NCBI GenBank assembly: GCA_041906305.1 | Contig: JAYRJL010000009.1 | Location: 102,927 to 166,926, forward strand | Source of the DNA: Alphaproteobacteria bacterium | GTDB lineage: Bacteria > Pseudomonadota > Alphaproteobacteria > SHVZ01 | DNA length: 64,000 nt | Direction of reading: 5' to 3' | Shown: in pieces, positions 1 to 64,000 of the stretch | How positions within the stretch are numbered: the first letter of the stretch is position 1 | Layout of the letters: the number at the start of each line of letters is the position of its first letter | Program-made: the position numbers and the translations under genes | The notes under the pieces: generated by a model | Seen by the model: the letters and a program-made list of their open reading frames with translations, nothing else | Databases searched by the model: none | Told to the model about the DNA's origin: nothing

Positions 1-441
1 CAATACGTGTTCTCCCGTCAGTTGCTGGATCTTGAACCGAGTCCGAATACGGGGAAGATCCCTGACCGCCTGGGCCTTGCTCACGCGCGTGCTGCATACG
101 GCGCAGATCGACATCAGGCGGAGCGTCGTCGGCGTTTCGATCGCGACGTCCGCAATGCCCAGATACGCCTCGCTGGGGCCTCGGCACTTGAAGCAATAGA
201 ACTGGTCGGGGGCGCACTTCGTGCGCCTCTTCGCCATCCGCGCCGAAAGGAATCGGGAGAGTTCGTCCCCGCGGATCAGGAAGGGTCGACTGCTGCGGTC
301 GGCGTGAAGACCTTCCTTGAGCCAGCGAAGCACGACGTTCTTGTGAAGCCCGAACAGGTCGGCGATCTCCTGGACCGTGTAAGGCCAGGTCGCCTTGATC
401 AGGCGAACATTGTAGGTGCGCTTGCGCGCCGGCCTATCCAC
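1..441 (-). CDS. Island protein with an HTH motif and a CxxC...CxxC zinc ribbon. It is 3'-partial because it runs off the window start. Likely start is GTG at 441.
   Basis: I translated the minus strand by hand. The frame is open from 441 to position 1 and reads VDRPARKRTYNVRLIKATWPYTVQEIADLFGLHKNVVLRWLKEGL...KCAPDQFYCFKCRGP...ICAVCSTRVSKAQAV. It is absent from the ORF track because there is no stop inside the window. It lies immediately downstream of alpA, in the same frame. Confidence 0.45.
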   Translation of the reverse strand, partial: MDRPARKRTYNVRLIKATWPYTVQEIADLFGLHKNVVLRWLKEGLHADRSSRPFLIRGDELSRFLSARMAKRRTKCAPDQFYCFKCRGPSEAYLGIADVAIETPTTLRLMSICAVCSTRVSKAQAVRDLPRIRTRFKIQQLTGEHVL

Positions 442-471
442 GATGAGTTGCTGCGCTACGTAGCAGCCAGG

Positions 472-687
472 CTAGGAAACCTTGCTGCGGCTGCGGCTGA
501 TCCTTTCCGCGATCCAGTCCTCGATCTCGCTCTGGAGCCACCCCACTGCCTTCGAGCCTAGGGAGATGGGCGGCGGGAAGGTGCCGTCCTTGACGCGCTG
601 GTAGATCGTCGAGCGCGAGAGTCCCGTGCGCGCTTCGACGGCCTTCCGCCGGATGATCGAGTGTGCGGGTTTGACGTCCTCGGCCAT
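472..687 (-). CDS. alpA: AlpA-family phage/island transcriptional regulator (DNA-binding, excisionase-like)
   Basis: 71 aa; MAEDVKPAHSIIRRKAVEARTGLSRSTIYQRVKDGTFPPPISLGSKAVGWLQSEIEDWI is the typical AlpA/MerR-like HTH signature; island context. Confidence 0.8.
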   Translation of the reverse strand: MAEDVKPAHSIIRRKAVEARTGLSRSTIYQRVKDGTFPPPISLGSKAVGWLQSEIEDWIAERISRSRSKVS

Positions 688-894
688 GTTTCGCCCCTGC
701 TAGCGTGCTCCGGACGTGACCGGAATGCCGATCCAGGTTGGCGCTTTGCCGAAAGGTTAATAGATGGGCGGGTTCCGAAAACCCTGCGCTGTTTCGGGCT
801 TCGAGACTGGAGGGTTTGAGCTTAGCGCCGCTGAGCCCGTTGCGGCCTCCGTCCAGAAACGCCGTGGTTTAAGGTGTTTGAGGGGGTGGGTGGG

Positions 895-1527
895 TTATCC
901 GCCAGGGGTCCTAGGGGCGCCCCCTTTGGTGTCCCAGTTGGCAATCTTGGCGATCTCCTCGATCCCTTGCTCGTTCGGATTGCCGTCGTCCTTCGTCAAC
1001 CCGAACTGATCAGCGTGCTTCCTGAGCCAGCGCAGCATCGCCTGCTTGACCGAGGTGCCGGTCGCTGACGCCAAGTCTGACGTGGTCGCCTGCCAAACAG
1101 CGATTGCAGCGGCCAACTTAGGGGCAAAGTTGGCGTTGCTGGGGTTAAGGTAACCGGGCGCGTCCGCCCCCTTTGGAAAAAAGAAGCCGGACGTGAAGCC
1201 GCGTGACGCCAGCCACTCGCGCAGCGATGCGACCTCGACGGTCGAGGCTACGGGATCCACGCCATCATCCAGTATGACGTGCAAATTCTGATCGGCGTCA
1301 TAACGGTGCTGACCCGTCTTGTTACCAACCTTGGTTCCCTTGATCACATCTGTCTTCAGCGCGTGTGAAATTCCGTTCTTCGCAGCTTCATAGCCCTGCG
1401 GACGGTTACCCAGAAACCAGTTTTCGCAGTCTCCCGCATTGCCTGAGGGATCTTCTCCGACAACTAGGAGGGCCGCCTGTACCACAGTGAGTTGATCGCA
1501 CAGCCGCCAATAATCCATCGGCTCCAT
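895..1527 (-). CDS. Hypothetical island cargo protein (210 aa), no recognisable domain
   Basis: Clean 210-aa ORF with non-repetitive, protein-like composition. Its ATG lies 1 nt after the integrase stop (TGAtATG), so it is probably co-transcribed with int. Confidence 0.5.
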   Translation of the reverse strand: MEPMDYWRLCDQLTVVQAALLVVGEDPSGNAGDCENWFLGNRPQGYEAAKNGISHALKTDVIKGTKVGNKTGQHRYDADQNLHVILDDGVDPVASTVEVASLREWLASRGFTSGFFFPKGADAPGYLNPSNANFAPKLAAAIAVWQATTSDLASATGTSVKQAMLRWLRKHADQFGLTKDDGNPNEQGIEEIAKIANWDTKGGAPRTPGG

Positions 1528-1528
1528 A

Positions 1529-2782
1529 TCAACTCGCCCTCTGGATAGGGACGATCTTTGCTCCCTCGCGCAACCGGTCGAGGTAGTCGGCCCACAACTG
1601 CATCATCTTCCGGCGTTCGGCGAGATGGGCCGTCCGGTTGTACGCACGTCCAAGCGGGTCCTGAACCGCGTGGGCAAGCTGATGCTCGATGAAGTCGGGC
1701 CTAACGTTAAGCACCTCATCGAGCACGGTCCGAGCCATAGCGCGGAAGCCGTGACCGGTCATTTCATCTTTTGCAATTCCCATCCGCCGGAGGGCGGCGA
1801 GTACGGCGTTGTTCGACATTGGCCGGCTGGCCGAGCGTGCAGAGGGAAAGACGTAGCGGCCCTGCCCCGTCAGAGGCTGAAGCTCGCGGAGGATTTCAAC
1901 CGACTGCTTCGAGAGAGGCACCAGGTGGGCCTGCCGCATCTTCATCTTGTCGGCGGGTATGGTCCATTCGGCGCGGTCAAGGTCGATATCCTGCCATTCG
2001 GCCGTGCGAAGCTCTCCGGGGCGGACGAAAACCAGAGGAGCGAAGCGCAACGCGCACTTGGTGACAAGTTGCCCGCTGTAGCCGTCGATCGCGCGGAGCA
2101 AACCGCCGATGGCCTTCGGGTCGGTCAGCGCCGCGAGGTGCGTCGAGCGGACTGGCGCCAGTGCGCCCCGAAGGTCGACGGAGAGATCACGCTCACAGCG
2201 TCCCGTCGCTATCGCATAGCGGAAGACCTGCCCGGATATCTGCCTCACCCTGTGCGCCGTATCCGTGGCCCCTCGACTTTCGATACGACGAAGCACCTTG
2301 AGAAGGTCGGGTGCCGCTAGATCGGCAATCGGACGCGATCCGAGCCAGGGAAACACATCTCGCTCCAACGCGCGCAGGTTCTTTTCGCTATGCGAGACGG
2401 TCCACTGCGCAGTGAATTTGCGGTGCCATTCTCGCGCGACAGCCTCAAAGCTGTTCTCGGCACGATCGGCCCTTGCTTTCCTTACGGCCTTGCGATGCGA
2501 GCTTGGATCAATGCCTTCGGCTAACAACTGGCGGGCCTTATCACGCCTCTCCCGCGCTCCATCGATCCAGGTGCCCGTCTCCTTGTCCTTGCGCCCAGCC
2601 AAAGGCACGTCGGGGTAGATCCCCAATGACAGGCGCTTTTCTTTGCCGTCGATCCGATACTTGAGGCGCCACCATTTGCCGCCGCTCGGAGCGACTTCGA
2701 GGTAAAGCCCGCCGCTATCAAACAGGCGTATCGGCTTGGCGCCGGGCTTGGCGCTGCGGATCGCAGCATCCGTCAAAGACAT
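1529..2782 (-). CDS. int: Tyrosine recombinase/integrase, P4-type (DUF4102 N-terminal domain plus phage integrase domain)
   Basis: N-terminus MSLTDAAIRSAKPGAKPIRLFDSGGLYLEVAPSGGKWWRLKYRIDGKEKRLSLGIYPDVPLAGRKD is the P4-like integrase arm-binding signature, and the C-terminus has catalytic-domain-like motifs (HGFRAMARTVL...HQLAH...AYNRTAHLAERRKMMQLWADYL). The track ORF (to 2980) has an Arg/Pro-rich upstream extension that runs into the tRNA. I trimmed it to the first M before the conserved N-terminus. Confidence 0.85.
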   Translation of the reverse strand: MSLTDAAIRSAKPGAKPIRLFDSGGLYLEVAPSGGKWWRLKYRIDGKEKRLSLGIYPDVPLAGRKDKETGTWIDGARERRDKARQLLAEGIDPSSHRKAVRKARADRAENSFEAVAREWHRKFTAQWTVSHSEKNLRALERDVFPWLGSRPIADLAAPDLLKVLRRIESRGATDTAHRVRQISGQVFRYAIATGRCERDLSVDLRGALAPVRSTHLAALTDPKAIGGLLRAIDGYSGQLVTKCALRFAPLVFVRPGELRTAEWQDIDLDRAEWTIPADKMKMRQAHLVPLSKQSVEILRELQPLTGQGRYVFPSARSASRPMSNNAVLAALRRMGIAKDEMTGHGFRAMARTVLDEVLNVRPDFIEHQLAHAVQDPLGRAYNRTAHLAERRKMMQLWADYLDRLREGAKIVPIQRAS

Positions 2783-2947
2783 CTGGGGGCAACTCCATCT
2801 GGAGTACACGACTATTCCCCAATGTTGCCCCCAGTTGCCCCCGGAACGCAATGGTCGAGCCTGGACTGCTTCGGAACCAAAATCACACACAAACCGGCAA
2901 ATCACCGACGTTAACCGGATCTGCGTGGAACATCTCGGATGGGGATT

Positions 2948-3022
2948 TGGTGGGCGATGACGGGATCGAACCGCCGACATCCTCGGTGTAAGCGAGGCGC
3001 TCTACCGCTGAGCTAATCGCCC
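2948..3022 (-). tRNA. tRNA-Val (anticodon TAC)
   Basis: Reverse complement reads GGGCGATTAGCTCAGCGGTAGAGCGCCTCGCTTACACCGAGGATGTCGGCGGTTCGATCCCGTCATCGCCCACCA. It is 75 nt with D-arm GCTCAGCGGTAGAGC, anticodon loop CTTACAC, T-arm GGTTCGATCC and a CCA end. Confidence 0.9.
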
Positions 3023-3056
3023 GAACTCGTTTCGGCCGCACCTTACCCAGAAATGC

Positions 3057-3090
3057 GAAGGCCGGCGACCCCTGGGGCGCACCGGCCTTC
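3057..3090 (-). terminator. Rho-independent terminator-like hairpin downstream of hupB
   Basis: gaaggccggcgacccctggggcgcaccggccttc has a 9-bp GC stem. On the minus strand it is followed by GCATTTCT. Confidence 0.45.
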
Positions 3091-3132
3091 GAAACTTTCG
3101 GGCGCCGCGCTTCGGCGGCGGAGGACGACGCT

Positions 3133-3405
3133 CTAGTTCAGAGCATCCTTGAGGCCCTTGCCGGCCTTGAACTTCGCGGAAGTCGAGGCGGGGATCTTGA
3201 TCTCCTCGCCGGTGCGCGGGTTGCGGCCGGTGGTCGCCGCACGCTTGGAGACGACGAAGGTGCCGAAGCCGACGAGGCGCACCTCGTCTCCGGCCTTGAG
3301 CGAAGCGGTGATGGAGTCGAAGACGGCGTCGACGGCCTTCGTCGCGTCCGTACGGCTCAATCCGCTGCTGTCGGCGACTGCCGCCACGAGATCGTTCTTG
3401 TTCAC
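3133..3405 (-). CDS. hupB: DNA-binding protein HU (beta)
   Basis: NKNDLVAAVADSSGLSRTDATKAVDAVFDSITASLKAGDEVRLVGFGTFVVSKRAATTGRNPRTGEEIKIPASTSAKFKAGKGLKDALN is canonical HU. I chose GTG at 3405 as the start (GGGGG lies 8 nt upstream). The alternative is ATG at 3420. Confidence 0.85.
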   Translation of the reverse strand: MNKNDLVAAVADSSGLSRTDATKAVDAVFDSITASLKAGDEVRLVGFGTFVVSKRAATTGRNPRTGEEIKIPASTSAKFKAGKGLKDALN

Positions 3406-3600
3406 TGCTTTGCCCCCCATTCCTCAGGAAGTTTGGCCTTCGTCGCTCACGCAAGGGTGACCGCGAAAGAGGCGCAATCTAGACAGCCATTTCAGCGCTC
3501 GTCAACGAGTAAAGCAGTGAAAAAACCGCTGTTTTCCGGGGGTTTCGACGTGATGCAGATCAACGACAAGCGAAGATTTCGACGCGACGCGAAGGCATCC

Positions 3601-3642
3601 CGCAAATGAAACGGGCCGGAGAGCGTTGTGCTCGTCCGGCCC
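3601..3642 (-). terminator. Rho-independent terminator of lon
   Basis: Stem gggccgga/tccggccc (3613-3620 and 3635-3642). On the minus strand it is followed by GTTTCATTTG, 23 nt downstream of the lon stop. Confidence 0.55.
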
Positions 3643-3664
3643 GTCGATAGTCGAGACGAAAGAC

Positions 3665-6076
3665 TCAGTGCGTGACGATACCGTCGCGCTGCTCTTCCTC
3701 GGTCGGCGCCGGACCGGGTTTGTCATCGCTCTCTTCCCACTTGATGGGCGTGAGAGTCTGCGTCAGCGCCTTCTTGAGAACCTCGTCCACGGTGGAGACC
3801 GCGATGATGTCGAGGTCCTTCTTCACGTTGTCCGGGATGTCCGCGAGATCCTTCTCGTTGTCCTTCGGGATCAGCACCGTCTTGAGGCCGCCGCGCAGCG
3901 CCGCCAGGAGCTTCTCCTTGAGGCCGCCGATCGGAAGCACCCGGCCGCGAAGCGTGACCTCGCCGGTCATCGCCACGTCGCGACGCACCGGAACGCCCGA
4001 GAGCACCGAGACGATCGTCGTCACCATCGCCACGCCGGCGGAAGGTCCGTCCTTCGGGGTCGCCCCCTCCGGCACGTGCACGTGGATGTCCTTCTTGGCG
4101 ATCAGCGTCGGCTTGATGCCGAACTCGGTCGCCCGGTTCTTCACGTAGCTCTCGGCCGCCTGGACCGACTCCTTCATGACGTCGCCGAGCTTGCCGGTGG
4201 CAATCACCTTGCCGCGGCCAGGAACGGTGACGGCCTCGATCGTCAGCAGCTCGCCGCCGACCTCGGTCCATGCCAAGCCGGTGACGACGCCGACCAGGTC
4301 GTCGGTCTCCGCCTCGCCGTAGCGGAAGCGGCGGACGCCGGCATACTTGTTGACGACCTTCGGCGTGACCTTGATCGCCTTCGCCTTGTCCTTCTCCTTG
4401 ACGATGTCCTTCACCGCCTTGCGCGCCAGGTTGGCGATCTCGCGCTCGAGGTTACGGACGCCCGCTTCGCGCGTGTAGTAGCGGATGAGCTCGCGGAGAG
4501 AGTCGTCGGAGACCGAGAACTCGCCCTTCTTGAGCCCATGCTCTTTCATCTGCTTCGGGATCAGGTGGCGCTTGGCGATCTCGACCTTCTCGTCCTCGGT
4601 GTAACCGGGGATGCGGATGATCTCCATGCGATCGAGCAGCGGCTGCGCCATGCGGAGCGTGTTCGCCGTGGTCACGAACATCACGTCCGAGAGGTCGTAG
4701 TCGACCTCCAGGTAGTGATCGGCGAACGTGCTGTTCTGCTCCGGATCCAATACCTCGAGGAGCGCGGACGCGGGATCGCCGCGCCAGTCGCTGCCCATCT
4801 TGTCGATCTCGTCCAGCAGGAAGAGCGGGTTCGAGGTCTTCGCCTTCTTCATGCCCTGGATGATCTTGCCGGGCATCGAGCCGATATAGGTGCGCCGATG
4901 GCCGCGGATCTCGGCCTCGTCACGCACGCCGCCCAGCGACATGCGCACGAAGCTCCGCCCGGTCGCCTTGGCGACCGACTTGCCGAGCGAGGTCTTGCCG
5001 ACGCCGGGAGGACCGACGAGGCAGAGGATCGGCCCCTTGACCTTGCCGACCCGCATCTGGACCGCGAGATATTCGAGGATGCGCTCCTTGACCTTCTCGA
5101 GACCGAAATGGTCGGTGTCGAGAACCTTCTCGGCGCCCTCGATGTCGCGCTTCACCTTCGAGCGCTGCTTCCACGGGATCGACAGCATCCAGTCGAGGTA
5201 GTTGCGGACGACCGTCGCCTCGGCCGACATCGGACTCATCGTGCGGAGCTTCTTCACTTCCGCCAGCGCCCGCTCGCGCGCTTCCTTCGACAGCTTGGTC
5301 TTGTTGATGCGCTCCTCGAGCTCGGCCGCCTCGTCGCGGCCCTCCTCGTTCTCGCCCAGCTCCTTCTGGATCGCCTTCAGCTGTTCGTTCAGGTAGTACT
5401 CGCGCTGCGTCTTCTCCATCTGCCGCTTGACGCGGTTGCGGATGCGCTTCTCGACCTGAAGGACGCCGATCTCGCTCTCCATGAACGCGTAGACGCGCTC
5501 GAGCCGCTCGGAGATCGTCGGGACCTCGAGCAAGGCCTGCTTGTCGGAGATCTTGATGTTGAGATGCTGGGCGACGGTGTCGGCCAGCTTGCCGATGTCC
5601 TCGATCTGGTTGATCGACACCAGGACCTCGGGCGGGATCTTCTTGTTGAGCTTGATGTACTGCTCGAACTGCGAGACCACGGCGCGCGAAAGCGCCTGCA
5701 GCTCCTGGCCCTGGCCCTCGACGTCGGGCAGGACGTCGGCCTCGGCCTGGAAGAATTCGTCATTGTCGGTGTAGCGGAGCACGCGCGCGCGCTTCACGCC
5801 CTCGACCAGCACCTTCACGGTGTTGTCGGGCAGGCGGAGGAGCTGCAGGACCGTGCCGACGGTGCCGACCTTGTAGATGTCGTCGGTCGACGGATCGTCC
5901 TGGGCCGCGTTCTTCTGCGTCACGAGAAGGATCTGCTTGTCGTCCTTCATGACGTCTTCGAGCGCGCGCACCGATTTCTCGCGCCCGACGAACAGCGGAA
6001 CGATCATGTGGGGGAAAACGACGATGTCCCGGAGGGGGAGGACCGGGAAGAGGCTGACAGAAGAGGATTCTGACAT
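3665..6076 (-). CDS. lon: ATP-dependent Lon protease
   Basis: 803 aa. N-terminal [26 protein letters not shown], Walker [14 protein letters not shown] and the protease domain [17 protein letters not shown] are all Lon hallmarks. Confidence 0.95.
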
Positions 6077-6134
6077 GGTGCTCGCTTTCTATAGAAGCCG
6101 GGCCAGGGCTCGAACAACGCAACCGCTGGACCCG

Positions 6135-6170
6135 CTTAGAGATTCAAATGGCCGACCGTCCCTCCCCTTT
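6135..6170 (-). promoter_or_regulatory. Possible RpoH (sigma-32)-type heat-shock promoter upstream of lon
   Basis: On the minus strand: TTGAAA (reverse complement of 6164-6169), a 16-nt spacer, then GGCCATTTGA (reverse complement of 6135-6144), about 59 nt upstream of the lon ATG. It resembles CTTGAAA-N16-CCCCATNT. Eyeball match only. Confidence 0.25.
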
Positions 6171-6214
6171 CAACCTCTTGAACTTAGGCGCTCGTGGCCT
6201 ATTGGTTCCCCCGT

Positions 6215-7480
6215 TCAAGCCGAGGTCGGCGCGGCGTCGCGCGGGCGCTCGGAATGGACGTAGAGCGGCTTCGAACCGACATCGACCACGTCCTTGCCGA
6301 TGACGATGCGCTCGACGTCCGAGAGACCGGGAAGGTCGAACATCGGATCGAGCAGGATGCCTTCCATGATCGAGCGGAGCCCGCGGGCGCCGGTCTTGCG
6401 CTGAAGCGCCTTGCGCGAGATCGCGCGGAGCGCGTCCTCCTGGAAGTCGAGGCGCACGTCCTCCATCTCGAACAGCCGCTGGTACTGCTTCACCAGCGCG
6501 TTCTTCGGCTTGGACAGGATGTCCATCAGCGCCGCTTCGTCGAGGTCCTCGAGCGTCGCCACGACCGGCAGGCGGCCGATGAACTCCGGGATCAGGCCGA
6601 ACTTCAGCAGATCCTCGGGCTCGACTTCCTTGAGCACGTCGCCGGTGCGGCGCTCCTCGGGGCTGCGGACGTCGGCGCCGAAGCCGACCGAGGTGCCCTT
6701 CTGGCGCATCGAGATGATCTTCTCGAGGCCGGCGAAGGCGCCGCCGCAGATGAAGAGGATGTTGGTGGTGTCGACCTGCAGGAACTCCTGCTGCGGATGC
6801 TTGCGGCCGCCCTGCGGGGGCACCGAGGCGACGGTGCCTTCCATGATCTTCAGCAACGCCTGCTGCACGCCCTCGCCCGACACGTCGCGGGTGATCGAGG
6901 GGTTGTCGGACTTGCGGCTGATCTTGTCGACCTCGTCGATGTAGACGATGCCGCGCTGCGCGCGCTCGACGTTGTAGTCGGCGGCCTGCAGCAGCTTGAG
7001 GATGATGTTTTCGACATCTTCGCCGACATAGCCGGCCTCGGTCAGCGTCGTCGCGTCCGCCATCGTGAACGGCACGTCGATGATGCGGGCCAGCGTCTGG
7101 GCCAGCAGCGTCTTGCCGCAGCCGGTCGGGCCGACCAGCAGGATGTTCGACTTCGCGAGCTCGACGTCGCTCGACTTCTGGCCGTGGGCGAGACGCTTGT
7201 AGTGGTTATGGACCGCGACCGAGAGCACGCGCTTGGCGTGCTGCTGGCCGATCACGTAGTCGTCCAGCACCTTGCAGATGTCGCGCGGGCTCGGCACGCC
7301 GTCGCGCGACTTCACCAGCGTGGTCTTGTGTTCCTCGCGGATGATGTCCATGCAGAGTTCGACGCATTCATCGCAGATGAATACGGTCGGCCCGGCGATG
7401 AGCTTTCGGACCTCGTGCTGGCTCTTTCCGCAGAACGAGCAGTAGAGGGTATTCTTGGAGTCGCCGCCGGACTTGCTCAT
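6215..7480 (-). CDS. clpX: ATP-dependent Clp protease ATP-binding subunit ClpX
   Basis: Zinc-finger N-terminus [43 protein letters not shown] and Walker [13 protein letters not shown] chose the second ATG (7480) because AGGA lies 5 nt upstream. Confidence 0.95.
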
Positions 7481-7651
7481 GGCCATCCTCGAAACGCCGC
7501 CCACAAGGCCCGAAGGGGCCGGGAACGGGGACTAATCAGCATGTTACAGGCCGCCGCAACCGGGGCACAACCCGGAAAAGACCGCCGAACCTACGCCATT
7601 TAATGCAAGAAACGCGCCTTTCAAGGCGCGTTTCTTCGGCGAATCGGTGGT

Positions 7652-8299
7652 TCAGCTCTTGGCCTTGGCCGCGTCGTCAGGACCCGGGCGGTGGGTCATG
7701 ACCTGATCGATCAGGCCGAATTCCTTGGCCTCGTCCGGCGACATGAAGCGGTCGCGCTCGACCGCCTTCTCGATCGCCTCCAGCGACTGGCCGGTGTGCT
7801 TGACGTAGATCTGGTTAAGGCGCGCACGGGTATTAAGGATTTCGCGTGCCTGAATCTCGATGTCGGTCGCCTGGCCCTGGGCGCCGCCGGACGGCTGGTG
7901 GACCATGATGCGGGCGTTCGGAAGGGCATACCGCTTGCCCTTGGCGCCGGCGCACAGCAGGAACGAGCCCATCGAGGCCGCCTGCCCGATGCAGACCGTC
8001 GAGATCTCGGGCCGGACGTACTGCATGGTGTCGTACATCGCGAGGCCGGAGGTCACGACGCCGCCCGGCGAGTTGATGTAGAGCGAGATGTCCTTGGTCG
8101 GATTCTCCGACTCGAGGAACAGCAGCTGGGCGCAGACGAGGCTCGCCATGCCGTCATGGACAGGCCCGGCGATGAAGATGATCCGCTCCTTGAGCAGGCG
8201 CGAGTAGATGTCGAAGGCGCGCTCGCCGCGCGGGGTCTGCTCGACCACCATCGGCACGAGCGTGGAATTCCAGATCTCGATCGGGTCGCGGTCTCGCAT
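7652..8299 (-). CDS. clpP: ATP-dependent Clp protease proteolytic subunit ClpP
   Basis: [34 protein letters not shown]...[13 protein letters not shown] is the ClpP catalytic Ser/His context; conserved tig-clpP-clpX-lon order. Confidence 0.95.
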
Positions 8300-8368
8300 G
8301 GTTCCTCGAACGGGCGGCCTAGGGAAAAGGCCGCCCTGACAGGCTGGTGGGGACTGGTCAGCGCTAGC

Positions 8369-9676
8369 TTAGTCGGTGGGGAGACCTTCGTCCCTGATCA
8401 ACTCGGCAGCGCTGACCGTGCGGTCGGTCACCTTCGCCACCTCGAGGATGAAGTCGATGACCTTGTCCTCATATAAGGGTGCGCGGAGCTGAACCAAGGC
8501 CTCCGGGGTCTTCTGGTAGAACTCGATGACTTCGCGCTCGCGACCCGGATAGCGCGACGCCTCCGCGGCGAGCGCCCGGCGCAATTCCTCTTCGCCGACC
8601 TGGATATTGTTCCTGCGCCCGATTTCCGAGAGCAGAAGCCCCAGGCGCACGCGACGCTCGGCGATGCCCTTGTACTCGTCCTTCTCGGAATCGGTCGGCT
8701 CCTTGTTGCCGCCGTTCTGCGCCACCTGCTGGAGGATGTTGTTGTACTCGCTCTCGAGCAGGTTCTTCGGCGCCGGGAAGCTGTGCTTCTCGGCCAGCGC
8801 GTCGAGCAGCTTGCGCTTCAGCTTCGAGCGGGAGACCTGGGCGTGCTGGCGCTCGAGACGCTCGCGTCCGGCCTTCCGGAGCGCGTCGACCGTGTCGAGG
8901 CCGACCTTCTTCGCCAGCGCGTCGTCGACCGCCGCCGGCGCACCCGAGCGCACCTCCTTGACGGTCACGCTGAAGACCGCCGCCTTGCCGGCGACGTCGG
9001 TGAAGACGTAGTCGGCCGGGAAGGTCACGTTGACCTCGCGGGTATCGCCCGCCTTGGCGCCGACCAGCTGATCCTCGAAGCCCGGGATGAAGGTCTCGGA
9101 TCCGAGCTCGAGCGGCACGTCGGTGCCGCTGCCGCCATCGAACACCTTGCCGTCGATCTTGCCCTCGAAGTCGACCGAGACGACGTCGCCCTTCTCGGCG
9201 GCGCGCGGCGGGTTCACCGGCTGGACCTCGCGCATGCGGCGCGCGAGACGCATCAGGTCGTCTTCGACGTCCTTGTCCGAGACCTCGGCCTTGAGGCGCT
9301 CGAGCGAGATGGTCGAGAAGTCGGCCGGGACGATTTCCGGCATCAGGTCGACGGTCAGCTCGTATTCGAGATCCTTGCCCTGATCGAACGACTTGACCTC
9401 GATCTTGGGCGAACCGGCCGTCTTGAGCCCCTTGTCGTTGACCGCGGTCGCCGAGGACTGGCGTACCGTCTCGTCCAACACCTCGCCCATGACCGACTGG
9501 CCGTAGCGCTTGCGCACCAGCTCCAGCGGCACCTTGCCCGGGCGGAAGCCCGGCAGCCGGACGGTGCCGGCGAGCTCGGTCAGCTTGCGCGTGACCTGCT
9601 CATCGACCTCGGCAGCGGGGACGACGATCTTGAAGGTCCGGGTCAGGCCCTCGGAAAAGGTCTCGGTGACGTTCAT
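8369..9676 (-). CDS. tig: Trigger factor
   Basis: MNVTETFSEGLTRTFKIVVPAAEVDE... matches the ribosome-binding N-domain signature, followed by a PPIase domain and a C-domain. It lies immediately upstream of clpP. Confidence 0.9.
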   Translation of the reverse strand: MNVTETFSEGLTRTFKIVVPAAEVDEQVTRKLTELAGTVRLPGFRPGKVPLELVRKRYGQSVMGEVLDETVRQSSATAVNDKGLKTAGSPKIEVKSFDQGKDLEYELTVDLMPEIVPADFSTISLERLKAEVSDKDVEDDLMRLARRMREVQPVNPPRAAEKGDVVSVDFEGKIDGKVFDGGSGTDVPLELGSETFIPGFEDQLVGAKAGDTREVNVTFPADYVFTDVAGKAAVFSVTVKEVRSGAPAAVDDALAKKVGLDTVDALRKAGRERLERQHAQVSRSKLKRKLLDALAEKHSFPAPKNLLESEYNNILQQVAQNGGNKEPTDSEKDEYKGIAERRVRLGLLLSEIGRRNNIQVGEEELRRALAAEASRYPGREREVIEFYQKTPEALVQLRAPLYEDKVIDFILEVAKVTDRTVSAAELIRDEGLPTD

Positions 9677-9741
9677 TGGCGGCGCGCTTTTTTCCGTTGA
9701 ATGGACGACAGGCGGGCGATGGGCCGAAGCTCACGCGTGGC

Positions 9742-9826
<85 letters not shown>

Positions 9827-9887
9827 CAAAACCCTTTGCAGCAGGCGGATTTGGGGCAACCCGCCGCAGCCAAGGGGGGGTCTCATA

Positions 9888-11375
9888 TCATACGCCCTCG
9901 ACGCCGTCGATGGCCCATCCGGACGGCATTTCGCGAAGAGCGCGAAGGACCCCGGGCAAGCGCTCGGGCAGGTCCTCAGCGACCAGCCCGGGGCCGAAAC
10001 CGGCCGCCGCCCGGGCATGCAGCCAGACTCCGGCGGACGCGGCCTCGAACGGCGCCATTCCCTGCGCCAGAAGGCCGAGGATGAGGCCGGCCAGCACGTC
10101 GCCGGACCCCGCGGTCGCCAGCTCCGGCGGGGCGCCGGCAGCCAGGGCGGCGCGCCCATCCGGGGCGGCCACCACCGTATCCGGCCCCTTGAGGACGACG
10201 ACGGCAGAGGCACGCTCGGCGGCAGCGCGGGCGGCGGCGAGCCTCCCTCCCTCGCCGACCGGGCCGAAAACCCGGGCGAACTCGCCTTCGTGTGGGGTCA
10301 GGACCGGCCAGGGCCTCTCCGGACGGCCCAGGGATTCAGCCTCTCCGTCCAGGGCGTCGGCGTCGAGAACCAGCCTCCGGCCCGACGCGATCGCCTCGGC
10401 CACGGCCTTGAGGGTGGCCTCGCCGCGCCCGTTGCCGGGACCCACGAGCACCGCGTTGCGCCGCTCGTCCGCCAGGGCCGGAACGAAGTCCGCGGCCCCC
10501 ACCCGCTGCACCAAGGTGCCGGGCTGGTCGGCCGCGTAGATCGCCGCCGCCTCGGGCGGGGCGGCGATCGTGACGAGCCCGGCGCCGGCCCGGCGGGCGG
10601 CGCGCGCGGCAAGCCTGGCTGCCCCGGTCATCTCGGCGCCGCCGCGGATCACCGCATGACCGCGCCGGTACTTGTGGGCGTCGGCGTCGACCCAGGGGAA
10701 CGCCCCCCGCCAGAGGCCAGGTCCATTGACCCAGGTCTTGGGACCGATCTCCGCCAGCACGGCGGCGGGCAGGCCGATGTCCGCCAGCAGCAGGGTCCCG
10801 CAGAGACCGCGACCGGGATACAGCAGGTGGCCCGGCTTGAGCCGAAAGAAGGTGACGGTCAGGGCCGCCCTCGCCGCCGCACCGCGGACACGGCCGCTGT
10901 CGCCATCGAGGCCGCTCGGCACGTCGACCGCGACCACCGGGACGTCGCGCCGCGCCAGCCGCTCGATGGTGGCCTTCGCTGCGCCTTCCAGCGGTCGCGC
11001 CAGCCCGGCGCCGAACAGCGCGTCGACCACGAGTTCGGCGTCATCGACGCATTCCGGCGTCAGCGTATCCACCGATCCGGTCCAGCGCTTTCGCCAGATC
11101 AGCGCGTCGCCGCCTCCCGGCTCCGCCAGGGCGGCGACCCGCACCGGCCACCCTTCTCGGGCCAGCGTCTGCGCGACGACGTAGCCGTCGCCCCCGTTGT
11201 TGCCCGGACCGCAGAGTACCGTCGTCGGCCTGGGCGCCCACCGGCGTCTGATCGCGCCGGCGACGGCCTCGCCTGCCCGCGCCATGAGGCGCTCGCCGGG
11301 TTGCCCTAGCGAGGCGGCAAGGGCATCCGCCCTCGCCATCTCGGCATTGGTCAGGAGTGCGTGGGCGTCGCTCAA
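9888..11375 (-). CDS. nnr: Bifunctional NAD(P)H-hydrate repair enzyme Nnr (epimerase plus ADP-dependent dehydratase; YjeF family)
   Basis: N-terminal YjeF-N region (VLCGPGNNGGDGYVVA) and C-terminal carbohydrate-kinase-like dehydratase region (VLTPHEGEFARVFG...GSGDVLAGLI). Confidence 0.85.
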   Translation of the reverse strand: MSDAHALLTNAEMARADALAASLGQPGERLMARAGEAVAGAIRRRWAPRPTTVLCGPGNNGGDGYVVAQTLAREGWPVRVAALAEPGGGDALIWRKRWTGSVDTLTPECVDDAELVVDALFGAGLARPLEGAAKATIERLARRDVPVVAVDVPSGLDGDSGRVRGAAARAALTVTFFRLKPGHLLYPGRGLCGTLLLADIGLPAAVLAEIGPKTWVNGPGLWRGAFPWVDADAHKYRRGHAVIRGGAEMTGAARLAARAARRAGAGLVTIAAPPEAAAIYAADQPGTLVQRVGAADFVPALADERRNAVLVGPGNGRGEATLKAVAEAIASGRRLVLDADALDGEAESLGRPERPWPVLTPHEGEFARVFGPVGEGGRLAAARAAAERASAVVVLKGPDTVVAAPDGRAALAAGAPPELATAGSGDVLAGLILGLLAQGMAPFEAASAGVWLHARAAAGFGPGLVAEDLPERLPGVLRALREMPSGWAIDGVEGV

Positions 11376-12424
11376 GGCGCGAGAACGACGCGTCCGACGA
11401 TGCGCCCGGCCTTCAGGTCTTCGAGCGCCTGGTTGACCTCGTCGAGCTTGCGGCGACCGACGGGCATCGGCTTGACCTTGCCGGCGCGGACGAGTGCCAT
11501 CAGCTCGCGCATCTCGCCCAGGGTTCCGACGTAGGAGCCGCGGATCGTCATCGCGCGCATGGGCAGCGTCACCAGCGGCAGCGTCACGTCGCCGCCGAAC
11601 AGGCCGACGATGACGTACGTGCCCCCCTTGTTGAGCGCATCGATGCCGAGACGCGCGGTCGCCGAGGCGCCGACGAAGTCGACGGCGGCGGCGAGCCTCC
11701 CGCCGGCAAGATCCTTGAGGCGCTTCGCCGCATCAGGACCGGAAGAGTTGAGCGTCTTCGTGATGCCCATCTTCTTCGCCGCTTCGAGCTTGGCGTCGTC
11801 GATGTCGACCGCGATGATCGGCGCGTCGATCATGCCGGGCGCGATCGCGACGCCGGCGAGGCCGACGCCGCCGAGCCCGATCAGCGCGACATGATCGCCG
11901 GCGATCAGCTTCGGAATTTTCTTCAGCGCGCCATAGGCGGTGACGCCAGAGCACGCGTAGGTCGCGGCGAGCCCGGGGTCGACCCCGGTGATGTCGACGA
12001 GATACTTTTCGTCGGGAACCAGCACGTGATCCGAATAGCCGCCATGGCTGAACACGCCGAGCGAGCGCATCTGCAGGCAGAGATTCTCCTCGCCGGCCAG
12101 GCACGGGGCGCACTTCCCGCAGCCGATCCACGGAAATGCCATCCGCATGTCGCCGACCTTGGCGGTCTTGGCCTCCGGGCCGACCGCGACGACCTCGCCG
12201 ACGACCTCGTGGCCCATGGTCAGCGGCAGGTTGATGCCGCGATCGCCGAGGGTCAGGCGCTTGCCGCCGCCGAGATCGTAGTAGCCGTCCCAGATGTGAA
12301 GGTCGCTGTGGCAGACGCCGGCCGCGACTGTCTTGAGCAGGACCTGGCGCCCGGTCGGCGCAGGCGTCTCATGCGCGACCCGTGCGAGCGGCTTCGAGAA
12401 TTCGGTGACCTGGTAGCTGAGCAT
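11372..12424 (-). CDS. Zinc-dependent alcohol dehydrogenase (MDR family)
   Basis: GVCHSDLHIWDG...GHEVVGEVVAVG...CGKCAPCLAGEENLC are the catalytic and structural Zn motifs. GLGGVGLAGV is the NAD-binding motif. Its stop overlaps the nnr start in an ATGA quartet. Confidence 0.85.
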   Translation of the reverse strand: MLSYQVTEFSKPLARVAHETPAPTGRQVLLKTVAAGVCHSDLHIWDGYYDLGGGKRLTLGDRGINLPLTMGHEVVGEVVAVGPEAKTAKVGDMRMAFPWIGCGKCAPCLAGEENLCLQMRSLGVFSHGGYSDHVLVPDEKYLVDITGVDPGLAATYACSGVTAYGALKKIPKLIAGDHVALIGLGGVGLAGVAIAPGMIDAPIIAVDIDDAKLEAAKKMGITKTLNSSGPDAAKRLKDLAGGRLAAAVDFVGASATARLGIDALNKGGTYVIVGLFGGDVTLPLVTLPMRAMTIRGSYVGTLGEMRELMALVRAGKVKPMPVGRRKLDEVNQALEDLKAGRIVGRVVLAP

Positions 12425-12483
12425 CGTTCCTCCGGCTTTTGCCGGAGCCTACAAGCCCCTACTGGTGGCGCGCCATCGACTTA

Positions 12484-12987
12484 TCGCTGGATGGCCGGGT
12501 TGGTCGGCGTACCGGCCGCCGGCCGGTTCTTGACGCTCTCGTCGGTCTTCCAGCCCTTGTAGGCATCCTCGATCACCGAGCGGTAGGGGCTGTAGTCCAT
12601 CGGCAGCGCGCCCTGCTTCTTCTGCTCGTCGCCCTTGGCGAAGCGATAGACCTCGCACGCCCCGGTCTTGTCGCGGAAGAAGAAGTAGGACGTGTCGGCC
12701 TTCGACTTCACCTTCGGATCGTAGAGATTGTACTGGTTGGTGGCGACGCCGAGGATCGCCGGCCCGATCGAGCCGTTGAACACCACCTTCAGCTTGCCCG
12801 GCTGCAGCTGGTTGAAGTTGCCGCGGGCGCACTCGGTCGAGAGGTCCTGGTCCAGCGCGCCGACTTCCCAATAAGGATGCGGGCTGGTGGTGAGGATACG
12901 CCCGCCCCCCTGCTGGGCATGCGCGCTCGTCACGCTTCCGAGAATCAGCAGGCCGGCGAGCCGGAGGCCACGGTTCATGCCATGCAT
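12484..12987 (-). CDS. Hypothetical secreted protein (168 aa with a signal peptide)
   Basis: This is the C-terminal part of the 923-aa track ORF. Only this part is protein-like (MNRGLRLAGLLILGSVTSAHAQQ is signal-peptide-like, then a mixed composition). The upstream 750 aa are an Arg/Pro artefact. The start could be 12987 or 12978. Confidence 0.5.
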
Positions 12988-13001
12988 ATGGCGCGAGTCG
13001 C

Positions 13002-13904
13002 TCAGCCTGACAAGCCTGCGGCCGCCAGCGGCTCCTTCAGGAACGCGCGCATGGGCGCCTCCATCCGGAAGCGGCGCTGGGCATCGATCCCGAACCCGAC
13101 CGCATCCCCCTTGAGAAGCTCGTCGATCGCGTCGGCGAGGTCGGCGTAAGGTGCCGCCCGGCAATACGAGAACAGGTAGCGCAGGTCGCCCGTATCGAAA
13201 TGCTCGGCCGCGACCGCGACCCCGGCGTGGAGTCCGGCGACGATCCGGCTCGGCGAGTTGAACCGCACCCATTCCGCCCGGCGGACGTCGACGATCAGCT
13301 TGGTCCGCTTCAGCATGTCGAGGCGAATGTAGTCGGGCATCACGCCGAGGGTCGATCGAACGTTCCAGCCGCGCCGGCTCAGGTCCTCCATGATCGCGGT
13401 GCGCCTCGGCACGGTGAGCCCGTAGATCAGGACGTCGATGTCCTGGCCGCCGGGCCGCCGCTTCTCGGCCAAGGCATGCACGTACCCGAAACGCAGGAAG
13501 GCGACCTTCCTCGGATCGGGCACGAAGCGCGCATAGTCCGTTATCGGTACGAGCGACCAGACGAAGTCCGCGACCTCGAGCATGCGCAGAAGATGCTCGC
13601 GCCGGTCGGGAAACGACGGGTTGTCCATGACCGAGGGATCGCCGATGTCCTCGGTGACCAGCAAGCCCAGGGGGAAGTCGTTGCCGAGCATCCGCTTGCG
13701 CTCGATCACGCCGTCGACGAAGGCGCGGTCGGGGAAGAACTCGATCAGGAGGTTCACGACGGGGCGGTTGTACAGGAAGCCGTTCTCGTACTGGACCGAA
13801 TGGCCGGCCTCGGCGAGGCCGGCGGCCAACGGCTGAAGGATATCGCCGATGGTGACCAGGCTGCCGTGCGGATGGTTCTGCAGGTAGATGCTGAACTTCG
13901 CCAT
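13002..13904 (-). CDS. Conserved hypothetical protein (300 aa, cytoplasmic), tightly linked downstream of ppx
   Basis: Clean ORF with balanced composition. It starts 3 nt after the ppx stop and ends 14 nt before the next gene. I recognise no domain. Confidence 0.55.
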   Translation of the reverse strand: MAKFSIYLQNHPHGSLVTIGDILQPLAAGLAEAGHSVQYENGFLYNRPVVNLLIEFFPDRAFVDGVIERKRMLGNDFPLGLLVTEDIGDPSVMDNPSFPDRREHLLRMLEVADFVWSLVPITDYARFVPDPRKVAFLRFGYVHALAEKRRPGGQDIDVLIYGLTVPRRTAIMEDLSRRGWNVRSTLGVMPDYIRLDMLKRTKLIVDVRRAEWVRFNSPSRIVAGLHAGVAVAAEHFDTGDLRYLFSYCRAAPYADLADAIDELLKGDAVGFGIDAQRRFRMEAPMRAFLKEPLAAAGLSG

Positions 13905-13907
13905 CGC

Positions 13908-15389
13908 CTACTTGATCTTTCCGACGTTCTTCAGCGCGTCGGAAAGCGCCTCCAAGCGACGGCCGACGACGTCGCCGGCGAGCCTGCGGCGCTCGCCGCG
14001 GAAGGTCAGTGACAGGTTGCGGCGCTCGGTCCCGAGCCGGACGTCGGCCAGTGCGCGCGAGTCGCCGCCGGCGAGCGTGTAGCCGAGCCTGAGCGCGAGA
14101 CCCAGCGTCAGTGCCGCCTCGGCGTCTCCGGGCGCCAGCAGGCGGCGGACCGAGATCAGCAGATCGGCCTCGATATGACCGTGGTAGCGGACATGGACGG
14201 TGAGCGCGAGGAGCGCCCGCTCGCGATGCTCGATCGCAACCACGGGCAGGTGGAGGATTCGCCAGAACGCGTGCTCGGCGCGGTAGTCGGGATGGTCCTG
14301 CCAGCCGATGTCGCCGAGCAGGACAGCGGCTCGGACCAGGCGGGCGGGAAAGCCCGGCGGCACCACGGGCGCGAGCCAGCCGACGATCGCCTCGACGTCG
14401 GGCGCGAAGCGCGCCTGGCGCACCGCGAGATCGCCGGCATAGGCCAGGAGCGGATCCTGGTCGCGGACCGCGGGCGACAGCTTCTCGAACAGGCAACCTT
14501 CGCGAAGGCCGTAGGAAGAGAACACCAGCCGCCGGGGCTTGCCGACGCGCACGACCTCGTCGAGGGGAAGCGCCGACCAGAGAAGCGCGTCGACGCGGCG
14601 CGTGACGCCGGGAATGCGCTTCAGCTGCGCCTTGCTGAGTCTCGGCAGGCGACCGAGGAAGGGGCGAGCGGCCCGGGCTTCGATCGCATAGGCATGGATC
14701 ACCTTGAGCGGATAGTCGGTGAGCGCCATGTGCACGCGCGCCAGGGCCCGCCACGAACCTCCGACGAGATAGAGATCCCTCCCGGCGAGACGGTCGAGCC
14801 AGGGAATGCTTTTCAGATGCGCGGCGACGACCGCCCTCGCCCGCTTGAGATTGCCGCCCGAAAGCTCGGTCAGCGCCAACGGCCCCAGAGGCAGCGTAAC
14901 CTGCTTGCGGATGCGCCCGCGGGCGATGTCGACGAGTTCGAGGCTGGCGCCGCCGAGATCGCCCACGACTCCGTCCGCATCGGGATTGCCCGAGAGAACG
15001 CCGAGCGCCGACGTCCGCGCCTCGTCCTCGCCCGACAGGATCTCGAGCCGGATGCCGGTCCGCCGCCGGACCTCCGCGACGAAAGCCGGACCGTTCCCCG
15101 CCTCGCGCACGGCGGCGGTCGCGACCGCGGTCATGCGCGCGACGCCCATTGCCTTGGCGACGCTGGCGAAGCGGGAGAGATTGCGGTGCGCGTCGGCCAT
15201 CGCGCTTTCGTCGAGCATCCCGGTCGTGGCGACGCCGCGGCCGAGACCGCACAGGACCTTCTCGTTGAAGACCGGCACCGGCGCACGCCCGTCGTGCTCG
15301 AACACCACGAGGCGGATCGAGTTGGATCCGACGTCGAGAACGCCGACCGGCTTCGGCCGTCGTCCCCGCTCCGCTTTGCCTGACTTCAC
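13908..15389 (-). CDS. ppx: Exopolyphosphatase (Ppx/GppA family)
   Basis: [17 protein letters not shown]...[17 protein letters not shown]...[10 protein letters not shown] are the Ppx/GppA ASKHA motifs. The GTG start at 15389 overlaps the ppk stop (GTGA). The track ORF 13908..17456 is the same frame extended into ppk. Confidence 0.85.
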
Positions 15390-17533
15390 CGCTTGAGCAC
15401 CAGCCTGGGCGGTGACGGAGTCTTGCGGCCAGCGCGTCCGCGGCCGGAAAGGCTGGGATTGGTCATGAAGTAGGTATGCGCGCTGAACGCCTTGTCGAGA
15501 TCGTCCACCGGTACGCGATGCAGCTTTCCCTCGGCATCGAGGGTCCAGCTCTGCGCCTCGTCGCGGAGGTTCGCCACCATGATCTGGTCGAGCACCTGCT
15601 GATGCACGGTCGGATTCTCGATCGGCACGAAGCACTCGACGCGGCCGTCGAGATTTCGGCCCATCCAGTCCGCCGACGAGACGAACACCTTGGCATGCGG
15701 GCTCGGCAATGCATGGCCGTTGGCGAAGCAGGCGATGCGCGCGTGCTCGAGGAAGCGGCCGATGATGCTCTTGACCCGGATGTTCTCGGAAAGGCCCGGG
15801 ATGCCGGGCCTCAGGCAGCAGATGCCGCGGACCACGAGGTCGATCGCGACGCCGGCGCACGAGGCGCGATAGAGCGCGTCGATGATCTCCGAATCGACCA
15901 GCGAGTTCATCTTCGCCCAGATGCCTGCCGGTCGTCCCGCCTTGGCGTGCTCGATCTCGTCTTCGATCAGCTGCAGCAGCGTGCCGCGCAGCGCGATCGG
16001 CGCGATCACCAGCTTCTCCATCGCTTCCGGATGGACGTAGCCGGTCATGTAGTTGAACAGCTTCGCCGCGTCGCGGCAGAGCGCCGGGTCGACGGTGAAG
16101 AACGAGAGGTCGGTATAGATGCGCGACGTGCCCGGGTGATAGTTGCCGGTGCCGAAATGCGCGTAGCTGCGAAGCCCCGTGCCTTCGCGGCGGACCACCA
16201 GCGAGACCTTGGCGTGGGTCTTGAGATCGATGAAGCCGTAGACGACCTGCGCGCCGGCGCGTTCGAGGTCGCGGGCCCAGCGGATGTTGGCTTCCTCGTC
16301 GAACTGCGCCTTGAGCTCGACCATGGCCGTGACCGACTTGCCGGCCTCGGCCGCCTCGATCAGGGCCTGCACGATCGGCGAGTCCGAGGACGTGCGGTAG
16401 AGCGTCTGCTTGATCGCGATCACCGCCGGATCGCGTGCCGCCTGGCGCAGGAACTGCACCACGACGTCGAAGCTCTCGTAGGGATGATGGACCAGGATGT
16501 CCTTCTGGCCGATCGCCGCGAAGCAGTCGCCGCCGAAGTCGCGGATGCGCTCGGGGACGCGCGCGTTGAAAGGCTTGAACAGGAGGTCCGGGCGGTCGGC
16601 GACGATCAGCTGCTTGAGGTCGGTGACGCCGACCAGCTCCTCGAGCCCGAAGACCTCGTCCGAGGTCACGTGCAGCTGGTCGACGACGAAGTCCCGGAGA
16701 TCGACCGGCATGTTGGCATTGAGCGTCGCGCGGATCGCGTTGCCGCGACGCCGCCGCTTGAGCGCGGACTCGAAGTGGCGAACCAGGTCCTCCGCCTCTT
16801 CGTCGATCTCGATCTCGCTGTCGCGGAGGATGCGGAAGACGCCTTCGCCGTTGACGATGAATCCCGGGAACAGCCGGTTGAGATAGAGGCCGACCAGGTG
16901 CTCGATGCGGAGAAAGCGGATCGCATTGCCCGGCAGGCGGACGAAGCGGCCGATCTGCGGCGGCAGCGGCACCAGCGCCCGCATGCTTCGGCCGGCATCG
17001 GGGCGCAGCAGCTGCAGCACCATCGCGAAGCCGAGGTTGGGAATGAACGGGAACGGGTGCGCCGGGTCGACCGCAAGCGGCGTCAGTACCGGGAACACGT
17101 GCTCCATGAAGTACGCGTCGAGCCAGCTCCGCTCTTCCTGGGTAAGGTCGGCCGGCTCGATCACCGAGAAGTCGGCGGCCGCGAACTCGCATTTGAGCTC
17201 CTTCCAGGCGCGCTGCTGGTCGCGCACGAGGTCCGAGACACAGCGGTTGATCTCGGCGAGCTGGCGCTCGGGCGAAAGCCCGTCCTGGGAGCGCTGGTTG
17301 ATCCCGGCCCGCACCTGGCTCCTGAGGCCGGCGACGCGCACCATGTAGAACTCGTCGAGGTTCGACCCGGAGATCGACAGGAAGCGAAGCCGCTCCAGCA
17401 GCGGGTGCCGCTTGTTGAACGCCTCTTCGAGGACCCGCGCGTTGAAGGCGAGCCACGAAAGCTCGCGATTGAAGAAGCGATCAGGCGAATCACGGCCGAC
17501 GGCCCGGACATTCGCCTGTGTGAGAAGGGTCAC
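15386..17533 (-). CDS. ppk: Polyphosphate kinase 1
   Basis: 715 aa; [19 protein letters not shown]...[18 protein letters not shown] is the N-terminal PPK1 signature, and [11 protein letters not shown] is the catalytic-His region. Confidence 0.95.
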
Positions 17534-17636
17534 GACGGCACCAAGACGTAGTTTTCCCAGCCCCTTAGCTATAACACGGCCGGCGTGACGAAGTCATGTC
17601 GCCGGCCGTGAGAAGGCTGTGGCCGAAGGCCGGGGC

Positions 17637-18680
17637 CTAAAGTCCGATTTCGGCCCGGCTGAGCTCGTTCATGACCACGCAAAGGACGTCGAAGGACTCG
17701 ACCCGCGGGCCAGTGTGGATCATCCAGAGGCAGCCCGAACGCGGGAACCGGACCTCGGTCGGAGGCCGCGAGGGATCGTGGAAGTCGTAGATGCGGCCGG
17801 CGAGCTGCCCCTCCTCGACCCAGTCGCCGCCCTGATGCATCGCATGGAACAGGCCGCCGTGCGGCGCGAAGGCAATCGCCCGGGTCGGATCAGGAACGCC
17901 CAGCAGCTTGGTCGGTGTCTTCGGCGCCTCGATCTTGCCGTCGATGATCTTGTGGAACTTCAGCATGTTCCGCACGCCCTTCTCGATCTCGGCGAGGGCG
18001 GCGTTGTTGATGCGGGCAAGCCCGCCGAATTCGCAGCTGAGCGCCGGAATCCCGAGATGATCGCACGTCGTCATGAAGCTGTTGGTGTGGTCGATCTCGC
18101 GCAGGACCGCGTGATAGGGCGCGCCCCAGGCCATGCCGAGATCGACGTTGGCCTTCATCTGCTTCGGATCGTCGACGAAGTGCGAGCAGGTGTTGAAGGC
18201 GGTGTCGTGCCAGGTGCCGCCGGTGTGCAGGTCCATCTGGTAGTCGGTGATCGGCAGCAGTACGCGGGTCACGTAGTCGGCCAGCATCTCGGTGAAGCTG
18301 CCGAGACGGTTGCCCGGGAACACGCGGTTGAGGTCCTTGCCGTCGTAGGGGCAGAGGCGATGGCCGACCTCGACCGACGGCAGGTCGAGCGACGGGATGA
18401 TGATGACCCGTCCCTGCACCTGCGCGGGATCCAGCTCGCGCGCAAGATTGAGAAGCGCGACCTGCCCGTCGAACTCGTCGCCATGCGTGCCGGCGGTCAG
18501 GAGGAAGGTCGGGCCGGTGCCGTTCTTGATGCAGACGATCGGGATGCCGATGACGCCGAGGCCTGAATGGGTATGCGCCCGAGGGATCCTGAGATGCCCG
18601 AACTGCTTGCCGGCCTTGCCGTAGTCGACATCGGTCCGGACCCTCGGCGGCAGGGTCGAGGGATCGGGAAGCTTGCCCAT
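17637..18680 (-). CDS. Succinylglutamate desuccinylase/aspartoacylase family zinc hydrolase
   Basis: TAGTHGDEFDGQVAL...DLNRVFPG are the metal-binding HxxE and DLNR motifs typical of the AstE/AspA family. Confidence 0.75.
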   Translation of the reverse strand: MGKLPDPSTLPPRVRTDVDYGKAGKQFGHLRIPRAHTHSGLGVIGIPIVCIKNGTGPTFLLTAGTHGDEFDGQVALLNLARELDPAQVQGRVIIIPSLDLPSVEVGHRLCPYDGKDLNRVFPGNRLGSFTEMLADYVTRVLLPITDYQMDLHTGGTWHDTAFNTCSHFVDDPKQMKANVDLGMAWGAPYHAVLREIDHTNSFMTTCDHLGIPALSCEFGGLARINNAALAEIEKGVRNMLKFHKIIDGKIEAPKTPTKLLGVPDPTRAIAFAPHGGLFHAMHQGGDWVEEGQLAGRIYDFHDPSRPPTEVRFPRSGCLWMIHTGPRVESFDVLCVVMNELSRAEIGL

Positions 18681-18690
18681 GAAGTGAACC

Positions 18691-19467
18691 TCAGATGGAG
18701 CTGTTGAAGGCGCCGCCGTCCATTAGCAGGTTCTGGCCGGTGATGTAGCCGGCATGCGCGCTGCAGAGAAACGCGCAGGCCGCACCGAACTCCTCGGCCG
18801 TGCCGAAGCGCTTCGACGGATTCTGCTGCGAGCGCTCCTTGACGATGTCGGCGAGCGGACGGCCGGTCTTCTTCGCCTCGAACTCCATGCCGGAGCGGAG
18901 CCGATCGGTATCGAACGGTCCCGGCAGCAAACCGTTGATCGTGACGCCGTCCCTGGCCACCTGACGCGCGATGCCGGCGCAGAAGCCCGTCAGGCCCGTG
19001 CGCGCGCCATTGGAAAGGCCGAGCACCGGGATCGGCGACTTAACCGAGCCCGAGGTGATGTTGACGATGCGGCCCCATTTGCGCGCGATCATCGGGTCGA
19101 GCGTCGCCTTGATCAGCTCGATCGCGGTGATCATGTTGGCGTTCAGCGCCTTCATCCAATCGTCCGGCGTCCACTCGCGGAAGTCGCCGGGGGGCGGGCC
19201 GCCGGCATTGTTGATCAGGATGTCCGGATCCCTGCAGGCGGCGAGCGCGGCGGCGCGGCCCTCGGGCGTGGTGATGTCGCCGGCGACGGTCGTGACCTTG
19301 CCGCCGGATGCCCGGATCTCGTCTGCGGTCTTCTCGAGCACCTCCTTGCCGCGCGCGGTGATCGTGACCAGCACGCCTTCGCGCGCCAGCGCCTGGGCGC
19401 AACCCCTGCCCAGCCCCTTCGATCCGGCGCAGACCAGCGCACGACGTCCGGCAATGCCCATGTCCAT
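18691..19467 (-). CDS. SDR family oxidoreductase
   Basis: GRRALVCAGSKGLGRGCAQALAREG and NNAG are the Rossmann and active-site motifs. Only the C-terminal 258 aa of the track ORF are real. The start has a GAGGAG RBS 8 nt upstream. Confidence 0.85.
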   Translation of the reverse strand: MDMGIAGRRALVCAGSKGLGRGCAQALAREGVLVTITARGKEVLEKTADEIRASGGKVTTVAGDITTPEGRAAALAACRDPDILINNAGGPPPGDFREWTPDDWMKALNANMITAIELIKATLDPMIARKWGRIVNITSGSVKSPIPVLGLSNGARTGLTGFCAGIARQVARDGVTINGLLPGPFDTDRLRSGMEFEAKKTGRPLADIVKERSQQNPSKRFGTAEEFGAACAFLCSAHAGYITGQNLLMDGGAFNSSI

Positions 19468-19469
19468 GA

Positions 19470-20150
19470 TCAGATCTCCTCTTCTGACGGATACAGCCGC
19501 GCAAAGACCGCGCGGGCGAGCGGAACGGTGATCGGCCGGCGCTCGGCCAGCGCCGCCTCGTCGAGCGCGGCGACCGCGGCGCCGAGCGCGGCGAAGGAGC
19601 GGTCGAGACGCCGCAGCAGGTATCCCACGACATCGGCATCGACGCGAAGCTGGCGGTCGGCGAACAGCTTGATCATCACCGCCGCGCGCAGCTCGTCGTC
19701 GGGTGGAAGGAGGGCCACCGCCGGCGCGGTCGAGAGCCGCGACTTCAGATCGGGAAGCCGGATCGGCCAGCGCGCCGGAGGCTCGCGTCCGACCAGAAGC
19801 AGATGGCCGCGGCGCTCGGCGAGCAGGTTGTAGAGATGCAGAAGCGGACGCTCGTCGCCGGGGCCCGGCGCGGCGTCGAGATCGAAGACCACGGCACCCG
19901 CCGACGCGAGACCAGGCGGATCGAAGTGCCCGAGCGCCTCGACCGCGCCGGAGCGCTGCCGCCATACCTGGGCGAGATGGGTCTTGCCCGAAGCCGCCGG
20001 TCCGTGGAGGGCCAGCGAGGTTGCGGGCCAGTCCGGCCATCGATCGAGCCACGCCACCGCGTCCGCGTTGGATCCCGCCACCAGGAAGTCGTCACGGCCG
20101 AGCGCCGGGCGGTGCGGCAGCCCGAGCGTCAGCTGGCTCGGGCCGGTCAC
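19470..20150 (-). CDS. hdaA: DnaA regulatory inactivator HdaA (DnaA paralog)
   Basis: QLTLGLPHRPALGRDDFLVAGSNADAVAWLDRWPDWPATSLALHGPAASGKTHLAQVW matches the HdaA/DnaA AAA+ N-region. I chose the GTG start at 20150 for a typical HdaA N-terminal length. The track start ATG at 20243 would overlap the upstream gene by 80 nt. Confidence 0.75.
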   Translation of the reverse strand: MTGPSQLTLGLPHRPALGRDDFLVAGSNADAVAWLDRWPDWPATSLALHGPAASGKTHLAQVWRQRSGAVEALGHFDPPGLASAGAVVFDLDAAPGPGDERPLLHLYNLLAERRGHLLLVGREPPARWPIRLPDLKSRLSTAPAVALLPPDDELRAAVMIKLFADRQLRVDADVVGYLLRRLDRSFAALGAAVAALDEAALAERRPITVPLARAVFARLYPSEEEI

Positions 20151-20163
20151 TGTCTCAGGCCGG

Positions 20164-21240
20164 TCATTCGCCCGTGCCGCGCCCGGTGCCGAGATAGAAC
20201 GGGCTCGCGAGGTAGCGGCCGACGGCGAAGCGGGCGAGAACACCGACCGCGGCGGCCACGGGCACCGCCAGCAACAGTCCCAAGAACCCGAACAGCGCCC
20301 CGCCGACCATCAGCGCGAAAATCACCCAGACCGGATGGAGGCCGACCCGGTCGCCGACCAGCGTCGGCGTCAGGAAATAGCCCTCGAGCACCTGGCCGGC
20401 GACGAAGATCCCGGCGACGACGAAGATCGGGTTCCAGGTCGGGAACTGGATCAGCGCGAGGCCGATCGAGAGCAGGCCGCCGCCGAAGGCGCCGAGGAAC
20501 GGAATGAACGAGGCGACGCCGGCGAAGATGCCGACCAGCACGCCGAAGTCGAGGCCGGCGAGGCTGAGCCCGACCGCGTAGAAGATGGCGAGCACCAGAC
20601 AGACCGTCGCCTGGCCGCGCACGAAGCCGTCAAGCGTGCGGTCGATCTCGCGCAGCTGGCCGCGGATGGTCTCGGCCTCGGTGCGCGGCAGCCAGCGGTC
20701 GAGCCGCTCCATCACCACGGGCCAGTCGCGCAGCAGGTAGTATGCGACCAGCGGCGTGATGAAAGTCAGCGAGATGATGTTGACGATCGCGGCGCCGCCG
20801 GTGACCAGCCCGGCGAGCAGCGAGGCGACCCAGCCGAGCACTTCCGAGGCCTGCGAGCTCGCGAGCTTGGAGAGATCGTCGAGGCTCGTCAGTCCGAAGC
20901 GGGTCTGGAGCGTGTCGAGCAGCGGCTCGACGAGCGTGCGGGCCCGCTCGATGTACGACGGCAGGCGCTGCGAGAACGTGACGATCTGGGTCCGGAGGAT
21001 CGGCACCGTCATCAGCAGGAGCCCGACCGCGGCCAGGAAGAACAGCAGGATCGAGATCATCGAGGCGACGGCACGACCGATCCCGATCCGGGTCAGCCGC
21101 CGTACCAGCGGGTCGGCCATGTAGGCGACGAGAAACCCGGCTGCGAAGGGCAGCAGCACATCCTTGAGGAAGTAGAGCAGGAACCCGGCGGCGAGGATCG
21201 CCACCGCCCAGGTCGCCATTCGGATTCTGGGATCGGTCAC
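20164..21240 (-). CDS. AI-2E family transporter (PerM/UPF0118)
   Basis: 358-aa polytopic membrane protein with the typical AI-2E topology and the motif GLHPVWVIFALMVGGALFG. Confidence 0.8.
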   Translation of the reverse strand: MTDPRIRMATWAVAILAAGFLLYFLKDVLLPFAAGFLVAYMADPLVRRLTRIGIGRAVASMISILLFFLAAVGLLLMTVPILRTQIVTFSQRLPSYIERARTLVEPLLDTLQTRFGLTSLDDLSKLASSQASEVLGWVASLLAGLVTGGAAIVNIISLTFITPLVAYYLLRDWPVVMERLDRWLPRTEAETIRGQLREIDRTLDGFVRGQATVCLVLAIFYAVGLSLAGLDFGVLVGIFAGVASFIPFLGAFGGGLLSIGLALIQFPTWNPIFVVAGIFVAGQVLEGYFLTPTLVGDRVGLHPVWVIFALMVGGALFGFLGLLLAVPVAAAVGVLARFAVGRYLASPFYLGTGRGTGE

Positions 21241-21241
21241 G

Positions 21242-21796
21242 TCATCCCCGCACCAGGCCGCGGCCCCAGCCGATCAGGTAAGCCGCCCCGGAAGCGACGG
21301 TGGTGAGCGCGACCACCCAGATCAGCGCCGGCACCACCCCGTCGCCGATGATATGGAGCCCGACATCGGCGAGCACCACGCCGGCGAGCACGATCTGCGC
21401 GACCGTGTTGATCTTGCTGATGAGGATCGGCCCCATCGCCGGCGCCTGGTCGAGGGTGTGCAGCATCAGGACGCCGCCGACGATCAGCACGTCGCGCGAC
21501 ACCACCAGGATCACGAGCCAGAGCGGGATCTGCCCGGCATGTCCGAGCGTGATGTAGACGGAAACGAGAAGCGCCTTGTCGGCGATCGCATCGAGGTAGG
21601 CGCCGAGCTCGGTGCGGGCATTGAGGCCGCGGGCGAGCGAGCCATCCAGTCCATCGGTGATGCTGGCGGCGAAGAACACCCAGAATGCCGTCTCCCAATG
21701 CCCGCTCATGATCAGCCATACGACGACCGGAACGCAGAGGAGACGCGCAAGCGTTATCAGGTTGGGAAGGAAGACCAGCAACGCGGGCGCGCTCAT
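21242..21796 (-). CDS. CDP-alcohol phosphatidyltransferase family protein (PgsA-like)
   Basis: [27 protein letters not shown] matches the D-G-x2-A-R-x8-G-x3-D-x3-D signature. 184 aa with multiple TM segments. This is the C-terminal part of the track ORF 21242..23029. Confidence 0.8.
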
Positions 21797-22908
21797 CGCC
21801 GGACCGGGCCGGTGAGCCTCAACGTCGCCTCGCCGATGCCTTCGATCAGCTCGAGGTCGCGCTGGGCGAGCGCCGATTTGAGCTGCCCGGTCTCGCCGAC
21901 ATAGGTCAGCGCGATGCGACCCTCCTGGCGGGTCACCTGCAGCACGTCGGCCTTGCGCACGAGACCGATGCCGCCGAGCCGCCGGCGGATCTCGGTCCAC
22001 TCGGCGAGGCTCGCGATCGGCACCGTGAGGGTCAGCTGGTGCTCGTCGCCGCCGGGACCGATCGCGTTTTCCTCCTTCCAGAGGCGCTCGAGCTCCCGCT
22101 CGACCCAGTCGACCGCCTTGGCGAGCAGGGCCTCGCCGCGGTCGCCGGTCTCGCCGGTGAAGGAATCGACAAGGGTCGAATCCGCTCCCGGCGTATGGCG
22201 CGTCACCGTCAGCGCCACCGTCGGCTTCGAGGTCACGGGATCGAGGCTGACATTGGCGACGGCGACGGCCGTGTTGGCGGCGCCGTAGCGGCGGGCGATG
22301 GCCTCGAGCTTCTCGGGGTCGCCGGCGACCGCGCTCCGGACGTCGAGGTCGGCGATGTCCCGGAGATCGCCAAGCGGTACCGCGATCGGCATCAGCGTGT
22401 CGCGCGGAGGGCGTCGTTCCCAGGCCTCGCGCCACGGGTTGCGGTCCTCGAACAGGACCGTGCTGCCGCCGGCCGAATAGACCGGGATCAGCAGGACCGG
22501 GCGTGCCCTGGTCTCGGTGAAGGCGATACCGGCCTGGGTCAGCACCTCGCGGACGGAGGCTGGATTGAAGCGGACCGTGAGCGAGGCGAGGTAGCGGACC
22601 GCGGAGGCGCGCTCGTTGGCGACGTCGATGGAGCGCACCAGGCGGGTCAGGGTCGCCTCGTCCAGACGGGGGACGCGGGCGGTCGCGTCGCTCGCCAGGC
22701 GCTGCACCAGTCGCTGGAACGCCTGGCGCTGGCCTTCGGCGAGCGCCTTCTCGCGCGCCTGGAGCGCGGTCGCGTCGGTCACGTCGACGGCGACGTCGGT
22801 GACGGTGAAGACGTCGTCCTGGACGCCGCGCGGCGCCTGCGCTCCCGCCGGTGCCGCGAGCACGAGGAGCGCCGCTACGACCAGACGGAAGAGCCCGGCT
22901 CCTGCCAT
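21793..22908 (-). CDS. DUF2066-like periplasmic protein (signal peptide)
   Basis: [25 protein letters not shown] is signal-peptide-like. Its stop overlaps the pgsA-like start in an ATGA quartet. It is divergent from purM. Confidence 0.6.
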
Positions 22909-22974
22909 TGCAAAGCGTCCACGTTCGTCTATGTTTCTGGCGCCCGCTTATACCGTGGCGAGCGCGAGGACACC

Positions 22975-24033
22975 ATAAGCGCCAGGACGTACAAGGATGC
23001 CGGCGTCGACATCGACGCGGGCAATGCATTGGTCGAGGCGATCAAGCCTCTGACCCGAGCCACCCGCCGACCGGGCGCCGACGGCGAGATCGGCGGCTTC
23101 GGCGCTGCCTTCGACCTGAGAGCGGCCGGCTACAGGGATGCCATCCTCGTGGCCTCGACCGACGGCGTCGGCACCAAGGTCAAGATCGCGATCGAGGCGG
23201 AACGCCCGGAGACGCTCGGCATCGACCTGGTCGCGATGTGCGTCAACGACCTGGTCGTCCAGGGTGCGGAACCCCTCTTCTTCCTCGACTATTACGCGAC
23301 CGGGAAGCTCGACGTCGACGTCGCCCGCAAGGTGGTCGCCGGCATCGCCCAGGGCTGCAAGCTCGCCGGATGCGCGCTGATCGGCGGCGAGACGGCCGAG
23401 ATGCCGGGGCTCTATGCCAAAGGCGACTACGATCTCGCAGGTTTCGCCGTCGGCGCGGTCGAGCGCGACCAGATGATCACCGGCGAGACGGTGGCGCCCG
23501 GCGACGTGATCCTCGGCCTCGCCTCCTCCGGCGTCCACTCCAACGGCTATTCGCTGGTCCGCCGCGTCGTCGCCGACAAGGGTCTCGCCTGGGACCAGCC
23601 GGCGCCGTTCGACCAGCAGCGGTCGCTGGGCGAGGCGCTGATGACGCCGACGAAGATCTACGTGAAGTCGACGCTGGCCGCGATCCGCGCCGGTGGCGTC
23701 AAGTCGATGGCGCACATCACCGGCGGCGGCCTGATCGAGAATCCGCCGCGGGTCTATCCGAAAAACGTCGCCGCCGAGATCGACGGGACCAGGTGGCAGA
23801 TGCCGCCGGTGTTCCGCTGGCTGCAGCGCGAGGGCGGCGTCGATGCCGACGACATGCCCCGCACCTTCAACTGCGGCCTCGGCATGCTGGTGATCGTCGA
23901 TCCGGCGAAGGCCAAGGAAGCCAAGGCCGCGCTTGAGGCCGCCGGCGAGACCGTGTTCGAGGTCGGCCGCATGGTCGCCCGCAAGGACGAGCCGGTGACG
24001 ATCGCCAACCTGGAGCGTGCATGGCGCGACTGA
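22975..24033 (+). CDS. purM: Phosphoribosylformylglycinamidine cyclo-ligase (AIR synthetase)
   Basis: [21 protein letters not shown]...[35 protein letters not shown] is canonical PurM. There is no ATG/GTG/TTG in frame between the divergent gene start (22908) and the conserved N-terminus. The only plausible initiator is ATA at 22975 (GAGGA lies 4 nt upstream), or there is a sequence error. Confidence 0.8.
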
Positions 24034-24671
24034 GGCTGGGCGTGATGATCTCCGGGCGCGGCAGCAACCTGCAGGCCCTGATCGACGCCTGCCAGGGTCT
24101 CGCCTTTCCGGCCGAGATCGCCTGCGTCGTCTCCAACGTCCGTGGCGTCCACGGCATCGAGCGCGCCCGTGCCGCGGGCATTCCCGCCGTCGTCGTGCCG
24201 CATAAGGGCTATCCTAGTCGCGAGAGCTTCGAGGCGGACCTGACGCGCGTGCTCTACGCGCATGGCGTCGATCTGGTCTGCAACGCCGGCTTCATGCGGA
24301 TCCTGACCCCATCCTTCTTCGAGCACTGGCCGGACCGGGTGATCAACATCCACCCGTCCCTGCTGCCGGCCTTCCCGGGCCTGAAGACGCATGAGCGTGT
24401 CCTTGCCGCAGGCTGCCGCTTCACCGGCTGCACGGTGCATTTCTCCAGGCCCACGGTCGATGCCGGGCCGATCATCGTCCAGGCGGTGGTGCCGGTGCTC
24501 CAGTCGGATACGCCCGACACGCTGGCCGCCCGGGTCCTGGCCGAGGAGCACAAGATCTATCCGCTCGCGGTCCGCTGGCTCGCCGAGGGCCGCGTCCAGC
24601 TCGAGGGCGAGCGCGCCATCGTCGCCGAGCCCGACGCCGTCGAAGCCTCGCTGATCAATCCGGCTGGCTAG
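24021..24671 (+). CDS. purN: Phosphoribosylglycinamide formyltransferase
   Basis: [20 protein letters not shown]...[13 protein letters not shown] are the PurN motifs. It overlaps the purM 3' end by 13 nt. Confidence 0.9.
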
Positions 24672-24730
24672 AAAATCGGACGGTCCTGCGCTATACGCGA
24701 ACGACCGGTTTCGGGAGGGAGAATTCAGAC

Positions 24731-24853
24731 ATGGCCGTCGACAGCGATCTCAAGCATCACCAGGACACTTGGCACGCGTTCCTCAAGGGCTCGATGTGGC
24801 TCGGCGGGGTCACCGTGGCCGTCCTCGGACTCATGGCGATCTTCGTCGCCTGA
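24731..24853 (+). CDS. Small membrane protein (40 aa), possibly aa3-type cytochrome c oxidase subunit IV-like
   Basis: MAVDSDLKHHQDTWHAFLKGSMWLGGVTVAVLGLMAIFVA. There is a strong RBS (GGGAGGGAG 8 nt upstream) and a single TM helix. It is followed by a GC hairpin. It is absent from the ORF track because it is under 60 aa. The family assignment is from memory. Confidence 0.5.
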   Translation: MAVDSDLKHHQDTWHAFLKGSMWLGGVTVAVLGLMAIFVA

Positions 24854-24860
24854 AGCGAAA

Positions 24861-24888
24861 CCGCCCGCGCCTTCGTCGGCGCGGGCGG
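24861..24888. terminator. Bidirectional terminator-like hairpin between the small ORF and ndk
   Basis: ccgcccgcgcc ttcgtc ggcgcgggcgg is a perfect 11-bp stem. A second small hairpin (gagcctc aga ggctc) follows. Confidence 0.45.
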
Positions 24889-24909
24889 ATCCTTGAGAGC
24901 CTCAGAGGC

Positions 24910-25332
24910 TCAGCCGACGATCTCGGTCTCGGCGAAGAAGTAAGCAATCTCGATCTTGGCGTTCTCGAGCGAGTCCGAGCCGTGCACGGAATTCGCCTCG
25001 ATCGACTCAGCGTACATCTTGCGAATGGTGCCCTCGGCGGCGTTGGCCGGGTTGGTGGCGCCCATGACTTCACGGTTCTTGGCGACCGCGTTCTCGCCTT
25101 CCAGCACCTGGACCACGACGGGGCCCGAGGTCATGAACTTGCAGAGGTCGCCGAAGAACGGCCGCGCCTTGTGGACGGCGTAGAAGCCCTCGGCCTGGGC
25201 CTGGGTCAGGCGGACCCGCTTCTGGGCGACGATGCGGAGCCCCGCGCCTTCCAGCACGGCGTTGACCTTGCCGGTGAGGTTCCGGCGCGTCGCGTCCGGC
25301 TTGATGATCGAAAAGGTGCGCTCGAGCGCCAT
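24910..25332 (-). CDS. ndk: Nucleoside diphosphate kinase
   Basis: [51 protein letters not shown]...[20 protein letters not shown] is canonical NDK (active-site His in NSVHGSD). Confidence 0.95.
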
Positions 25333-25426
25333 CGTTGAACTCCTGGTCTACGTCGAATGTCGTTGAGGTGGCAGGCTTATAGCGGCGGTCCTGCCGCATC
25401 GCAACATGCGCCGGGAACGTCGGCCC

Positions 25427-27184
25427 TCAGGCCCCGCCGGCCGGCGAGAGATGTCGCGCCAGCGCCTCGCCGAGAGCGGTCGGACGGACCGGCTTCGCCA
25501 GGTAGTCGTCGAAGCCGGCGGCCATCGCCGACTGCCGGTCCTCCTCGAAGACGTTGCCGGTCAGCGCGATGATCGGCGTCGCGCGGTTCGGACCCGGCTC
25601 GGACCGGATCTGGCGCGTCGCCTCCAGCCCGTCGATGTCCGGCATCTGGATGTCCATGAGGATGGCGTCGAATGGCTGTGCCTTCGCCGCCTCGACGGCG
25701 GAGCGGCCGCCGCCGGCAAGCTCGACCTCGAAGCCGAGACCGCCGACGAGCTGGGCGAGCAGCCGTCGGTTCACGTCGTTGTCCTCCACCAGGAGGATGC
25801 GCGCTCGGCGATCGACCTGCACGGCTGCCGGAGCCGCGGTCGCTTGCGCGGTCGCCGCCGCTTCCGTCGGCGCCAGCCGGGCGGTGAACCAGAACGTGGA
25901 GCCGTGTCCGATCTCGCTCTCGAAGTCGATGCGACCGCCCATGGCCTCGACCAGCTGCTTGCAGATGGCGAGCCCGAGGCCGGCACCGCCGAACCGCCGG
26001 GTGATCGTCTGGTCGGCCTGCGTGAACTTCTCGAACACGTGCGCGCGCAGATGCTCGGCCATCCCGATGCCGGTATCGGCGACCGAGAACCGCACCAGCT
26101 CGGGCTCGGCGGACGGCACGACGGAGACGCGGATGCCGCCCTCCTCGGTGAACTTCACCGCATTGGTGATCAGGTTGAGGAGGACCTGCCGCAGCCGCGT
26201 CGGATCGCCGATGCGCCAGCCGTTCGTCTTGTCGATATCCAGCGATATCGAAAGCCCTTTCGCGGCCGCACGCGGCTCGGCCGTCGCGACGATGCCGCGC
26301 AGCATCTCCGGCAGATCGAACGGAATCCTCTCGAGGACGATCTGGCCGGACTCGAGCTTCGACAGGTCCAGGATGTCGCCCAGCAGTTCCGTCAGCTGGA
26401 GCGACGACGCGAGGGCCTGGTCGACGAACTGCTTCTGCTCGGACGTCAGGGAGGTCGACGCCAGCAGGTCGACGCCACTGATGACCGAGGCGAGAGGCGT
26501 TCGGAGCTCGTGGCTCATGACGGCGAGGAACTCCGATTTTGCCTGGTTCGCGACCTCGGCGCGGCGGCGCGCCTCCCGCGACTCGGCAAACCACCGGAAC
26601 ACCACGAGCGACGAGCTCAGCAGCGTGAGCAGCAGCATGATCGCGAAGGCGCCCACGGCCGCGTAGTCGAGATCGCTGTAGAAAAGAAAGAAAGCCGCGA
26701 CCGGAACGAGGACTGCGATCACGAAGCCGGCCGCCGCCAGGGGCAGCACCGCAAGCGTCGCGGCGCCACCGGCCGCCACGCCGGCGAACATGACGCAGAG
26801 GGTCAGGGTCTCGGCCGGGTCCGCGCCCGGCACGAAGACGAGCGCGCTGCTCCAGAGCAGGCCGCCCAGCGTCGCCCACAGGACGGGCTTCCGCCAGCTC
26901 TCGGCACGCACCGTCGGCGGCAGGGTCCGGCGGCGGAACCTGAGCCATCGCTTGAGCTGGAAGAGCGAGAAGCCGCAAGCCGTTCCCGCCCAGATCACCA
27001 CCAGGAGGCGATTGCCGTCCGGCCACAACACGCCGGCGATGATCAGCGCATTGACGATGCTGACGAACGCGTTGATCGGCGTCGTCTGCGCCAGGACCAC
27101 GAGCTGATCGCGGCGCAACGCTTCGGGATAGAAGGTGTCGAGCCAGTTTCCGGCAAACGACGTCAGCCAACGCCTCACCAGCAA
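25427..27184 (-). CDS. Hybrid sensor histidine kinase/response regulator (membrane-bound)
   Basis: N-terminal TM segments, H-box LAVMSHELRTPL, the HATPase N/G boxes (ITNAVKFT, DTGIGM, GGAGLGLAIC) and a C-terminal receiver domain (ILLVEDNDVNRRL...DAILMDIQMPDIDG). Confidence 0.9.
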   Translation of the reverse strand: MLVRRWLTSFAGNWLDTFYPEALRRDQLVVLAQTTPINAFVSIVNALIIAGVLWPDGNRLLVVIWAGTACGFSLFQLKRWLRFRRRTLPPTVRAESWRKPVLWATLGGLLWSSALVFVPGADPAETLTLCVMFAGVAAGGAATLAVLPLAAAGFVIAVLVPVAAFFLFYSDLDYAAVGAFAIMLLLTLLSSSLVVFRWFAESREARRRAEVANQAKSEFLAVMSHELRTPLASVISGVDLLASTSLTSEQKQFVDQALASSLQLTELLGDILDLSKLESGQIVLERIPFDLPEMLRGIVATAEPRAAAKGLSISLDIDKTNGWRIGDPTRLRQVLLNLITNAVKFTEEGGIRVSVVPSAEPELVRFSVADTGIGMAEHLRAHVFEKFTQADQTITRRFGGAGLGLAICKQLVEAMGGRIDFESEIGHGSTFWFTARLAPTEAAATAQATAAPAAVQVDRRARILLVEDNDVNRRLLAQLVGGLGFEVELAGGGRSAVEAAKAQPFDAILMDIQMPDIDGLEATRQIRSEPGPNRATPIIALTGNVFEEDRQSAMAAGFDDYLAKPVRPTALGEALARHLSPAGGA

Positions 27185-27286
27185 GCCCCCACGCCACGGC
27201 CGGAAGTCGGCGTTCCGCGTCGATGAAGATGCATGTACTTCAACTGCCTCAGCGCTCTCCGCCCCGTCAATATCCGGAAGCGCATG

Positions 27287-28036
27287 TCACGAAGCGTTGA
27301 AGGCCGGCCACAGCGCCCGGAGCGCGCCGACGATCCCGGTGAGCACCAGGAGCCAAAGCACAACCTGACGGAAGCGCTCGGGCGAGGTGCCGCGGAACGC
27401 CCGCTCGCCGAGGAAGACGCCGGCCAGCAGGAACGGGATCAGCAGAAGCGCGGAGAGCGCCGTGTCACGTTCGACGAGTCCGCCGAAGGCAGCGAAGGCG
27501 AGCGCGGCGGCGTCGGTGACGAAGAAGAACGCGATGAGTGTCGCACGACCGACAGACAGAGAGTCCGTGCGCGTGAGGTAGAGGAAGACCAGCGGCGGGC
27601 CCGACAATCCCGCGACCCCGTTCATCACGCCGGCGAGCGCGCCGGTGGCGGCAACGGTCGAGCGCGTGGGCGTTCCGGGCAGACGGAAGCCGATCAGGAA
27701 AAGGCACGCAACCGCCAGGACCGCGATCGAGAGGCCGAGCCTGAGCGCCGTCGGCGACGCGAGCCCGAGCAGCCAGGTGCCGATCGGCGTGGTCAGGATC
27801 GCGGTCGGCAGCAGCAGCTTGAGTCCGCGCCAGTCGATATGGGTCCAGAGGCCGGGAAGCTGGCGGAGTGCAACCGTGACCCCGAAGATCAGCACGATGA
27901 CCACCGCGTCCTGGGGATCGAGCATCAGCGACAGCAGCGGGATGATCATCAGCCCCATGCCGAAGCCGGAATATCCCCGGACGACCGCGCAGACCGACGT
28001 CACCGCGGCGGCGAAGGCTAAGATCCAATAGTCCAT
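27287..28036 (-). CDS. TauE/SafE family sulfite exporter (DUF81 membrane protein)
   Basis: After trimming the Arg-rich N-extension (start MDYWILAF at 28036) it is an all-TM protein. GFGMGLMIIP and GAGLSGPPLVFLY are the two repeats. Confidence 0.75.
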   Translation of the reverse strand: MDYWILAFAAAVTSVCAVVRGYSGFGMGLMIIPLLSLMLDPQDAVVIVLIFGVTVALRQLPGLWTHIDWRGLKLLLPTAILTTPIGTWLLGLASPTALRLGLSIAVLAVACLFLIGFRLPGTPTRSTVAATGALAGVMNGVAGLSGPPLVFLYLTRTDSLSVGRATLIAFFFVTDAAALAFAAFGGLVERDTALSALLLIPFLLAGVFLGERAFRGTSPERFRQVVLWLLVLTGIVGALRALWPAFNAS

Positions 28037-28046
28037 CGACGACGCG

Positions 28047-28496
28047 CTAGGCGCCCTTCTCCCAGCCGCCGGCGTCGGTCTGGCGCCAGTACGTGACTTC
28101 GTGGCCCTGGGCCTTGTAGGCCTTCCAGTGCTCACGGGCGCGCGTCACCTGCGTCTCGTCGCGGCCGTCGAAGATCTCGAAGCAGCGCTCGTAGGAGCCG
28201 AGCTTCGCCGTCTCCTGGCCGTCGATCAGCATCACGAACTCGGCCTTGTTCGGGTTCTCGTCATCCGCCGTCAGCCATACCGGCTGATGCTCGGCGTTGC
28301 CGTCCCTCTCGGTGCCGTGCGGCAGGAAGGAATTCGGATCGAAGGTCCAGAGCTGTGCCGACAGAGCTTCGACCCTCTCGGTCGACCCGGCGAGCACGAC
28401 GGCGCGCTTTCCCAGGGACAGCGCGCGGTCGAGCAGCCTGGCGAGCGCCCAGTCGAGCGATCGGGTGGTCAGGTGATAGAAGCCGACCTCGCTCAC
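28047..28496 (-). CDS. holC: DNA polymerase III subunit chi
   Basis: MSEVGFYHLTTRSLDWALARLLDRALSLGKRAVVLAGSTERVEALSAQLWTFDPNSFLPHG is chi-subunit-like. It is adjacent to pepA, and holC-pepA synteny is conserved. Confidence 0.85.
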   Translation of the reverse strand: MSEVGFYHLTTRSLDWALARLLDRALSLGKRAVVLAGSTERVEALSAQLWTFDPNSFLPHGTERDGNAEHQPVWLTADDENPNKAEFVMLIDGQETAKLGSYERCFEIFDGRDETQVTRAREHWKAYKAQGHEVTYWRQTDAGGWEKGA

Positions 28497-28505
28497 GCGA
28501 CCCGT

Positions 28506-29996
28506 CTACTTCGACTCGTAGTAGCTCTTCACGAGATGGTCGAGCAGGCGCACGCCGTAGGCGGTTGCGCCCTTCGGCGTCGTCGGCTTGTCCTTCGACG
28601 ACCACGCCATGCCGGCGATGTCGAGGTGTGCCCACGGCACGTCGTTGGTGAAGCGCTTCATGAACATCGCCGCCTTGCACGAGCCGCCGTCGCGCGTGCC
28701 GGAGTTCTTCATGTCGGCGATGTCGGAGTCCATGCCGCGGTCGAAGCTTTCGGCGAGCGGCATCCGCCACAGGCCCTCGCCCGTCACCTTGGCCGAGGCC
28801 AGCAGGCGGTCTGAGAGCTCGTCGTCGGTGACGAAGGCGCCGGCGAACTCGTGGCCGAGCGAGATGATGATCGCGCCGGTGAGGGTCGCCAGGTCGATCA
28901 TGAAGCGTGGCTTGAAGCGGTCCTGGCAGTACCAGAGCGCGTCGGCCAGCACGAGCCGGCCCTCGGCGTCGGTGTTGGTGACCTCGATGGTCTGGCCGGA
29001 CATGCTCTTGACCACGTCGCCGGGGCGCTGGGCGTTGCCGTCGGGCATGTTCTCGACCAGGCCGACGATGCCGATCACGTTCGCCTTGGCCTTGCGGCCG
29101 GCGACGGCGCGCATGAGGCCGATCACGGCGGCGGAGCCGCCCATGTCCCACTTCATGTCTTCCATGCCGGCGGCCGGCTTCAGCGAGATGCCGCCGGTAT
29201 CGAAGGTCACGCCCTTGCCGATGAAGGCGAGCGGCTTCTCCTTCGACTTGGGGTCGCCGTTCCACTGCATGACGACGAGCTGGCTTTCCTTGCGGCTGCC
29301 CTGGCCGACGCCGAGAAGCGCGCCCATGCCGAGCTTGGTCATCTCCTTGACGCCGAGGACCTCGACCTTGATGCCGTGCGCGGTGAGCGACTTGCACTGG
29401 TCGGCGAGGGTCTTCGGATAGAGCACGTTGCCCGGCTCGGAGACGAGGTCGCGGGCGAAGAAGACCGCATCGCCGATCTGCTCGAGCTCGGCGTAGACGC
29501 GCTGCGCGGTGCGGCTGGCCTCGACATGGACCGTGACCCGCTGCAGCGTCGGCTTGTCTTCCGGCTTCTCCTTGGTGCGGTACTTGTCGAAGCGGTAGGA
29601 GCGAAGCTTGACGCCGAGCGCGAAATGCGCGGCGACGATGCCGCCCTCCTCGCCGGGAAGATCGATCGCGACCGACGCCTCGCGCACACCGGAATTGCCG
29701 AGCTCGGCGACCAGCGCGCCGCCCATCGCCTCGACGTCGACCGGCTTCATCTCGCCCTTGGGCTTGCCGAGGCCGAGCAGCACGATGCGGTCGGCATCGA
29801 GCCCGGCCGGAGCCAGGATCGAGAGAACCTGGCGGGCCTTGCCGACGAAACGGGTGCCGGCGACGGCGCGGGTGATCGCACCCTTGGCCTTGCGGTCGAG
29901 CTCGGTCGCGCTCGACGTCAGCTTCTTGCCTTCATAGGCGCCGACGACGAGCGTGCCCTTCGCCGGGAGCCCCGGCTTGGAAAACGAGATTTTCAT
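28506..29996 (-). CDS. pepA: Leucyl aminopeptidase (M17)
   Basis: NTDAEGRLVLADAL is the M17 active-site signature. VTFDTGGISLKP and GKGVTFDTGG are also M17 motifs. Confidence 0.95.
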   Translation of the reverse strand: MKISFSKPGLPAKGTLVVGAYEGKKLTSSATELDRKAKGAITRAVAGTRFVGKARQVLSILAPAGLDADRIVLLGLGKPKGEMKPVDVEAMGGALVAELGNSGVREASVAIDLPGEEGGIVAAHFALGVKLRSYRFDKYRTKEKPEDKPTLQRVTVHVEASRTAQRVYAELEQIGDAVFFARDLVSEPGNVLYPKTLADQCKSLTAHGIKVEVLGVKEMTKLGMGALLGVGQGSRKESQLVVMQWNGDPKSKEKPLAFIGKGVTFDTGGISLKPAAGMEDMKWDMGGSAAVIGLMRAVAGRKAKANVIGIVGLVENMPDGNAQRPGDVVKSMSGQTIEVTNTDAEGRLVLADALWYCQDRFKPRFMIDLATLTGAIIISLGHEFAGAFVTDDELSDRLLASAKVTGEGLWRMPLAESFDRGMDSDIADMKNSGTRDGGSCKAAMFMKRFTNDVPWAHLDIAGMAWSSKDKPTTPKGATAYGVRLLDHLVKSYYESK

Positions 29997-30118
29997 TGGA
30001 AGCTCCTCCCGATGCGGGGACTTGAGGCGTGACGGGGCTCGAGGCTGGGCAGGAATCGATGGAGAGCCATTAGCGCCCGCCCGTTTCGGCTGTCAATGGC
30101 GCGGGGTGCCGTGGCACA

Positions 30119-31804
30119 TTGACCGGAGCCCTTTCAACGCGCGACGGACCATCGGTGCTCTCATTCCTCGCCTCTCCCTGGGCGCGGGCTCTCGTGCTCG
30201 TCGTAACGCTGGCGGCTCTGCTGCCGGGAGCGCTGCGCCTGCCGCCGATCGACCGCGACGAATCCCGCTACGCGCAGGCGACCAAGCAGATGCTCGAGAC
30301 GAAGGATTTCGTCCGCATCCGCTTCCAGGACGAGCCCCGGAACAAGAAGCCAGCCGGCGTGCACTGGATGCAGGCGGCCGCGGTCACGCTGTTCGCACCG
30401 GAAGCGCGCCAGATCTGGGCCTATCGCCTGCCGTCGATCCTCGGCGTGCTGATCGCCGTCGCGCTCACCATGGCCATCGCGCGCCGCCTCTACGACACGA
30501 TGACTGCCGGTGTCGCCGGCGGACTGATCAGCGCCGCGCTCCTGACCCAGGTCATGGGGCAGCAGGCGACGACCGACGGCGCGCTGCTGGCATCCGCGGT
30601 CGCGGCGCAGGGTGCGCTGGTGCTGGCCTATGTGCGGCAGCGTCGCGGCGAGCTCGTTCGTCCCGGCCTCGCCCTCGGCTTCTGGGCTGCCCTGGGCCTA
30701 GCGGTCCTGATCAAGGGACCGGTGATCCTCGCCGTCTCGGCCTTGACCGCGATCACGCTGTCAGTCGCCGACAAGGACTGGCGCTGGCTCAGGCTGCTCA
30801 GGCCCCTTCCCGGCGTCGTCCTGATGCTGGCGATCGCGAGCCCGTGGTTCATCGCGATCCAGCTCGCGACCGACGGCGGCTTCGTGCGCGACGCGGTCGG
30901 CAACGACCTGCTGCCGAAGCTGATCGGCGGCCAGGAGAGTCACGGCGCGCCGCCGGGCTACTACCTGGCGCTGGTCAGCCTCACCTTCCTTCCGGCTTCG
31001 CTGGTGCTGTGGCCGGCGCTGCGCGAGGCATGGTCCGATCGCCTCGATGCGCCGACCCGGGCGCTGCTGGCCTGGGCGATCCCGGCCTGGCTCCTGTTCG
31101 AGGCGGTGCCGACCAAGCTGCCCCACTATGTGCTGCCGATGTTCCCGGCGCTGGCCATGCTCGCCGCGCGCCTTCTCGTCCGCTCCGCCGACGGCGAGCG
31201 CACTGCCCTCGACAGCGCCTGGTCCAAGGTCTTCGCGCTCCCCTGGCTCATCGGCAGCGTGGCGCTCGCCGCCGCGCCCGTGGCGATCGGCTTCGTCCTC
31301 GACCGGCGCATCGACCCGACGGCACTCGTGCTCGGGCTTGGCGCCTCGACTGCCACGCTCATCGCCGCGATCGCCGTCATGCGCGGCCGTTGGCTCGCCG
31401 CGAGCGCGGTCTCCGCGGTAACCGCGTGGGCCGTCATGGCCGGCACCTTCGGGCAGGTGCTACCGCGCCTCGACCCGCTCTGGCTCGGGCGCGACGCGGC
31501 GGCGACCGTCGCCCGTCTCGCCCCGGGAACCGGCGCCGAGTCGCTCGCCGCCTCCGGCTATGCCGAGCCTAGCCTGGTTTTCGCGGTCGGCGCGCCGGTG
31601 CGCCTGGTCGAGGCCGGGACAGCCGCGAGATTCCTGGCCGAATCCCCCGGCCGGGTGGCCCTGATCGGCCGGGAGGAGCGGCCGGCGTTCGAGGCCGCCT
31701 TGGCGGCGGCCGGCGCCCGGGCCGAAGCGCTCGACACCCTCGCCGGCTTCAACTATTCCAAGGGCCGGTGGACCACGCTGACGCTCTATCGGCGGCACCC
31801 GTGA
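30119..31804 (+). CDS. GT39/GT83-type (ArnT/PMT-like) integral-membrane glycosyltransferase, undecaprenyl/dolichyl-phosphate-sugar dependent
   Basis: RLPPIDRDESRYAQATKQMLETKDFVRIRFQDEPRNKKPAGVHWMQAAAV is the hallmark DE-containing first periplasmic loop of ArnT/PMT enzymes. About 12 TM segments. The start is uncertain: TTG at 30119 or GTG at 30155. Confidence 0.8.
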   Translation: MTGALSTRDGPSVLSFLASPWARALVLVVTLAALLPGALRLPPIDRDESRYAQATKQMLETKDFVRIRFQDEPRNKKPAGVHWMQAAAVTLFAPEARQIWAYRLPSILGVLIAVALTMAIARRLYDTMTAGVAGGLISAALLTQVMGQQATTDGALLASAVAAQGALVLAYVRQRRGELVRPGLALGFWAALGLAVLIKGPVILAVSALTAITLSVADKDWRWLRLLRPLPGVVLMLAIASPWFIAIQLATDGGFVRDAVGNDLLPKLIGGQESHGAPPGYYLALVSLTFLPASLVLWPALREAWSDRLDAPTRALLAWAIPAWLLFEAVPTKLPHYVLPMFPALAMLAARLLVRSADGERTALDSAWSKVFALPWLIGSVALAAAPVAIGFVLDRRIDPTALVLGLGASTATLIAAIAVMRGRWLAASAVSAVTAWAVMAGTFGQVLPRLDPLWLGRDAAATVARLAPGTGAESLAASGYAEPSLVFAVGAPVRLVEAGTAARFLAESPGRVALIGREERPAFEAALAAAGARAEALDTLAGFNYSKGRWTTLTLYRRHP

Positions 31805-32499
31805 CGCCGCATCCCTGGTACTGGCCGCGACCCGCGCCGATCGCGTGGTTCTGGGCGGTGACGGTCGCGGCTGCGGTATTGGTCGGCCTCGGCGTGGGCT
31901 GGCTCGACCGCCCGGTGGCGATCTGGTTCCAGGGCCATGGCGACGAGACGATGAGGATCTTCCGCCGGCTCTCGCTCCCCGGCGACTCGGTCTGGTACCT
32001 CGTCGGCGGCGGCATTGGCGCACCGCTCGCCTATGTTCTCTCCCGACGCTACGCCGCACCGGCCCGAGACCGGCTGCTCAAGCTCGCGAGCCGGCTCGCC
32101 TTCCTCTTCCTCGCCGTCGCCGCGACCGGGCTCGCTGCCGACCTCTTCAAGATCCTGGTCGGCCGGGCGCGGCCGAAGCATCTGTTCCAGGACGGCATCA
32201 TGTCGATCGCGCCCGGAACGCTCAGCTCGTCCTGGTGGTCCTTCCCGTCCGGCCATTCGACGACGGTCGGCGCGGTCGCGATGACGCTGAGCCTGGTCTT
32301 CCCCAGGCTCGCATGGATGTGGATCCTGCTCGCGCTCGCCGTGGCGCTCGGCCGCGTCGGCGCCACCGCGCATTTCGTCAGCGACACCGTCGCCGGGCTC
32401 TGGCTCGGGGCGATCGGCGCGCTTCTCGTCAGCTGGGCGCTGGCGCGCCGGGCGGACACGATCGAGCGCCGCTGGGGGTTGCCGCGATGCGTTGGATGA
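31801..32499 (+). CDS. PAP2 family phosphatase (LpxE/PgpB-like lipid phosphatase)
   Basis: KILVGRARP ... PSGHS ... RVGATAHFVSD are the three PAP2 motifs (KxxxxxxRP, PSGH, SRxxxxxHxxxD). GTG at 31801 overlaps the stop of the upstream GT39 gene (GTGA). The track start ATG at 31768 is the alternative. Confidence 0.8.
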   Translation: MTPHPWYWPRPAPIAWFWAVTVAAAVLVGLGVGWLDRPVAIWFQGHGDETMRIFRRLSLPGDSVWYLVGGGIGAPLAYVLSRRYAAPARDRLLKLASRLAFLFLAVAATGLAADLFKILVGRARPKHLFQDGIMSIAPGTLSSSWWSFPSGHSTTVGAVAMTLSLVFPRLAWMWILLALAVALGRVGATAHFVSDTVAGLWLGAIGALLVSWALARRADTIERRWGLPRCVG

Positions 32500-33599
32500 C
32501 GCGCTATCCGCTGCGCCAGATGACGACGGCGCTGCTGTTCGCACTCGGCGCGGTGACGCTCGCGATCTGGCTGACCCAGGCGCTCCGCTTCGTCGACCTG
32601 ATCGTCAACCGCGGCCTGCCGATCGAGACCTTCCTGCACCTGGCCGTGCTGCTGCTGCCGCAGTTCTTCCAGCTGGTGCTGCCGATCGCCACGTTCTCGG
32701 CGGTGGTGTTCTCATACAACAAGATGCAGGCCGACTCCGAGCTCGTGGTGATGCGGGCGACCGGACTCTCTTCCGTCGGCCTGTCGAAGCCCGCCCTCCT
32801 CATGGCCCTGGGCGCCACCGCCTGCGCCTACGCGCTCAGCCTCTACTTCTCGCCGGTCGCGCACAGCGCCTTCAAGGACCTGCAGTTCCAGATCCGCAAC
32901 CAGTTCACCAACGTGCTGCTGCGCGAAGGCGTGTTCACCAACATCGGCGAGAAGATGACGGTCTACATCCGCCAGCGCGAAAGCTCGGGCGAGCTCCTCG
33001 GCGTGCTGGTCCAGGACGAGACCGACGCCAAGAAGCAGGTGACCATGGTCGCCGAGCGCGGCGCGCTGGTGCGCGGCGAGGACGGCCCGAAGGTGCTGAT
33101 GGTCAACGGCAACCGCCAGGAGCGCGACGTCGCCTCCGGACGGCTCTCGATCCTCTACTTCGAAAGCTACGCGCACGACCTCGGCCGCCTGCAGCAGGGT
33201 TCGATGCTGCGCTGGCGCGAGCCGCGCGAGCGCTTCATCCACGAGCTGTTCTGGCACGAGGGCAGCCAGATCGACATGGAGCATCACACCGAGCTGATGG
33301 CCGAGGGCCACCAGCGGATCGTGACGCCGCTGTTCTGCATCACCTTCACGCTGATCGCGCTCGCCGCGATCCTCAGCGGCGAATTCTCGAGGCGCGGCCA
33401 TCTCGGCCGCATCCTGGTCGCGATCCTCGCGGTGATCCTCTGCCAGGCCGCCAACCTCGGCGCGACCTACGCAGCGGTCCGAACGCTCGCGGTGGTGCCG
33501 CTGATGTATGCCGTGGCGATCCTGCCCGGCCTTGCCGCGCTCTGGATGATCGTCCATCCGCGGCGCCGCGCGATCCCTCGCCTGGCACCGGCCGAGTAG
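32487..33599 (+). CDS. lptF: LPS export ABC transporter permease LptF
   Basis: YjgP/YjgQ family. MTRYPLRQMTTALLFALGAVTLAIWLTQALRFVDLIV is the N-terminus and it is followed by lptG. An alternative ATG at 32496 overlaps the PAP2 stop (ATGA). Confidence 0.85.
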   Translation: MRWMTRYPLRQMTTALLFALGAVTLAIWLTQALRFVDLIVNRGLPIETFLHLAVLLLPQFFQLVLPIATFSAVVFSYNKMQADSELVVMRATGLSSVGLSKPALLMALGATACAYALSLYFSPVAHSAFKDLQFQIRNQFTNVLLREGVFTNIGEKMTVYIRQRESSGELLGVLVQDETDAKKQVTMVAERGALVRGEDGPKVLMVNGNRQERDVASGRLSILYFESYAHDLGRLQQGSMLRWREPRERFIHELFWHEGSQIDMEHHTELMAEGHQRIVTPLFCITFTLIALAAILSGEFSRRGHLGRILVAILAVILCQAANLGATYAAVRTLAVVPLMYAVAILPGLAALWMIVHPRRRAIPRLAPAE

Positions 33600-33600
33600 C

Positions 33601-34695
33601 ATGCGTCTTTCACGCACCCTCTCGATCTACATCGGGCGCCAGTTCCTCTACTGGTTCGCCTGCGTGTTCCTGGCCCTGCTGGCGTTGACCTTCGTCTTCG
33701 ACCTGGTCGAGCTCCTGCGCCGGATCGCCGGCCGGCAGCAGGCCGGGCTCGGCATCGTGATCCAGCTCGCGCTGTTCAAGCTGCCGACGATGGCGCAGAT
33801 GCTGCTGCCCTTCGCGGTGCTGTTCTCGACGATGATGACCTACTGGCGGCTGACGCGGAGCCAGGAGCTGGTCGTCGCCCGCGCCGCCGGCGTTTCGGTG
33901 TGGCAGTTCCTGCTGCCGGCGCTGGCCGCCGCCCTCCTGATCGGCGCGTTCCGCACCACGCTGTTCAATCCGGTCGCCTCGGTGCTGACCCAGCGCTACG
34001 AGCAGATCGAGGCGCAGGTCTTCCGGGGCCGCACCAGCCTCCTCGCCGTCTCGGAGTCGGGCCTCTGGCTCCGCCAGATGAGCGACCGCGGGCAGTCGAT
34101 CATGCACGCCCAGGGCGTCTCTCAGCAGCACATGGAGCTGCTGGACGCGACCGTCTTCCTCTACGAGGGTCTCGACAAGTACTCCGGGCGCATCGACGCC
34201 GCCTCGGCCCGTCTCGAGGAGGGCTCGTGGCTGCTCCGCGACGCCCTGGTTTCGATGGGCGACCGGCCGCCGGTGCGCGAACCGATCATGCGGATCTCGA
34301 CCGACCTCACGATCGAGACGATCCAGGACAGCTTCGCCGCGCCCGAGACGATGAGCTTCTGGGAGCTGCCGGCCTTCATCGAGGTGCTGGAGAAGGCGGG
34401 CTTCTCGGCCGCGCGCCACCGTCTCCACCTGCACGGGCTGCTCGCGGCTCCGCTGATGCTCTGCGCCATGGTGCTGATCGCGGCGACCTTCTCGCTCCGC
34501 ATGGTCCGCCGCGGCGGCACGCTCGCGGTCGCCGGCGCCGGCATTTTCGCCGGCTTCCTCGTCTACTTCGCCTCCGACGTGATCTTCGCCCTCGGCCTTT
34601 CCGGACGGCTCCCGGTCGAGCTCGCCGCCTGGACGCCGGCGTCCATCTCGACGCTTCTCGGTCTCGCCATGCTCCTGCACCTCGAGGACGGCTGA
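33601..34695 (+). CDS. lptG: LPS export ABC transporter permease LptG
   Basis: MRLSRTLSIYIGRQFLYWFACVFLALLALTFVFDLVELL is the YjgP/YjgQ signature. It starts 2 nt after lptF. Confidence 0.9.
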   Translation: MRLSRTLSIYIGRQFLYWFACVFLALLALTFVFDLVELLRRIAGRQQAGLGIVIQLALFKLPTMAQMLLPFAVLFSTMMTYWRLTRSQELVVARAAGVSVWQFLLPALAAALLIGAFRTTLFNPVASVLTQRYEQIEAQVFRGRTSLLAVSESGLWLRQMSDRGQSIMHAQGVSQQHMELLDATVFLYEGLDKYSGRIDAASARLEEGSWLLRDALVSMGDRPPVREPIMRISTDLTIETIQDSFAAPETMSFWELPAFIEVLEKAGFSAARHRLHLHGLLAAPLMLCAMVLIAATFSLRMVRRGGTLAVAGAGIFAGFLVYFASDVIFALGLSGRLPVELAAWTPASISTLLGLAMLLHLEDG

Positions 34696-36869
34696 TGCGC
34701 CTTCTCTTCGCCGTTCTCCTTTTCGTCGGTCTGGCCGCCGCCCCGGCCTCGGCCCAGCGCGGCAGCATGCGCCCCAGCAGCGAGCCGGTGCTGATCAAGG
34801 CCGACCAGCTGACGCACCATCAGGATCTCGGCACCATCGTCGCCACCGGCAACGTCGAGATCGTGCAGGGCGATCGCATCCTGCTCGCCGACAGCGTCAC
34901 CTACAGCGAGCGCGAGGACAAGGTCACCGCCACGGGCAACGTCAGCCTGACCCAGGTCACCGGCGAGGTGCTGTTCGCCGACTTCATCGAGCTGACCGGC
35001 GGCATGCGCGACGGCTACATCGAGAACCTGCGCGCGCTTCTCGCCGACAACAGCCGGCTCGCCGCGAACGCCGCGCGCCGCGTCGACGGAAACCGCAAGG
35101 AGATGACGCGCGCCGTCTACTCTCCCTGCGAACTCTGCAAGACCGATCCGACCAAGGCGCCGCTCTGGCAGATCAAGGCGATCAAGGTCGTCCACGACGA
35201 GGTCGCGCACGACATCGAGTACCAGGACGCCACGCTCGAGATGTGGGGCATCCCGGTCGCCTACTTCCCGACCCTGACCCACGCCGACCCGACGGTGCGC
35301 CAGCGCTCCGGCCTGCTCGCGCCCAAGCTCGGACGATCGGGCGACGTCGGCGCCATCGTCGGCGTTCCCTACTACTGGGCGATCAGCCCGAGCCAGGACC
35401 TGACGGTCGAGCCGATCATGTATTCGTCGGACGGCGGCCTGGTCACCACCGAGTACCGGCAGCGCTTCGCCAAGGGCCGGCTCTCGGTCGCCGGCAGCCT
35501 CGGCTATCTCGACCAGCGCGAAGGCGACACCAAGACCGGCGACCAGACCGCCAAGGGCCATATCGACGCGTCGACCCGGTTCGACCTGACGGACGTGTGG
35601 CGGAGCGGCGCCGATCTCCGGCGCTCGTCGGATCGGCTCTATCTCAAGCGCTACAAGCTCGGCGATCCCGAGGTGCTGACCAGCCGCGCCTTCGCCGAAG
35701 GCTTTTCCGGCCGCGACTACATGTCGTTGAACGCCTATTCGTTCCAGGGTCTCCGCGCGACCGACATCCGCGAACAGTCGCCGCTGCTGGCGCCTTACAC
35801 CTATTACTCCTATGTCGGCGAGCCGGGACGCCACGGCGGCCGCTTCTCGATGGACGCCAGCGCCATGTCGCTGACGCGCGACGTGGGCGCGGATTCGAAC
35901 CGGCTGGCGATGACCAGCGGCTGGACGCTTCCCTACACCTCGCCCGCCGGCGAGATCTATACGCTCCAGACCCTCCTCTACACCGACGGCTACTGGACCG
36001 CCGACGTGCAGGACCCGACGCGGCCGGGCAGCAGCTTCGAGGACGGGTTCGCGGGCCGCATCGTCCCGCAGATGAAGCTCGAGTGGCGCTACCCCTGGGT
36101 CAGGCGCGACACCGGCTTCCGCACGGTGATCGAGCCGATCGTCGACACGGTCATCAGCCCCGTCGGCGGCAACCCCGACCGCATCCCGAACGAGGATGCC
36201 CAGGTCTTCGAGCTCGACGAGACCAACCTGTTCCAGGCGAACCGCTTCGGCGGCTTCGACCGCGTGTCGACCGGCCAACGCGTCGACTACGGCCTCAAGG
36301 TCGGCTTCTACAGCGATGCCGGCCGCAGCGTCACCGCGCTGTTCGGACAGAGCTACGCCTTCCAGCGCGACTCGGCCTACGTGCTCGGGTCAGGCGTGAA
36401 CGAGAGCTGGTCGGACTATGTCGGCCGCCTGACTCTGTCGCCCGGCCCTTTCCTCGACCTCATCTACCGGTTCCGGCTGGACGAGGACAATTTCGCGCTC
36501 CGCCGCAACGAGATCGGCCTCTCGGCCGGCCCGTCCTGGCTCCGCCTCGACAGCTATTACCTGCAGGTGGCGTCGCGTCCGGACGTGCCCCAGATCGGCC
36601 AGCGGCGCGAGCTGGCGACCGTGATCAGCGCCCAGCTCTCGACCCACTGGTCGACGCAGGCAAGGCTGGTGCGCGACCTCGGCGCATCTCAGGACAAGAA
36701 CCGGCTCGCCGGGATCACCTTCAACTACGGCGACGAGTGCTTCACATTCGCCTTCGACATCACCCGTCGCTACACCACCGACGGATCGCTGAAGCCGGAC
36801 ACCACCGCCTTCGTCCGGCTGGTGTTCAAGAATCTCGGCCAGGTCGAAGCACGCGGGCTCGGGTTCTGA
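34695..36869 (+). CDS. lptD: LPS assembly outer-membrane protein LptD
   Basis: Signal peptide MRLLFAVLLFVGLAAAPASAQ. The OstA N-domain (ADQLTHHQDLGTIVATGNVEIVQGDRILLADSVTYSE) is followed by a large beta-barrel. The start overlaps the lptG stop (TGATG). This is the C-terminal 724 aa of the track ORF 33900..36869. Confidence 0.9.
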   Translation: MRLLFAVLLFVGLAAAPASAQRGSMRPSSEPVLIKADQLTHHQDLGTIVATGNVEIVQGDRILLADSVTYSEREDKVTATGNVSLTQVTGEVLFADFIELTGGMRDGYIENLRALLADNSRLAANAARRVDGNRKEMTRAVYSPCELCKTDPTKAPLWQIKAIKVVHDEVAHDIEYQDATLEMWGIPVAYFPTLTHADPTVRQRSGLLAPKLGRSGDVGAIVGVPYYWAISPSQDLTVEPIMYSSDGGLVTTEYRQRFAKGRLSVAGSLGYLDQREGDTKTGDQTAKGHIDASTRFDLTDVWRSGADLRRSSDRLYLKRYKLGDPEVLTSRAFAEGFSGRDYMSLNAYSFQGLRATDIREQSPLLAPYTYYSYVGEPGRHGGRFSMDASAMSLTRDVGADSNRLAMTSGWTLPYTSPAGEIYTLQTLLYTDGYWTADVQDPTRPGSSFEDGFAGRIVPQMKLEWRYPWVRRDTGFRTVIEPIVDTVISPVGGNPDRIPNEDAQVFELDETNLFQANRFGGFDRVSTGQRVDYGLKVGFYSDAGRSVTALFGQSYAFQRDSAYVLGSGVNESWSDYVGRLTLSPGPFLDLIYRFRLDEDNFALRRNEIGLSAGPSWLRLDSYYLQVASRPDVPQIGQRRELATVISAQLSTHWSTQARLVRDLGASQDKNRLAGITFNYGDECFTFAFDITRRYTTDGSLKPDTTAFVRLVFKNLGQVEARGLGF

Positions 36870-36942
36870 GCCCGCTCCGGCCGCCCCGGCCTCGCCTCGC
36901 CAAAACTTGCCTCCATGGACCGCAAGCAGTAGGTCTCACCCG

Positions 36943-38181
36943 ATGATGCTGGTTCGTCTCGCCCTTCTCGCCGTCCTCGCCCTGGCACCTGCGGCCGTGG
37001 CCCAGGACGCCATGCGGATCGCCGCGATCGTCAACGACGAGGCGATCTCGTTCCGCGACCTCGACGCCCGCATCCATCTCGTCCTGGTATCGAGCAACGT
37101 CGGCGACACGCAGGAGAACCGCCGCCGGGCCGCGCCCCAGGTGCTGCGCCAGCTGATCGACGAGCGCCTCCAGTTCCAGGAGGCCAAGCGGCTCAATATC
37201 GACGTGACCGAGGCCGAGATCGCCGACGCGCTCAAGCGCATCGAGACCGACGCCAAGATGCCGCCGGGCGGCATCGAGGACGAGATCAAGCGCGCCGGCA
37301 TCCACCGCCCTTCCCTGATCGACCAGATCCGGGCCGGACTGATCTGGCAAAAGCTGATCCGACGCCAGGTCGCCCCGCAGGTCCAGGTCGGCGACGACGA
37401 GGTCGAGGAGATCTACACCAGCATCGTCCGCTCGAAGGACCTGCCCGAGCTCCGGATCGCCGAGATCCAGCTGGGCATCGATCGCCCCGACCGCGAGGCC
37501 GAAGTCCGGCGGTTCGCCGAACAGCTGATCGAGCAGATGCGCGGCGGCGCCGACTTCGCCGCCCTGGCCCGCCAGTTCTCGGAAGGATCCAGCGCCGCGA
37601 CCGGCGGCGATATCGGCTGGGTACTGCCGACCCAGCTCGACGACACGATCGAGCGCGAGGTGTCGAAGGCCCAGCCCGGCGCCATCGTCGGTCCGATCCG
37701 GACCATTTCCGGCTTCAGCATCGTAAGGCTCATGGACCGGCGCCTGCTGCAGGGCCCCGGCTCCGAAGACATCGTCGTCAACCTGCGCCAGGCGCTGTTC
37801 CCGGTCTCCGGCGACGAAGCCGCGGCGCGCCAGCGCGCAGCGGCGATGGCCGAGGCCAAAGCCTGCCCCGACTTCGAGAAGATCGCAGAGGAGCAGAAGG
37901 CACTGAAGCCCTACAGCCTCGGCCGCCTCAAGATCAGCGAACTCAACAACGCCATCAAACCGCTGGTCGCGTCGATCGACGCCGGCAAGATGAGCGAGCC
38001 GACCAAGATCGCCGACGTGGTCGTCGTCTTCATGGTCTGCGACAAGACCCAGCAGGAGGCCGCAGGAGTCCCCAAGCGCGAGGAGATCCGCGAGCAGGTG
38101 TTCCGCAGCAAGCTCTCGATCGTCTCGCGCCGCTATCTCCGCGACCTTCGCCGCGCCGCGTACCTGGACTTCCGCACGTGA
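36943..38181 (+). CDS. surA: Periplasmic chaperone/peptidyl-prolyl isomerase SurA
   Basis: Signal peptide MMLVRLALLAVLALAPAAVAQ, then the SurA N-domain and parvulin domains. Conserved lptD-surA-pdxA-rsmA order. Confidence 0.85.
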   Translation: MMLVRLALLAVLALAPAAVAQDAMRIAAIVNDEAISFRDLDARIHLVLVSSNVGDTQENRRRAAPQVLRQLIDERLQFQEAKRLNIDVTEAEIADALKRIETDAKMPPGGIEDEIKRAGIHRPSLIDQIRAGLIWQKLIRRQVAPQVQVGDDEVEEIYTSIVRSKDLPELRIAEIQLGIDRPDREAEVRRFAEQLIEQMRGGADFAALARQFSEGSSAATGGDIGWVLPTQLDDTIEREVSKAQPGAIVGPIRTISGFSIVRLMDRRLLQGPGSEDIVVNLRQALFPVSGDEAAARQRAAAMAEAKACPDFEKIAEEQKALKPYSLGRLKISELNNAIKPLVASIDAGKMSEPTKIADVVVVFMVCDKTQQEAAGVPKREEIREQVFRSKLSIVSRRYLRDLRRAAYLDFRT

Positions 38182-39188
38182 CCTCTGCCCTGGCGCTGAC
38201 CATGGGCGAGCCCGCCGGCATCGGCGGTGAGATTTCGCTGATGTCGTGGTCGAAGCGCGCCGGTGGCGTTCCGCCGTTCTTCGTGCTGGACGATCCCGAT
38301 CGCCTGAAAGCGCTCGCCGCCAGGATCGGCCTTGCGACGCCGATCGCTGCGATCTCGGCGCCTGAGGAAGCCGCTGTCCGCTTCGCCGAGGCACTGCCGG
38401 TTCTCCCGGTCAAGCTCGCCGCGACCGCGACCCCCGGCAGGCTCGATCCCGCCAATGCCAGCGCGGTGCTCGAGGCGATCCGCCGCGCCGTCGATCTCGT
38501 GCGCATGGGCCGAGCCCGCGCGGTCGTCACCAACCCGATCCACAAGCACGCGCTCTACCAGGCGGGGTTCAATCACCCGGGACACACCGAGTACCTGGCC
38601 GAGCTCGCCGCCGAGAACGGCCGCACGCCCACCCCGGTGATGATGCTGGCCTGCCCCGAGCTCAAGGTCGTGCCGGTCACGATCCACCTGGCCCTGAAGC
38701 GTGCGATCTCGGACCTGACGTCCGAGATGATCGTGGAGACCGGCGAGATCCTGGCCCGCGACCTGAAGACCCGCTTCGGCAAGACGAACCCGCGGATCGC
38801 GGTCGCCGGCCTCAACCCGCATGCCGGGGAGAGCGGCGCGCTCGGCAAGGAGGACGACGAGATTGTCCGTCCCGCGGTCGAGGCGCTGAAGAAGCTCGGC
38901 ATCGACGCGACCGGTCCCTGGGCCCCGGACTCCATGTTCCATGCCGATGCCCGCGCCACGTACGACGCAGCGCTCTGCATGTACCACGATCAGGCGCTGA
39001 TCCCGATCAAGACGCTGGACTTCCACGGCGGCGTCAACGTGACGCTCGGCCTTCCCTTCATCCGGACCTCTCCCGACCACGGCACCGCGCTCGACATCGC
39101 CGGAACCGGCAGGGCCAATCCGGCGAGCCTGATCGCGGCGCTCAGGCTCGCCGACGCGATGGCGGAGAGCAGCGCTGGCCGCGCTTGA
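38178..39188 (+). CDS. pdxA: 4-hydroxythreonine-4-phosphate dehydrogenase
   Basis: [14 protein letters not shown]...[17 protein letters not shown]...[12 protein letters not shown] are the PdxA motifs. The GTG start overlaps the surA stop. Confidence 0.9.
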
Positions 39189-39996
39189 GGCGCTGCCGCC
39201 GCTCGGCGAGGTCATCCGCCGTCACGGGCTGCAGGCGGTCAGGGCCCTCGGCCAGAACTTCCTTCTCGACCTCAACCTGACGGGCAAGATCGCGCGGTCG
39301 GCCGGCGATCTCGGCCACGGCACCACGATCGAGATCGGGCCGGGGCCCGGCGGCCTCACCCGGGCGCTTCTTCTGGCCGGTGCCAGGAAAGTCGTCGCAA
39401 TCGAGCGCGACCGTCGCGCGATGCCGGTGCTGGCCGAGATCGCTGCGGCAGCGGATGGAAGACTGGAGGTAGTCGAGGGCGACGCGCTCGAGATCGATGC
39501 CGCATCCCTCGGCGAGGCGCCACGGCGGATCGTCGCCAATCTCCCCTACAACATCGCGACACCGCTGCTTTTCGCCTGGCTCGCGAAGATCCGCGACTTC
39601 GAAAGCCTGACCCTGATGTTCCAGAAGGAAGTCGCCGAGCGCATCACCGCGCAGCCGAACTCGAAGGCCTATGGGCGCCTCGCGGTGATGACGCAGTGGG
39701 TCGGCGAGGCGAAGCGCCTGTTCGACATTCCGCCCCGCGCCTTCACGCCGCCGCCGAAGGTGACCTCCTCGGTGGTGCGGATCACGCCTCGTGCCGCGCC
39801 CGAGCCGGCCGATCCGAAGACGATGGAGCGCGTGGTCGCGACCGCCTTCAACCAGCGGCGCAAGATGCTTCGCCAGGCGCTCAAGCCGCTCGGCGATGGC
39901 GAAGGAATCCTGGCGAAAGCCGGCATCGACCCGACACGACGCGCCGAGACCTTGAGCGTCTCGGAGTTCGCCGCGCTCGCCCGCGCGGCTCAGTAG
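39175..39996 (+). CDS. rsmA: 16S rRNA (adenine1518/1519-N6)-dimethyltransferase RsmA/KsgA
   Basis: [38 protein letters not shown]...[14 protein letters not shown] is canonical KsgA. The frame opens at 39133, but the first canonical start (ATG 39421) lies after the SAM-binding motif. CTG at 39175 (or CTG at 39193) is the only plausible initiator, so the start coordinate is uncertain. Confidence 0.8.
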
Positions 39997-40628
39997 CCCT
40001 GCTGCAGGCCCTTGACGAAGTTCGGCAGGCCGATCTGCCGCTGCCGACGCATGCGCTCCGCGGTCAGGATCGCGTGGACCTGCGCCACGCTCTGCTCGAA
40101 GTCGTGGTTGACCACGATGTAGTCGTACTCCGGCCAGTGGCTCATCTCGTCGGACGCCTTGCTCATCCGCTTGGCGACGATCGCGGGCGTATCCTGTGCC
40201 CGGCTCTTGAGGCGACGCTCGAGCTCGCCGGTCGACGGCGGCAGGATGAAGACGCTGACCAGATCCTCCCGCGCCGAATCCCTCAGCTGCTGGGTGCCTT
40301 GCCAGTCGATGTCGAACAGCACGTCGCGCCCCGTCGCCAGCTGTTCCTCGACCGGCTTCTTCGGCGTGCCGTAGTAGTTGTCGAAGACCTTCGCGTGCTC
40401 GAGCAGCTCGCGGCGGTTGACCATCAGGTCGAACTCGATGCGGTCGATGAAGTGATAGTCGCGGCCGGCGACCTCGCCCGGACGCATCTTGCGGGTGGTG
40501 ACCGAGACCGACATCGTGATCGCGCCGTCGAGCTCGAGCAGGCGTCGTGCGATCGAGGTCTTGCCGGCGCCGGACGGCGACGACAGCACCAGCATCAGCC
40601 CGCGGCGGGAGACTCCGTTCTGGCTCAT
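39990..40628 (-). CDS. gmk: Guanylate kinase
   Basis: [21 protein letters not shown] is the P-loop and [28 protein letters not shown] follows. Conserved yicC-gmk order. Confidence 0.95.
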
Positions 40629-40632
40629 GCCG

Positions 40633-41514
40633 TCATTCCACGTTCTGGATCTGCTCGCGGAACTGGTCGATCACGGCCTTCAGCGCGATGCCGGTGCGCG
40701 TTAGCGCCACGTCCTGCGACTTCGAGCAGACGGTGTTCGATTCGCGGTTGAACTCCTGCGACAGGAAGTCGAGCCGCCGGCCGATGGCGCCGCCTTCGTT
40801 CAGCATGTCGCGGGCCTGACCGATATGCGCGGCGAGGCGGTCCAGCTCCTCGCGCACGTCGCCCTTGGCCGCGAGCAGAGCCAGCTCCTGCGCGAGCCGT
40901 TCCTCGGAGAGTGCCGGGACCGCATCCACCAGCTCGCTGATCTGCTGGCGCAACCGCTCCTTGACCGCTTCCGGCCGCAGCACCGCGGCACCGGCGGCCT
41001 CGGCGGTCAGACGCTCGATCTCGTCGATCTGGCCCATCAGCACGGACTTGAGTCGGGCGCCCTCTTCCGCCCGTGCTCCGACCAGCCGCTTGAGTGCCTG
41101 GGAGAAACCCGCGAGCAGCACCTTCTCGACCTTGTCGTCGATCGCATCGGCAAGGCCGCCCCGATCCAGCACGCCCGGGATCTGCAGCAGAGCTTCGATC
41201 CGGGGCGGCGCGCGGTCGACCCGTCCCATCAGGTCGGAATGAAGCGCCAGCACCTGGTCGAGGACGGCACGGTCCACCGTGAAAGGCGGCGCGCCCGCCG
41301 CCCTGGACAGCGTCAGCGTCACCGAGACATTGCCGCGCTTGAGCTGCTTCGCCGCCTCGGCCCGCACGACCGGGTCCAGCCGGTCGAGGCCGGAGGGCAG
41401 CCGGCAGCGGACATCGAGACCGCGGCCGTTGACGCTCCGCGCCTCCCATACCCAGGAGAGGCCATTGGTCTCGCCCTCGGTGCGGGCGAAGCCGGTCATG
41501 CTGGCGATGGTCAC
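40633..41514 (-). CDS. yicC: YicC family stress-induced protein (endoribonuclease YicC)
   Basis: MTIASMTGFARTEGE...SWVWEARSVNGRGLD N-domain and the C-terminal DUF1732 region (LDFLSQEFNRESNTVCSKS). Confidence 0.85.
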   Translation of the reverse strand: MTIASMTGFARTEGETNGLSWVWEARSVNGRGLDVRCRLPSGLDRLDPVVRAEAAKQLKRGNVSVTLTLSRAAGAPPFTVDRAVLDQVLALHSDLMGRVDRAPPRIEALLQIPGVLDRGGLADAIDDKVEKVLLAGFSQALKRLVGARAEEGARLKSVLMGQIDEIERLTAEAAGAAVLRPEAVKERLRQQISELVDAVPALSEERLAQELALLAAKGDVREELDRLAAHIGQARDMLNEGGAIGRRLDFLSQEFNRESNTVCSKSQDVALTRTGIALKAVIDQFREQIQNVE

Positions 41515-41588
41515 GTCTCTGGATAATCCCCCGTTACGCGGGCGGACTATAACCGCCGTCCGATCGCTCGCCTATACTCGCCCGCAAG

Positions 41589-42347
41589 ATGGAACCTGTC
41601 TCGATCCTGATCACCGGCGCATCCAGCGGACTCGGCGCCGCCCTGGCCTCCGCCTATGCCGCGCCGGGCGTGCGCCTCGCGCTCGGCGGTCGCGACGAGG
41701 CGCGCCTCGATGCCGTTGCCGGGCTCTGCCGGGCCGCCGGCGCCGAGGTCGAAGCGACGGCGCTCGACGTCTGCGAGCGCGAAGCGGTCGCCGACTGGAT
41801 CACGGCGAGCGAAGCAGGACGGCCGCTGGACCTCGTCATCGCCAATGCCGGCATCTCCGGCGGGACCGGCGGCGGGCGCGAGCCGCCGGAGCAGGTGCGC
41901 CGCATCTTCGAGATCAATGTCGAGGGCGTGCTGAACACCGTGCTTCCGGTGGTTCCGCTGATGGTTGAGAGACGGCGCGGACAGATCGCCCTGATGGCGT
42001 CGCTGGCGGGATATCGTGGGCTTCCCGGCGCGCCCGCCTACTGCGCCAGCAAGGCGGCGGTGAAGGTGTTCGGCGAAGGCCTGCGTGGCGAGCTCGCGGC
42101 GAAGGGCGTCGGCGTCAGCGTGATCTGTCCCGGCTACGTCGACACGCCTATGACCCAGCGAAACCGCTTCCCGATGCCGTTCCTGATGGACGCACCGAAG
42201 GCCGCGCGCCTCATCAAGAAGAGGCTGGCGCGCAACGACGCGCGGATCGCCTTCCCCTGGCCGATGGCGATGGCGGTATGGCTGCTGCAGGCGATGCCGC
42301 CGGGCGCGATCGACCGGCTTCTGGCGCGTCTTCCGAGAAAAGCCTGA
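41589..42347 (+). CDS. SDR family oxidoreductase
   Basis: ILITGASSGLGAALA is the Rossmann motif, NAG the NAG motif and YCASKAAV the YxxxK active site. Confidence 0.85.
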   Translation: MEPVSILITGASSGLGAALASAYAAPGVRLALGGRDEARLDAVAGLCRAAGAEVEATALDVCEREAVADWITASEAGRPLDLVIANAGISGGTGGGREPPEQVRRIFEINVEGVLNTVLPVVPLMVERRRGQIALMASLAGYRGLPGAPAYCASKAAVKVFGEGLRGELAAKGVGVSVICPGYVDTPMTQRNRFPMPFLMDAPKAARLIKKRLARNDARIAFPWPMAMAVWLLQAMPPGAIDRLLARLPRKA

Positions 42348-42350
42348 CCG

Positions 42351-42821
42351 TCAGTTCCTGGACGGGCGCCGATCGCGCTCGCGTGCTGCCAGACGCTCGC
42401 GGAACGCTTTCCGCTCTTCTGGCGTCAGCTGCGCGCTCGCCTCGATCAGGGCCGCCTGCATGATCGCCGACATCGCGTCCGCACGACGACGCGCTTCGGC
42501 GAAGGCGGTGTCGACCTTGGCTCGATCGAAAGGTTCCGACGCCAGCGCCTGCATCGCCTCGCTGCGCGCGCGGCGGAACTCGCGTCCCTGCTCGCGGTAT
42601 TGCTCGCGCTTGGCATCCATCGCCGCCCTGACCTTGGCGCGGCCGGACTCGGGCAGCCCCTGCGTGATGCGGCCGACCGGCCCCATCATCGCGCGCTCCG
42701 GCTGCGGCCGGAAATGCTCGCGCCAGTAGCGCATGCCGACGATGCCGGCGAGGAACAGGTTGACCGCCAGCGAGACGATCAGGACCCAGCCGACCCAGCG
42801 ACCTTCGAGACGCGCGATCAC
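42351..42821 (-). CDS. Periplasmic sensor/chaperone-like protein with an LTXXQ-type motif (Spy/CpxP-like), membrane-anchored
   Basis: N-terminal TM (WVGWVLIVSLAVNLFLAGIVG), then a helical Arg/Glu-rich region with LTPEERKAF. It is the last gene of the ECF sigma operon, overlapping the preceding gene by 4 nt. Confidence 0.55.
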   Translation of the reverse strand: MIARLEGRWVGWVLIVSLAVNLFLAGIVGMRYWREHFRPQPERAMMGPVGRITQGLPESGRAKVRAAMDAKREQYREQGREFRRARSEAMQALASEPFDRAKVDTAFAEARRRADAMSAIMQAALIEASAQLTPEERKAFRERLAARERDRRPSRN

Positions 42822-43123
42822 GAGAAATCCCCTTCGATGGCGTCGCCGGAGAAGTAGAGCGTGTCGAAGCCCGGATCGAGAGAGGTCGCGAGGCTTTCGG
42901 ATCCGTCGAGGGCCCAGCCGACCCAGAGCCCGAGGCAGGCGGCCGCGGCCAGCGTCGTCAGGCGCGCCCAGGTCCAGCCGAAGACCGGTCCCTTGCGGAC
43001 GGCCTTCGCCATGATCGCATGCATGACCGCCGATCGGGCCGGCGCGACCTGCCAGGCATCGAGCACACGGGCGAGCCGGCGCTCCTCGGCCGGCGTCAGT
43101 TCAGTTTCAGGCGTCATGACCAT
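42818..43123 (-). CDS. Putative anti-sigma factor (small membrane protein)
   Basis: 101 aa with one TM (LTTLAAAACLGLWVGWAL). It overlaps the ECF sigma gene by 17 nt, the typical sigma/anti-sigma arrangement. Confidence 0.5.
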   Translation of the reverse strand: MVMTPETELTPAEERRLARVLDAWQVAPARSAVMHAIMAKAVRKGPVFGWTWARLTTLAAAACLGLWVGWALDGSESLATSLDPGFDTLYFSGDAIEGDFS

Positions 43124-43688
43124 CCTCCACGAGATCCGACATCAGCGGCTGCAGGCGATCCCGCAGATGCCGCTTGGCGCGGATCAGAAGCGATTCCAGC
43201 GCACCGACGGTGATCCCCATCACCTCGGCCGCCTCGATGTTGCCGAGCTCCTCGTAGTGGCAGAGCGTCAGCGCGGTGCGCTGGCGTTCGGGGAGCTCGC
43301 CGACCGCGGCCTGGACCGACTTGGCGACTTCGGCCCGATGCAGCGTGCGAAAGGCGTTCGGCTGCTCGTCCTCGGGCTCCGCAATCTCCTCGATCGGCGT
43401 CGTCCGGGGCTTTCGCAGCCGGTCGATCGCGGCGTTGACCACGACCCGGTAGAGCCAGGTCGTGAAACGTCCTCCCTCCGGCCGCCAGCGGTCGGCGTGC
43501 TGCCAAACCCTGAGGAACGCATCCTGCGCCACGTCCTCCGCCTCGCCACGGTCGCCCAGCAGGCGCTGGGCGGTTCTGACGGCACGGTCGAGATGCCGGG
43601 AAACCAGGGTGCCGAAGGCCACCCGGTCGCCATCGGCGATCCGCGCCATCAATGCCTCGTCGGCCGTTTCGTCCATCGCACGACTCAA
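43107..43688 (-). CDS. ECF (sigma-70 family) RNA polymerase sigma factor
   Basis: Region 2 (DVAQDAFLRVWQHADRW...FTTWLYRVVVNAAIDRLR) and region 4 (LPERQRTALTLCHYEELGNIEAAEVMGITVGALESLLIRAKRHL). Confidence 0.9.
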   Translation of the reverse strand: MSRAMDETADEALMARIADGDRVAFGTLVSRHLDRAVRTAQRLLGDRGEAEDVAQDAFLRVWQHADRWRPEGGRFTTWLYRVVVNAAIDRLRKPRTTPIEEIAEPEDEQPNAFRTLHRAEVAKSVQAAVGELPERQRTALTLCHYEELGNIEAAEVMGITVGALESLLIRAKRHLRDRLQPLMSDLVEDGHDA

Positions 43689-43743
43689 CGCCGGCCGACC
43701 TCCTGAGGTTGGAACGGGCTACCGCGCGACTTCCTGCGCTTAC

Positions 43744-44160
43744 CTATTCCGAATTGCCGTAGAGGGTTCCCGGCGAGATTAGAACCCTTTGGATTTCGAC
43801 CCATTTCCCGTCCCGCCAGGCCCGGAAAAGGCAGGAGCGCCGGCCGGTGTGACAGCAAACACCGGTCTGGTCGACCTTGAGCAGCAGCATGTCGCCGTCG
43901 CAATCGACCCGGAGCTCGACCAGGCGCTGGACCTGGCCCGAGCTCTCGCCTTTCCGCCAGAGCTTCTTCCGCGAGCGCGACCAATAGCAGACCTGCCCGG
44001 TCGCCAGCGTCTCGGCGATCGAGTCCCGGTTCATCCAGGCGAGCATCAGCACCTCGCCGGTGTCGAACTGCTGGGCGACCGCGGGCACCAGCCCGCGCTC
44101 GTCGAAGGTCAGGACCGCTTCGACCTCAGGCGACAGTACGGGTGCGGCTGTCGTGCTCAC
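43744..44160 (-). CDS. hisI: Phosphoribosyl-AMP cyclohydrolase
   Basis: LTFDERGLVPAVAQQFDTGEVLMLAWMNRDSIAETLATGQVCYWSRSRKKLWRKGESSGQVQRLVELRVDCDGDMLLLKVDQTGVCCHTG is canonical HisI. The GTG start at 44160 overlaps the metC stop (GTGA). The rest of the 348-aa track ORF is an out-of-frame artefact over metC. Confidence 0.85.
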   Translation of the reverse strand: MSTTAAPVLSPEVEAVLTFDERGLVPAVAQQFDTGEVLMLAWMNRDSIAETLATGQVCYWSRSRKKLWRKGESSGQVQRLVELRVDCDGDMLLLKVDQTGVCCHTGRRSCLFRAWRDGKWVEIQRVLISPGTLYGNSE

Positions 44161-45350
44161 GCCGCCTTCGCCACCTGGCTCAGCTTCGAGAGGCCGGCCT
44201 TGAGGTCGGCGATCAGGTCGTCGGCATCCTCGAGCCCGATGTGAAGCCGGATGAGCGCGCCCTTCTCGCTCCACGGCACCGCGGAGCGATGCAGCACGTT
44301 GGAGACCGGCAGCGCCAGGCTCTCGTAGCCGCCCCAGGAGGCGCCCATGCGGAAGATCTTGAGCGTGTCGAGGAACGCGTCGACCGCCGCCTTCGGCCGC
44401 TCCTTCAGCAGCACCGAGAAAAGACCGGAGGCGCCGGTGAAGTCGCGCTTCCACAGCTTGTGGCCGGGGAAGCTCGGCAGCGCCGGGCAGAGCACGCGCG
44501 CGACCTCGGGCTGGCTCTCGAGCCATGAGGCGACCTTTATCGCATTTTCCTGATGCTGGCGCAGACGCACATGCATCGTGCGGAGCCCACGCAGGCCCAG
44601 ATACACGTCGTCCGGGCCGACCGAGTAGCCCAGCGCCTTGAAGCCGGCCTCGACCGCCGGCAGGTTCGCGGCGTTCGCCGTCACCGTGCCCAGCATCGCG
44701 TCCGAGTGGCCGACGATGTACTTGGTCGCCGCCTGGATCGAGACGTCGACGCCGTGCTTGAAGGCGTTGAAGAACATGCCGCCCGACCACGTGTTGTCCA
44801 TCAGGACGACGCAGCCCTTCTTGTGCGCCTCCTCGGCGATCGCCGGGATGTCCTGGATCTCGAAGGTGCCCGTGCCCGGCGACTCCGTGTAGACGATCCT
44901 GGTGTTGGGACGGATCAGGTCGCGGATGCCGCCGCCGATCAGCGGATCGTAGTAGGTGGTCTCGATCCCCATGTTCTTGAGGAAATTGTCGCAGAGCCGC
45001 CGGTTCGGGAAATAGGCGGAGTCGACCATCAGGATGTGGTCGCCCGTCTTCACGAACGCGAGGATCGCGCCGACCACCGCAGCGAAGCCCGACGGGAATG
45101 CGATGCAGCCCGCGCCGCCCTCGACCGCCGCGACCGCCTCGCCGAAGGCGCGATGCGTCGGCGTGCCGTAGCGGCCGTAGACGAAGCCCTTGAAGTCCGG
45201 CTTGTGCGCCTCGTCCCAGGCGGCGACGCTCGGGAAGGTGATGGTCGAGGCATGATAGACGGGCGGATTGACGATGCCGTGGTTCGCCTCGGGATCGAGG
45301 CCCGCATGGGTGATGATCGTGTCGGGCTTGAAGGTTCCCTTGAGGGCCAT
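44157..45350 (-). CDS. metC: Cystathionine beta-lyase (PLP-dependent, Cys/Met metabolism family)
   Basis: THAGLDPEANHGIVNPPVYHASTITFPS...ATKYIVGHSDAMLG (PLP Lys). I trimmed to MALKGTF (GGAGAG RBS). Confidence 0.85.
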   Translation of the reverse strand: MALKGTFKPDTIITHAGLDPEANHGIVNPPVYHASTITFPSVAAWDEAHKPDFKGFVYGRYGTPTHRAFGEAVAAVEGGAGCIAFPSGFAAVVGAILAFVKTGDHILMVDSAYFPNRRLCDNFLKNMGIETTYYDPLIGGGIRDLIRPNTRIVYTESPGTGTFEIQDIPAIAEEAHKKGCVVLMDNTWSGGMFFNAFKHGVDVSIQAATKYIVGHSDAMLGTVTANAANLPAVEAGFKALGYSVGPDDVYLGLRGLRTMHVRLRQHQENAIKVASWLESQPEVARVLCPALPSFPGHKLWKRDFTGASGLFSVLLKERPKAAVDAFLDTLKIFRMGASWGGYESLALPVSNVLHRSAVPWSEKGALIRLHIGLEDADDLIADLKAGLSKLSQVAKAA

Positions 45351-45508
45351 CCGTCGCTCTCCGAGGCTTGCCGGCAGAAATGCCGATCCATCGTGACGGC
45401 AGCGGGGCTCGGCGCGCAAGAGGAAGGAAGCGGTTGCAGCGGGGCCTAGCGAATTGTAATCATTGATACCATACGAGGCCTGAAGGCCCCTGGGAGGCGG
45501 AACCGACT

Positions 45509-46285
45509 ATGACTGCTCAGACTGCCCATCCGCAGCGCAAGCTGTCGACCGACGTCGTCATTCAGATGACGGGCGTCCACAAGTGGTACGGGGACTTCCA
45601 TGTCCTCAAGGACATCAATCTTTCCGTCCATCGCGGCGAGCGCATCGTCGTCTGCGGGCCATCGGGCTCCGGCAAGTCGACGATGATCCGCTGCATCAAC
45701 CGCCTGGAAGAGCACCAGAAGGGCCAGATCGTCGTCGACGGCATCGAGCTCAGCCAGGACGTCAAGAACATCGACCTGGTCCGCCGCGAAGTCGGCATGG
45801 TGTTCCAGCAGTTCAACCTGTTCCCGCATCTTACGGTGCTCGAGAACCTGACCCTGGCGCCGATCTGGGTGCGCAAGATGCCGAAGGCGGAAGCCGAGGC
45901 GAACGCGATGAAGTACCTGCAGCGCGTGCGCATCCCCGAGCAGGCGGGCAAGTATCCGGGCCAGCTCTCCGGCGGCCAGCAGCAGCGCGTCGCGATCGCG
46001 CGCTCGCTCTGCATGCAGCCGAAGATCATGCTGTTCGACGAGCCTACCTCCGCGCTCGATCCCGAGATGATCAAGGAAGTGCTGGACGTGATGGTCGGCC
46101 TCGCCGAGGACGGCATGACGATGATCTGCGTCACGCACGAGATGGGTTTCGCCCGCACCGTCGCCGACCGCATGATCTTCATGGACTACGGCGAGATCGT
46201 CGAGCAGGCGCCGCCGGAGGAGTTCTTCCAGAACCCGAAGTCCGACCGCACCAAGCTGTTCCTCTCCCAGATTCTGAAGCACTAG
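45509..46285 (+). CDS. Polar/general L-amino acid ABC transporter ATP-binding protein (AapP/GlnQ-like)
   Basis: Walker [10 protein letters not shown], signature [15 protein letters not shown] and Walker [13 protein letters not shown]. No cognate permease or SBP is adjacent in this window. Confidence 0.85.
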
Positions 46286-46310
46286 TTCAGAGTCCGTGCG
46301 TCGCCTTGCC

Positions 46311-46334
46311 CCCTCCCCGGGCGCCCGGGGAGGG
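46311..46334. terminator. Perfect GC palindrome (terminator-like hairpin) after the amino acid ABC ATPase gene
   Basis: ccctccccggg cg cccggggaggg. It has an 11-bp stem and no T tract. Confidence 0.35.
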
Positions 46335-46349
46335 TGGTAAGAAGCGCTT

Positions 46350-47480
46350 ATGACCTCCCGCCTTCCGTTCGTCGACCTCCAGGCGCAGCGCCGCCGCATC
46401 GGACCTTGCCTCGACGAGGCGCTGGCGCGCGTGCTGGCGCATGGCCAGTTCATCCTCGGACCCGAGGTGCGCGAGCTCGAAGCGAAGCTGGCATCCTTCT
46501 CCGGCGTGAAGCACTGCATCAGCTGCGCCAACGGCACCGACGCGCTGCTGCTGCCGCTGATGGCATGGGGCATCGGGCCGGGCGACGCGGTGCTGGTGCC
46601 GTCGTTCACCTTCGTTGCGTCGGCCGAGGTCGTGGTGCTCGCCGGCGCCACGCCGGTCTTCGTCGACGTCGACCGCACGAACTTCAACGTGACGCCGGAA
46701 AGCCTCGAGCTCGGCATCCGCGCCGCGCGCGAGGCCGGCCTCGCGCCCAAGGTGGCGATGCCGGTCGACCTGTTCGGCCAGCCGGTCGACTTCGCGAAGA
46801 TCGAGCCGGTCTGCCGCAAGCATGGCCTGAAGATTCTTTCCGACGCCGCGCAGAGCTACGGCGGCGCTCAGGGAAACCGCCGTGTCGGCTCGCTCGCGCC
46901 GGTGACCTCGACCAGCTTCTTCCCCTCGAAGCCGCTCGGCACCTATGGCGACGGCGGCGCGATCTTCACCGACGACGGCGAGATCGACGCTCTCCTCCGC
47001 AGCATACGCATGCACGGCCAGGGCATCGACAAGTATCACAACGTCCGCATCGGCCTTAACTCGCGGCTCGATACGATGCAGGCGGCGATCCTGCTGGAGA
47101 AGCTGGCCATCCTCGAGGACGAGATCGCGGCGCGGGACCGCGTCGCCAGGCGCTACGCGGACGCGCTCGCCGACATCTGCGAAGTGCCGCGCATCGCCGC
47201 CGGCAACGTCTCGGCCTGGGCGCAGTACACGATCCTGATCGAGGACCGCGACCGGGTGGCGAAGGAACTGGACGCCGCCGGGATCCCGACAGCGATCTAC
47301 TACCCGATTCCGGTCCATCGCCAGGACGGCTACCGGCACTTCCCCGCCGCCAAGGGCGGGCTCCCGGTGTCGGAGGAGCTGGCGGACCTGGTCCTCAGCC
47401 TGCCGATGCATCCCTACCTGGAGCCGGCCGACCAGGACCGGGTGATTGCGGCGGTGCGTCAGGCGGCCGGCCGCTCGTAA
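46350..47480 (+). CDS. DegT/DnrJ/EryC1/StrS family PLP-dependent sugar aminotransferase
   Basis: FILGPEVRELEAKLASFSGVKHCISCANGTDALLL...FFPSKPLGTYGDGGAIFTDD (PLP Lys in SK). Confidence 0.85.
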   Translation: MTSRLPFVDLQAQRRRIGPCLDEALARVLAHGQFILGPEVRELEAKLASFSGVKHCISCANGTDALLLPLMAWGIGPGDAVLVPSFTFVASAEVVVLAGATPVFVDVDRTNFNVTPESLELGIRAAREAGLAPKVAMPVDLFGQPVDFAKIEPVCRKHGLKILSDAAQSYGGAQGNRRVGSLAPVTSTSFFPSKPLGTYGDGGAIFTDDGEIDALLRSIRMHGQGIDKYHNVRIGLNSRLDTMQAAILLEKLAILEDEIAARDRVARRYADALADICEVPRIAAGNVSAWAQYTILIEDRDRVAKELDAAGIPTAIYYPIPVHRQDGYRHFPAAKGGLPVSEELADLVLSLPMHPYLEPADQDRVIAAVRQAAGRS

Positions 47481-47545
47481 ATTCCTCTCCGACGGCGGAA
47501 CCATACGGGAGTACCGCTGTTACAGGCGCGGAGGTCCCCCGCTCC

Positions 47546-48487
47546 ATGCGCCACAGTTCCCTCGCCGTTCTCGTCGCCGCCCTCGCCACCCTTCCCGCCG
47601 GCCGTGCGCTCGCGGTCGAAGCCGCCGTTCATCCCTTCTGCATCCAGCAGCTGGTGCGGATGGGCGACGTCCACTTCGAGACCGAGAAGGAGCAAGCCCT
47701 TCCGATCAAGGTCTGCAACCAGCACTACCGGAAGGCGCCGATCGACATCAAAGGGGACTACTACGTCTCCGAGGTGAGGGGCGTCTACGCCAACGCCTTC
47801 AAGGGCGCCAAGCAGACGCGCGTCCCCTTCTACAAGTACCGGATCGCCGGATATCACCGGAACGTCGTCGTCGTCGATCTCGCCGAGGGCGTCGGCGATG
47901 CCGGCGTCTATTCGGCGATCGCGCTGGTCACCGGCTGGCCGGTGACGGAGTCCCAGAGCAAGGACTCGCGCGACATGGGCGGCGACCTCGATCTCGTCGG
48001 CGCCCTCGAACGCGGCGACCGCTGCAACGGCGGCATCGCCAGCGCCAAGATGAGCGGCCCCTCGACGCTCGAGCTCGGCGAGAAGATCACGCCGTACGAT
48101 CTCTTCGTTTATCGCGCCGTCCGCGCCCTTCGCCGCGACAAGAACAAGGTCGCCTACCATCAGGTCGAGAACGAGACGATCGAGCCGATCTCGCCGAGAC
48201 TCATGGAGCTCGAACCCTACCGTGACCTGGACACCGCGGCGACCAGCTGCATCGGCACCGCGACCACCGCGTACGACCTCGACAGCGGGACATCGAAGCT
48301 AGTGTCGATCACGCTGACCGGCCTCGTCGACAGGGACCCGAAATGGGTCGCGAAGCACAGGCACCAGGCCTGCTTCAACAAGGTGGTGAAGGCGGCGGTG
48401 CCGTCCTTCCCGAAGACTCTCGAGCCCGACGCGATCAGCGCGCTCTCGAAGAACTTCGAGAGCCAATGTCTCGGCGACAAATCCTAA
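47546..48487 (+). CDS. Hypothetical secreted/periplasmic protein (313 aa; signal peptide; 7 Cys)
   Basis: MRHSSLAVLVAALATLPAGRALA is signal-peptide-like. I recognise no domain. It follows the DegT gene after 65 nt. Confidence 0.5.
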   Translation: MRHSSLAVLVAALATLPAGRALAVEAAVHPFCIQQLVRMGDVHFETEKEQALPIKVCNQHYRKAPIDIKGDYYVSEVRGVYANAFKGAKQTRVPFYKYRIAGYHRNVVVVDLAEGVGDAGVYSAIALVTGWPVTESQSKDSRDMGGDLDLVGALERGDRCNGGIASAKMSGPSTLELGEKITPYDLFVYRAVRALRRDKNKVAYHQVENETIEPISPRLMELEPYRDLDTAATSCIGTATTAYDLDSGTSKLVSITLTGLVDRDPKWVAKHRHQACFNKVVKAAVPSFPKTLEPDAISALSKNFESQCLGDKS

Positions 48488-49689
48488 GCGAGCCTGACGA
48501 CACCGTCCTTCGCCAGCCGGGTGATCTCGTCCCGGCCGTAGCCGAGCTCCGTCAGGATCTCTTCCGTGTGCTGGCCGAGCAGCGGCGCGCCGCGACGAAT
48601 GCCGGCCGGCGTCGCCGACAGCTTGACCGGCGGTCCGATCGTCTTCACCGACCCGAGGGTCTTGTGCGTGACCTCCATCACCATGCCGCGCGCCAGCGTC
48701 TGCGGGTCGGCATGCATCTGGTTCACGTCCATCACCGGCCCGGCGGGCACACCGGCAGTCTCCAAGATCGCCAGCCACGCAGCGGAAGTCTTCTTCACGA
48801 AGCAGGCCTCCATGAGATCGACCAGCGTCGCGAGGTTCGTCATGCGGCCGGCGTTGTCCTTGAAGCGCGCATCGTCCGCGAGTTCCAGCAAGTCCAGCGC
48901 CTCCAGGGTCCGTATCCAGTTCGACTGGTTGGCGGCGCCGACATTGATGTATCCGTCGGACGTCCGGAACGCCTGGTAGGGCCCGTTGAGCGGATGCGCC
49001 GATCCGAGCGGACCAGGCGCCACGCCGGTCGCGAGCGCGATCGCCGACTGCCAGAAGGTGTGGACGATGCCGGCCTCGAAGAGCGACGTGTCGACGAGCT
49101 GGCCTTGGCCGGTCTTCTGCGCATGGAAAAGAGCGGCAAGGATGCCCATCGCCGCGAGGATGCCGGCGGTGATGTCGGTGACCGGCGCGCCGATCTTGAC
49201 CGGCGGACGCCCTGGCCCCTCGCCGGTGATGCTCATCAGCCCGCTCATGCCCTGCGCGATCAGGTCGAAGCCACCGCGATCGGCATAGGGACCGGTGCGC
49301 CCGAAGCCCGACAGCGAGCAATAGACGAGCGCCGGATTTTCGGCCGCGAGCGACGCGTAGCCGAGACCGAAGTGCTCCATCGCGCCTTTGCGATAGTTCT
49401 CGATGAAGACGTCGCCCGACAGCGCGAGCTTCCGCAGCACGGCGCGGCCGGTCTCGCTTCGGTTGTCGACGGCGAAGCCGCGCTTGTTGCGGTTCATCAT
49501 CAGGAAGGCAGCGGACTCCTCGCCCACTTTCGGAGGAACCATCCGGCGCGTGTCGTCACCCGCTGGCAGCCGCTCGACCTTGATCACGTCGGCGCCGAGA
49601 TCGGCCAGCATCAGACCACAGGTCGGCCCGGCCATGATGTGCGCCATCTCGACGACGCGCACGCCCTTGAGCGGACCGGCCGGCTCCAC
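48484..49689 (-). CDS. CoA transferase, family III (CaiB/BaiF)
   Basis: GPLKGVRVVEMAHIMAGPTCGLMLADLGADVIKVE is the N-terminal motif and D (in GGFDLIAQG) the catalytic Asp region. The GTG start at 49689 is 1 nt after the upstream gene stop. The longer track ORF adds an Arg/Ser-rich extension that overlaps the hydratase gene. Confidence 0.85.
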   Translation of the reverse strand: MEPAGPLKGVRVVEMAHIMAGPTCGLMLADLGADVIKVERLPAGDDTRRMVPPKVGEESAAFLMMNRNKRGFAVDNRSETGRAVLRKLALSGDVFIENYRKGAMEHFGLGYASLAAENPALVYCSLSGFGRTGPYADRGGFDLIAQGMSGLMSITGEGPGRPPVKIGAPVTDITAGILAAMGILAALFHAQKTGQGQLVDTSLFEAGIVHTFWQSAIALATGVAPGPLGSAHPLNGPYQAFRTSDGYINVGAANQSNWIRTLEALDLLELADDARFKDNAGRMTNLATLVDLMEACFVKKTSAAWLAILETAGVPAGPVMDVNQMHADPQTLARGMVMEVTHKTLGSVKTIGPPVKLSATPAGIRRGAPLLGQHTEEILTELGYGRDEITRLAKDGVVRLA

Positions 49690-49690
49690 C

Positions 49691-50470
49691 TCAGCGTCCC
49701 TTGAAGACGGGCTTCGCCTTTGCGAGGAAGGCGTCGCGACCGGCGCGATAGTCCTCCGTGCCGAAGCAGGCGAAGCCTTCGTCCGCCTCATCCGACGAGA
49801 GCGGCCGAGCCTCGGCCAGGCGCCGGGCGAATTTCTTGTGCCAGCGGTTGACGAGCGGGGCGCCGTCGGCGATCCGCCGGGCGGTCGCGGTGCCCTCGCC
49901 CTCCACCTTATCGTCGGCGACCACGCGGTTGACCAGGCGCTTCTGCAGAGCCTCCTCGGCCCCGAAGACGCGCGCCTCGTAGAGGATCTCGAGCGCGACC
50001 GACTCCCCGCAAAGGCGGATCAGCGCCTCGATCTCCGGATAGGCCATCACCAGGCCGAGCCGGTTGATCGGCACGCCGAAGCGCGACGAGGTTCCGCAGA
50101 TCCGCATGTCGCACATCAAGGCGATCTCGAGCCCGCCGCCGACGCAGATGCCCTTGATCACCGCGAGGGTCGGATGCCGGCAGGAAGCGACCGCGCCCAT
50201 CGTGTCGTGCATCACGTGCCCGTAGGCGGTGGCCTGGGCGACGTCGGCCCGCTCGGTCGAGAACTCGGCGATGTCGGCGCCCGGCGAGAAGGCGCGGTCG
50301 CCCGATCCGGTCAGCACGACGCAGCCGACGTCGTCATCACGGTCCAGGGCGGCCATCGCCTCGCCGATCCCCCGCCACATCGCCTTGTTGAGCGCGTTCA
50401 GCTTCTCCGGCCGGTTGAGCCGGACGGTGGCGATTCGGTCCTTCTTCTCGACCTCGACGACCTCGGCCAT
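49691..50470 (-). CDS. Enoyl-CoA hydratase/isomerase family protein
   Basis: RIATVRLNRPEKLNAL...VVLTGSGDRAFSPGADI...CVGGGLEIALMCDMRI are the crotonase motifs. Start ATG at 50470 with a GAGGGAGAGG RBS. Confidence 0.85.
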   Translation of the reverse strand: MAEVVEVEKKDRIATVRLNRPEKLNALNKAMWRGIGEAMAALDRDDDVGCVVLTGSGDRAFSPGADIAEFSTERADVAQATAYGHVMHDTMGAVASCRHPTLAVIKGICVGGGLEIALMCDMRICGTSSRFGVPINRLGLVMAYPEIEALIRLCGESVALEILYEARVFGAEEALQKRLVNRVVADDKVEGEGTATARRIADGAPLVNRWHKKFARRLAEARPLSSDEADEGFACFGTEDYRAGRDAFLAKAKPVFKGR

Positions 50471-50565
50471 GCGCCTCTCCCTCGGATGCGCCGACACTAG
50501 CGGACCGGGAGGCGAAACGCGCGAAACTCTGCTAAACGACGGGCGCCAGAACGGAGGGGAAGACG

Positions 50566-51225
50566 ATGGCCGACACCGCGACCGCCCAGCTGACCGCCGA
50601 CATCCTGCTGGAGATCCAGGCGGTCCATATCCGCCCCGAGGAACCCTTCACCTTCACCTCCGGCCGGAAATCGCCGGTCTATGTCGACTGCCGGAAGATC
50701 ATCTCGTTCCCGCGCGCCCGCGCGACGCTGATGAACCTGGCGATACAGACCGTCTGCAAGGAAGCCGGGCACGAGGCCTTCGACGTGGTCGCGGGCGGCG
50801 AGACCGCGGGCATCCCCTTCGCCGCCTGGGTCTCCGAGCGCCTGATGCTGCCGATGACCTACATCCGGAAGAAGCCGAAGGGCTTTGGCCGCAACGCGCA
50901 GATCGAAGGCGACTTCAAGGACGGCGCGCGCATGCTGCTGGTCGAGGACCTGGCCTCGGAGGGCGGCTCCAAGCACCTCTTCCTCGATGCGATCAACGCC
51001 GCCGGCGCCACCTGCAAGCACATCTTCGTCATCTTCAACTACGGCACCTTCCCCGAAGGCATCGCCGCGCTCGAAGCCCGCGGCGTGAAGCTGCACTACC
51101 TCGCGACCTGGGCCGACGTGCTCGTCGCTGCCGAGCGCAAGGGCTACACCAAGGACCAGCTCGACCAGGTCCGCACCTTCCTCGCCGACCCCGACGGCTG
51201 GGCCGCCAGGCTCAAGAGCGCCTGA
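50566..51225 (+). CDS. pyrE: Orotate phosphoribosyltransferase (long alphaproteobacterial form)
   Basis: SGRKSPVYVDCRKIISFPRARATLMNLA...AGGETAGIPFAAWVSERLMLPMTYIRKKPKGFGRNAQIEG...MLLVEDLASEGGS is the PRPP-binding motif. Confidence 0.85.
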   Translation: MADTATAQLTADILLEIQAVHIRPEEPFTFTSGRKSPVYVDCRKIISFPRARATLMNLAIQTVCKEAGHEAFDVVAGGETAGIPFAAWVSERLMLPMTYIRKKPKGFGRNAQIEGDFKDGARMLLVEDLASEGGSKHLFLDAINAAGATCKHIFVIFNYGTFPEGIAALEARGVKLHYLATWADVLVAAERKGYTKDQLDQVRTFLADPDGWAARLKSA

Positions 51226-51237
51226 GGACCCGCGCCC

Positions 51238-51999
51238 ATGCCGCGTTTCGCCGCCAACCTCTCGACCATGTTCGGCGAGCACGACTGGCTCGCGCGCCCG
51301 CTGGCGGCCAAGCGCTGCGGCTTCGCGGCGGTCGAGATCCAGTCGCCCTACGAGTTCGAGCTCGACGCCTGGGTCCGCGCCAAGAACGAAGCGCAAGTCG
51401 AGTGGCTGATGATCAACCTGCCGGCGGGCAAGCCGGGCGAGCGCGGCATGGCGTGCCTGCCCGGACGCGAGGCCGACTTCCGTGCCGGCGTCGCCGAGTG
51501 TCGTCGCTACGGCGAGGCGCTCGGGATTACGCAGGTGAACATGCCGGCCGGCGTGCCGCCCAAGGACGCCGAGCGTGCCCGCATCGAGGACACCTTGATC
51601 GCGAACTACCGCTATGCCGCCGAAGAGCTGGGCAAGGCCGGGATCAAGGCGCTGGTCGAGCCGCTCAACGACCGCGACATCCCAGGCACCTTCGTCACCC
51701 GCGCCGACCAGGCGCTCGACCTGATCGACCGCGCCGGCCACGCCAATCTCGGCCTGCTGCACGACCTCTATCACGCCCAGATCATGGTCGGCGACCTGCT
51801 CCGGAACCTGGAAGAGCTGATGCCGCGCATCGGCCACATCCAGTTTGCCGACCCGCCCAAGCGGACCGAGCCTGGAACCGGAGAGCTCAACTGGTCCGTC
51901 CTGTTCGCCGCGATCGACCGACTGGGGTACCGCGGCTGGGTTTCGGCCGAGTATTTTCCGACCGGAAAGACCGCCGACAGCCTCACGTGGATGCGTTGA
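51238..51999 (+). CDS. hyi: Hydroxypyruvate isomerase-like sugar-phosphate isomerase/epimerase (xylose isomerase-like TIM barrel)
   Basis: MPRFAANLSTMFGE...AVEIQSPYEF...VEPLN...HDLYHAQIM...GHIQFAD matches the Hyi/OtnI pattern. Confidence 0.75.
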   Translation: MPRFAANLSTMFGEHDWLARPLAAKRCGFAAVEIQSPYEFELDAWVRAKNEAQVEWLMINLPAGKPGERGMACLPGREADFRAGVAECRRYGEALGITQVNMPAGVPPKDAERARIEDTLIANYRYAAEELGKAGIKALVEPLNDRDIPGTFVTRADQALDLIDRAGHANLGLLHDLYHAQIMVGDLLRNLEELMPRIGHIQFADPPKRTEPGTGELNWSVLFAAIDRLGYRGWVSAEYFPTGKTADSLTWMR

Positions 52000-52047
52000 T
52001 CCAGGCCTAGGGCGACCCTTCCGCCCCTGCCACCGGACTGCCATAAT

Positions 52048-52073
52048 CTCCCGCAGCAGAAGCACTACGGGAG
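52048..52073 (+). promoter_or_regulatory. Hairpin that sequesters the Shine-Dalgarno of the SBP gene
   Basis: ctcccg cagcagaagcacta cgggag. The 3' arm cgGGAGG is the RBS, 6 nt upstream of ATG 52081. Confidence 0.3.
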
Positions 52074-52080
52074 GTTTTCA

Positions 52081-53745
52081 ATGCGCTATCTGGCAACAGG
52101 CATTCTTGCGGCGTCGCTGGCGCTTTCGGGCACCGCCTTCGCCCAGCAGAAGGCCGGCGAGCTGACGGTCGCCATGACCCAGTTCCCCGCGACCCTCAAC
52201 CCGCACATCGACTCGATGCTGGCGAAGACGATCGTGCTGCACATGACGCAGCGCCCGATCACCACCTTCGACGAGAAGTGGCAGGCGATCTGCCTGCTCT
52301 GCACCGAGATGCCGACGATCGAGAACGGCAAGGCGGTGCCGGTCGATATGCCCGACGGCAAGAAGGGCGTGAAGGTCACCTACACGATCCATCCGAACGC
52401 CAAGTGGGGCGACGGCACGCCGGTCACCACCAAGGACGTGCTGTTCACCTACGAGGTCGGCAAGAACCCGGAGACGGGCGTCGCCGACATGGAGATGTTC
52501 CGCGAGATCGTCGGGATCGAGGCGAAGGACGACAAGACCTTCACCGTGACCAAGGACAAGCTGAAGTTCACCTACAACCAGATGAACAATTTCCGGCTCA
52601 TCCCGGCTCACATCGACGGCGCGAACTTCGATCCCAAGCAGGCGGCCGAGTACAAGAAGAAGACCGCCTTCGACACCACGCCGACCAACCCCGGCCTGTT
52701 CTTCGGCCCCTACAAGATCACCGAGCTGGTGACCTCGAGCCACGTCTCGTTCGAGCCGAACCCGACCTGGTACGGCGAGCCCGCCAAGTTCAAGCGCATC
52801 ACCTTCAAGGTGATCGAGAACACCGCGGCGATGGAAGCCAACCTGCTTTCGGGCTCGGTCGACTACATCATGGGCGAGCTCGGCGTCACCATCGACCAGG
52901 CGATCGCGTTCCAGAAGCGCCAGGCCGACAAGTACAACTATGACTTCAAGCCGGGCCTCGTTTACGAGCACATCGACCTCAACCTCGAGAACCCGCTGCT
53001 CAAGGACAAGCGCGTCCGCCAGGCCCTGCTCTACGCCATCAACCGCGACCAGATCGTGCAGCAGCTGTTCGAGGGCAAGCAGCCGGTCGCCCACACCAAC
53101 GTCAACCCGCTCGACTGGATCTACGACAAGGACGTGAAGTCCTATCGCGCCGACCAGAAGAAGGCGGCCGAGCTGCTGGACGCCGCCGGCTTCAACGTCA
53201 TGAAGGACGGCTACCGCCATAACGCCGCCGGCGACCGGCTCCGCTTCGAGCTGATGACGACGGCCGGCAACCGCTCGCGCGAGCTGGTTCAGCAGGTGCT
53301 GCAGAGCCAGTGGAAGTCGGTCGGCGTCGAGATCGTGATCAAGAACGAGCCGGCCCGCGTCTTCTTCGGCGAGACCACGAAGGAGCGGAAGTACACCGGC
53401 ATGGCGCTGTTCGCCTGGATCTCCTCGCCGGAGAACGTGCCGCTGACCATCCTCCACTCCAACCACATCCCGACCAAGGAGAACAACTGGGCCGGGCAGA
53501 ACTACACCGCCTACAAGAACCCGGAGATGGACAAGCTCCTCGAGGCGATCGAGGTCGAGCTCGACAAGGACAAGCGCCGCGCGCTCTGGACCAAGTTCCA
53601 GGCGATCTACGCCGAGGACCTGCCGGTGCTGCCGCTGTTCTTCCGCGCCGAGCCCTTCATCGTTCCGAAGTGGCTGAAGGGCATCGTGCCGACGGGCCAC
53701 CAGTACGGCACCACGATGTGGTCGCAGAACTGGGCCGCCAACTGA
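52081..53745 (+). CDS. ABC transporter substrate-binding protein, family 5 (peptide/nickel/opine type; DppA/OppA-like)
   Basis: Signal peptide MRYLATGILAASLALSGTAFAQ, then a family-5 SBP architecture of 554 aa. Confidence 0.9.
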   Translation: MRYLATGILAASLALSGTAFAQQKAGELTVAMTQFPATLNPHIDSMLAKTIVLHMTQRPITTFDEKWQAICLLCTEMPTIENGKAVPVDMPDGKKGVKVTYTIHPNAKWGDGTPVTTKDVLFTYEVGKNPETGVADMEMFREIVGIEAKDDKTFTVTKDKLKFTYNQMNNFRLIPAHIDGANFDPKQAAEYKKKTAFDTTPTNPGLFFGPYKITELVTSSHVSFEPNPTWYGEPAKFKRITFKVIENTAAMEANLLSGSVDYIMGELGVTIDQAIAFQKRQADKYNYDFKPGLVYEHIDLNLENPLLKDKRVRQALLYAINRDQIVQQLFEGKQPVAHTNVNPLDWIYDKDVKSYRADQKKAAELLDAAGFNVMKDGYRHNAAGDRLRFELMTTAGNRSRELVQQVLQSQWKSVGVEIVIKNEPARVFFGETTKERKYTGMALFAWISSPENVPLTILHSNHIPTKENNWAGQNYTAYKNPEMDKLLEAIEVELDKDKRRALWTKFQAIYAEDLPVLPLFFRAEPFIVPKWLKGIVPTGHQYGTTMWSQNWAAN

Positions 53746-53751
53746 CGTGAC

Positions 53752-53790
53752 GAAGGCCGGCGGGGCTCGCTCCGCCGGCCTTCTCTCCTT
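53752..53790 (+). terminator. Intergenic attenuator/terminator hairpin between the SBP and permease genes
   Basis: gaaggccggcgg ggctcgct ccgccggccttc is a 12-bp stem followed by TCTCCTT. Confidence 0.45.
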
Positions 53791-53805
53791 CCGGCCGACG
53801 GTCCC

Positions 53806-54762
53806 ATGACCCGCTTCCTCTCCGTCCGTTTCCTCCAGGCGATGATCGTCGTCCTGGTCATGTCGTTCGTCGTCTATGGCCTGATCGGCCTGATGCCGGG
53901 CGACCCGATCGACATCATGCTGGCGGGCGACCCCAACATGACCGCCGCCGACGCGGCGCGGCTGCGCGCCCTCTACGGCGTCGACAAGCCGATCACCGAG
54001 CGCTACCTCGCCTGGCTGATGAGTGCGATCGGCGGCGATTTCGGGTTCTCGCGCCAGCACAACCAGCCGGTGATGCACATTCTGCTGCCGCGCCTGCTGA
54101 ACACGCTCTACCTGATGATCTTCGCCTTCCTGATCTCGGTGTCGGTGGCGATCCCGGCCGGCGTCTATGCCGCCCGCAATCCCCGCTCCTGGGTCGACCA
54201 GGCGATCAACCTCTTCTGCTTTGCCGGCATCTCGGTCCCGGTGTTCTTCCTGGCGCTGCTTCTGATCATCCTGTTCGCGGTCCAGCTCGGCGTCCTGCCG
54301 GCGAGCGGCATGCGCACGGTCGGCGGTCCGCCCTCCTTCCTCGACCAGCTCCGCTACATGGCGCTGCCGGTCCTGACGCTGACCATCGCCAACGTGGCGC
54401 AGGTCACGCGCTACGTGCGCTCGGGCATGATCGAGGTGCTTCGCGAGGACTACATCCGGACGGCCCGCGCCAAGGGCGCCGACGAGAACCGCGTGGTCTG
54501 GAAGCACGCGCTCCGCAACGCGCTGATCCCGACCGTGACGATCATGGCGCTCGAATGCGGCACGCTGCTCTCGGGCGCTCTGATCACCGAGACGATGTTC
54601 GCCTATCTCGGCATGGGCAAGCTGATCTTCGACTCGATCCTCGCCAACGACTTCAACGTGGCGCTGGTGGGGCTGCTCTTCGCCTGCAGCGTCACGCTGA
54701 TCCTGAACCTGGTCGCCGACCTGCTCTACGCGGCGCTCGATCCGCGCATCTCCTACCGGTGA
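53806..54762 (+). CDS. ABC transporter permease (DppB/OppB-like)
   Basis: MTRFLSVRFLQAMIVVLVMSFVVYGLIGLMPGDP plus the EAA region ARAKGADENRVVWKHALRNALIPTV. Confidence 0.9.
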   Translation: MTRFLSVRFLQAMIVVLVMSFVVYGLIGLMPGDPIDIMLAGDPNMTAADAARLRALYGVDKPITERYLAWLMSAIGGDFGFSRQHNQPVMHILLPRLLNTLYLMIFAFLISVSVAIPAGVYAARNPRSWVDQAINLFCFAGISVPVFFLALLLIILFAVQLGVLPASGMRTVGGPPSFLDQLRYMALPVLTLTIANVAQVTRYVRSGMIEVLREDYIRTARAKGADENRVVWKHALRNALIPTVTIMALECGTLLSGALITETMFAYLGMGKLIFDSILANDFNVALVGLLFACSVTLILNLVADLLYAALDPRISYR

Positions 54763-54770
54763 GCCGCCAG

Positions 54771-55721
54771 ATGGGTTCGCTCGTCACCACCCAGATCCGC
54801 ACCGAGGACACGGCCCTGCCGCCGCCGACGCGGCCGGCGGTCCTCATCTGGCGCCGCTTCCGCCGCCACAAGGGCGCGCTGATCGGCGCCGGCATCCTGA
54901 TCTTCCTCGCCGTCCTCGCCATTCTTGCGCCCTGGATCGCCGACTGGCGCGGCCAGAACGCCGAGGAGGTCAACCTCTTCAACCGCTTCCAGCCCGCGTC
55001 GGTCGAGCACCCGCTCGGCACCGACGACCTCGGCCGCGACCTGCTGCTGCGCCTGATCTATGGCGGCCGGATCTCGCTGTTCGTCGGCCTCGTGACGGCG
55101 ATCCTGACCGCCTCGATCGGGACCACGATCGGACTGATCTCCGGCTGGTATGGCGGCCGGGTCGACGCCTTCCTGATGCGCTTCTGCGACGGCTGGATCG
55201 CGCTGCCGCTGCTGCCGGTGCTGATCGTGCTCGCCGCGGTCGACCCGACCAAGGTCGGGCTCCCGGCCTCGATCGCCAAGTCGCCCGACTTGAGCCTCTA
55301 CCGCATCGTGCTGATCATCGCGCTGGTGACCTGGACCACCTCCGCCCGCCTCGTGCGCGGCGTGACGCTGACCTTGAAGACCCGCGACTTCGTCCAGGCC
55401 GCGGTGGCGCAGGGCGCGTCCACCGCCCGCATCCTCTTCGTCCACATCCTGCCGAACGCGCTCTCGCCGATCCTGGTCGCCGCCACCTTGGCCAGCGGTA
55501 ACATCATCCTGCTGGAGTCGACGCTGAGCTTCCTCGGTCTCGGCATCCAGCCGCCGGTCGCGAGCTGGGGCAACATCCTGACCAACGCGCAGGAGATCAT
55601 CTGGTCCCAGCCGATGCAGGCCATCTACCCGGGCGTGCTGATCTTCACGACCGTGATCTCGCTCAACTTCGTCGGCGACGGCCTCCAGGACGCGTTCGAT
55701 CCGCGGACCGAGGGACGGTAG
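54771..55721 (+). CDS. ABC transporter permease (DppC/OppC-like)
   Basis: HPLGTDDLGRDLLLRLIYGGRISL is the DppC N-terminal motif. EAA region AAVAQGASTARILFVHILPNALSPI. Start at ATG 54771 (M73 of the track ORF). Confidence 0.9.
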   Translation: MGSLVTTQIRTEDTALPPPTRPAVLIWRRFRRHKGALIGAGILIFLAVLAILAPWIADWRGQNAEEVNLFNRFQPASVEHPLGTDDLGRDLLLRLIYGGRISLFVGLVTAILTASIGTTIGLISGWYGGRVDAFLMRFCDGWIALPLLPVLIVLAAVDPTKVGLPASIAKSPDLSLYRIVLIIALVTWTTSARLVRGVTLTLKTRDFVQAAVAQGASTARILFVHILPNALSPILVAATLASGNIILLESTLSFLGLGIQPPVASWGNILTNAQEIIWSQPMQAIYPGVLIFTTVISLNFVGDGLQDAFDPRTEGR

Positions 55722-55773
55722 TCGCTCCCACTATCTATTGCGAATTCAAAGGTCCGGGGACTCGGAGCATGCG

Positions 55774-56157
55774 TCAAGAACGCGCCGGTGATGGCCCTCT
55801 TAGGACGGCATCGCCTGAACGAAAGATTCGAAGCGAGATCCGAGCCTCGATGCCGACCGTCCAAAATTCAATCTCGCCGAGGGCTTCGAGTGTCGCTTCG
55901 GTCCTCTCTCGGTCGATCTCCCAACAATTGGCCGCAGATAGATAGCGCACCCATGGATTCTCGTGCTCTAGACTCGGCAGGAGAGTCTGCAGAGCGGAGC
56001 GAGACCAAAGTTCATTGGCAATCGCGTATTGCTCTCGGAATTTCCGCGTATACGGTCGGTTCAGGCCGGCTTCCCCGTCTTCGCCCATCAAGATCGCCAG
56101 CTCGACAAAGCGTTCGACGAGTTGCTCGATTGACCGACCAGTAAGGTCTTTTGTCAT
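55774..56157 (-). CDS. Putative immunity protein (127 aa, helical/HEAT-like) cognate to the upstream toxin
   Basis: ATGA start/stop overlap with the toxin gene. Low GC (about 55-58% versus about 68%). Small acidic cytoplasmic protein. The family assignment is tentative (it resembles DUF2019-type immunity proteins, from memory). Confidence 0.5.
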   Translation of the reverse strand: MTKDLTGRSIEQLVERFVELAILMGEDGEAGLNRPYTRKFREQYAIANELWSRSALQTLLPSLEHENPWVRYLSAANCWEIDRERTEATLEALGEIEFWTVGIEARISLRIFRSGDAVLRGPSPARS

Positions 56158-57392
56158 TTGAGTGCCTTCACTTCACGAAGTACGTCCAGCCCCACGCGCA
56201 TGTGCTCCGAGAATGACCGGCCAACCAGCCATTCTCGGTATGACAGTCCTCCAAGCTCTGGGCGTGGTTTCGTCATGGCATAGACGACGTCCCAATGCTT
56301 GCCTCGAGGTATGCGGACGATGTTCGCAGTATTGTTGATCATTTTTTTGGAGAAGCCACTACCCTGCTCGACGACGTGATGCCAGTCGCGGAAAGGTCCG
56401 GCCGACTTGTATTTTCTCTTGAACGCTTCGAACGAGTTGAAATCCCGGAAGTCTTTGTCGGCGATCATCTCCTCCCACTCCTTAGCCGACTCCCAATAGC
56501 CTTCGAACTCGGGGAAGATCCGGTTGATCCGATTCACCCATTCTCGCGCGAAATCGTTGATCTCCATCCAAATCGGCGAGTTGCGTCCAGGGAATGATCC
56601 GCGGCGCTTCATCTCTTCGGTGAGCCAAGCCGCTAACCAGGCAAGAGCCTCCCGCTTCGTCCTGGGAAACCTAGGAGGCTTTTCATCGCCGCCAATCAGG
56701 ACCAAGGGCGCGTTTTCGCCGCTCGCGTCGGTCAGATCCTTCCGCGCGTCGTCGAAGATCTCGACTAGACGCTGTTGTTCCTCGGTGAGCGGCTCATCAC
56801 CTGTGTCCAGCTCTTCATCAGATCCGTCGGTAGCGCCGTCCTCCGGGATCGCAACGTTGCCGACGGCACCGTCTCTTCCCGCACCATTCCCGCCGGTCCA
56901 CTGCCCGCCGTCGGGATGGCCGCGCGGCACACGCGGCTGGTCGGGGTCGTACTTGCTTTCGAGACCAGCGCGCGCGAGCCAGGCGTCGATGTCGACGCGG
57001 GGGTTGCCGCGGTTGTGCGCGGCCCCCCAGGCGAGGTAGCGGAGGCCGGCGTCGCGGAAGCGCGACTTGAACTCTGGCGGCGGGAACGCGATGGCGTCGG
57101 CGATCTCGGCTGCGCGCCTGCGATCGCCGTCGGCGAGCGCGTCGGCGGCGAGCTGCAGCAGCGGCGCGCGGTCGCCGAGAGCGAAGTCGCGTCCGTAGAC
57201 CTCGCGCATCGCGTCTTCGAGTACGCGCAGATCCATCAGCCACGGCACCGGCTTGCCGCGGACGCCGGCGCGGATGCCGCCGACCGGCCAGTGCGAGAGA
57301 CGGATCAGGTCGCCGTCGATCCAACAGCGCTCAGGTCCGCTCCGGGCAAAGTCCGGGCGGTCGCGCGACACCCATCGGGTGTGCCCGTGCAT
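56154..57392 (-). CDS. Putative polymorphic toxin. The N-terminal region has genome-typical GC, then a Gly/Asp-rich linker, then a low-GC C-terminal domain with a W-H-H motif (WHH-type HNH/EndoVII-fold nuclease candidate).
   Basis: C-terminus ...GPFRDWHHVVEQGSGFSKKMINNTANIVRIPRGKHWDVVYAM: WHH, then about 25 aa, then a conserved His, which fits the HNH beta-beta-alpha-metal layout. The linker is DPDQPRVPRGHPDGGQWTGGNGAGRDG...DGSDEELDTGDEPLTEEQQ. GC drops from about 66% to about 53% at the linker and stays low through the immunity gene. A GGAG RBS lies 7 nt before the ATG. Confidence 0.55.
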   Translation of the reverse strand: MHGHTRWVSRDRPDFARSGPERCWIDGDLIRLSHWPVGGIRAGVRGKPVPWLMDLRVLEDAMREVYGRDFALGDRAPLLQLAADALADGDRRRAAEIADAIAFPPPEFKSRFRDAGLRYLAWGAAHNRGNPRVDIDAWLARAGLESKYDPDQPRVPRGHPDGGQWTGGNGAGRDGAVGNVAIPEDGATDGSDEELDTGDEPLTEEQQRLVEIFDDARKDLTDASGENAPLVLIGGDEKPPRFPRTKREALAWLAAWLTEEMKRRGSFPGRNSPIWMEINDFAREWVNRINRIFPEFEGYWESAKEWEEMIADKDFRDFNSFEAFKRKYKSAGPFRDWHHVVEQGSGFSKKMINNTANIVRIPRGKHWDVVYAMTKPRPELGGLSYREWLVGRSFSEHMRVGLDVLREVKALK

Positions 57393-57583
57393 CGGCCAAC
57401 TCCATGTCGGAAAAAGAAAAGGACCCGCCGCCCGGTCCGGGCGCAGGTCCTCTCAGTAGCGCTCAACCTGTCAAAAACGCGGATTTCCGTCAACTAAATT
57501 TGCGTATAAAAATCCTCATCACGAATTGTGTCGGCCCCCTTCAAGGGCTTAGGCCCTGGCGCCGGTAACGCTATGATCCGGCC

Positions 57584-57946
57584 GTGACCCGTGCCCTCCT
57601 GCTCATCGGAAGCCTGCTGCTGGCGACCCTTCCGGCCTTCCCGGCCGAGGCGCAGATCGGCCCGGCTACGCGCGGGGCGTGCTTCCTGGTGCGCAACATG
57701 GCGCCGTTCGGCCTCTCGGGCCGCGTCATCATGAAGTCGCGCGAGCGCTACACCTTTGTGCTGCAGAAGGGCCAGAGCCGCCGCGCCTGCATCGAAGGCG
57801 AGATGTACCCGAACGACAAGGTCGAGCTCGCGATCACCGTGTTCGGGATGCCGCTCTTCGTCTGCTACACGAAGGTCGACCAGCCGATCCAGCTCTACGC
57901 CGTGCGCCAGGAAGAGGGCTACAAGTACTACGCCGACTGCCGCTGA
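57584..57946 (+). CDS. Hypothetical small secreted protein (120 aa; signal peptide; 4 Cys)
   Basis: GTG start; MTRALLLIGSLLLATLPAFPAEAQ is signal-peptide-like. Its stop abuts the MFS gene stop. Confidence 0.45.
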   Translation: MTRALLLIGSLLLATLPAFPAEAQIGPATRGACFLVRNMAPFGLSGRVIMKSRERYTFVLQKGQSRRACIEGEMYPNDKVELAITVFGMPLFVCYTKVDQPIQLYAVRQEEGYKYYADCR

Positions 57947-59176
57947 CTAGCGCTGGCGCAACACGGTCGGCGAGATCAGCGCGAGCGCCGCGGCGAGGCC
58001 GCCCACCGCACCGATCCACAGCGTCGTCGAAAAGCCGATGGCATCGGCGAGCGGCCCCGCGACCAGCGCGCCCAAGGGCATCGCCAGGCCCGTCGCGACA
58101 TGAAAGGTGGCGCTCGTGCGCCCCAGCACCTCTATCGGCAGCACGCGCTGGCGCAGGCTGAGTGCATGGATCAGGTAGATGCTGAGGAAGGCGTCGCCGA
58201 TCAGCTGGTGCGCGACGAGGCTCGGGATCGCGAGCGGGCCCGCGACCTCCGAAAGCGGGATCAGCAGCGCGGCGGCGCTGCCGAGAGTCAGCGTCGCGAG
58301 CAGGGTTGGACCGAGCCCGAACCGAGACGCCACGCGCTCCGCCATCAGCGCCCCGAGGAACGAGCCGATGCCGCCGACGCTGATGACCAGCCCCACCGCG
58401 AGCGGCGAGAGCGCGAGACGCTCGAGCGCCAGGATCATGTAGAGCGTATTGAAGAAGCCGCCGAACAGCATCATCAGCGTCTCGGCCGCGAGCAATCGCG
58501 CGACCACCGGCTCATGCAGGCAAGCGTGGAATCCCGCCTTCACGTCGGCAACGAGGCCGTTGCGCTCCTCCGTTGCCGCGGGTGCCTCGGCCGCACGAAT
58601 CCGGCTCAGCATCGACGCCGACCACAGGTAAGTGACCGCATCGACGATCACCGCGAAGGACGCCGTCATCGCCTGGACCAGGATGCCGGCGAGGCCCGGA
58701 CCGACGCTCTCGGCGATGGAGTCCGTCGCCTCGAGCTTGGCGTTGCCCTCGACCAGCTGGTCCTTGCCGACCAGAGTCGGCAGGTAGGCGTTGTCGGCGA
58801 TGCGGAACAGCGCGGTCGCCGCGCCGATGCAGGCCGCGACCAGGTAGAGCTGCGGCATGGAGAGGAAGCCGCTCCAAGCGGCGAACGGGATCGTCAGGAT
58901 GAGGGCGGCGCGCAGCAGGTCGGTCGCGACCAGCAGGGGCCGCTTAGGGCTTCGGTCGACCGGGCCGCCGGCAACGAGGCCGACGACCACGCCCGGCGCC
59001 ACGCCCAGCGCCGACAGGATCGCGATCTCGGTCGGCGTGGCGCCGATGGTCAGGATCGCGATCATCGGCAGTGCCGTGCGCGTGATCCGGCTGCCGAGCG
59101 CGCTCAACGACTGCGCCGCCCACAGCTTCAGAAAGTCGGCATGACGCCAGAGCCCGCCCGAGGGCCAAATCCGCAT
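57947..59176 (-). CDS. MFS transporter
   Basis: 409 aa with 12 predicted TM segments. MFS motif-A-like GSRITRTALPM. Typical MFS loop pattern. Confidence 0.8.
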   Translation of the reverse strand: MRIWPSGGLWRHADFLKLWAAQSLSALGSRITRTALPMIAILTIGATPTEIAILSALGVAPGVVVGLVAGGPVDRSPKRPLLVATDLLRAALILTIPFAAWSGFLSMPQLYLVAACIGAATALFRIADNAYLPTLVGKDQLVEGNAKLEATDSIAESVGPGLAGILVQAMTASFAVIVDAVTYLWSASMLSRIRAAEAPAATEERNGLVADVKAGFHACLHEPVVARLLAAETLMMLFGGFFNTLYMILALERLALSPLAVGLVISVGGIGSFLGALMAERVASRFGLGPTLLATLTLGSAAALLIPLSEVAGPLAIPSLVAHQLIGDAFLSIYLIHALSLRQRVLPIEVLGRTSATFHVATGLAMPLGALVAGPLADAIGFSTTLWIGAVGGLAAALALISPTVLRQR

Positions 59177-59232
59177 GATCGCCCCCGGAGATCGCGCGCG
59201 CTCAATCGCCGATCACGCGTCCCGATGCAAGC

Positions 59233-60156
59233 CTAGAAGGGCCGCGCCGGCGCCAGTTCCTTTTCCCTCGCGTCGAGGTCGGCGCGTCTCGGCAATCCCG
59301 CCTGCGCGCCGGCCGTGGTGCAGGCGAGCGCGCCCGCGACGGACGCGCGCCTGAGCGCCGTCGGCAGGTTGCGGCCCTCGTCGAGGCTGGCGGCAAGCAC
59401 GCCGACGAAGGCATCCCCGGCGCCGACCGTGTCGACGACCTTCACCTGCAGCGCGTCGATCCGGAACGCGCCGTCCATCGCCACGGCGAGCGCGCCCTCA
59501 GGACCGAGCGTGACGATCACCGTCCCGGCATAGCGCCGCACGATCGCGCTCGCGATCGCCGCCGGCGTGCGCTCGGCAAGTCCCAGGTGGCCCGCGAGCG
59601 CGACCGCCTCGTGCTCGTTGACGACGAGGATACCGGTATCGGCGATCAGACCGTGCGGCGGCGTCAGCGCCGGGGCCAGGTTGAGCATCACGCGTGCGCC
59701 CGACTTGCGCGCGCGCGCGGCGAGGCGCGCGGTCTCGGTCGGCGAGATCTCCATCTGCAGAACGACGGTGGTGGCCGGTCCGAGCCTGGCGTCGGGCACG
59801 TCGGCGGCGCGCGCTTCCAGGTTGGCGCCGCCGGCGCCCAGGATCAGGTTCTCGCCCCTGGCGTCGATCGCGATGAAGGCGGCCCCCGTCGGCTGCCCCG
59901 ATGCGGCGATGCCGGCGACGTCGATGCCCTCGGCGGCGAGGCCCTGCTTCAGCGACTGGCCGAAGGGATCGGATCCGATCCGCCCGACCATCGCGACCTT
60001 GGCCCCGGCGCGCGCTGCGGCGACCGCCTGGTTGGCGCCCTTGCCGCCGGCGGCGGTGCGATAGGTCGACGACAGGGCCGTCTCGCCCGGCTTCGGCAGC
60101 ACCGGCACGTTGACGAAGAAGTCGGCGTTGATCGATCCGAAGACGAGGACGGTCAT
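59233..60156 (-). CDS. rbsK: Ribokinase/PfkB family carbohydrate kinase
   Basis: MTVLVFGSINADFFVNVPVLPKPGET...GGKGANQAVAAA...DTVGAGDAFVGVLAASL (anion hole plus DTxGAGD) are ribokinase signatures. Confidence 0.85.
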   Translation of the reverse strand: MTVLVFGSINADFFVNVPVLPKPGETALSSTYRTAAGGKGANQAVAAARAGAKVAMVGRIGSDPFGQSLKQGLAAEGIDVAGIAASGQPTGAAFIAIDARGENLILGAGGANLEARAADVPDARLGPATTVVLQMEISPTETARLAARARKSGARVMLNLAPALTPPHGLIADTGILVVNEHEAVALAGHLGLAERTPAAIASAIVRRYAGTVIVTLGPEGALAVAMDGAFRIDALQVKVVDTVGAGDAFVGVLAASLDEGRNLPTALRRASVAGALACTTAGAQAGLPRRADLDAREKELAPARPF

Positions 60157-60181
60157 CTCGAACCTCGTGCCCCCTCTCGCG

Positions 60182-60340
60182 GCGAAGCCGGGGGAGGGTT
60201 GGGGTGGGGGCCGAGCGCAGCGAGGGGACGGGTGGTCTTATCTCAAACGCTTCCTCGCTGCGCTCGCCCCCACCCTACCCTCCCCCGCGTACGACGCGGG
60301 AGAGGGTTTCGATAAGAGCGACGACGCGGGAGCGGGCCTC
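60182..60340. repeat. Mosaic intergenic repeat: about 37-nt imperfect inverted-repeat arms around a 27-nt loop, followed by two tandem about 20-nt direct repeats
   Basis: Left arm ccgggggagggttggggtgggggccgagcgcagcgagg (60188-60225). Right arm cctcgctgcgctcgcccccaccctaccctcccccgcg (60253-60289), whose reverse complement equals the left arm with 2 indels. Then cgacgcgggagagggtttcg ... cgacgcgggagcgggcctcg. Confidence 0.6.
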
Positions 60341-60344
60341 GAAC

Positions 60345-61379
60345 CTACGCCGCCGCCGTCAGCGGCCCGGCGGGGAGCCGGCCTTCCTCGACCGCGTGAC
60401 AGGCGGTGATCGAGCCGGTGTCGTTCGGCTTCGGCTCCGGCCGCTCGGCCTTGCAGCGATCGTTGGCGAAAGGACAGCGCGGATGGAAGGCGCAGCCAGT
60501 CGGCGGGTTGATCGGGTTCGGCACCTCGCCCGCGACCGGCGTGCGCTGGCGGCCGGTCATGTCGAGGTCGGGAATCGTGTCCAGCAGCATCCGCGTATAG
60601 GGATGTCTCGGCAGCGCGAACACCGTCTGCTTCGGCCCGATCTCGGCGAGGCGGCCGAGATACATGACGCCGACGCGGTCGGCGATGTGGCGGACGACCG
60701 CGAGGTTGTGGCTGATGAAGAGGTAGGTCAGGCCCAGCTTTCGCTGCAGGTCCTTCATCAGGTTCAGGATCTGCGCCTGCACCGAGACGTCGAGCGCCGA
60801 GGTCGGCTCGTCGCAGACCAGGAATTCGGGCTGGCTGGAGAGCGCACGCGCGATCGAGATGCGCTGGCGCTGTCCGCCGGAGAATTCGTGCGGGTACTTC
60901 TCGCCGTCGACCGGGGAAAGCCCGACCTGGCGCAGCAGCTGGCCGACGCGCTCCTGGATCGCCGCCTCGTCGTCGATGAGCTTGAAGGCGCGGATCGGCT
61001 CGGAGATGATCGCAGACACGCGCCAGCGCGGATTGAGGCTGGCATACGGATCCTGGAAGATCATCTGCAGGCGCCGGCGGATTGGCGCCATCTCGGCGCG
61101 GCCGCCGAGGCCCGCCATGTCGACCCCGTCGAAGACGATCGAGCCCTTCGACGGCTTGTAGAGGCCGACGACGAGGCGCGCGACCGTCGACTTGCCGCAG
61201 CCGGACTCGCCGACCAGCGCCAGCGTCTCGCCCCTCTTGATCTCGAAGTCGATGCCGTCGACCGCACGCAGGATCTGGCGCGGCGTGCCGTCGAGCACGC
61301 GGTTGAGCCAGGGCAGCGACACGTCGAAGTACCGGGCGAGCCCGGCGACCTTCACCAGGGTGGGCTTCGTCTCAGGCAT
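60345..61379 (-). CDS. Oligopeptide/dipeptide ABC transporter ATP-binding protein (DppF/OppF-like)
   Basis: Walker A GESGCGKST, signature FSGGQRQRISIARAL, Walker [13 protein letters not shown] and a C-terminal oligopeptide-ATPase extension (GCAFHPRCP). Confidence 0.9.
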   Translation of the reverse strand: MPETKPTLVKVAGLARYFDVSLPWLNRVLDGTPRQILRAVDGIDFEIKRGETLALVGESGCGKSTVARLVVGLYKPSKGSIVFDGVDMAGLGGRAEMAPIRRRLQMIFQDPYASLNPRWRVSAIISEPIRAFKLIDDEAAIQERVGQLLRQVGLSPVDGEKYPHEFSGGQRQRISIARALSSQPEFLVCDEPTSALDVSVQAQILNLMKDLQRKLGLTYLFISHNLAVVRHIADRVGVMYLGRLAEIGPKQTVFALPRHPYTRMLLDTIPDLDMTGRQRTPVAGEVPNPINPPTGCAFHPRCPFANDRCKAERPEPKPNDTGSITACHAVEEGRLPAGPLTAAA

Positions 61380-62337
61380 TCGCGTAAAGCCAGCAGGAGG
61401 CGCGGGTGACGCCGGTGTCCATGAGCTCCGGCCGCTCGACCCGGCAGCGGTCGAAGGTATGCGGGCAGCGCGGGTTGAAGGCGCATCCCGGCGGGATCTC
61501 GGTCAGGCGCGGCATCGAGCCCTCGATCTGCTCGAGGCGCTCCTTGTCGTCGTTGATCTTGGGGATCGATCCCATCAGCCCGTGGCTGTAGGGATGCTTC
61601 GCTTCCTTGATCACGGCGCGCACCGGGCCGATCTCGGCGATGCGGCCGGCATACATCACGGCGACCCGGTCGGCGGTCTCGGCGATCACGCCCATGTCGT
61701 GGGTGATCAGCATGATCGCGGTGCCGTGCTCGCGGCAGAGCCGCTTGAGAAGCGCGATGATCTGCGCCTGGATCGAGACGTCGAGCGCGGTGGTCGGCTC
61801 GTCGGCGATCACCAGCTTCGGGTTGACGCAGAGCGCCAGCGCGATGACGACGCGCTGGCGCATGCCGCCCGAGAACTGGTGCGGGTAGTGGTCGACGCGG
61901 CGCTCGGCAGCGGGGATACCGACTTCCTGCAGCAGCTCGATCGCGCGCGCACGGGCTCGCGTCGGCGTCATGTCGGTATGCGTCTGGATGGTCTCGATCA
62001 GCTGGCGGCCGACCGAATAGAGCGGGTTGAGGCTGGTCAGCGGATCCTGGAACACCGCGCCGATCTGCTTGCCGCGGATCTTGCGCATCTCCTCGTAGGG
62101 AAGATTGTCGATGCGCCGGCCCATCAGACGGATCTCGCCGGCGGCGATACGCCCCGGCGGCTCGAGAAGACCGATCACCGCGGTGCCGGTCAGCGACTTG
62201 CCGGCGCCGGACTCGCCGACCACGCCCAGCACCTCGCCCTCGCCGATCTGGAACGAGACGTCGTCCACGGCGAGCAGCGTGCCGCGCCTGGTCGGGAACT
62301 CGATCCGGAGATGCTCGACTTCGAGAAGGGCGGCCAT
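61372..62337 (-). CDS. Oligopeptide/dipeptide ABC transporter ATP-binding protein (DppD/OppD-like)
   Basis: Walker A GESGAGKSLT, signature FSGGMRQRVVIALAL, Walker B LVIADEPTTALD and a C-terminal GCAFNPRCP. Confidence 0.9.
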   Translation of the reverse strand: MAALLEVEHLRIEFPTRRGTLLAVDDVSFQIGEGEVLGVVGESGAGKSLTGTAVIGLLEPPGRIAAGEIRLMGRRIDNLPYEEMRKIRGKQIGAVFQDPLTSLNPLYSVGRQLIETIQTHTDMTPTRARARAIELLQEVGIPAAERRVDHYPHQFSGGMRQRVVIALALCVNPKLVIADEPTTALDVSIQAQIIALLKRLCREHGTAIMLITHDMGVIAETADRVAVMYAGRIAEIGPVRAVIKEAKHPYSHGLMGSIPKINDDKERLEQIEGSMPRLTEIPPGCAFNPRCPHTFDRCRVERPELMDTGVTRASCWLYANA

Positions 62338-63269
62338 CAGCGGAGCTTCGGGTTGAGGGCGTCGCGCAGCCAGTCACCCAGGAGGTTGACCGACAGCACG
62401 AGGATGACGAGGAACAGGCCGGGGAAGATCGCCATCCACCACTCGCCCGAGAACAGGAAGTTGTTGCCGATGCGGATCAGCGTGCCGAGCGACGGCTGGG
62501 TCGGCGGCACGCCGACGCCGAGGAAGCTCAGCGTCGACTCCGTCAGCACCGCGATGCCGAGGCCGAGCGTCGCGATCACCAGCACCGGGCCCATCACGTT
62601 GGGCAGCACGTGGCGGAACATGATCAGGATCGGGTGCAGGCCGATGACGCGAGCGGCCTGGACGTATTCCTTGTTCTTCTCGACCAGGGTCAGGCCGCGC
62701 ACGGTGCGCGCGTACTGGATCCAGGTCGAGAAGCCGATCGCCATGACGATGACCGAGACCGCCGCCTTGTCATGCAGGTCGCGCGGCAGGATGCCGCGGG
62801 CGATGCCGTCGATCAGCAGCACGATCAGGATCGCGGGGAAGCTCAGCTTCACGTCGGCGACGCGCATGATCACCGCGTCGGTGACGCCGCCGACATAGCC
62901 TGCGATCAATCCGAGCGCCACGCCCATGGTCAGCGCGAGGGCGACCGAGGCAAAGCCCACGATCAGCGAGACGCGGGCGCCGAGGATGATGGTCGAGAAC
63001 ACGTCGCGCCCCTGGTCGTCGGTGCCGAGCAGATAGGAGATCTTGCCCCCCTCCACCCAGGCCGGCGGCAGGAAGGCGTCCATCAGGCTGAGGCTCGCCA
63101 CGTCGTAGGTGTTGTGCGGAACGATCAGCGGCGCCAGCACGGCGGCGACGATGAACAGCATGGTCAGCGCGAAGGCGATGATCACCGTCGGCGAGCGCTT
63201 GAAGCTGTAGAAGACGTCGGACGCCAGGAAGCGGCGGACGAGATCCTTGAGATTGTGCCAGATGGACAT
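62337..63269 (-). CDS. ABC transporter permease (DppC/OppC-like)
   Basis: LLGTDDQGRDVFSTIILGARVSL. EAA region AARVIGLHPILIMFRHVLPNVMGPV. Confidence 0.9.
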   Translation of the reverse strand: MSIWHNLKDLVRRFLASDVFYSFKRSPTVIIAFALTMLFIVAAVLAPLIVPHNTYDVASLSLMDAFLPPAWVEGGKISYLLGTDDQGRDVFSTIILGARVSLIVGFASVALALTMGVALGLIAGYVGGVTDAVIMRVADVKLSFPAILIVLLIDGIARGILPRDLHDKAAVSVIVMAIGFSTWIQYARTVRGLTLVEKNKEYVQAARVIGLHPILIMFRHVLPNVMGPVLVIATLGLGIAVLTESTLSFLGVGVPPTQPSLGTLIRIGNNFLFSGEWWMAIFPGLFLVILVLSVNLLGDWLRDALNPKLR

Positions 63270-63273
63270 GGGA

Positions 63274-64000
63274 TCAGTGCGCCGAGACCGACCGCTCGAC
63301 CCGTAGCCTCGGATCGACGGCGAAGTAGAGCAGGTCGACGACGAGGTTGATGAGCACGAAGAACAGCGCGACCAGCACCAGGTAGGTGCTCATCACCGGG
63401 ATGTCGACGAACTGGATCGCGGTGATGAACAGGAAGCCCATCCCCGGCCACTGGAACACCGTCTCGGTGATGATGGCGAAGGCGATGAGGCCGCCGATCT
63501 GCAGCCCGGCGATGGTGATGACCGGCACCAGCGTGTTCTTGAGCGCATGGCCGAAATTGACCGCGCGGTTGGTGAGGCCCCGCGCGCGCGCGAACTTGAT
63601 GTAGTCGGCACGCAGCACCTCGAGCATCTCCGAGCGCACCAGCCGCATGATCAGCGTCGTCTGGAACAGTCCCAGCGTGATCGACGGCAGGATGAGCGCC
63701 TTTAGGCCGCTCTTGGTGAGGAACCCGGTCGACCAGAATCCCAAATTGACCACGTCGCCGCGGCCGAACGACGGAAGCCAGCCCAGCAGCACGGCGAAGA
63801 TCAGGATCAGCAGGATGCCGATCAGGAAGGTCGGCAGCGACACGCCGATCAGCGACACCGTCAGCATGAAGCGGCTGAGCGCCCCGTGGCGATGGAGCCC
63901 GGTGTAGACGCCGGCGGGCACGCCGATGAACAGCGCGAACAGCGCGGCGACGATCACCAGCTCCAGCGTCGCCGGCAGGCGCTCGGCGATGATCTGGGCG
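63274..64000 (-). CDS. ABC transporter permease (DppB/OppB-like), 5'-partial (N-terminus lies beyond the window end)
   Basis: EAA region ARARGLTNRAVNFGHALKNTLVPV. The frame remains open to position 64000 (..AQIIAERLPATLEL-). Confidence 0.85.
   Translation of the reverse strand, partial: AQIIAERLPATLELVIVAALFALFIGVPAGVYTGLHRHGALSRFMLTVSLIGVSLPTFLIGILLILIFAVLLGWLPSFGRGDVVNLGFWSTGFLTKSGLKALILPSITLGLFQTTLIMRLVRSEMLEVLRADYIKFARARGLTNRAVNFGHALKNTLVPVITIAGLQIGGLIAFAIITETVFQWPGMGFLFITAIQFVDIPVMSTYLVLVALFFVLINLVVDLLYFAVDPRLRVERSVSAH

Follow-up and report, generated by a model that had tools for sequence, protein, structure and literature searches.

A 20.5-kb integrative island at tRNA-Val(TAC) in an uncultured high-GC lineage, with defence cargo and a conserved, poorly understood backbone

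In the window (the whole stretch of 64,000 nt of DNA that was analysed), positions 1..2961 very probably correspond to the tRNA-proximal end of an integrative island of 20,528 bp, composed of a conserved backbone and of swappable cargo. The island is compositionally foreign (GC content of 59.1% versus 67.7% in the core), is integrated in a tRNA gene, is bounded by imperfect 35-nt repeats and is missing from sister genomes. The overall reading, namely that of an ordinary tRNA-integrated defence island whose backbone is poorly understood, is well supported. The features of this end are as follows, the sister island being the related element described below:

1..441, minus strand: hth166, first 147 of 166 codons, coding for an excisionase-type HTH_17 domain and a four-Cys zinc ribbon (Pfam, NCBIfam)
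472..687, minus strand: alpA, coding for a small HTH protein of the AlpA family, 71 aa (PF05930, 6.9e-22)
688..894, minus strand: intergenic region between p210 and alpA, 207 nt, partly conserved with the sister island
895..1527, minus strand: p210, coding for a backbone protein of 210 aa (ORF, homologue family, synteny)
1529..2782, minus strand: P4-type tyrosine integrase of 417 aa, conserved start MSLTD (Pfam domains, homologue alignment)
2785..2842, unstranded: three GGGGGCAAC copies directly upstream of the integrase ATG (motif counts, shuffles, geometry)
2893..2909, minus strand: terminator-like hairpin just inside the island, 3' of the tRNA (consensus match only)
2927..2961, minus strand: attL core GTCATCGCCCACCAAATCCCCATCCGAGATGTTCC, made up of the final 14 nt of the tRNA and a further 21 nt (blastn against empty-site loci, with both ends and attB read)
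2948..3022, minus strand: tRNA-Val(TAC), intact, the integration target (ARAGORN; Rfam RF00005, 68.8 bits)

The part of the island lying beyond the window was read on the Logan contig SRR26835456_102511, which is 100% identical to window positions 1..3175. The tRNA-Val(TAC) gene whose 3' end the island occupies was the sole match of the Rfam scan. The island is flanked by hupB on one side and by a GT41/TPR gene on the other, and rightward of the tRNA lie, as core genes, hupB, lon, clpX and clpP. The initial annotation had placed an island boundary with a P4-type integrase and AlpA at this tRNA, and had expected the tRNA 3' end to recur as a direct repeat at the far end; both predictions are borne out by the att repeat and by the empty sites of relatives. 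The first 12.7 kb of the leftward extension contain no att repeat; a 34/35-nt repeat of the tRNA 3' end is present 20.5 kb leftward. On the contig record, attL (which includes the last 14 nt of the tRNA) occupies positions 215-249 and attR positions 20743-20776, and the two form an imperfect direct repeat of 35/34 nt, attR differing from attL by one 1-nt gap and four mismatches. Homology to empty-site genomes breaks at window position 2927 (blastn), and the attB of the empty site in GCA_964482145.1 (L088, 98.4% identity across 10.5 kb) overlaps both island ends by exactly the 35 nt. The comparison with close relatives that had been suggested likewise came out as foreseen: six loci whose flanks are 98-99% identical, and one (L091) at 94.6%, are all devoid of the island. 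L089, L090 and L092-L094 have the empty-site gene order (the identity measured for L089 and L092 being about 99%), and the gene that stands after attR here comes immediately after the tRNA in the closest relatives.

The P4-type integrase would have recombined an attP carried by the element with the tRNA 3' end. The crossover is likely to have occurred at the CCA end, since the pattern of att mismatches puts strand exchange within ACCAAA (2946..2951), and the island copy therefore restores an intact tRNA. The gap and mismatches of attR could lower its activity, and the predicted attP junction had no match in an exact search of JGI metagenome contigs. The imperfect repeat and the missing circular junction would both suit a fixed and decaying remnant that has lost the ability to move. 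However, imperfect att repeats are normal in islands of tyrosine recombinases (PMC10484663), every backbone ORF is intact with its catalytic residues kept, strains whose flanks are 98-99% identical differ in whether they have the island, and the sister island bears the mark of recent cassette exchange, all of which render a remnant quite improbable.

The integrase encodes Arm-DNA-bind_3 (PF13356, formerly DUF4102; 3.2e-23), Phage_int_M (3.6e-38) and Phage_integrase (3.9e-17) domains, and its catalytic residues R254, K281, H344, R347, H371 and Y381 are kept in 36-38 of 38 homologues. Its ATG is located 165 nt from the 3' end of tRNA-Val(TAC) and the gene points away from the tRNA, so that the domain content, position and orientation given in the initial annotation all agree with the Pfam and ARAGORN results. 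With 252.8 bits against the NCBIfam model PRK09692 (CP4-57-type), under the cut-off of 434 bits, the protein is best regarded as a member of the family and not as an orthologue of that model. Between the gene and the tRNA, the hairpin at 2893..2909 may end transcription of the tRNA; a promoter scan gave no match. The GGGGGCAAC copies upstream of the integrase comprise two direct ones (2834..2842 and 2824..2832, minus strand) and an inverted one (2785..2793). Two further copies are found inward of attR by about 100 nt, and the rest of the island has none, the GGGGGCAAS motif being restricted to the two island ends. Three copies are present in L098 versus 0.39 expected, a number reached by none of 200 shuffles, while the count of the attR pair taken alone was equalled by 16 of 200. 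The sister island carries the same motif at both its ends, and TGGGGGCA-like words are common to both ends in several islands of the family. From their position and enrichment, the GGGGGCAAC repeats are candidate arm-type integrase sites and/or a candidate int operator, and the arm-binding domain of the integrase probably reads those located just inside both ends.

The approximately 200-nt gap reported in the initial annotation measures 207 nt and is indeed followed by alpA and by the HTH/zinc-ribbon ORF. This intergenic region probably holds the alpA promoter or operator. AlpA scores 77.5 bits against PF05930 (gathering score of 21), its PHROG matches are excisionase/regulator families, and pairwise identities of alpA and of the integrase co-vary (rho 0.48). 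AlpA is thus a predicted excision/regulatory partner of the integrase, likely acting as excision directionality factor and activator on the model of CP4-57, VPI-2 and SGI1-type islands.

Beyond this end, the backbone can be followed in 78 related loci from several phyla, where it comprises int, p210 and alpA and often the pair made of hth166 and int372. The latter gene codes for a 372-aa Xer-like tyrosine recombinase; it lies outside the window and its start overlaps the hth166 stop. In family synteny, alpA is downstream of p210 in 61 of 76 cases, int is directly upstream of p210 in 33 of 66, and the pair is found in 28 of 65 loci. Fourteen additional islands of the family (4.7-13.5 kb) could be delimited through repeats of a tRNA 3' end, and together they occupy 12 different tRNA genes; all of them contain int and p210, and the hth166-int372 pair is present in eight. 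In these sequence comparisons, int, p210, alpA, hth166 and int372 make up the conserved backbone of a family of elements with many different tRNA genes as targets, and the genes past int372 are swappable cargo. This gene set is widespread and seems to be unstudied. In a relative with 83% nucleotide identity, this tRNA harbours a sister island whose backbone is the same and in which three cargo cassettes have been exchanged.

The least understood component of the backbone is p210. The sequence agt TGA t ATG gag leaves a single nucleotide between the integrase stop and the p210 start, hence translational coupling; this linkage and the want of an assignable domain had both been noted in the initial annotation, and Pfam, NCBIfam, PHROGs and PADLOC gave no match, either with the single sequence or with all 30 alignment members. 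The HMM and structure searches proposed there were run and yielded no family or fold match. In detail, (i) only sub-threshold DUF4224/SAP/Slx4-like matches were obtained, and the p210 profile found nothing under E 0.68 among PDB sequences, (ii) AlphaFold models (pLDDT of 78.5 for the full protein and 84.8 for the N-terminal domain) compared by Foldseek to PDB and BFVD had best E values of 0.13-0.6 and TM-scores below 0.3, with weak winged-helix matches, (iii) there was no match in 50,697 phage records and no meaningful PHROG match, and (iv) no domain fusion was seen among the best 150 p210 relatives. The family nevertheless amounts to about 1,150 unannotated clusters (50% identity) at E<=1e-10, occurring in Proteobacteria, Acidobacteriota, Nitrospirota and Bdellovibrionota, the best match among GTDB representatives having 53% identity. 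For the protein itself, two domains and a C-terminal tail that is disordered and conserved (ANW..GGAPKTPG) are predicted. The idea that its N-terminus is an expanded AlpA/Xis winged helix was unsupported (hhalign probability below 3%), although this test is weak because alpA versus hth166 also scored just 5.7%. Given the sub-threshold DUF4224/SAP-like and the weak winged-helix matches, the most likely role of p210 is that of a small accessory or regulatory protein of the backbone that binds DNA.

The ORF of hth166, which starts with GTG at 441 on the minus strand, is cut by the window edge. Its HTH_17 domain (2.8e-06) is followed by a CxxC...CxxC motif that is invariant in 31 homologues, and the protein belongs to the excisionase family according to NCBIfam (TIGR01764). 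In int372, residues R173, K202, H290, R293, H319 and Y329 are kept. The two genes would thus form a second, catalytically intact, Xis-like/Xer-like recombination module. A possible though not favoured reading is that this is an ordinary second Xis/Int site-specific module to which p210 is unrelated, conferring a second integration specificity, or serving as a tandem/multimer resolvase or as an invertase acting on cargo. The excisionase-type match of hth166, its overlap with int372 in the manner of xis-int pairs, the Xer-like architecture and retained catalytic residues of int372, and the cargo lying directly downstream of int372 on the same strand in most islands of the family all speak for it. 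On the other hand, the P4-type integrase is also present in 14/14 delimited islands and none has int372 alone, the target site of int372 was not found, the cassette differences of the sister island lie away from int372, and a multimer resolvase is of no obvious use to a non-replicating island.

No relaxase, coupling-protein or mating-pore domain was detected in Pfam scans of all island proteins. [quoted passage not shown] Relaxases resembling tyrosine recombinases are reported to be the commonest kind in chromosomal islands, are usually annotated as integrases, and adjoin an integrase in 96% of cases (bioRxiv 10.64898/2026.01.13.699239; PMC6414798). The island could accordingly be an integrative mobilisable element in which int372, aided by hth166 and p210, serves as a MOB_M-type relaxase nicking an island oriT, a co-resident conjugative element then transferring the excised circle, as modelled on MpsA of SGI1, MobK and TcpM. 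Besides the frequency of such relaxases in islands, this would be in line with the lack of any other transfer gene and with the co-variation of hth166 and int372 (rho 0.76), which p210 follows (0.43 with hth166 and 0.28 with int372) rather than the integrase (0.04). However, residues 20 to 337 of int372 align to XerC/XerD/XerA models, so that the protein has a core-binding domain, unlike known MOB_M relaxases, which consist of the catalytic domain only, without arm- and core-binding domains (PMC8152469). Furthermore, it has no MobM-family NCBIfam match, its hhalign comparison with TcpM (E 0.38) is no better than chance, the P4-type integrase being better (E 0.004), and the pair is optional (8/14 delimited islands). 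A role as relaxase is consequently judged distinctly unlikely. Unlikely too is a still unrecognised module of tRNA-targeting islands in which p210, hth166 and int372, which co-vary among themselves and not with the P4-type integrase, would act together in a new kind of oriT-processing mobilisation based on a tyrosine recombinase or in cargo exchange, p210 founding a new family of DNA-binding fold; if true, the cargo-exchange version would explain the rapid turnover of cassettes directly downstream.

Induction and packaging by a helper phage would make the element a phage satellite. Like P4-like satellites and Gram-negative PICIs, the island is fronted by a P4-family integrase and AlpA next to a tRNA, and transduction by a jumbo phage was recently demonstrated for Int+AlpA islands at tmRNA (PMC12595487). 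Unlike these satellites, it has no primase/replicase, capsid-size or packaging gene (none of 17 genes matches primase/replicase, Psu/Delta/Sid, capsid-remodelling or small terminase families in Pfam and PHROG), and p210 is absent from the phage databases searched above, making a satellite highly improbable; passive transduction of the island is possible.

Returning to the integrative island with swappable cargo, its cargo lies wholly beyond the window and includes a type I restriction-modification (R-M) system, in which a PDC-S26 nuclease is embedded, together with a NUDIX and an EcsC-like protein and a three-gene Hsp70-like module that is unannotated. PADLOC identified the R-M subunits (REase_I HsdR, 1.9e-274; MTase_I HsdM, 6.6e-213; Specificity_I HsdS, 1.3e-103), in agreement with Pfam domains, as well as PDC-S26 (1.1e-165) and weaker PDC-S29 and PDC-S07 matches. 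The Hsp70-like operon is conserved and, in unrelated genomes, also lies beside defence genes, BREX among them, while having no entry in PADLOC v2, and is therefore a candidate defence system. The initial annotation had regarded p210, alpA and the HTH/zinc-ribbon gene as cargo; these belong to the conserved backbone, whereas its suggestion of defence cargo holds for the genes outside the window, which are largely recognisable as such. In 19 family islands, the cargo beside int372 includes four type I and four type III R-M systems. Defence genes are not universal in the family, small islands having an FGE-sulfatase, RDD or OMP gene instead. Integron-like capture beside int372 was set aside because the cassette differences of the sister island do not adjoin this gene.

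Elements with an integrase and AlpA that are integrated at tRNA genes and carry restriction systems are common, and the present island is routine in this respect. It provides a cleanly delimited example (attL, attR, attB and putative crossover) from an uncultured high-GC lineage, with a sister island that displays turnover of defence genes at the level of cassettes. The widespread backbone holds an unannotated protein family devoid of fold match (p210) and an optional second recombinase pair, and p210, hth166 and int372 are obvious candidates for how islands free of transfer genes move between cells.

The pair made of an HTH-Zn-ribbon protein and a Xer-like recombinase is not known from CP4-57, VPI-2, the Yersinia HPI or the Pseudomonas tmRNA islands. 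Another difference is the extra conserved gene p210, coupled here to the integrase. As in CP4-57 (ssrA, E. coli), VPI-2, the Yersinia HPI and the Pseudomonas tmRNA islands with IntY and AlpA (PMC12595487), the integrase is beside the tRNA 3' end and points away from it. Other traits shared with tRNA/tmRNA islands of the P4-type-integrase/AlpA kind are repeats containing the tRNA 3' end, an AlpA-family HTH protein, the lack of self-transfer machinery, accessory cargo that is often defensive, and presence or absence among close strains. In the Pseudomonas tmRNA islands, alpA is at the far end and YqaJ, RadC and Gp2-like genes are shared, whereas these three are absent here. SGI1/MGI (MpsA/MpsB, PMC6414798) likewise have a terminal integrase, an AlpA-like Xis and another protein of the tyrosine recombinase family with a small DNA-binding partner. 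However, SGI1 integrates in trmE and not in a tRNA, its mpsB follows mpsA and encodes a SAM-like core-binding fragment, while here a full-length Xer-like protein is encoded after an excisionase-type HTH-Zn-ribbon gene, and the present island has no traG/N/H or rep. Finally, the island resembles the phage defence elements described on integrative elements (Hussain et al. 2021, as cited in PMC12595487) and the defence-island hotspots of E. coli (PMC10121019) in being a small integrative element with a variable region of R-M and other defence systems and fast turnover of cassettes among close relatives, but its host is an uncultured high-GC bacterium, not Vibrio or E. coli, and its backbone belongs to another family.

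The tRNA-Val gene, the integrase, the 210-aa ORF, alpA and the HTH-encoding ORF are all present where the initial annotation had placed them, and the core genes hupB, lon, clpX and clpP lie to the right of the tRNA. Look-up of the 210-aa protein (p210) yielded a Logan contig of 24,835 bp (SRR26835456_102511, here L098 or "the record"), which is 100% identical to window positions 1-3175, record position x corresponding to window position 3176-x; the remainder of this contig was obtained via exact-sequence look-ups of the downstream proteins. Its genes are the following:

Record 154-228 (window 2948-3022, minus strand): tRNA-Val(tac)
Record 394-1647 (window 1529-2782, minus strand): P4-type integrase int417, counted from the conserved MSLTD start
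Record 1649-2281 (window 895-1527, minus strand): p210, 210 aa, its ATG one base after the integrase TGA
Record 2489-2704 (window 472-687, minus strand): alpA, PF05930 match at 6.9e-22
Record 2735-3235 (window from GTG 441, minus strand, running off the window edge): hth166, HTH_17 protein with two CxxC pairs
Record 3219-4337: int372, second tyrosine recombinase
Record 4435-5268: NUDIX gene
Record 5622-9766: three-gene module p386-p347-Hsp70-like
Record 9847-10791, minus strand: p314
Record 10943-13396: hsdR
Record 13397-14647: PDDEXK_4 gene
Record 14651-16108: hsdM
Record 16105-17736: hsdS
Record 17834-19066: p410
Record 19050-19421: p123
Record 19517-20629: EcsC-like gene
From record 20903: GT41/TPR gene, then an aminotransferase gene and a PhyH gene, both on the minus strand

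The integrase, which comprises arm-binding (PF13356, formerly DUF4102), central and catalytic domains, starts 165 nt from the tRNA 3' end and reads away from it. A gap of 207 nt separates the p210 ORF from alpA; several blocks of this intergenic region (window 688-894) are kept in the sister island L084, with an overall identity of 77%, and among them is the sequence TTCCGG-N5-TCCGGAG, directly upstream of the alpA ribosome-binding site, which is a possible operator.

The proposal that tRNA-Val marks the boundary of a genomic island is borne out by the full contig, in which a repeat of the tRNA 3' end was located. Moreover, the island is not universal at this tRNA: seven related loci without it were found in other samples by look-up of the identical HU protein. 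At these empty sites, the GT41/TPR gene directly follows tRNA-Val and precedes the same aminotransferase and PhyH genes, except in L091, where a TPR gene and a beta-lactamase gene come first. Identity to the window is 98.4% over 10.5 kb of core for L088 (GCA_964482145.1), 99% for L089 and L092, and 94.6% for L091, and homology breaks at window position 2927 in all four. Record 1-249 and record 20743-24835 both align to L088 and overlap there by 35 nt (10460-10494); the repeat therefore takes in 14 nt of the tRNA 3' end and a further 21 nt; the island measures 20,528 bp. The island-end repeats (attL, attR), the empty target site (attB) and the predicted junctions are:

attL (window 2961-2927): GTCATCGCCCACCAAATCCCCATCCGAGATGTTCC
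attR: GTCATCGCC-ACCAAACCTCCAGCCGAGACGTTCC
attB: GTCATCGCCCACCAAACCTCCATCCGGGACGTTCC
Predicted circle junction (attP): ...TTTGAGCGG-GTCATCGCC(C)ACCAAA[T/C]C[C/T]CCA...GTTCC-ACGCAGATCCGG
Predicted empty attB junction: tRNA 3' end, then GGGCACGTCTGATGC

attL equals attB through position 16 and mismatches it at positions 17, 19 and 30, while attR equals attB at these three positions but has a foreign gap of 1 nt at position 10. Judging from this mismatch pattern, strand exchange would have taken place within ACCAAA (att positions 11-16). The GC content is 59.1% in the island vs 67.7% in the core. Elsewhere in the window, three composition outliers stand out: 10001-11000, shortly after tRNA-Leu(tag) (9742-9826), with 76.7% GC, and 52001-53000 and 56001-57000, where GC falls to 62.2% and 58.6%; these two dips could be other acquired segments.

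The tRNA-Val to aminotransferase/PhyH interval varies even without the island, and contains the GT41/TPR gene in L088 (10474-12267), the TPR gene and a beta-lactamase-family gene in L091 (928-3845), and TspO in L084 (20688-21186). About 40 nt downstream of tRNA-Val are alike whether or not the island is present. This locus resembles a recombination hotspot.

Five copies of the motif GGGGGCAAS were counted on the 24.8-kb contig. The 60 nt preceding the integrase start (window 2785-2842) harbour three of them, of which one is inverted relative to the other two, and the remaining pair is located about 100 nt inside attR; the rest of the island is free of the motif. The sister island also has the motif at both ends. 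The GGGGGCAAC repeats are candidate arm-type sites for the arm-binding domain of the integrase; their positions fit, the statistics of the attR pair alone being weak. Furthermore, TGGGGGCA-like words are common to both ends of several family islands at other tRNAs. Such words were observed just inside both ends of L017, L038, L069, L051 and the Logan contig L098, islands that target different tRNAs, and may reflect a conserved motif recognised by a conserved backbone protein, whether p210 or the arm domain of the integrase.

Relatives of p210 number more than 1,289 in a 90%-clustered collection, and its clusters in a 50%-clustered library comprise 1,625 representatives at E<=1e-3 and 1,151 at E<=1e-10; the best 150 relatives are all stand-alone proteins of roughly 150-320 aa. 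A genome scan yielded 80 p210 loci in Alpha-, Beta- and Gammaproteobacteria, Acidobacteriota, Nitrospirota, Bdellovibrionota and others. According to profile searches of 78 of these 80 loci, after a first pass by tblastn, (i) an alpA-like gene lies downstream of p210 at 61 of 76 loci, (ii) a P4-type integrase lies immediately upstream at 33 of 66 and anywhere within 10 kb at 57 of 78, and (iii) the hth166-int372 pair is present at 28 of 65. A tRNA gene, 13 tRNA species being represented in all, was found within 600 nt at 24 of the 33 loci with the integrase directly upstream. Fourteen further islands (4.7-13.5 kb), at 12 different tRNA genes, were fully delimited by 15-60-nt repeats of the tRNA 3' end; all encode the integrase and p210, and 8 of the 14 encode int372. 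The smallest, of 4.7 kb in a Pseudomonas MAG, contains int-p210-alpA and two unknown ORFs. Family members in tractable hosts include islands of Pseudomonas, Stutzerimonas stutzeri TS44 and Paraburkholderia (L014, L063, L065, L072). In some islands, such as L008, the integrase is found at the far end in the reverse orientation, and would still adjoin p210 in the excised circle. Since int-p210-alpA, often with hth166 and int372, recur in related islands, the window genes int, p210, alpA and hth166 are a conserved backbone, and none of them is the unknown cargo of which the initial annotation spoke. On the 787-kb plasmid NZ_CP081104.1 of Ruegeria conchae (L103:6028-9918), an arm-type integrase, AlpA, an HTH protein and a site-specific integrase follow the same backbone order, with a further integrase divergent upstream. 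Instead of p210, this locus has two small hypothetical ORFs of 141 and 157 aa, so that non-homologous proteins may occupy the position behind the integrase.

Both recombinases keep their catalytic residues (R254, K281, H344, R347, H371 and Y381 in int417; R173, K202, H290, R293, H319 and Y329 in int372), and hth166 has four invariant cysteines and an excisionase-family HTH match. A minority reading would make int372 a MOB_M tyrosine-recombinase-like relaxase, as these enzymes are reported to be abundant in chromosomal islands and mis-annotated as integrases (PMC6414798; bioRxiv 10.64898/2026.01.13.699239). However, the MOB_M relaxases known so far have no core-binding domain (PMC8152469), whereas residues 20-337 of int372 align to XerC, XerD and XerA models, so that the core-binding region is present, and int372 shows no specific similarity to TcpM. 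The Xer-like int372 co-varies most with hth166: Spearman's rho of pairwise identities across loci, a crude measure confounded by phylogeny, is 0.76 for hth166-int372, 0.48 for int417-alpA, 0.43 for p210-hth166, 0.28 for p210-int372 and 0.04 for p210-int417, which points to two possible interleaved modules, {int417, alpA} and {p210, hth166, int372}.

That p210 has no assignable domain holds for the searched databases: no Pfam, NCBIfam, PHROG or PADLOC match was found, its profile found nothing among PDB sequences, and it is absent from phage records. Its AlphaFold model (mean pLDDT 78.5, and 84.8 for the N-terminal domain alone) combines a confidently predicted alpha/beta domain at the N-terminus with a helical one at the C-terminus and ends in a conserved, disordered tail; neither the full nor the N-terminal model had significant Foldseek matches in PDB and BFVD. 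Sub-threshold matches to DUF4224, SAP and Slx4 (helix-extension-helix) recur at residues ~148-172, together with weak winged-helix matches. Given these hints, its size, its place by the att site and integrase and its presence in minimal islands, p210 is most likely, at about an even chance, a DNA-binding accessory or regulatory protein.

Regarding cargo, PADLOC recognised all three components of a type I R-M system (REase_I 1.9e-274, MTase_I 6.6e-213, Specificity_I 1.3e-103), together with a candidate PDC-S26 PD-(D/E)xK gene between hsdR and hsdM (the PDDEXK_4 gene; 1.1e-165), a weaker PDC-S29 match for the EcsC-like gene (3.8e-12) and a weak PDC-S07 match for the NUDIX protein; the cargo also includes proteins that had no match. 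The sister island (ENA contig, 83% nucleotide identity), at the same tRNA-Val site, retains the backbone, NUDIX, p314, hsdRMS and EcsC; it is devoid of the Hsp70 module, has an unrelated 246-aa gene instead of the PDC-S26 gene, and a PLD-nuclease cassette replaces p410-p123. Among the genes beside int372 in 19 other family islands are R-M systems of type I (four) and of type III (four); small family islands carry non-defence genes.

The three-gene operon (L098:5622-9766), some 2.4-6.6 kb to the left of the window, encodes p386, with a C2H2 zinc-finger-like N-terminus, p347, probably a coiled-coil protein whose LmuB/HmpF-like matches are all weak, and an Hsp70-like ATPase of 647 aa that has a Cys-rich C-terminus and more than 3,000 relatives. 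It had no match in PADLOC v2, and no description of it emerged from a literature search. The operon recurs in Bradyrhizobium canariense (L100; 35%, 25% and 52% identity), where it immediately precedes BrxA-BrxB-BrxC-PglX. It also adjoins BREX-like genes on a JGI contig, and in Ruegeria lacuscaerulensis (L101) it has DUF1156/DUF499-HEPN genes on one side and an OLD-like gene on the other. The operon can be regarded as a candidate for an uncharacterised defence system.

Overall, the element fits the textbook picture of a tRNA-integrated island with integrase and AlpA, a class that takes in CP4-57-like elements, "phage defence elements" and Pseudomonas tmRNA islands (PMC10484663; PMC12595487). 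Lacking replication and packaging genes, it does not qualify as a P4-like satellite or PICI, and the absence of a relaxase or T4SS likewise sets it apart from ICEs and canonical IMEs. The unstudied parts of this otherwise known island type are its backbone family and one cargo module.

Follow-up and report, generated by a model that had tools for sequence, protein, structure and literature searches.

A probable lipid A remodelling gene pair of the RgtF/LpxE type inserted ahead of lptF-lptG in an uncultured alphaproteobacterial clade

The sugar carried at C-1 of lipid A differs among related bacteria, being mannose in Bradyrhizobium and glucuronic acid in Acetobacteraceae, and I have counted this variety against fixing the sugar of the genes discussed here as galacturonic acid (GalA). 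Rhodomicrobium and Phyllobacterium are reported to carry GalA at this position (PMC7795004, PMC5644692). The closest described system is the Mesorhizobium loti cluster RgtF-LpxE(-RgtE), comprising mlr0011 and its neighbours, for lipid A alpha-(1,1)-galacturonic acid (Brown et al. 2013, as cited by PMC5644692, PMC7795004 and PMC7663294); there, rgtF clusters with lpxE and rgtE (PMC5644692, PMC7795004), and the published candidate homologs of M. loti RgtF are 33-39% identical to it. The genes for lipopolysaccharide export have a conserved setting of their own: in Escherichia coli, holC-pepA directly faces lptF-lptG across a pepA-lptF spacer of 267 bp, and in Sinorhizobium meliloti, holC-pepA faces lptF-lptG-lptD-ppiase-pdxA-rsmA, followed by gmk and yicC, across a spacer of 313 bp.

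In this article I describe a 64-kb stretch of alphaproteobacterial DNA (the window, meaning the whole stretch that was analyzed) in which gene order and orientation on both sides are as in these two species, with two extra genes, for a transferase and a PAP2 phosphatase, lying between pepA and lptF. The features are as follows.

28047..28496, minus strand: holC (DNA polymerase III chi), from PF04364 at the equivalent gene of the near-identical locus L001 and a 99% tblastn match
28506..29996, minus strand: pepA (leucyl aminopeptidase, M17), from Peptidase_M17 at the equivalent gene of L001
29997..30154, no strand: pepA/transferase spacer, 158 bp, from a spacer alignment of the window, L004, L084 and L085
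30155..31804, plus strand: ArnT-like GT-C glycosyltransferase, 549 aa, from Pfam PMT_2/PMT and the ArnT fold match
31801..32499, plus strand: integral-membrane PAP2 phosphatase, 232 aa, from Pfam PAP2 (83.3 bits)
32484 (or 32496)..33599, plus strand: lptF, TIGR04407 at 246 bits against a cutoff of 230 (scored on 32496-33599)
33601..34695, plus strand: lptG, TIGR04408 at 273 bits against a cutoff of 240
34695..36869, plus strand: lptD, from Pfam LptD and LptD_N
36943..38181, plus strand: surA, from Pfam SurA_N and Rotamase, with the start from the L001 gene call and the sequence
38178..39188, plus strand: pdxA, from Pfam PdxA (350 bits)
39133..39996, plus strand: rsmA (16S rRNA dimethyltransferase), the end of the string, from Pfam RrnaAD

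The insertion separates pepA, which is transcribed divergently and forms with holC the conserved unit facing the lpt genes, from lptF, and the pair heads the otherwise conserved lptF-lptG(-lptD-surA-pdxA-rsmA) string, with a 158-bp spacer before the transferase and none before lptF in place of the 267 bp of E. coli and the 313 bp of S. meliloti. The first-pass annotation had read a GTGA overlap of the transferase stop with the PAP2 start and an ATGA overlap of the PAP2 stop with a candidate lptF ATG, and both can be seen: at 31801-31804 the transferase stop TGA (31802-31804) overlaps the PAP2 GTG at 31801, and at 32496-32499 the PAP2 stop TGA (32497-32499) overlaps the lptF ATG at 32496. The lptF start may instead be the in-frame ATG at 32484 (MRWMTRY...), which is the choice of gene callers in L084 and L085, has a G-rich Shine-Dalgarno-like run ahead of it and lengthens the overlap with the PAP2 gene from 4 to 16 nt. 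Downstream, the lptF stop TAG (33597-33599) is followed 1 nt later by the lptG ATG at 33601, the lptG stop TGA (34693-34695) overlaps the lptD ATG at 34695 by 1 nt, and surA and pdxA overlap in a GTGA at 38178-38181, the pdxA start being GTG. The same annotation had the run from lptF to rsmA continuing without gaps; its gene order holds, but 73 nt separate the lptD stop (36869) from the probable surA ATG (36943). As for rsmA, no canonical start codon lies near the pdxA stop, and no in-frame ATG, GTG or TTG is found before 39421.

The pepA/transferase spacer is the sole non-coding stretch upstream of lptF. Within it, a 41-nt block at 30081-30121 is nearly invariant in the clade (window, L004, L084 and L085 aligned) and a TTGACA can be read on the minus strand at 30096-30091, whereas a consensus promoter scan, which is uninformative for this organism, recognized no promoter in the spacer or in the whole region. 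With lptF following on without any intergenic space and with stops overlapping starts, transcription of lptFG must begin either in the 158-bp spacer or at an unrecognized promoter inside the two coding regions; from the overlaps I infer that the pair is co-transcribed and translationally coupled with lptF, and an internal lptFG promoter may also be at work. If lptFG do keep a promoter of their own within the coding sequence of PAP2 or of the transferase, the adjacency could lack regulatory meaning, the pair having landed by pepA and the overlaps being ordinary packing in a compact GC-rich genome. I consider this possible, if somewhat doubtful. It agrees with a promoter being recognized nowhere in the region, with linkage to lptFG occurring only in a single clade of uncultured alphaproteobacteria (transferase identity of at least 78% in the examined loci), with locus L086, where a 53%-identical transferase and a PAP2 gene face pepA but no lptFG come after them, and with 4-nt overlaps being common across the transferase family and in the window, as in surA/pdxA. 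It sits less easily with the zero intergenic space between PAP2 and lptF, with the gene arrangement and junction sequences kept in L001-L004, L084 and L085, the junctions down to 78% protein identity, or with the independent lptG/GT-C/PAP2 string of Caenispirillum; moreover, in the established order of the pathway (PMC9393093, discussion) the pair and the Lpt products have one substrate molecule in common and work on it in one membrane leaflet, at consecutive steps.

The transferase reading frame reaches upstream to a TTG at 30119, which had been taken as the start, and the GTG at 30155 is the more likely one, judging from close homologs that are all 549 aa and from gene callers that picked this same position. 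The earlier label of GT39/PMT-like is a misnomer that arises from Pfam domain naming (PMT_2 and PMT match 30119-31804 at 49.7 and 33.4 bits, each above cutoff), and by sequence and fold the nearest relative is ArnT and not the protein O-mannosyltransferases. Among PDB sequences, ArnT 5EZM matches at E 1e-21 over 420 residues, and the AF2 model (pLDDT 84) finds as its best PDB folds 5EZM/5F15, ArnT in apo and undecaprenyl-phosphate-bound form, with E 8.5e-17 and TM 0.67-0.70. The first-pass annotation had named placement with protein O-mannosyltransferases as an outcome that would speak against a lipid A role, and the fold search gave the opposite, because the ArnT match stands at E 8.5e-17 while the yeast Pmt1-Pmt2 complex ranks 35th at E 0.11. 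Family-wide, conservation is highest in the RLPPIDRDESRYA loop, and the family also has invariant D35, K65, D141 and Y325, which align to ArnT D55, K85, D158 and Y345, and an invariant K255, which aligns to ArnT R270 (ArnT numbering as in Petrou et al. 2016). With the ArnT of Cupriavidus metallidurans/Salmonella (5EZM, 5F15) the window transferase shares the GT-C fold (TM 0.68-0.70) and the conserved first-loop Asp, lipid-phosphate-binding Lys and Tyr, and second Asp.

That ArnT comes first among the NCBIfam, PDB sequence and fold matches, and that JGI labels the homologs 'Ara4N transferase-like', would be expected if this were a true ArnT adding 4-amino-4-deoxy-L-arabinose to a lipid A phosphate, with the PAP2 gene unrelated to that step, yet I find this highly improbable: the best NCBIfam match, the ArnT equivalog model, gives 110 bits where 567 is the cutoff; identity to the ArnT structure is just 21%; the ArnT zinc-site residues E84, H265 and H267 are replaced by K, N and L in the alignment; no arnB/C/A/D/E/F-like cluster lies beside the gene, in the window or in related loci; and ArnT decorates phosphate, whereas the phosphatase conserved here as the partner would take away the very group that ArnT uses as acceptor. 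The transferase belongs to the family from which rgtF candidates have been published (rgtF being the gene of the lipid A alpha-1,1-galacturonosyl transferase), and published identities together with synteny argue for orthology to M. loti RgtF.

The three canonical PAP2 motifs that had been claimed for the second gene are intact (K117-x6-R124-P125, P149-S-G-H152 and R185-x5-H191-x3-D195) and invariant in the alignment. As in LpxE of Rhizobium, Francisella, Helicobacter and Aquifex (6EBU), the product is a small six-helix integral-membrane PAP2 protein with the KX6RP / PSGH / RX5HX3D motif; its gene partner is a GT-C enzyme, whereas Helicobacter pairs lpxE with eptA. The AF2 model (pLDDT 92) matches YodM 5JKI first and Aquifex LpxE 6EBU second in a fold search with little power to tell LpxE apart from its PAP2 relatives (E 2e-3 to 4e-2, TM ~0.4-0.56), and no solved PAP2 structure was matched by sequence at E<=0.01. 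Specificity is not assignable from sequence because characterized LpxE enzymes share just ~14-17% identity (PMC6581854); gene context suggests that the enzyme is LpxE-like.

This context was surveyed in 80 species-level genomes with a transferase homolog, whose 8-kb flanks hold a PAP2 gene in 37, an rgtE-like GT2 in 39 and a small LAB_N protein in 34; at least one of PAP2, GT2, LAB_N or a second GT-C is near the homolog in 56/80, and the 24 loci without any partner gene nearby count against reading the genes as a lipid A pair. The GT-C/PAP2 pairing usually comes together with GT2 and LAB_N, and the 4-nt GT/PAP2 overlap is seen again in at least nine unrelated loci. GT2, LAB_N and the homolog (40% identity over 538 aa, E 4e-106) stand in a row in A. 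lipoferum 4B, the homolog of a Caulobacter MAG (43% identity) adjoins GT2, an adjacency also published for Caulobacter CC_0468/CC_0469 (PMC7663294), and the Pseudolabrys order GT-PAP2-GT2 is that of Oligotropha rgtF-lpxE-rgtE (c19750/c19740/c19730; PMC7663294). The pairing corresponds to the published rgtE-rgtF-lpxE clusters (PMC5644692, PMC7663294, PMC7795004). For S. meliloti, a tblastn search of the replicon in the plasmid collection, run with the transferase and a limit of E<=1e-20, gave no homolog, and the introduction of PMC7663294 describes the lipid A of this species as bis-phosphorylated. As in M. loti, an ArnT-superfamily GT-C of ~549 aa has a PAP2 phosphatase as its immediate neighbour, GT2 and LAB_N appear in the family context across genomes, and the same reaction order would be expected at the periplasmic face of the inner membrane; unlike the M. 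loti cluster, the pair in the window is without an rgtE-like GT2 and is joined to lptF-lptG rather than to a donor synthase. The 64-kb window holds no GT2, LAB_N or second GT-C gene, so the donor-making genes (the rgtE-like GT2 and the small LAB_N protein) are presumed to lie elsewhere in the genome.

An ArnT-type GT-C reaction releases undecaprenyl phosphate, not pyrophosphate, and needs no pyrophosphatase; for the phosphatase next door, the acceptor is therefore the likelier substrate. This weighs against a reading that I regard as unlikely, namely that the transferase acts on something other than lipid A (inner-core Kdo, as RgtA/B/C do, another envelope glycan, or protein) beside a general undecaprenyl-pyrophosphate or phosphatidylglycerol-phosphate phosphatase. 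Some sources do call the PAP2 homologs 'undecaprenyl-diphosphatase', the sole NCBIfam match of the protein is the undecaprenyl-diphosphatase SepP (30 bits against a cutoff of 250), the GT-C enzymes among the fold-search matches have many acceptors, and C55-PP is also dephosphorylated by LpxE enzymes (PMC6581854); against this, the conserved context of GT2, LAB_N, GT-C and PAP2 is that of the lipid A GalA clusters in the literature (PMC5644692, PMC7663294), and the lptFG adjacency in the clade and the separate Caenispirillum string both point to LPS.

With lipid A as the probable acceptor, there are two ends to consider. The first-pass annotation had proposed dephosphorylation followed by sugar addition, with LpxE/LpxF and ArnT/RgtD as models; this order of reactions stands, and RgtF/LpxE, acting at the 1-position, is a better-fitting analogue than RgtD/LpxF. 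Action at the 4' position in the LpxF/RgtD manner, that is, 4'-dephosphorylation and then 4'-glycosylation, seems to me distinctly unlikely. The regiospecificity of PAP2 enzymes is not readable from sequence (PMC6581854) and both lipid A ends are modified in many alphaproteobacteria (PMC7663294, PMC9393093), but a distinct second GT-C family (~500 aa, near the 473 aa reported for RgtD), which shows no BLASTP similarity to the window transferase (E 0.83), co-occurs with the transferase family in nine loci, and the window transferase has a length of 549 aa, compared with 547 aa (PMC7795004) or 549 aa (PMC5644692) for M. loti RgtF, and groups with published rgtF candidates from Azospirillum, Caulobacter and Oligotropha-like loci.

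The claim of a lipid A modification pair physically joined to the Lpt export genes is thus supported by the ArnT-like fold, the PAP2 pairing in 37/80 genomes and the comparison with E. coli and S. meliloti, and the two genes probably form a headgroup-remodelling pair of the RgtF/LpxE type that most likely strips a lipid A phosphate and replaces it with a sugar. In such a pathway, MsbA would flip core-lipid A to the periplasmic leaflet of the inner membrane, the PAP2 enzyme would take off one phosphate, most likely the 1-phosphate, the ArnT-like GT-C enzyme would move a sugar, by analogy with RgtF a hexuronic acid such as galacturonic acid, from a polyprenyl-phosphate-sugar donor to the freed hydroxyl, and LptB2FG would then extract the finished molecule; lipid A as acceptor, C-1 as position and the sugar itself are all putative assignments. 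As an enzyme pair, the transferase and the PAP2 phosphatase are of a type known from earlier work; what is unusual about them is solely where they sit in the export operon.

At about 68% GC the window reads as alphaproteobacterial chromosome, and Pfam and NCBIfam matches place within it an unbroken run of co-directional genes on the plus strand at 30119-39996, in which the LptF and LptG equivalog models both scored above their cutoffs:

Genes of the plus-strand run and their database matches
From 30119 (open reading frame) or 30155 (GTG start), plus strand, transferase, PMT_2/PMT (Pfam)
31801-32499, plus strand, PAP2 phosphatase (Pfam)
From 32496 or 32484, plus strand, lptF, TIGR04407 at 246.1 bits (cutoff 230)
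33601-34695, plus strand, lptG, TIGR04408 at 272.7 bits (cutoff 240)
Downstream of lptG, plus strand, lptD, surA, pdxA and rsmA (Pfam, NCBIfam)

In E. coli K-12, holC-pepA faces lptF-lptG on the opposite strand across a 267-bp spacer, and in Sinorhizobium meliloti the same two genes face lptF-lptG-lptD-ppiase-pdxA-rsmA, followed by gmk and yicC. The window repeats the S. meliloti order, gmk and yicC included, but carries the transferase and PAP2 genes as extra members between pepA and lptF, and the simplest reading of this gene order is that an ancient gene string acquired a two-gene cassette at its head by insertion. The first-pass annotation had proposed that the pair is physically joined to the Lpt export genes, and it does lie directly upstream of lptF with an overlap that relatives keep: arrangement and junctions both recur in two metagenome-assembled genomes (MAGs; L001 at 98% identity and L004, labelled 'Rhodospirillaceae', at 89%) and in two contigs (L084 and L085, 78%). 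The next relatives, at 49-53% identity, retain the transferase-PAP2 pair among different neighbours, and in one of them, the contig L086, the pair still faces pepA and the genes that come next are an unrelated block on the other strand. Since none of the other loci examined has the lpt-linked arrangement, the linkage is, by gene order, specific to one clade. The block that replaces lptFG in L086 and in a second contig, L087 (Logan SRR12113389 and SRR12113409, each with a 53%-identical transferase and a PAP2 gene facing pepA), encodes an Acyl_transf_3 protein, a 621-aa protein without a Pfam match, GtrA and a GT2, and resembles a Gtr-type set for glycan modification.

Within the string the genes are packed tightly. 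The transferase stop overlaps the PAP2 start in GTGA at 31801-31804 and the PAP2 stop overlaps an lptF start in ATGA at 32496-32499, both as first described and both legible in the sequence; lptF and lptG are separated by 1 nt, lptG and lptD overlap by 1 nt, and surA and pdxA share a further GTGA. The run from lptF to rsmA had been called gapless, which is true of most of it but not of the 73 nt between lptD and surA. For lptF there is an alternative in-frame ATG at 32484, which would lengthen the overlap with the PAP2 gene to 16 nt; gene callers picked it in two relatives, it has a G-rich run upstream, and lptF may start there. The transferase had been given a TTG start at 30119, but almost certainly begins at GTG 30155 instead, because its close homologs are all 549 aa long. 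At the far end of the string, the rsmA frame (39133-39996) contains no ATG, GTG or TTG before 39421, and the RrnaAD match, which begins at codon 37 and is preceded by N-terminal sequence that looks like RsmA, starts well before this first canonical start codon, which points to a non-canonical start or to an error in the sequence around the pdxA stop at 39186-39188.

The transferase, PAP2 and lptF genes thus lie on one strand with overlapping stop and start codons and zero intergenic space, and both junctions are preserved in L001, L004, L084 and L085, an arrangement of the kind expected of a single operon with translational coupling. Scanning 29800-40200 for regulatory signals was uninformative, with no promoter-like site found and four weak terminator-like sites against 2.4 expected, which is chance level; the sole hits of the Rfam and tRNA scans were tRNA-Val and tRNA-Leu, both distant from the locus. 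Upstream of lptF, non-coding DNA is confined to the 158-bp spacer between pepA and the transferase, and in it sits a 41-nt block (30081-30121, CCGTTTCGGCTGTCAATGGCGCGGGGTGCCGTGGCACATTG) that is almost unchanged in clade members down to 78% protein identity and partly recognisable in L086. A perfect TTGACA can be read on the minus strand of this block, which also contains the inverted repeat GTGCC-N2-GGCAC and is probably a promoter or operator, the minus-strand TTGACA being a candidate that may serve pepA.

Turning to the proteins, the transferase matches PMT_2 (49.7 bits, cutoff 26.1) and PMT (33.4 bits, cutoff 22.7) in Pfam, and its sole NCBIfam match is the ArnT equivalog NF009784, which it matches with 110.3 bits when 567 are required, a score by which it is not ArnT itself. 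A sequence search of solved structures likewise gave one match, Cupriavidus metallidurans ArnT (E 1e-21 over 420 residues), and when an AlphaFold (AF2) model was built from 15 diverse homologs (pLDDT 84, pTM 0.86), its best PDB matches were the ArnT structures 5EZM and 5F15 (E ~9e-17, TM 0.67-0.70), followed by oligosaccharyltransferases at E ~1e-6. The model is therefore best described as a predicted GT-C fold whose C terminus forms a periplasmic domain and whose nearest solved structure is ArnT, and the enzyme belongs with the ArnT-like GT-C glycosyltransferases, a group that is GT83-like in CAZy terms. A protein O-mannosyltransferase, that is, a GT39 enzyme in the strict sense, can be rejected, because yeast Pmt1-Pmt2 (6P25) ranks only 35th among the fold matches (E 0.11, TM 0.32) and because Pfam finds PMT_2 and the N-terminal PMT domain with no match to MIR or PMT_4TMC; placement with the protein O-mannosyltransferases, which the first-pass annotation had named as the outcome that would speak against its reading, was not seen. 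Of its 'ArnT/PMT-like GT39' label the ArnT likeness stands, in sequence and fold, but the GT39 part merely follows the name of the Pfam domain.

Five residues, D35, K65, D141, K255 and Y325, are invariant in the 15 diverse homologs, and in a HMMER alignment D35, K65, D141 and Y325 fall on ArnT D55, K85, D158 and Y345, with K255 on R270; the ArnT zinc-site residues are not kept. These five ArnT positions, numbered after Petrou et al. (2016), are reported to be functionally important. The transferase would accordingly appear to possess both the catalytic Asp of the first periplasmic loop and the polyprenyl-phosphate-binding residues, and its ArnT-like sequence, fold and invariant residues together lead to the expectation that the donor should be a polyprenyl-phosphate-sugar, used on the periplasmic side.

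More can be learned from the company that the family keeps. One genome per species was scanned for relatives of the transferase, the best 80 loci were kept and their flanks were searched within 8 kb, and at least one of four partner genes was present in 56 of the 80: a PAP2 gene in 37, a GT2 in 39, a small lipid A biosynthesis N-terminal (LAB_N) protein in 34 and a second, unrelated ArnT-like GT-C in nine. The PAP2 gene in these best 80 loci is usually directly 3' of the transferase homolog, frequently overlapping it by 4 nt as in the window. Azospirillum, Magnetospirillum, Stella, Roseomonas-type Acetobacteraceae, Rhodoplanes, Pseudolabrys, Chelatococcus and a Caulobacter MAG are represented among the loci, and many others lie in MAGs labelled delta-proteobacterial (Syntrophobacteria, Desulfarculales); Mesorhizobium is absent from the best 80, and a plasmid collection yielded homologs from Azospirillum only.

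This distribution meets the literature on lipid A galacturonosylation. In Mesorhizobium loti, RgtF (mlr0011), a member of the ArnT superfamily of 547 aa (PMC7795004) or 549 aa (PMC5644692), attaches alpha-(1,1)-galacturonic acid to lipid A once LpxE has stripped the 1-phosphate, with the GT2 protein RgtE making the donor, and rgtF, lpxE and rgtE form a cluster (PMC5644692, PMC7795004). Candidates have been listed as consecutive genes in Oligotropha carboxidovorans (c19730, c19740, c19750) and in Caulobacter (rgtF CC_0468, rgtE CC_0469) (PMC7663294), and the lipid A of Azospirillum lipoferum is reported in the literature to carry GalA at C-1. On the A. lipoferum 4B chromid, GT2, LAB_N and transferase homolog are consecutive, the last sharing 40% identity with the window protein (538 aa, E 4e-106); a Caulobacter MAG gene adjoining a GT2 shares 43%, and Pseudolabrys genes in the order GT-PAP2-GT2 share 38%. 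With identities of 38-43% and GT2, LAB_N and PAP2 neighbours in these three genera, the transferase falls into one family with the rgtF candidates published for Azospirillum, Caulobacter (CC_0468) and Oligotropha (c19750), which were identified here by context and not by locus tag; that it is an ortholog of M. loti RgtF, the one enzyme characterised, is what I infer. The window resembles the RgtF-LpxE(-RgtE) clusters in its adjacent PAP2 gene, but differs in having neither GT2 nor LAB_N within its 64 kb. The pairing of transferase and PAP2 is of an already known kind, and the clade-restricted gene order is the sole new element.

Searching the 64-kb window by tblastn produced no GT2, LAB_N or second GT-C, and roughly 40 other genes annotated with Pfam are for housekeeping and transport, together with one DegT-type sugar aminotransferase. 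The latter (46341-47480, DegT/DnrJ/EryC1-type) sits beside an amino-acid-type ABC ATPase, finds its best NCBIfam matches in PseC, LegC-type and ArnB models, all far below cutoff, and may act in LPS amino-sugar synthesis. Three long frames have no Pfam or NCBIfam match, namely 13002-13907 (301 aa), flagged by its high third-position GC, and 42861-43706 (281 aa) and 56154-57392 (412 aa), taken from ORF lists. The source organism is known only through metagenome assemblies.

The PAP2 protein bears out the earlier claim of three complete motifs, here K117...R124-P125, P149-S-G-H152 and (G)R185...H191...D195, which correspond to the KX6RP - PSGH - SRX5HX3D definition of the membrane lipid-phosphatase branch (PMC6581854); K117, R124, P125, P149, S150, G151, H152, R185 and H191 are invariant in 33 sequences and D195 is nearly so. 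Its active site would face the periplasm, an orientation taken from a single feature, the Arg-rich C-terminal tail, by the positive-inside rule. No solved structure matches its sequence at E<=0.01, and the model (pLDDT 92, six long helices) finds as its top two PDB matches Bacillus subtilis YodM (5JKI) and Aquifex aeolicus LpxE (6EBU), at TM values of only 0.41-0.56, with soluble acid phosphatases nearly equal to them in the ranking; the YodM and LpxE structures resemble each other according to the LpxE paper (PMC6581854). Fold was therefore discarded as a means of telling LpxE from other PAP2 enzymes, the margins being too small although LpxE and YodM come first, and because characterised LpxE enzymes also share just 14-17% identity (PMC6581854), the specificity of the phosphatase is not readable from the protein.

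A Mesorhizobium or Aminobacter counterpart was sought in two PAP2 matches, P0230 and P0194 (the latter named Aminobacter sp. P9b), which were set aside as M. loti LpxE because they are a different, metC-adjacent PAP2 without a transferase nearby. The nearest relatives of the window PAP2 in these genera, 233-236 aa in L088 (Mesorhizobium sp. L-8-10) and L089 (a GCA_039534815.1 contig), stand alone between a gene for a PLP enzyme of Cys/Met metabolism and an amino-acid ABC transporter, and a GT-GT2-LAB_N cluster lies beside the same PLP-enzyme gene in several other loci with a Hyphomicrobiales label, as well as in two unclassified MAGs.

The proposal of lipid A remodelling with which the locus was first annotated is upheld in substance by the ArnT-like transferase, its PAP2 partner and the RgtF/LpxE-like context of the family. 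Most likely, on sequence and by analogy, the PAP2 protein would remove a lipid A phosphate and the GT-C transferase would then add a sugar from a polyprenyl-phosphate donor, with position 1 and a uronic acid as the best guesses by analogy with RgtF and LpxE. A bolder proposal, which I consider improbable, is that this clade has a modification-export assembly line in which the pair is made from one message with LptF and LptG in fixed proportion and is perhaps bound to LptB2FG in the inner membrane, handing only remodelled lipid A to the exporter.

Co-adaptation of the exporter to lipid A without a 1-phosphate was also considered and rejected. In the Shigella LptB2FG complex the lipid A 1-phosphate is bound by four basic residues of LptG, K34, K62, R133 and R136, and K34E is lethal, as is R136E (PMC6744409). 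Where E. coli has K34, the window LptG carries Asp, and none of its residues at K62, R133 and R136 is basic. The same Asp and non-basic residues, however, occur in LptG of S. meliloti, Azospirillum and Caenispirillum (L093 and L094 among the loci), and because S. meliloti makes bis-phosphorylated lipid A (PMC7663294), with no homolog of the transferase on the replicon searched, the substitutions are a trait of the class. Judging from these residues, with Asp at K34 and the other 1-phosphate-binding basic residues missing, alphaproteobacterial LptG must recognise lipid A differently. The S. meliloti record used here (L093, CP090106.1), labelled 'Sinorhizobium meliloti strain Ak57 plasmid pSymB', is 3.7 Mb long, carries the core genes lptFG, lptD, pdxA, rsmA and gmk and appears to be a mislabelled chromosome; the 3.5-Mb records of Sinorhizobium sp. 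K101, M103 and C101 may be similar.

A second linkage was encountered in Caenispirillum bisanense (L042, NZ_BAAAEP010000018.1, 979-4305, minus strand), where an lptG-family gene leads a string on one strand whose next two reading frames, a GT-C (509 aa) and a PAP2 gene (227 aa), abut or overlap; the string lies 3.7 kb from that genome's own window-type transferase-PAP2 pair. The LptF/LptG-family protein shares 43% identity with the window LptG and the PAP2 protein 30% over 145 residues, and the GT-C belongs to the other ArnT-like family, with no BLASTP similarity to the window transferase. This independent string suggests that GT-C/PAP2 pairs have been joined to Lpt permease genes more than once, which fits the order of the pathway, in which remodelling takes place at the periplasmic face of the inner membrane directly before extraction by LptB2FG (PMC9393093). 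Were the assembly line real, the Caenispirillum string would be its second, convergent example.

Exchanging a phosphate for a sugar in lipid A alters the charge of the outer membrane, resistance to cationic peptides and recognition by innate immunity, and the enzymes responsible have been studied in just a handful of species. The locus adds a well-defined clade of uncultured Alphaproteobacteria to the systems of RgtF/LpxE type, and the survey around it should aid annotation, since the GT-C/PAP2/GT2/LAB_N set recurs in Alphaproteobacteria and in Desulfobacterota-type MAGs under labels that currently say only 'family 39 glycosyltransferase' and 'PAP2 phosphatase'. It also offers a clean natural example of the insertion of remodelling genes in front of lptFG-lptD-surA, a deeply conserved string, and, if the co-expression is real, suggests that remodelling and export may be balanced through one transcript.

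Follow-up and report, generated by a model that had tools for sequence, protein, structure and literature searches.

The gene pair described here is, with a probability of roughly three in four, a chromosomal polymorphic-toxin/immunity module in which an HNH-type toxin domain and a DUF2019 immunity gene form an exchangeable cassette. It lies in the window, the whole 64-kb stretch of DNA that was analysed, and consists of a toxin gene of 412 aa (56154..57392, minus strand) followed by an immunity gene of 127 aa (55774..56157, minus strand). The stop codon of the first and the start codon of the second share four nucleotides, ATGA; both reading frames and their overlap lie where the first-pass annotation had placed them. 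Several features by which polymorphic toxins are recognized were found in this family: the N-terminal part of the toxin is constant and the C-terminal part is replaced, the downstream immunity gene varies together with the toxin domain, and the toxin domain also occurs on other scaffolds. The recombining cassette comprises a linker with a helical pre-toxin segment, a C-terminal domain of about 115 aa, and the immunity gene.

Exchange of the toxin/immunity cassette

The exchangeable cassette (55728..56890, minus strand) encodes toxin aa 168-412 and the immunity protein and extends 46 bp beyond the immunity gene. A near-identical genome (L001) has no nucleotide similarity to the window over this interval, and its flanking sequences are 95.7% and 97.5% identical (blastn). 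At the same position it contains a different cassette of 1,633 bp with two DUF2019 genes. DNA identity to L001 (95.7%) ends at 56891 and identity to L004 ends at 56896, which places the left breakpoint immediately after the motif QPRVPRGHPDGGQWT, at aa 167. The L001 arrangement is also present on two independent Logan contigs (L002 and L003). Consequently, it is unlikely that the apparent swap is an artefact of MAG assembly.

Comparison of homologous loci leads to the same picture. Among 17 distinct modules, the N-terminal part has a mean identity of 0.76, compared with 0.43 for the C-domain and 0.35 for the immunity protein. Identity of the C-domain correlates with that of the immunity protein (Spearman rho 0.71, p 6e-22), whereas the N-terminal part follows neither the C-domain (rho 0.04) nor the immunity protein (rho 0.11), both values being not significant. 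The N-terminal part is thus constant, and the C-domain and immunity protein vary together, as had been anticipated for such a comparison. The proposal of C-terminal toxin and immunity swapping, as known from polymorphic toxin systems, is strongly supported by this co-variation and by the swap in L001. Homologous recombination would use the N-terminal coding region and leader as one crossover region and the downstream flank as the second, replacing the C-domain and the immunity gene together. Because of this joint replacement, close relatives would carry mutually incompatible toxin/immunity specificities.

Base composition also changes within the toxin gene. GC content is 0.70-0.755 at 56800-57300 vs 0.52-0.575 at 55800-56700. 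The codons for toxin aa 1-165 have a GC of 0.733 and a GC3 of 0.885; the two values drop to 0.574 and 0.677 in the remainder of the toxin gene and to 0.562 and 0.586 in the immunity gene. No other kilobase of the 64-kb window is as low in GC as the cassette (0.568), for which z = -3.9 relative to the background of that window (0.677 +/- 0.028). The first-pass annotation had located the break at a Gly/Asp-rich linker, and it was indeed found at aa 167, immediately ahead of the linker. A break is present at the equivalent place in 7/7 homologous loci tested, so it is a trait of the family and not evidence for recent acquisition in this genome. Of the earlier description of the N-terminal region as native-like and the C-terminal region as foreign-like, the compositional break is confirmed. 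The locus is syntenic in L001, L004, and L007, but the cassettes differ.

The module had also been described as inserted between the two halves of an ABC transporter locus, and this description has to be abandoned. The ATPase genes at 60345..62337 (minus strand) continue into permease-sized ORFs at 62337..63957 (minus strand), and L004 has a complete second Opp operon with which the stretch containing both is colinear. Between the module and the ATPase genes there are also a 120-aa gene, an MFS gene, and a PfkB gene. A 120-aa secreted protein encoded divergently at 57584..57946 was considered as a third component and rejected, since modules in other genomic contexts lack it. All window ORFs of at least 480 aa with a Pfam match are housekeeping genes (Lon, Ppk, Ppx, LptD, LptF/G, PepA, PurM-like, histidine kinase), and a tblastn search of the window for phage head genes found none. 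The claim that no partner gene is encoded in the window is upheld for ORFs of this size with a Pfam match and for head genes. Several copies of the module occur per genome, at scattered housekeeping sites.

The C-terminal domain and its immunity protein

The C-terminal toxin domain (toxin aa 296-412, 56157..56507, minus strand) is probably an HNH-type (beta-beta-alpha-metal) nuclease, as suggested by residue conservation and by a structural model. Residues H339, E342, N357, and H366 are invariant and H338 is nearly invariant. The motifs FRDWHHVVEQ and RGKHWD, to which attention had been drawn earlier, are present and carry H339, E342, and H366, with N357 between them. Structure prediction, which had been recommended for detecting a beta-beta-alpha fold, gave a confident AF2 model of this type (pLDDT at least 97). 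Strand beta1 (E73-77) ends in H76 and H77, corresponding to H338 and H339 of the full-length protein, so that H339 is placed at the end of strand 1. N95 (N357) is located just ahead of strand beta2 (E96-100), and H104 (H366) in the first turn of helix H101-112. The predicted structure has the HNH layout of two strands followed by a helix, with a His at the end of strand 1, an Asn, and a His in the helix. In a domain of this kind, which would cleave nucleic acid, H339 could serve as the general base and H338 and H366 as metal ligands, while N357 would brace the hairpin.

The best PDB profile matches, Cas8f-HNH (E 0.08) and the pyocin AP41 DNase (E 0.95), are weak, with HH, N, and H in register. 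A broader profile of 25 sequences (A5) brought no gain, with Cas8f-HNH again first at E 1.4, and fold searches with the C-domain gave no significant nuclease match. In an hmmscan against Pfam-A at E<=1, the 412-aa protein did not match Pfam WHH (PF14414), and scanning of about 25 relatives returned no Pfam match for the C-domain. The residue before HH, a W in the window protein, is L, I, E, D, V, K, or Y in relatives. The earlier assignment to a WHH-type HNH nuclease is thus retained in part: an HNH-type nuclease is probable and HH is conserved, but the domain is not a member of Pfam WHH and the W is not conserved. Alternatively, the toxin domain could have an activity other than that of a nuclease and be, for example, a small metal-dependent hydrolase with a zinc site formed by H339-x-x-E342...H366. 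The pattern HxxE...H provides the zinc ligands of some peptidases, and both the invariance of E342 and the absence of a significant nuclease match in fold searches would be compatible with such an enzyme. However, the invariant N357 is positioned 9 residues ahead of H366, HH ends a strand that is followed by a strand and a helix as in the HNH arrangement, and the weak PDB profile matches are almost all HNH nucleases in register and include no peptidase. A non-nuclease activity is consequently highly doubtful.

The family defined by this putative nuclease domain has the signature YFDPPK.LEEL ... GY.xHHIVEQ ... N.VRIP..KH ... PR.YL ... GVLK. It includes 2,393 clusters (clustered at 50% identity) at E<=1e-3 and is without a Pfam model. 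In the protein P0153, the domain is located C-terminal to an Rhs-associated core domain (TIGR03696, 54.3 bits vs a cut-off of 32.5, E 1.4e-14). It also occurs in short toxins having the junction motif discussed below.

The 127-aa protein is all-helical and HEAT-like. It matches DUF2019 (PF09450) with 27.2 bits vs a cut-off of 23.3 (E 3.8e-6, profile positions 1-102/105) and resembles HEAT-type alphaRep repeats in the PDB. The downstream genes of six other loci match DUF2019 at 17.8-43.4 bits. A DUF2019-like gene is strictly linked to this C-domain: it is present downstream of 25/27 toxins with the domain vs 5/43 toxins with another (Fisher p 6e-12), and the exceptions to the pairing are truncated, frameshifted, or variant genes. 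Additional, orphan DUF2019 genes are found in four genomes or loci (L001, L010, L019, and L026). The immunity proteins of L001 and the window share 21% identity. In the literature searched, DUF2019 is not named as an immunity family, and its mentions there are not in an immunity role. Most likely, the 127-aa protein binds the C-domain, presumably by direct contact, and blocks it in the producer cell.

N-terminal part, leader, and possible routes of delivery

The conserved N-terminal domain (toxin aa 1-150, 56943..57392, minus strand) is composed of four beta-strands followed by five helices. It is continued by the junction motif KYDPDQPRVPRGHPDGGQWTG (aa 147-167, 56892..56954, minus strand), which marks the left recombination breakpoint. 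The highly conserved part terminating in QPRVPRGHPDGGQWT measures about 166 aa and not the 190 aa given in the first-pass annotation. Within the junction, Q152, P153, R154, V155, R157, G158, H159, G162, G163, W165, and T166 are invariant. Neither aa 1-166 nor the whole toxin as query gave a match in Pfam, NCBIfam, PADLOC, or PHROGs; a fold search with aa 1-166 and a PDB sequence search with the toxin also returned nothing. The N-terminal domain and the junction motif, written QPRVPxGxPDGGQW, are not covered by any Pfam or NCBIfam model, and neither appears in the literature searched. The Gly/Asp-rich linker and helical pre-toxin region that follow (aa 168-295, 56508..56891, minus strand) form the 5' part of the swapped cassette. 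This region is variable in length, aligns poorly among homologues, and has low AF2 confidence; a 'PP..P..R/K..A.WLA' segment resembles, by eye, the PPEIPKERP-plus-helix segment of short relatives.

The toxin gene is preceded by a conserved putative promoter/leader (57393..57520, minus strand). On the same strand, it contains an inverted repeat (GAGGATTTTT at 57508..57517 and AAATCCGC at 57479..57486), two TTGAC(A/G) boxes (57488..57493 and 57469..57474), a GC-rich hairpin (57417..57454) with a T-run at 57411..57420, and a GGAG ribosome-binding site (57400..57403). The leader is kept upstream of the toxin in 18 loci despite unrelated upstream flanks. The promoter-like element occurs once per locus, always ahead of the toxin gene and nowhere else, in 29/29 fetched loci and in the window. 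A metagenome-wide scan for this element returned two low-GC chance matches only. Three pairs of the hairpin have compensatory changes, its centroid energy is -31 kcal/mol, and 93.5% of alignment cells are paired vs at most 59.5% in slid controls; it was also picked up by a terminator scan. A scan of the leader with the sigma-70 consensus found no promoter; a non-canonical promoter is conceivable, as is a role of the TTGACA boxes as regulator sites. An Rfam search gave sub-threshold matches only (Bp1_684, and ctRNA_p42d with 22.7 bits where the gathering score is 50). Transcription would start in this leader, which travels with the module. Because a terminator-like hairpin is located about 25 nt ahead of the start codon, expression is probably conditional and may be controlled by attenuation or antitermination.

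The junction motif connects the module to a wider network of polymorphic toxins. It also precedes RNase_A_bac (PF18431) and Colicin_E5 (PF12106), both above the Pfam cut-off, and is weakly linked to a MafB19-like deaminase match and to DRAT (PF07357; precomputed annotation). In L058, a phage portal protein (PF04860, E 6e-90) is extended at its C-terminus by the motif and an RNase toxin, and L109 apparently has a similar fusion of motif and toxin to a portal C-terminus. Short relatives with the same motif, often with the same C-domain and a DUF2019 gene, are located within RcGTA-like head-tail clusters in 24/53 GTDB loci, mostly between the prohead protease and capsid genes or between the portal and protease genes. 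A similar arrangement is seen in about 20/30 IMG/VR contigs. Residues 107-166 of the window toxin align with the N-terminal helical region of these short toxins (44% identity, E 2e-11).

These contexts hint at a delivery route that is new for this family, in which the toxin is cargo of a phage-like particle (a GTA or prophage head) and is injected with DNA into recipients. The N-terminal part and the PRVPxGxPDGGQW junction would then target the procapsid or portal, with cleavage by the prohead protease possible, and read-through at the leader terminator would allow stand-alone copies to be co-expressed with the particle genes. An earlier proposal of polymorphic toxins packaged into heads concerns the MuF route (PMC3482391, PMC5576092). 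However, about 30 loci with the full N-terminal domain, the window included, have no phage or GTA gene within 8-10 kb, and the window copy stands alone, outside any phage or GTA cluster. The full N-terminal domain was not found in IMG/VR, and no Pfam match to a MuF domain (PF04233/PF06152-type) was obtained for the window protein or the relatives scanned. A BLAST link between toxin and capsid in L030 had suggested that the N-terminus mimics the capsid delta (scaffold) domain. This candidate was rejected: the similarity comes from what is left of a toxin 5' end, situated in frame ahead of the true capsid start, and not from a delta domain. For the window toxin, transport as particle cargo is therefore rather unlikely. 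The more general proposal that toxins with the QPRVPxGxPDGGQW junction are GTA or phage-head cargo, with the N-terminal part and junction as a head-targeting or processing signal, is unlikely. Under this proposal, cassettes between portal, protease, and capsid genes, together with portal fusions, may load nucleases, RNases, and deaminases into particles, and the stand-alone modules, with their enlarged N-terminal part and terminator leader, may be switched on with particle production by antitermination.

The toxin could also be a soluble, colicin- or pyocin-like bacteriocin that is released by lysis of some producers and whose N-terminal part binds a receptor and drives import of the DNase. 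A layout with a non-toxic N-terminal part, an HNH-like DNase at the C-terminus, and an immunity gene overlapping downstream fits such a protein, as do the absence of a signal peptide and of local secretion genes and the pyocin AP41 DNase among the best, weak matches. The terminator leader, with conditional expression, would suit induction in a subpopulation. One module copy is located within an imuA-imuB-dnaE2 cassette, and this type of cassette is damage-inducible. Nevertheless, the toxin has no similarity to colicin/pyocin receptor-binding or translocation domains, no lysis gene is nearby, and the immunity protein is not related to Im-type proteins. Moreover, the conservation of the N-terminal part across lineages (mean 76%) is unusual for a receptor-binding domain, which normally diversifies. 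A bacteriocin is thus a rather improbable explanation.

If the toxin were instead an orphan effector of a secretion system encoded elsewhere (T6SS, T4SS, T1SS, or other), its N-terminal part would be a recognition or adaptor-binding domain. A constant N-terminal part with a variable C-terminal toxin is the rule for secreted effectors, effector-immunity pairs distant from their apparatus are common (PMC3482391), and the C-domain is also found on an Rhs core protein. This assignment is nonetheless improbable: no PAAR, VgrG, Hcp, adaptor, MIX/FIX-type, or XVIPCD-type match was obtained, no secretion apparatus genes were found within 8-10 kb in about 30 loci, and the relatives point to phage head modules. 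Finally, a toxin-antitoxin or abortive-infection module that acts inside the cell, is never exported, and uses the N-terminal part as sensor or regulator would agree with an overlapping two-gene unit lacking an export signal and secretion neighbours and present in several scattered copies per genome, but it is very unlikely, given that the toxin gene comes first, the second protein has no DNA-binding domain, PADLOC and the TA families of Pfam gave no match, and replacement of C-domain and immunity, orphan immunity genes, and Rhs- or portal-linked relatives are hallmarks of exported competition toxins.

Significance and comparison with known systems

The locus is a base-resolved example of toxin/immunity cassette exchange between near-identical chromosomes. 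It also brings together four elements that have no coverage or function in public domain libraries. One is a very large family of C-terminal toxin domains that probably forms a new branch of HNH. Another is DUF2019, a domain of unknown function that would thereby gain a role as the cognate immunity family. The remaining two are a junction motif common to toxins with at least five different C-terminal activities and the 166-aa N-terminal domain, together with the conserved leader that belongs to it. Should the link to RcGTA-like heads reflect delivery, the phage-head route for polymorphic toxins would extend to gene transfer agents, which would bear on what GTAs are for. Particles with such cargo would kill or disable non-kin recipients without matching DUF2019 immunity, making GTA transfer kin-selective.

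The module shares with polymorphic toxin systems (Zhang et al. 2012, PMC3482391), such as CdiA-CT/CdiI with VENN and Rhs with DPxG, a constant N-terminal part and a junction motif at the recombination point, along with a variable C-terminal toxin, an adjoining downstream immunity gene, orphan immunity genes, and a low-GC cassette. Unlike the catalogued members (PMC3482391), the window toxin is without a known trafficking domain and without nearby secretion genes. In MuF systems, the toxin gene adjoins the portal gene, and packaging of the toxin into heads has been proposed (Zhang et al. 2012, PMC3482391; Jamet et al. 2017, PMC5576092). Relatives of the toxin described here are likewise located in the head-morphogenesis module by portal, protease, and capsid genes, with one portal fusion, but their clusters are RcGTA-like, with GTA-gp10 and DUF2460 genes.

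At the level of individual domains, the putative nuclease resembles colicin E9-type and pyocin AP41 (PDB 4uhp) DNases in having HH...N...(9 residues)...H in register, a C-terminal position, and an immunity gene downstream. However, the match to the AP41 DNase is not significant (E 0.95), the Pfam Colicin-DNase model gives no match, and the immunity protein is DUF2019/HEAT-like instead of a four-helix Im protein. With the Pfam WHH (PF14414), AHH (PF14412), LHH, GHH, and SHH toxins, the domain has in common its small size and C-terminal position, a conserved His-His, and dedicated immunity; however, none of these models matches at E<=1, and the residue ahead of HH is not conserved. The arrangement differs from type II TA systems in its order of toxin followed by immunity gene and in the 127-aa protein having DUF2019/HEAT matches only. 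Imm-HEAT has been linked to Tox-REase-7 and Ntox34 (PMC3482391), and the 127-aa protein is similar to it (PMC3482391) in being an all-helical, HEAT-like protein encoded downstream of its toxin.

A two-gene module with a constant N-terminus

The pair consists of a 412-aa toxin (56154..57392, minus strand) and a 127-aa immunity protein (55774..56157, minus strand), whose ORFs share an ATGA overlap. Along the toxin gene, GC falls from 0.70-0.755 in the 5' third to 0.52-0.575 in the 3' part and the small gene. By segment, toxin residues 1-165 have a GC of 0.733 and a GC3 of 0.885, the remainder of the toxin 0.574 and 0.677, and the immunity gene 0.562 and 0.586; the kilobase at 55728..56890 has the lowest GC in the 64-kb window (z = -3.9). 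The overlapping ORFs and the GC drop described in the first-pass annotation are borne out. All seven homologous loci examined show the break as well, which makes it a family trait and not a mark of recent import into this genome.

The toxin has no match in Pfam, NCBIfam, PADLOC, PHROGs or PDB sequences; the immunity protein is a member of DUF2019 (PF09450), above the Pfam cut-off, with weak HEAT-repeat similarity. A homologue search returned about 42 full-length toxin relatives (37-83% identity) from Alphaproteobacteria MAGs, mostly of freshwater origin, and none contains a Pfam domain. In the alignment, residues 1-166 are very conserved and end in an invariant junction motif, QPRVPRGH.DGGQWT; a region of variable length separates them from the C-terminal domain (C-domain, about 115 aa), in which H339, E342, N357 and H366 are invariant and H338 nearly so. 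The N-terminal domain proposed earlier is conserved over about 166 aa instead of 190, and the residues then quoted (WHH...E, RGKH) contain family-invariant positions.

The decisive evidence is a comparison with the homologous locus L001, which delimits the exchanged segment. The two loci are syntenic, their DNA being 95.7% identical between 59558 and 56891 and 97.5% identical between 55727 and 50001, and there is no similarity at all between 56891 and 55727. The left breakpoint is codon 167, directly after ...GGQWTG, and the right one lies 46 bp beyond the immunity stop codon. At the same place L001 carries a different cassette of 1.6 kb, which encodes a C-terminal half of its own and has two DUF2019 genes; L007 is colinear with the window throughout (92.5%). 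Across 17 distinct modules, mean identity is 0.76 for the N-terminal part, 0.43 for the C-domain and 0.35 for the immunity protein, the constant head and variable remainder that the first-pass annotation proposed to look for among homologous loci. C-domain and immunity identities are correlated (Spearman 0.71, p 6e-22), while N-terminal identity is not correlated with either (0.04 and 0.11, respectively). The DNA comparison and these correlations together show that the toxin's C-terminal half travels and diverges jointly with the immunity gene, while the head stays constant. Polymorphic toxins are defined by this behaviour (PMC3482391). The finding is real, and the central idea of the first-pass annotation, a polymorphic toxin whose C-terminus and immunity gene have been swapped, is correct.

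The module occurs, always as the two-gene unit, at no fewer than three chromosomal positions unrelated to one another: the Opp/PfkB/MFS neighbourhood seen in the window (L001, L002, L004, L007), near MR_MLE and SBP_5 genes (L008, L012), and between imuB and dnaE2 (L010). Some genomes hold two to three copies. In L010 (3651..12833), the module is accompanied by two extra DUF2019-domain genes (221 and 380 aa) and flanked by imuB-like (PF00817) and dnaE2-like genes, which places it within an error-prone polymerase cassette.

The module had been described as an insertion splitting one ABC transporter, a claim that does not hold. The ATPase genes (60345..62337, minus strand) continue into permease-sized ORFs up to 63957, and L004 has a complete second Opp operon with which these genes are colinear; the module does not split a single transporter. 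The Opp-type operon at 52081..55721 (plus strand) encodes a substrate-binding protein and two permeases and has no adjoining ATPase genes, a layout shared by L001, L004 and L007. Divergent from the toxin gene, 57584..57946 (plus strand) encodes a 120-aa protein that matches no family and whose N-terminus resembles a signal peptide. It was considered as a part of the module and rejected as a flank gene, being kept at the window-type site (L001, L004, L007) and missing wherever else the module occurs. About 53 kb from the toxin, a 483-aa ORF (1529..2980, minus strand) resembles a P4-type tyrosine integrase by eye and lies beside a 210-aa ORF without a Pfam match (both within 895..2980, minus strand). 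GC around them is lower, about 0.60 over 500..2100, and the region may mark one end of an integrated element.

The C-domain and its immunity family

An AlphaFold2 model based on a 47-sequence alignment has a pLDDT of 97 or more across the last 110 toxin residues. In it, H338-H339 close one strand, N357 directly precedes the second strand and H366 falls in the opening turn of the helix that follows, a predicted beta-beta-alpha arrangement with residues placed as in HNH nucleases. Matches in a PDB profile search are weak and almost exclusively HNH nucleases, with HH/N/H in register (E 0.08-0.09 for three Cas8f-HNH sequences and 0.95 for the pyocin AP41 DNase); with a broader profile Cas8f-HNH again ranks first, at E 1.4. 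The C-domain is likely, rather than proven, to be an HNH-type nuclease, with a probability of roughly 0.7-0.75. Of the earlier WHH-type HNH assignment, the HNH part is likely and the WHH label falls, since the Pfam WHH model does not match and the tryptophan is not conserved.

Among 1.84 billion representatives, the C-domain profile matches 2,393 clusters at E<=1e-3, of which 1,745 remain at E<=1e-10, and no Pfam model covers the domain in about 25 members scanned. Most are short proteins of 170-350 aa, in the order helical N-terminus (50-80 aa), the same junction motif as NFNPNQPRVP[RA]G.PDGGQW, PPEIP..ERP linker, helix, YFDPPK.LEEL and C-domain. In one protein, P0153, the domain follows an Rhs-associated core domain (TIGR03696, E 1.4e-14).

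Scanning GTDB genomes with the toxin N-terminal alignment separated 17 loci with the full N-terminal domain from 53 with the motif region only, mostly Hyphomicrobiales and including cultured isolates. Behind the motif, the latter carry the same HH-E-N-H domain, RNase_A_bac (PF18431) or Colicin_E5 (PF12106), both above cut-off, a weakly matching MafB19-like deaminase, a CxxC...DHQ...CxxC type, or one of several further, unassigned types; partial homologue matches add DRAT-like domains. A second toxin type preceded by the motif, of pattern GCHTCG...DHQ.P...C..CS..QG (L032, L033, L038, L066, L067, L070), resembles a zinc-finger HNH and has no Pfam or NCBIfam match.

A DUF2019-like gene follows 25 of the 27 toxins with the HH-E-N-H domain and 5 of the 43 without it (Fisher p 6e-12), all exceptions being truncated, frameshifted or variant genes. 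Because DUF2019-like genes are, these apart, present only with HH-E-N-H toxins, DUF2019 would be the cognate immunity family of this domain. No such description was found in the literature searched, the coverage of which was incomplete.

A conserved leader

Upstream of the toxin lies a leader of about 130 nt (57393..57520, minus strand), conserved in all loci of this type whatever lies further upstream. Its elements are an inverted repeat, a pair of TTGACA boxes, a GC-rich hairpin followed by a T-run that ends about 20 nt ahead of the start codon, and GGAG, with which a UUCC could pair at the Shine-Dalgarno sequence. A single copy of the promoter-like element precedes the toxin gene in 29/29 sibling loci and in the window; it was found nowhere else in the locus sequence scanned and never in short-toxin loci. 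The strong, terminator-like hairpin (57417..57454, minus strand; centroid energy -31 kcal/mol) is kept in all sequences, with 93.5% of cells paired versus at most 59.5% when partners are slid, and compensatory changes at three pairs. An Rfam search of the leader gave no significant match. Because a terminator-like hairpin sits inside the leader, control by attenuation or antitermination is suggested.

Delivery and relatives in phage-like head clusters

Large ORFs of the window that have a Pfam match encode housekeeping functions, and for these the earlier statement that a secretion partner is missing holds. No pointer to a secretion system was found in the window or about 30 sibling loci, nor secretion genes within 8 kb of the module loci. 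An orphan effector whose secretion system is encoded far away, a bacteriocin released by lysis and an intracellular role are readings of the window toxin that compete with its packaging into particles.

The short relatives give an unexpected lead to gene transfer agent (GTA) or phage heads. In 24 of 53 GTDB loci they lie within RcGTA-like head-tail clusters carrying terminase, portal, S78 prohead protease, HK97-type capsid, connector, tail tube with GTA-gp10, and DUF2460, as they do in about 20 of 30 IMG/VR contigs (loci L084-L112). The toxin gene mostly occupies the protease-capsid or portal-protease gap, after the protease in L030, L036, L040, L043, L054, L059, L060 and L072 and after the portal in L037, L044, L063 and L065. 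In L058 (8621..10363), the C-terminus of the portal (PF04860) is fused via the junction motif to an RNase_A_bac toxin domain. Going by coordinates alone, L109 (3..1097) appears to be another such fusion. Within Hyphomicrobiales clusters, the C-terminal toxins of PRVPxGxPDGGQW cassettes are varied. Downstream of an intact toxin/immunity pair in L030, a toxin 5'-end remnant (MLCADPDIRRLMALRAVESGLLRLKWLAAATRFEIAM..., 11651..11930) is found in frame immediately 5' of the start codon of the capsid gene and looks like a displaced cassette fragment.

That the window toxin itself is packaged into particles encoded elsewhere in the genome is a hypothesis of low probability. The module is built of parts that public libraries do not cover, and the literature searched, incompletely covered, holds no description of toxin cassettes in GTA clusters. 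Head-packaged polymorphic toxins were proposed earlier as the MuF route (PMC3482391, PMC5576092). No MuF domain is present in the toxins described here.
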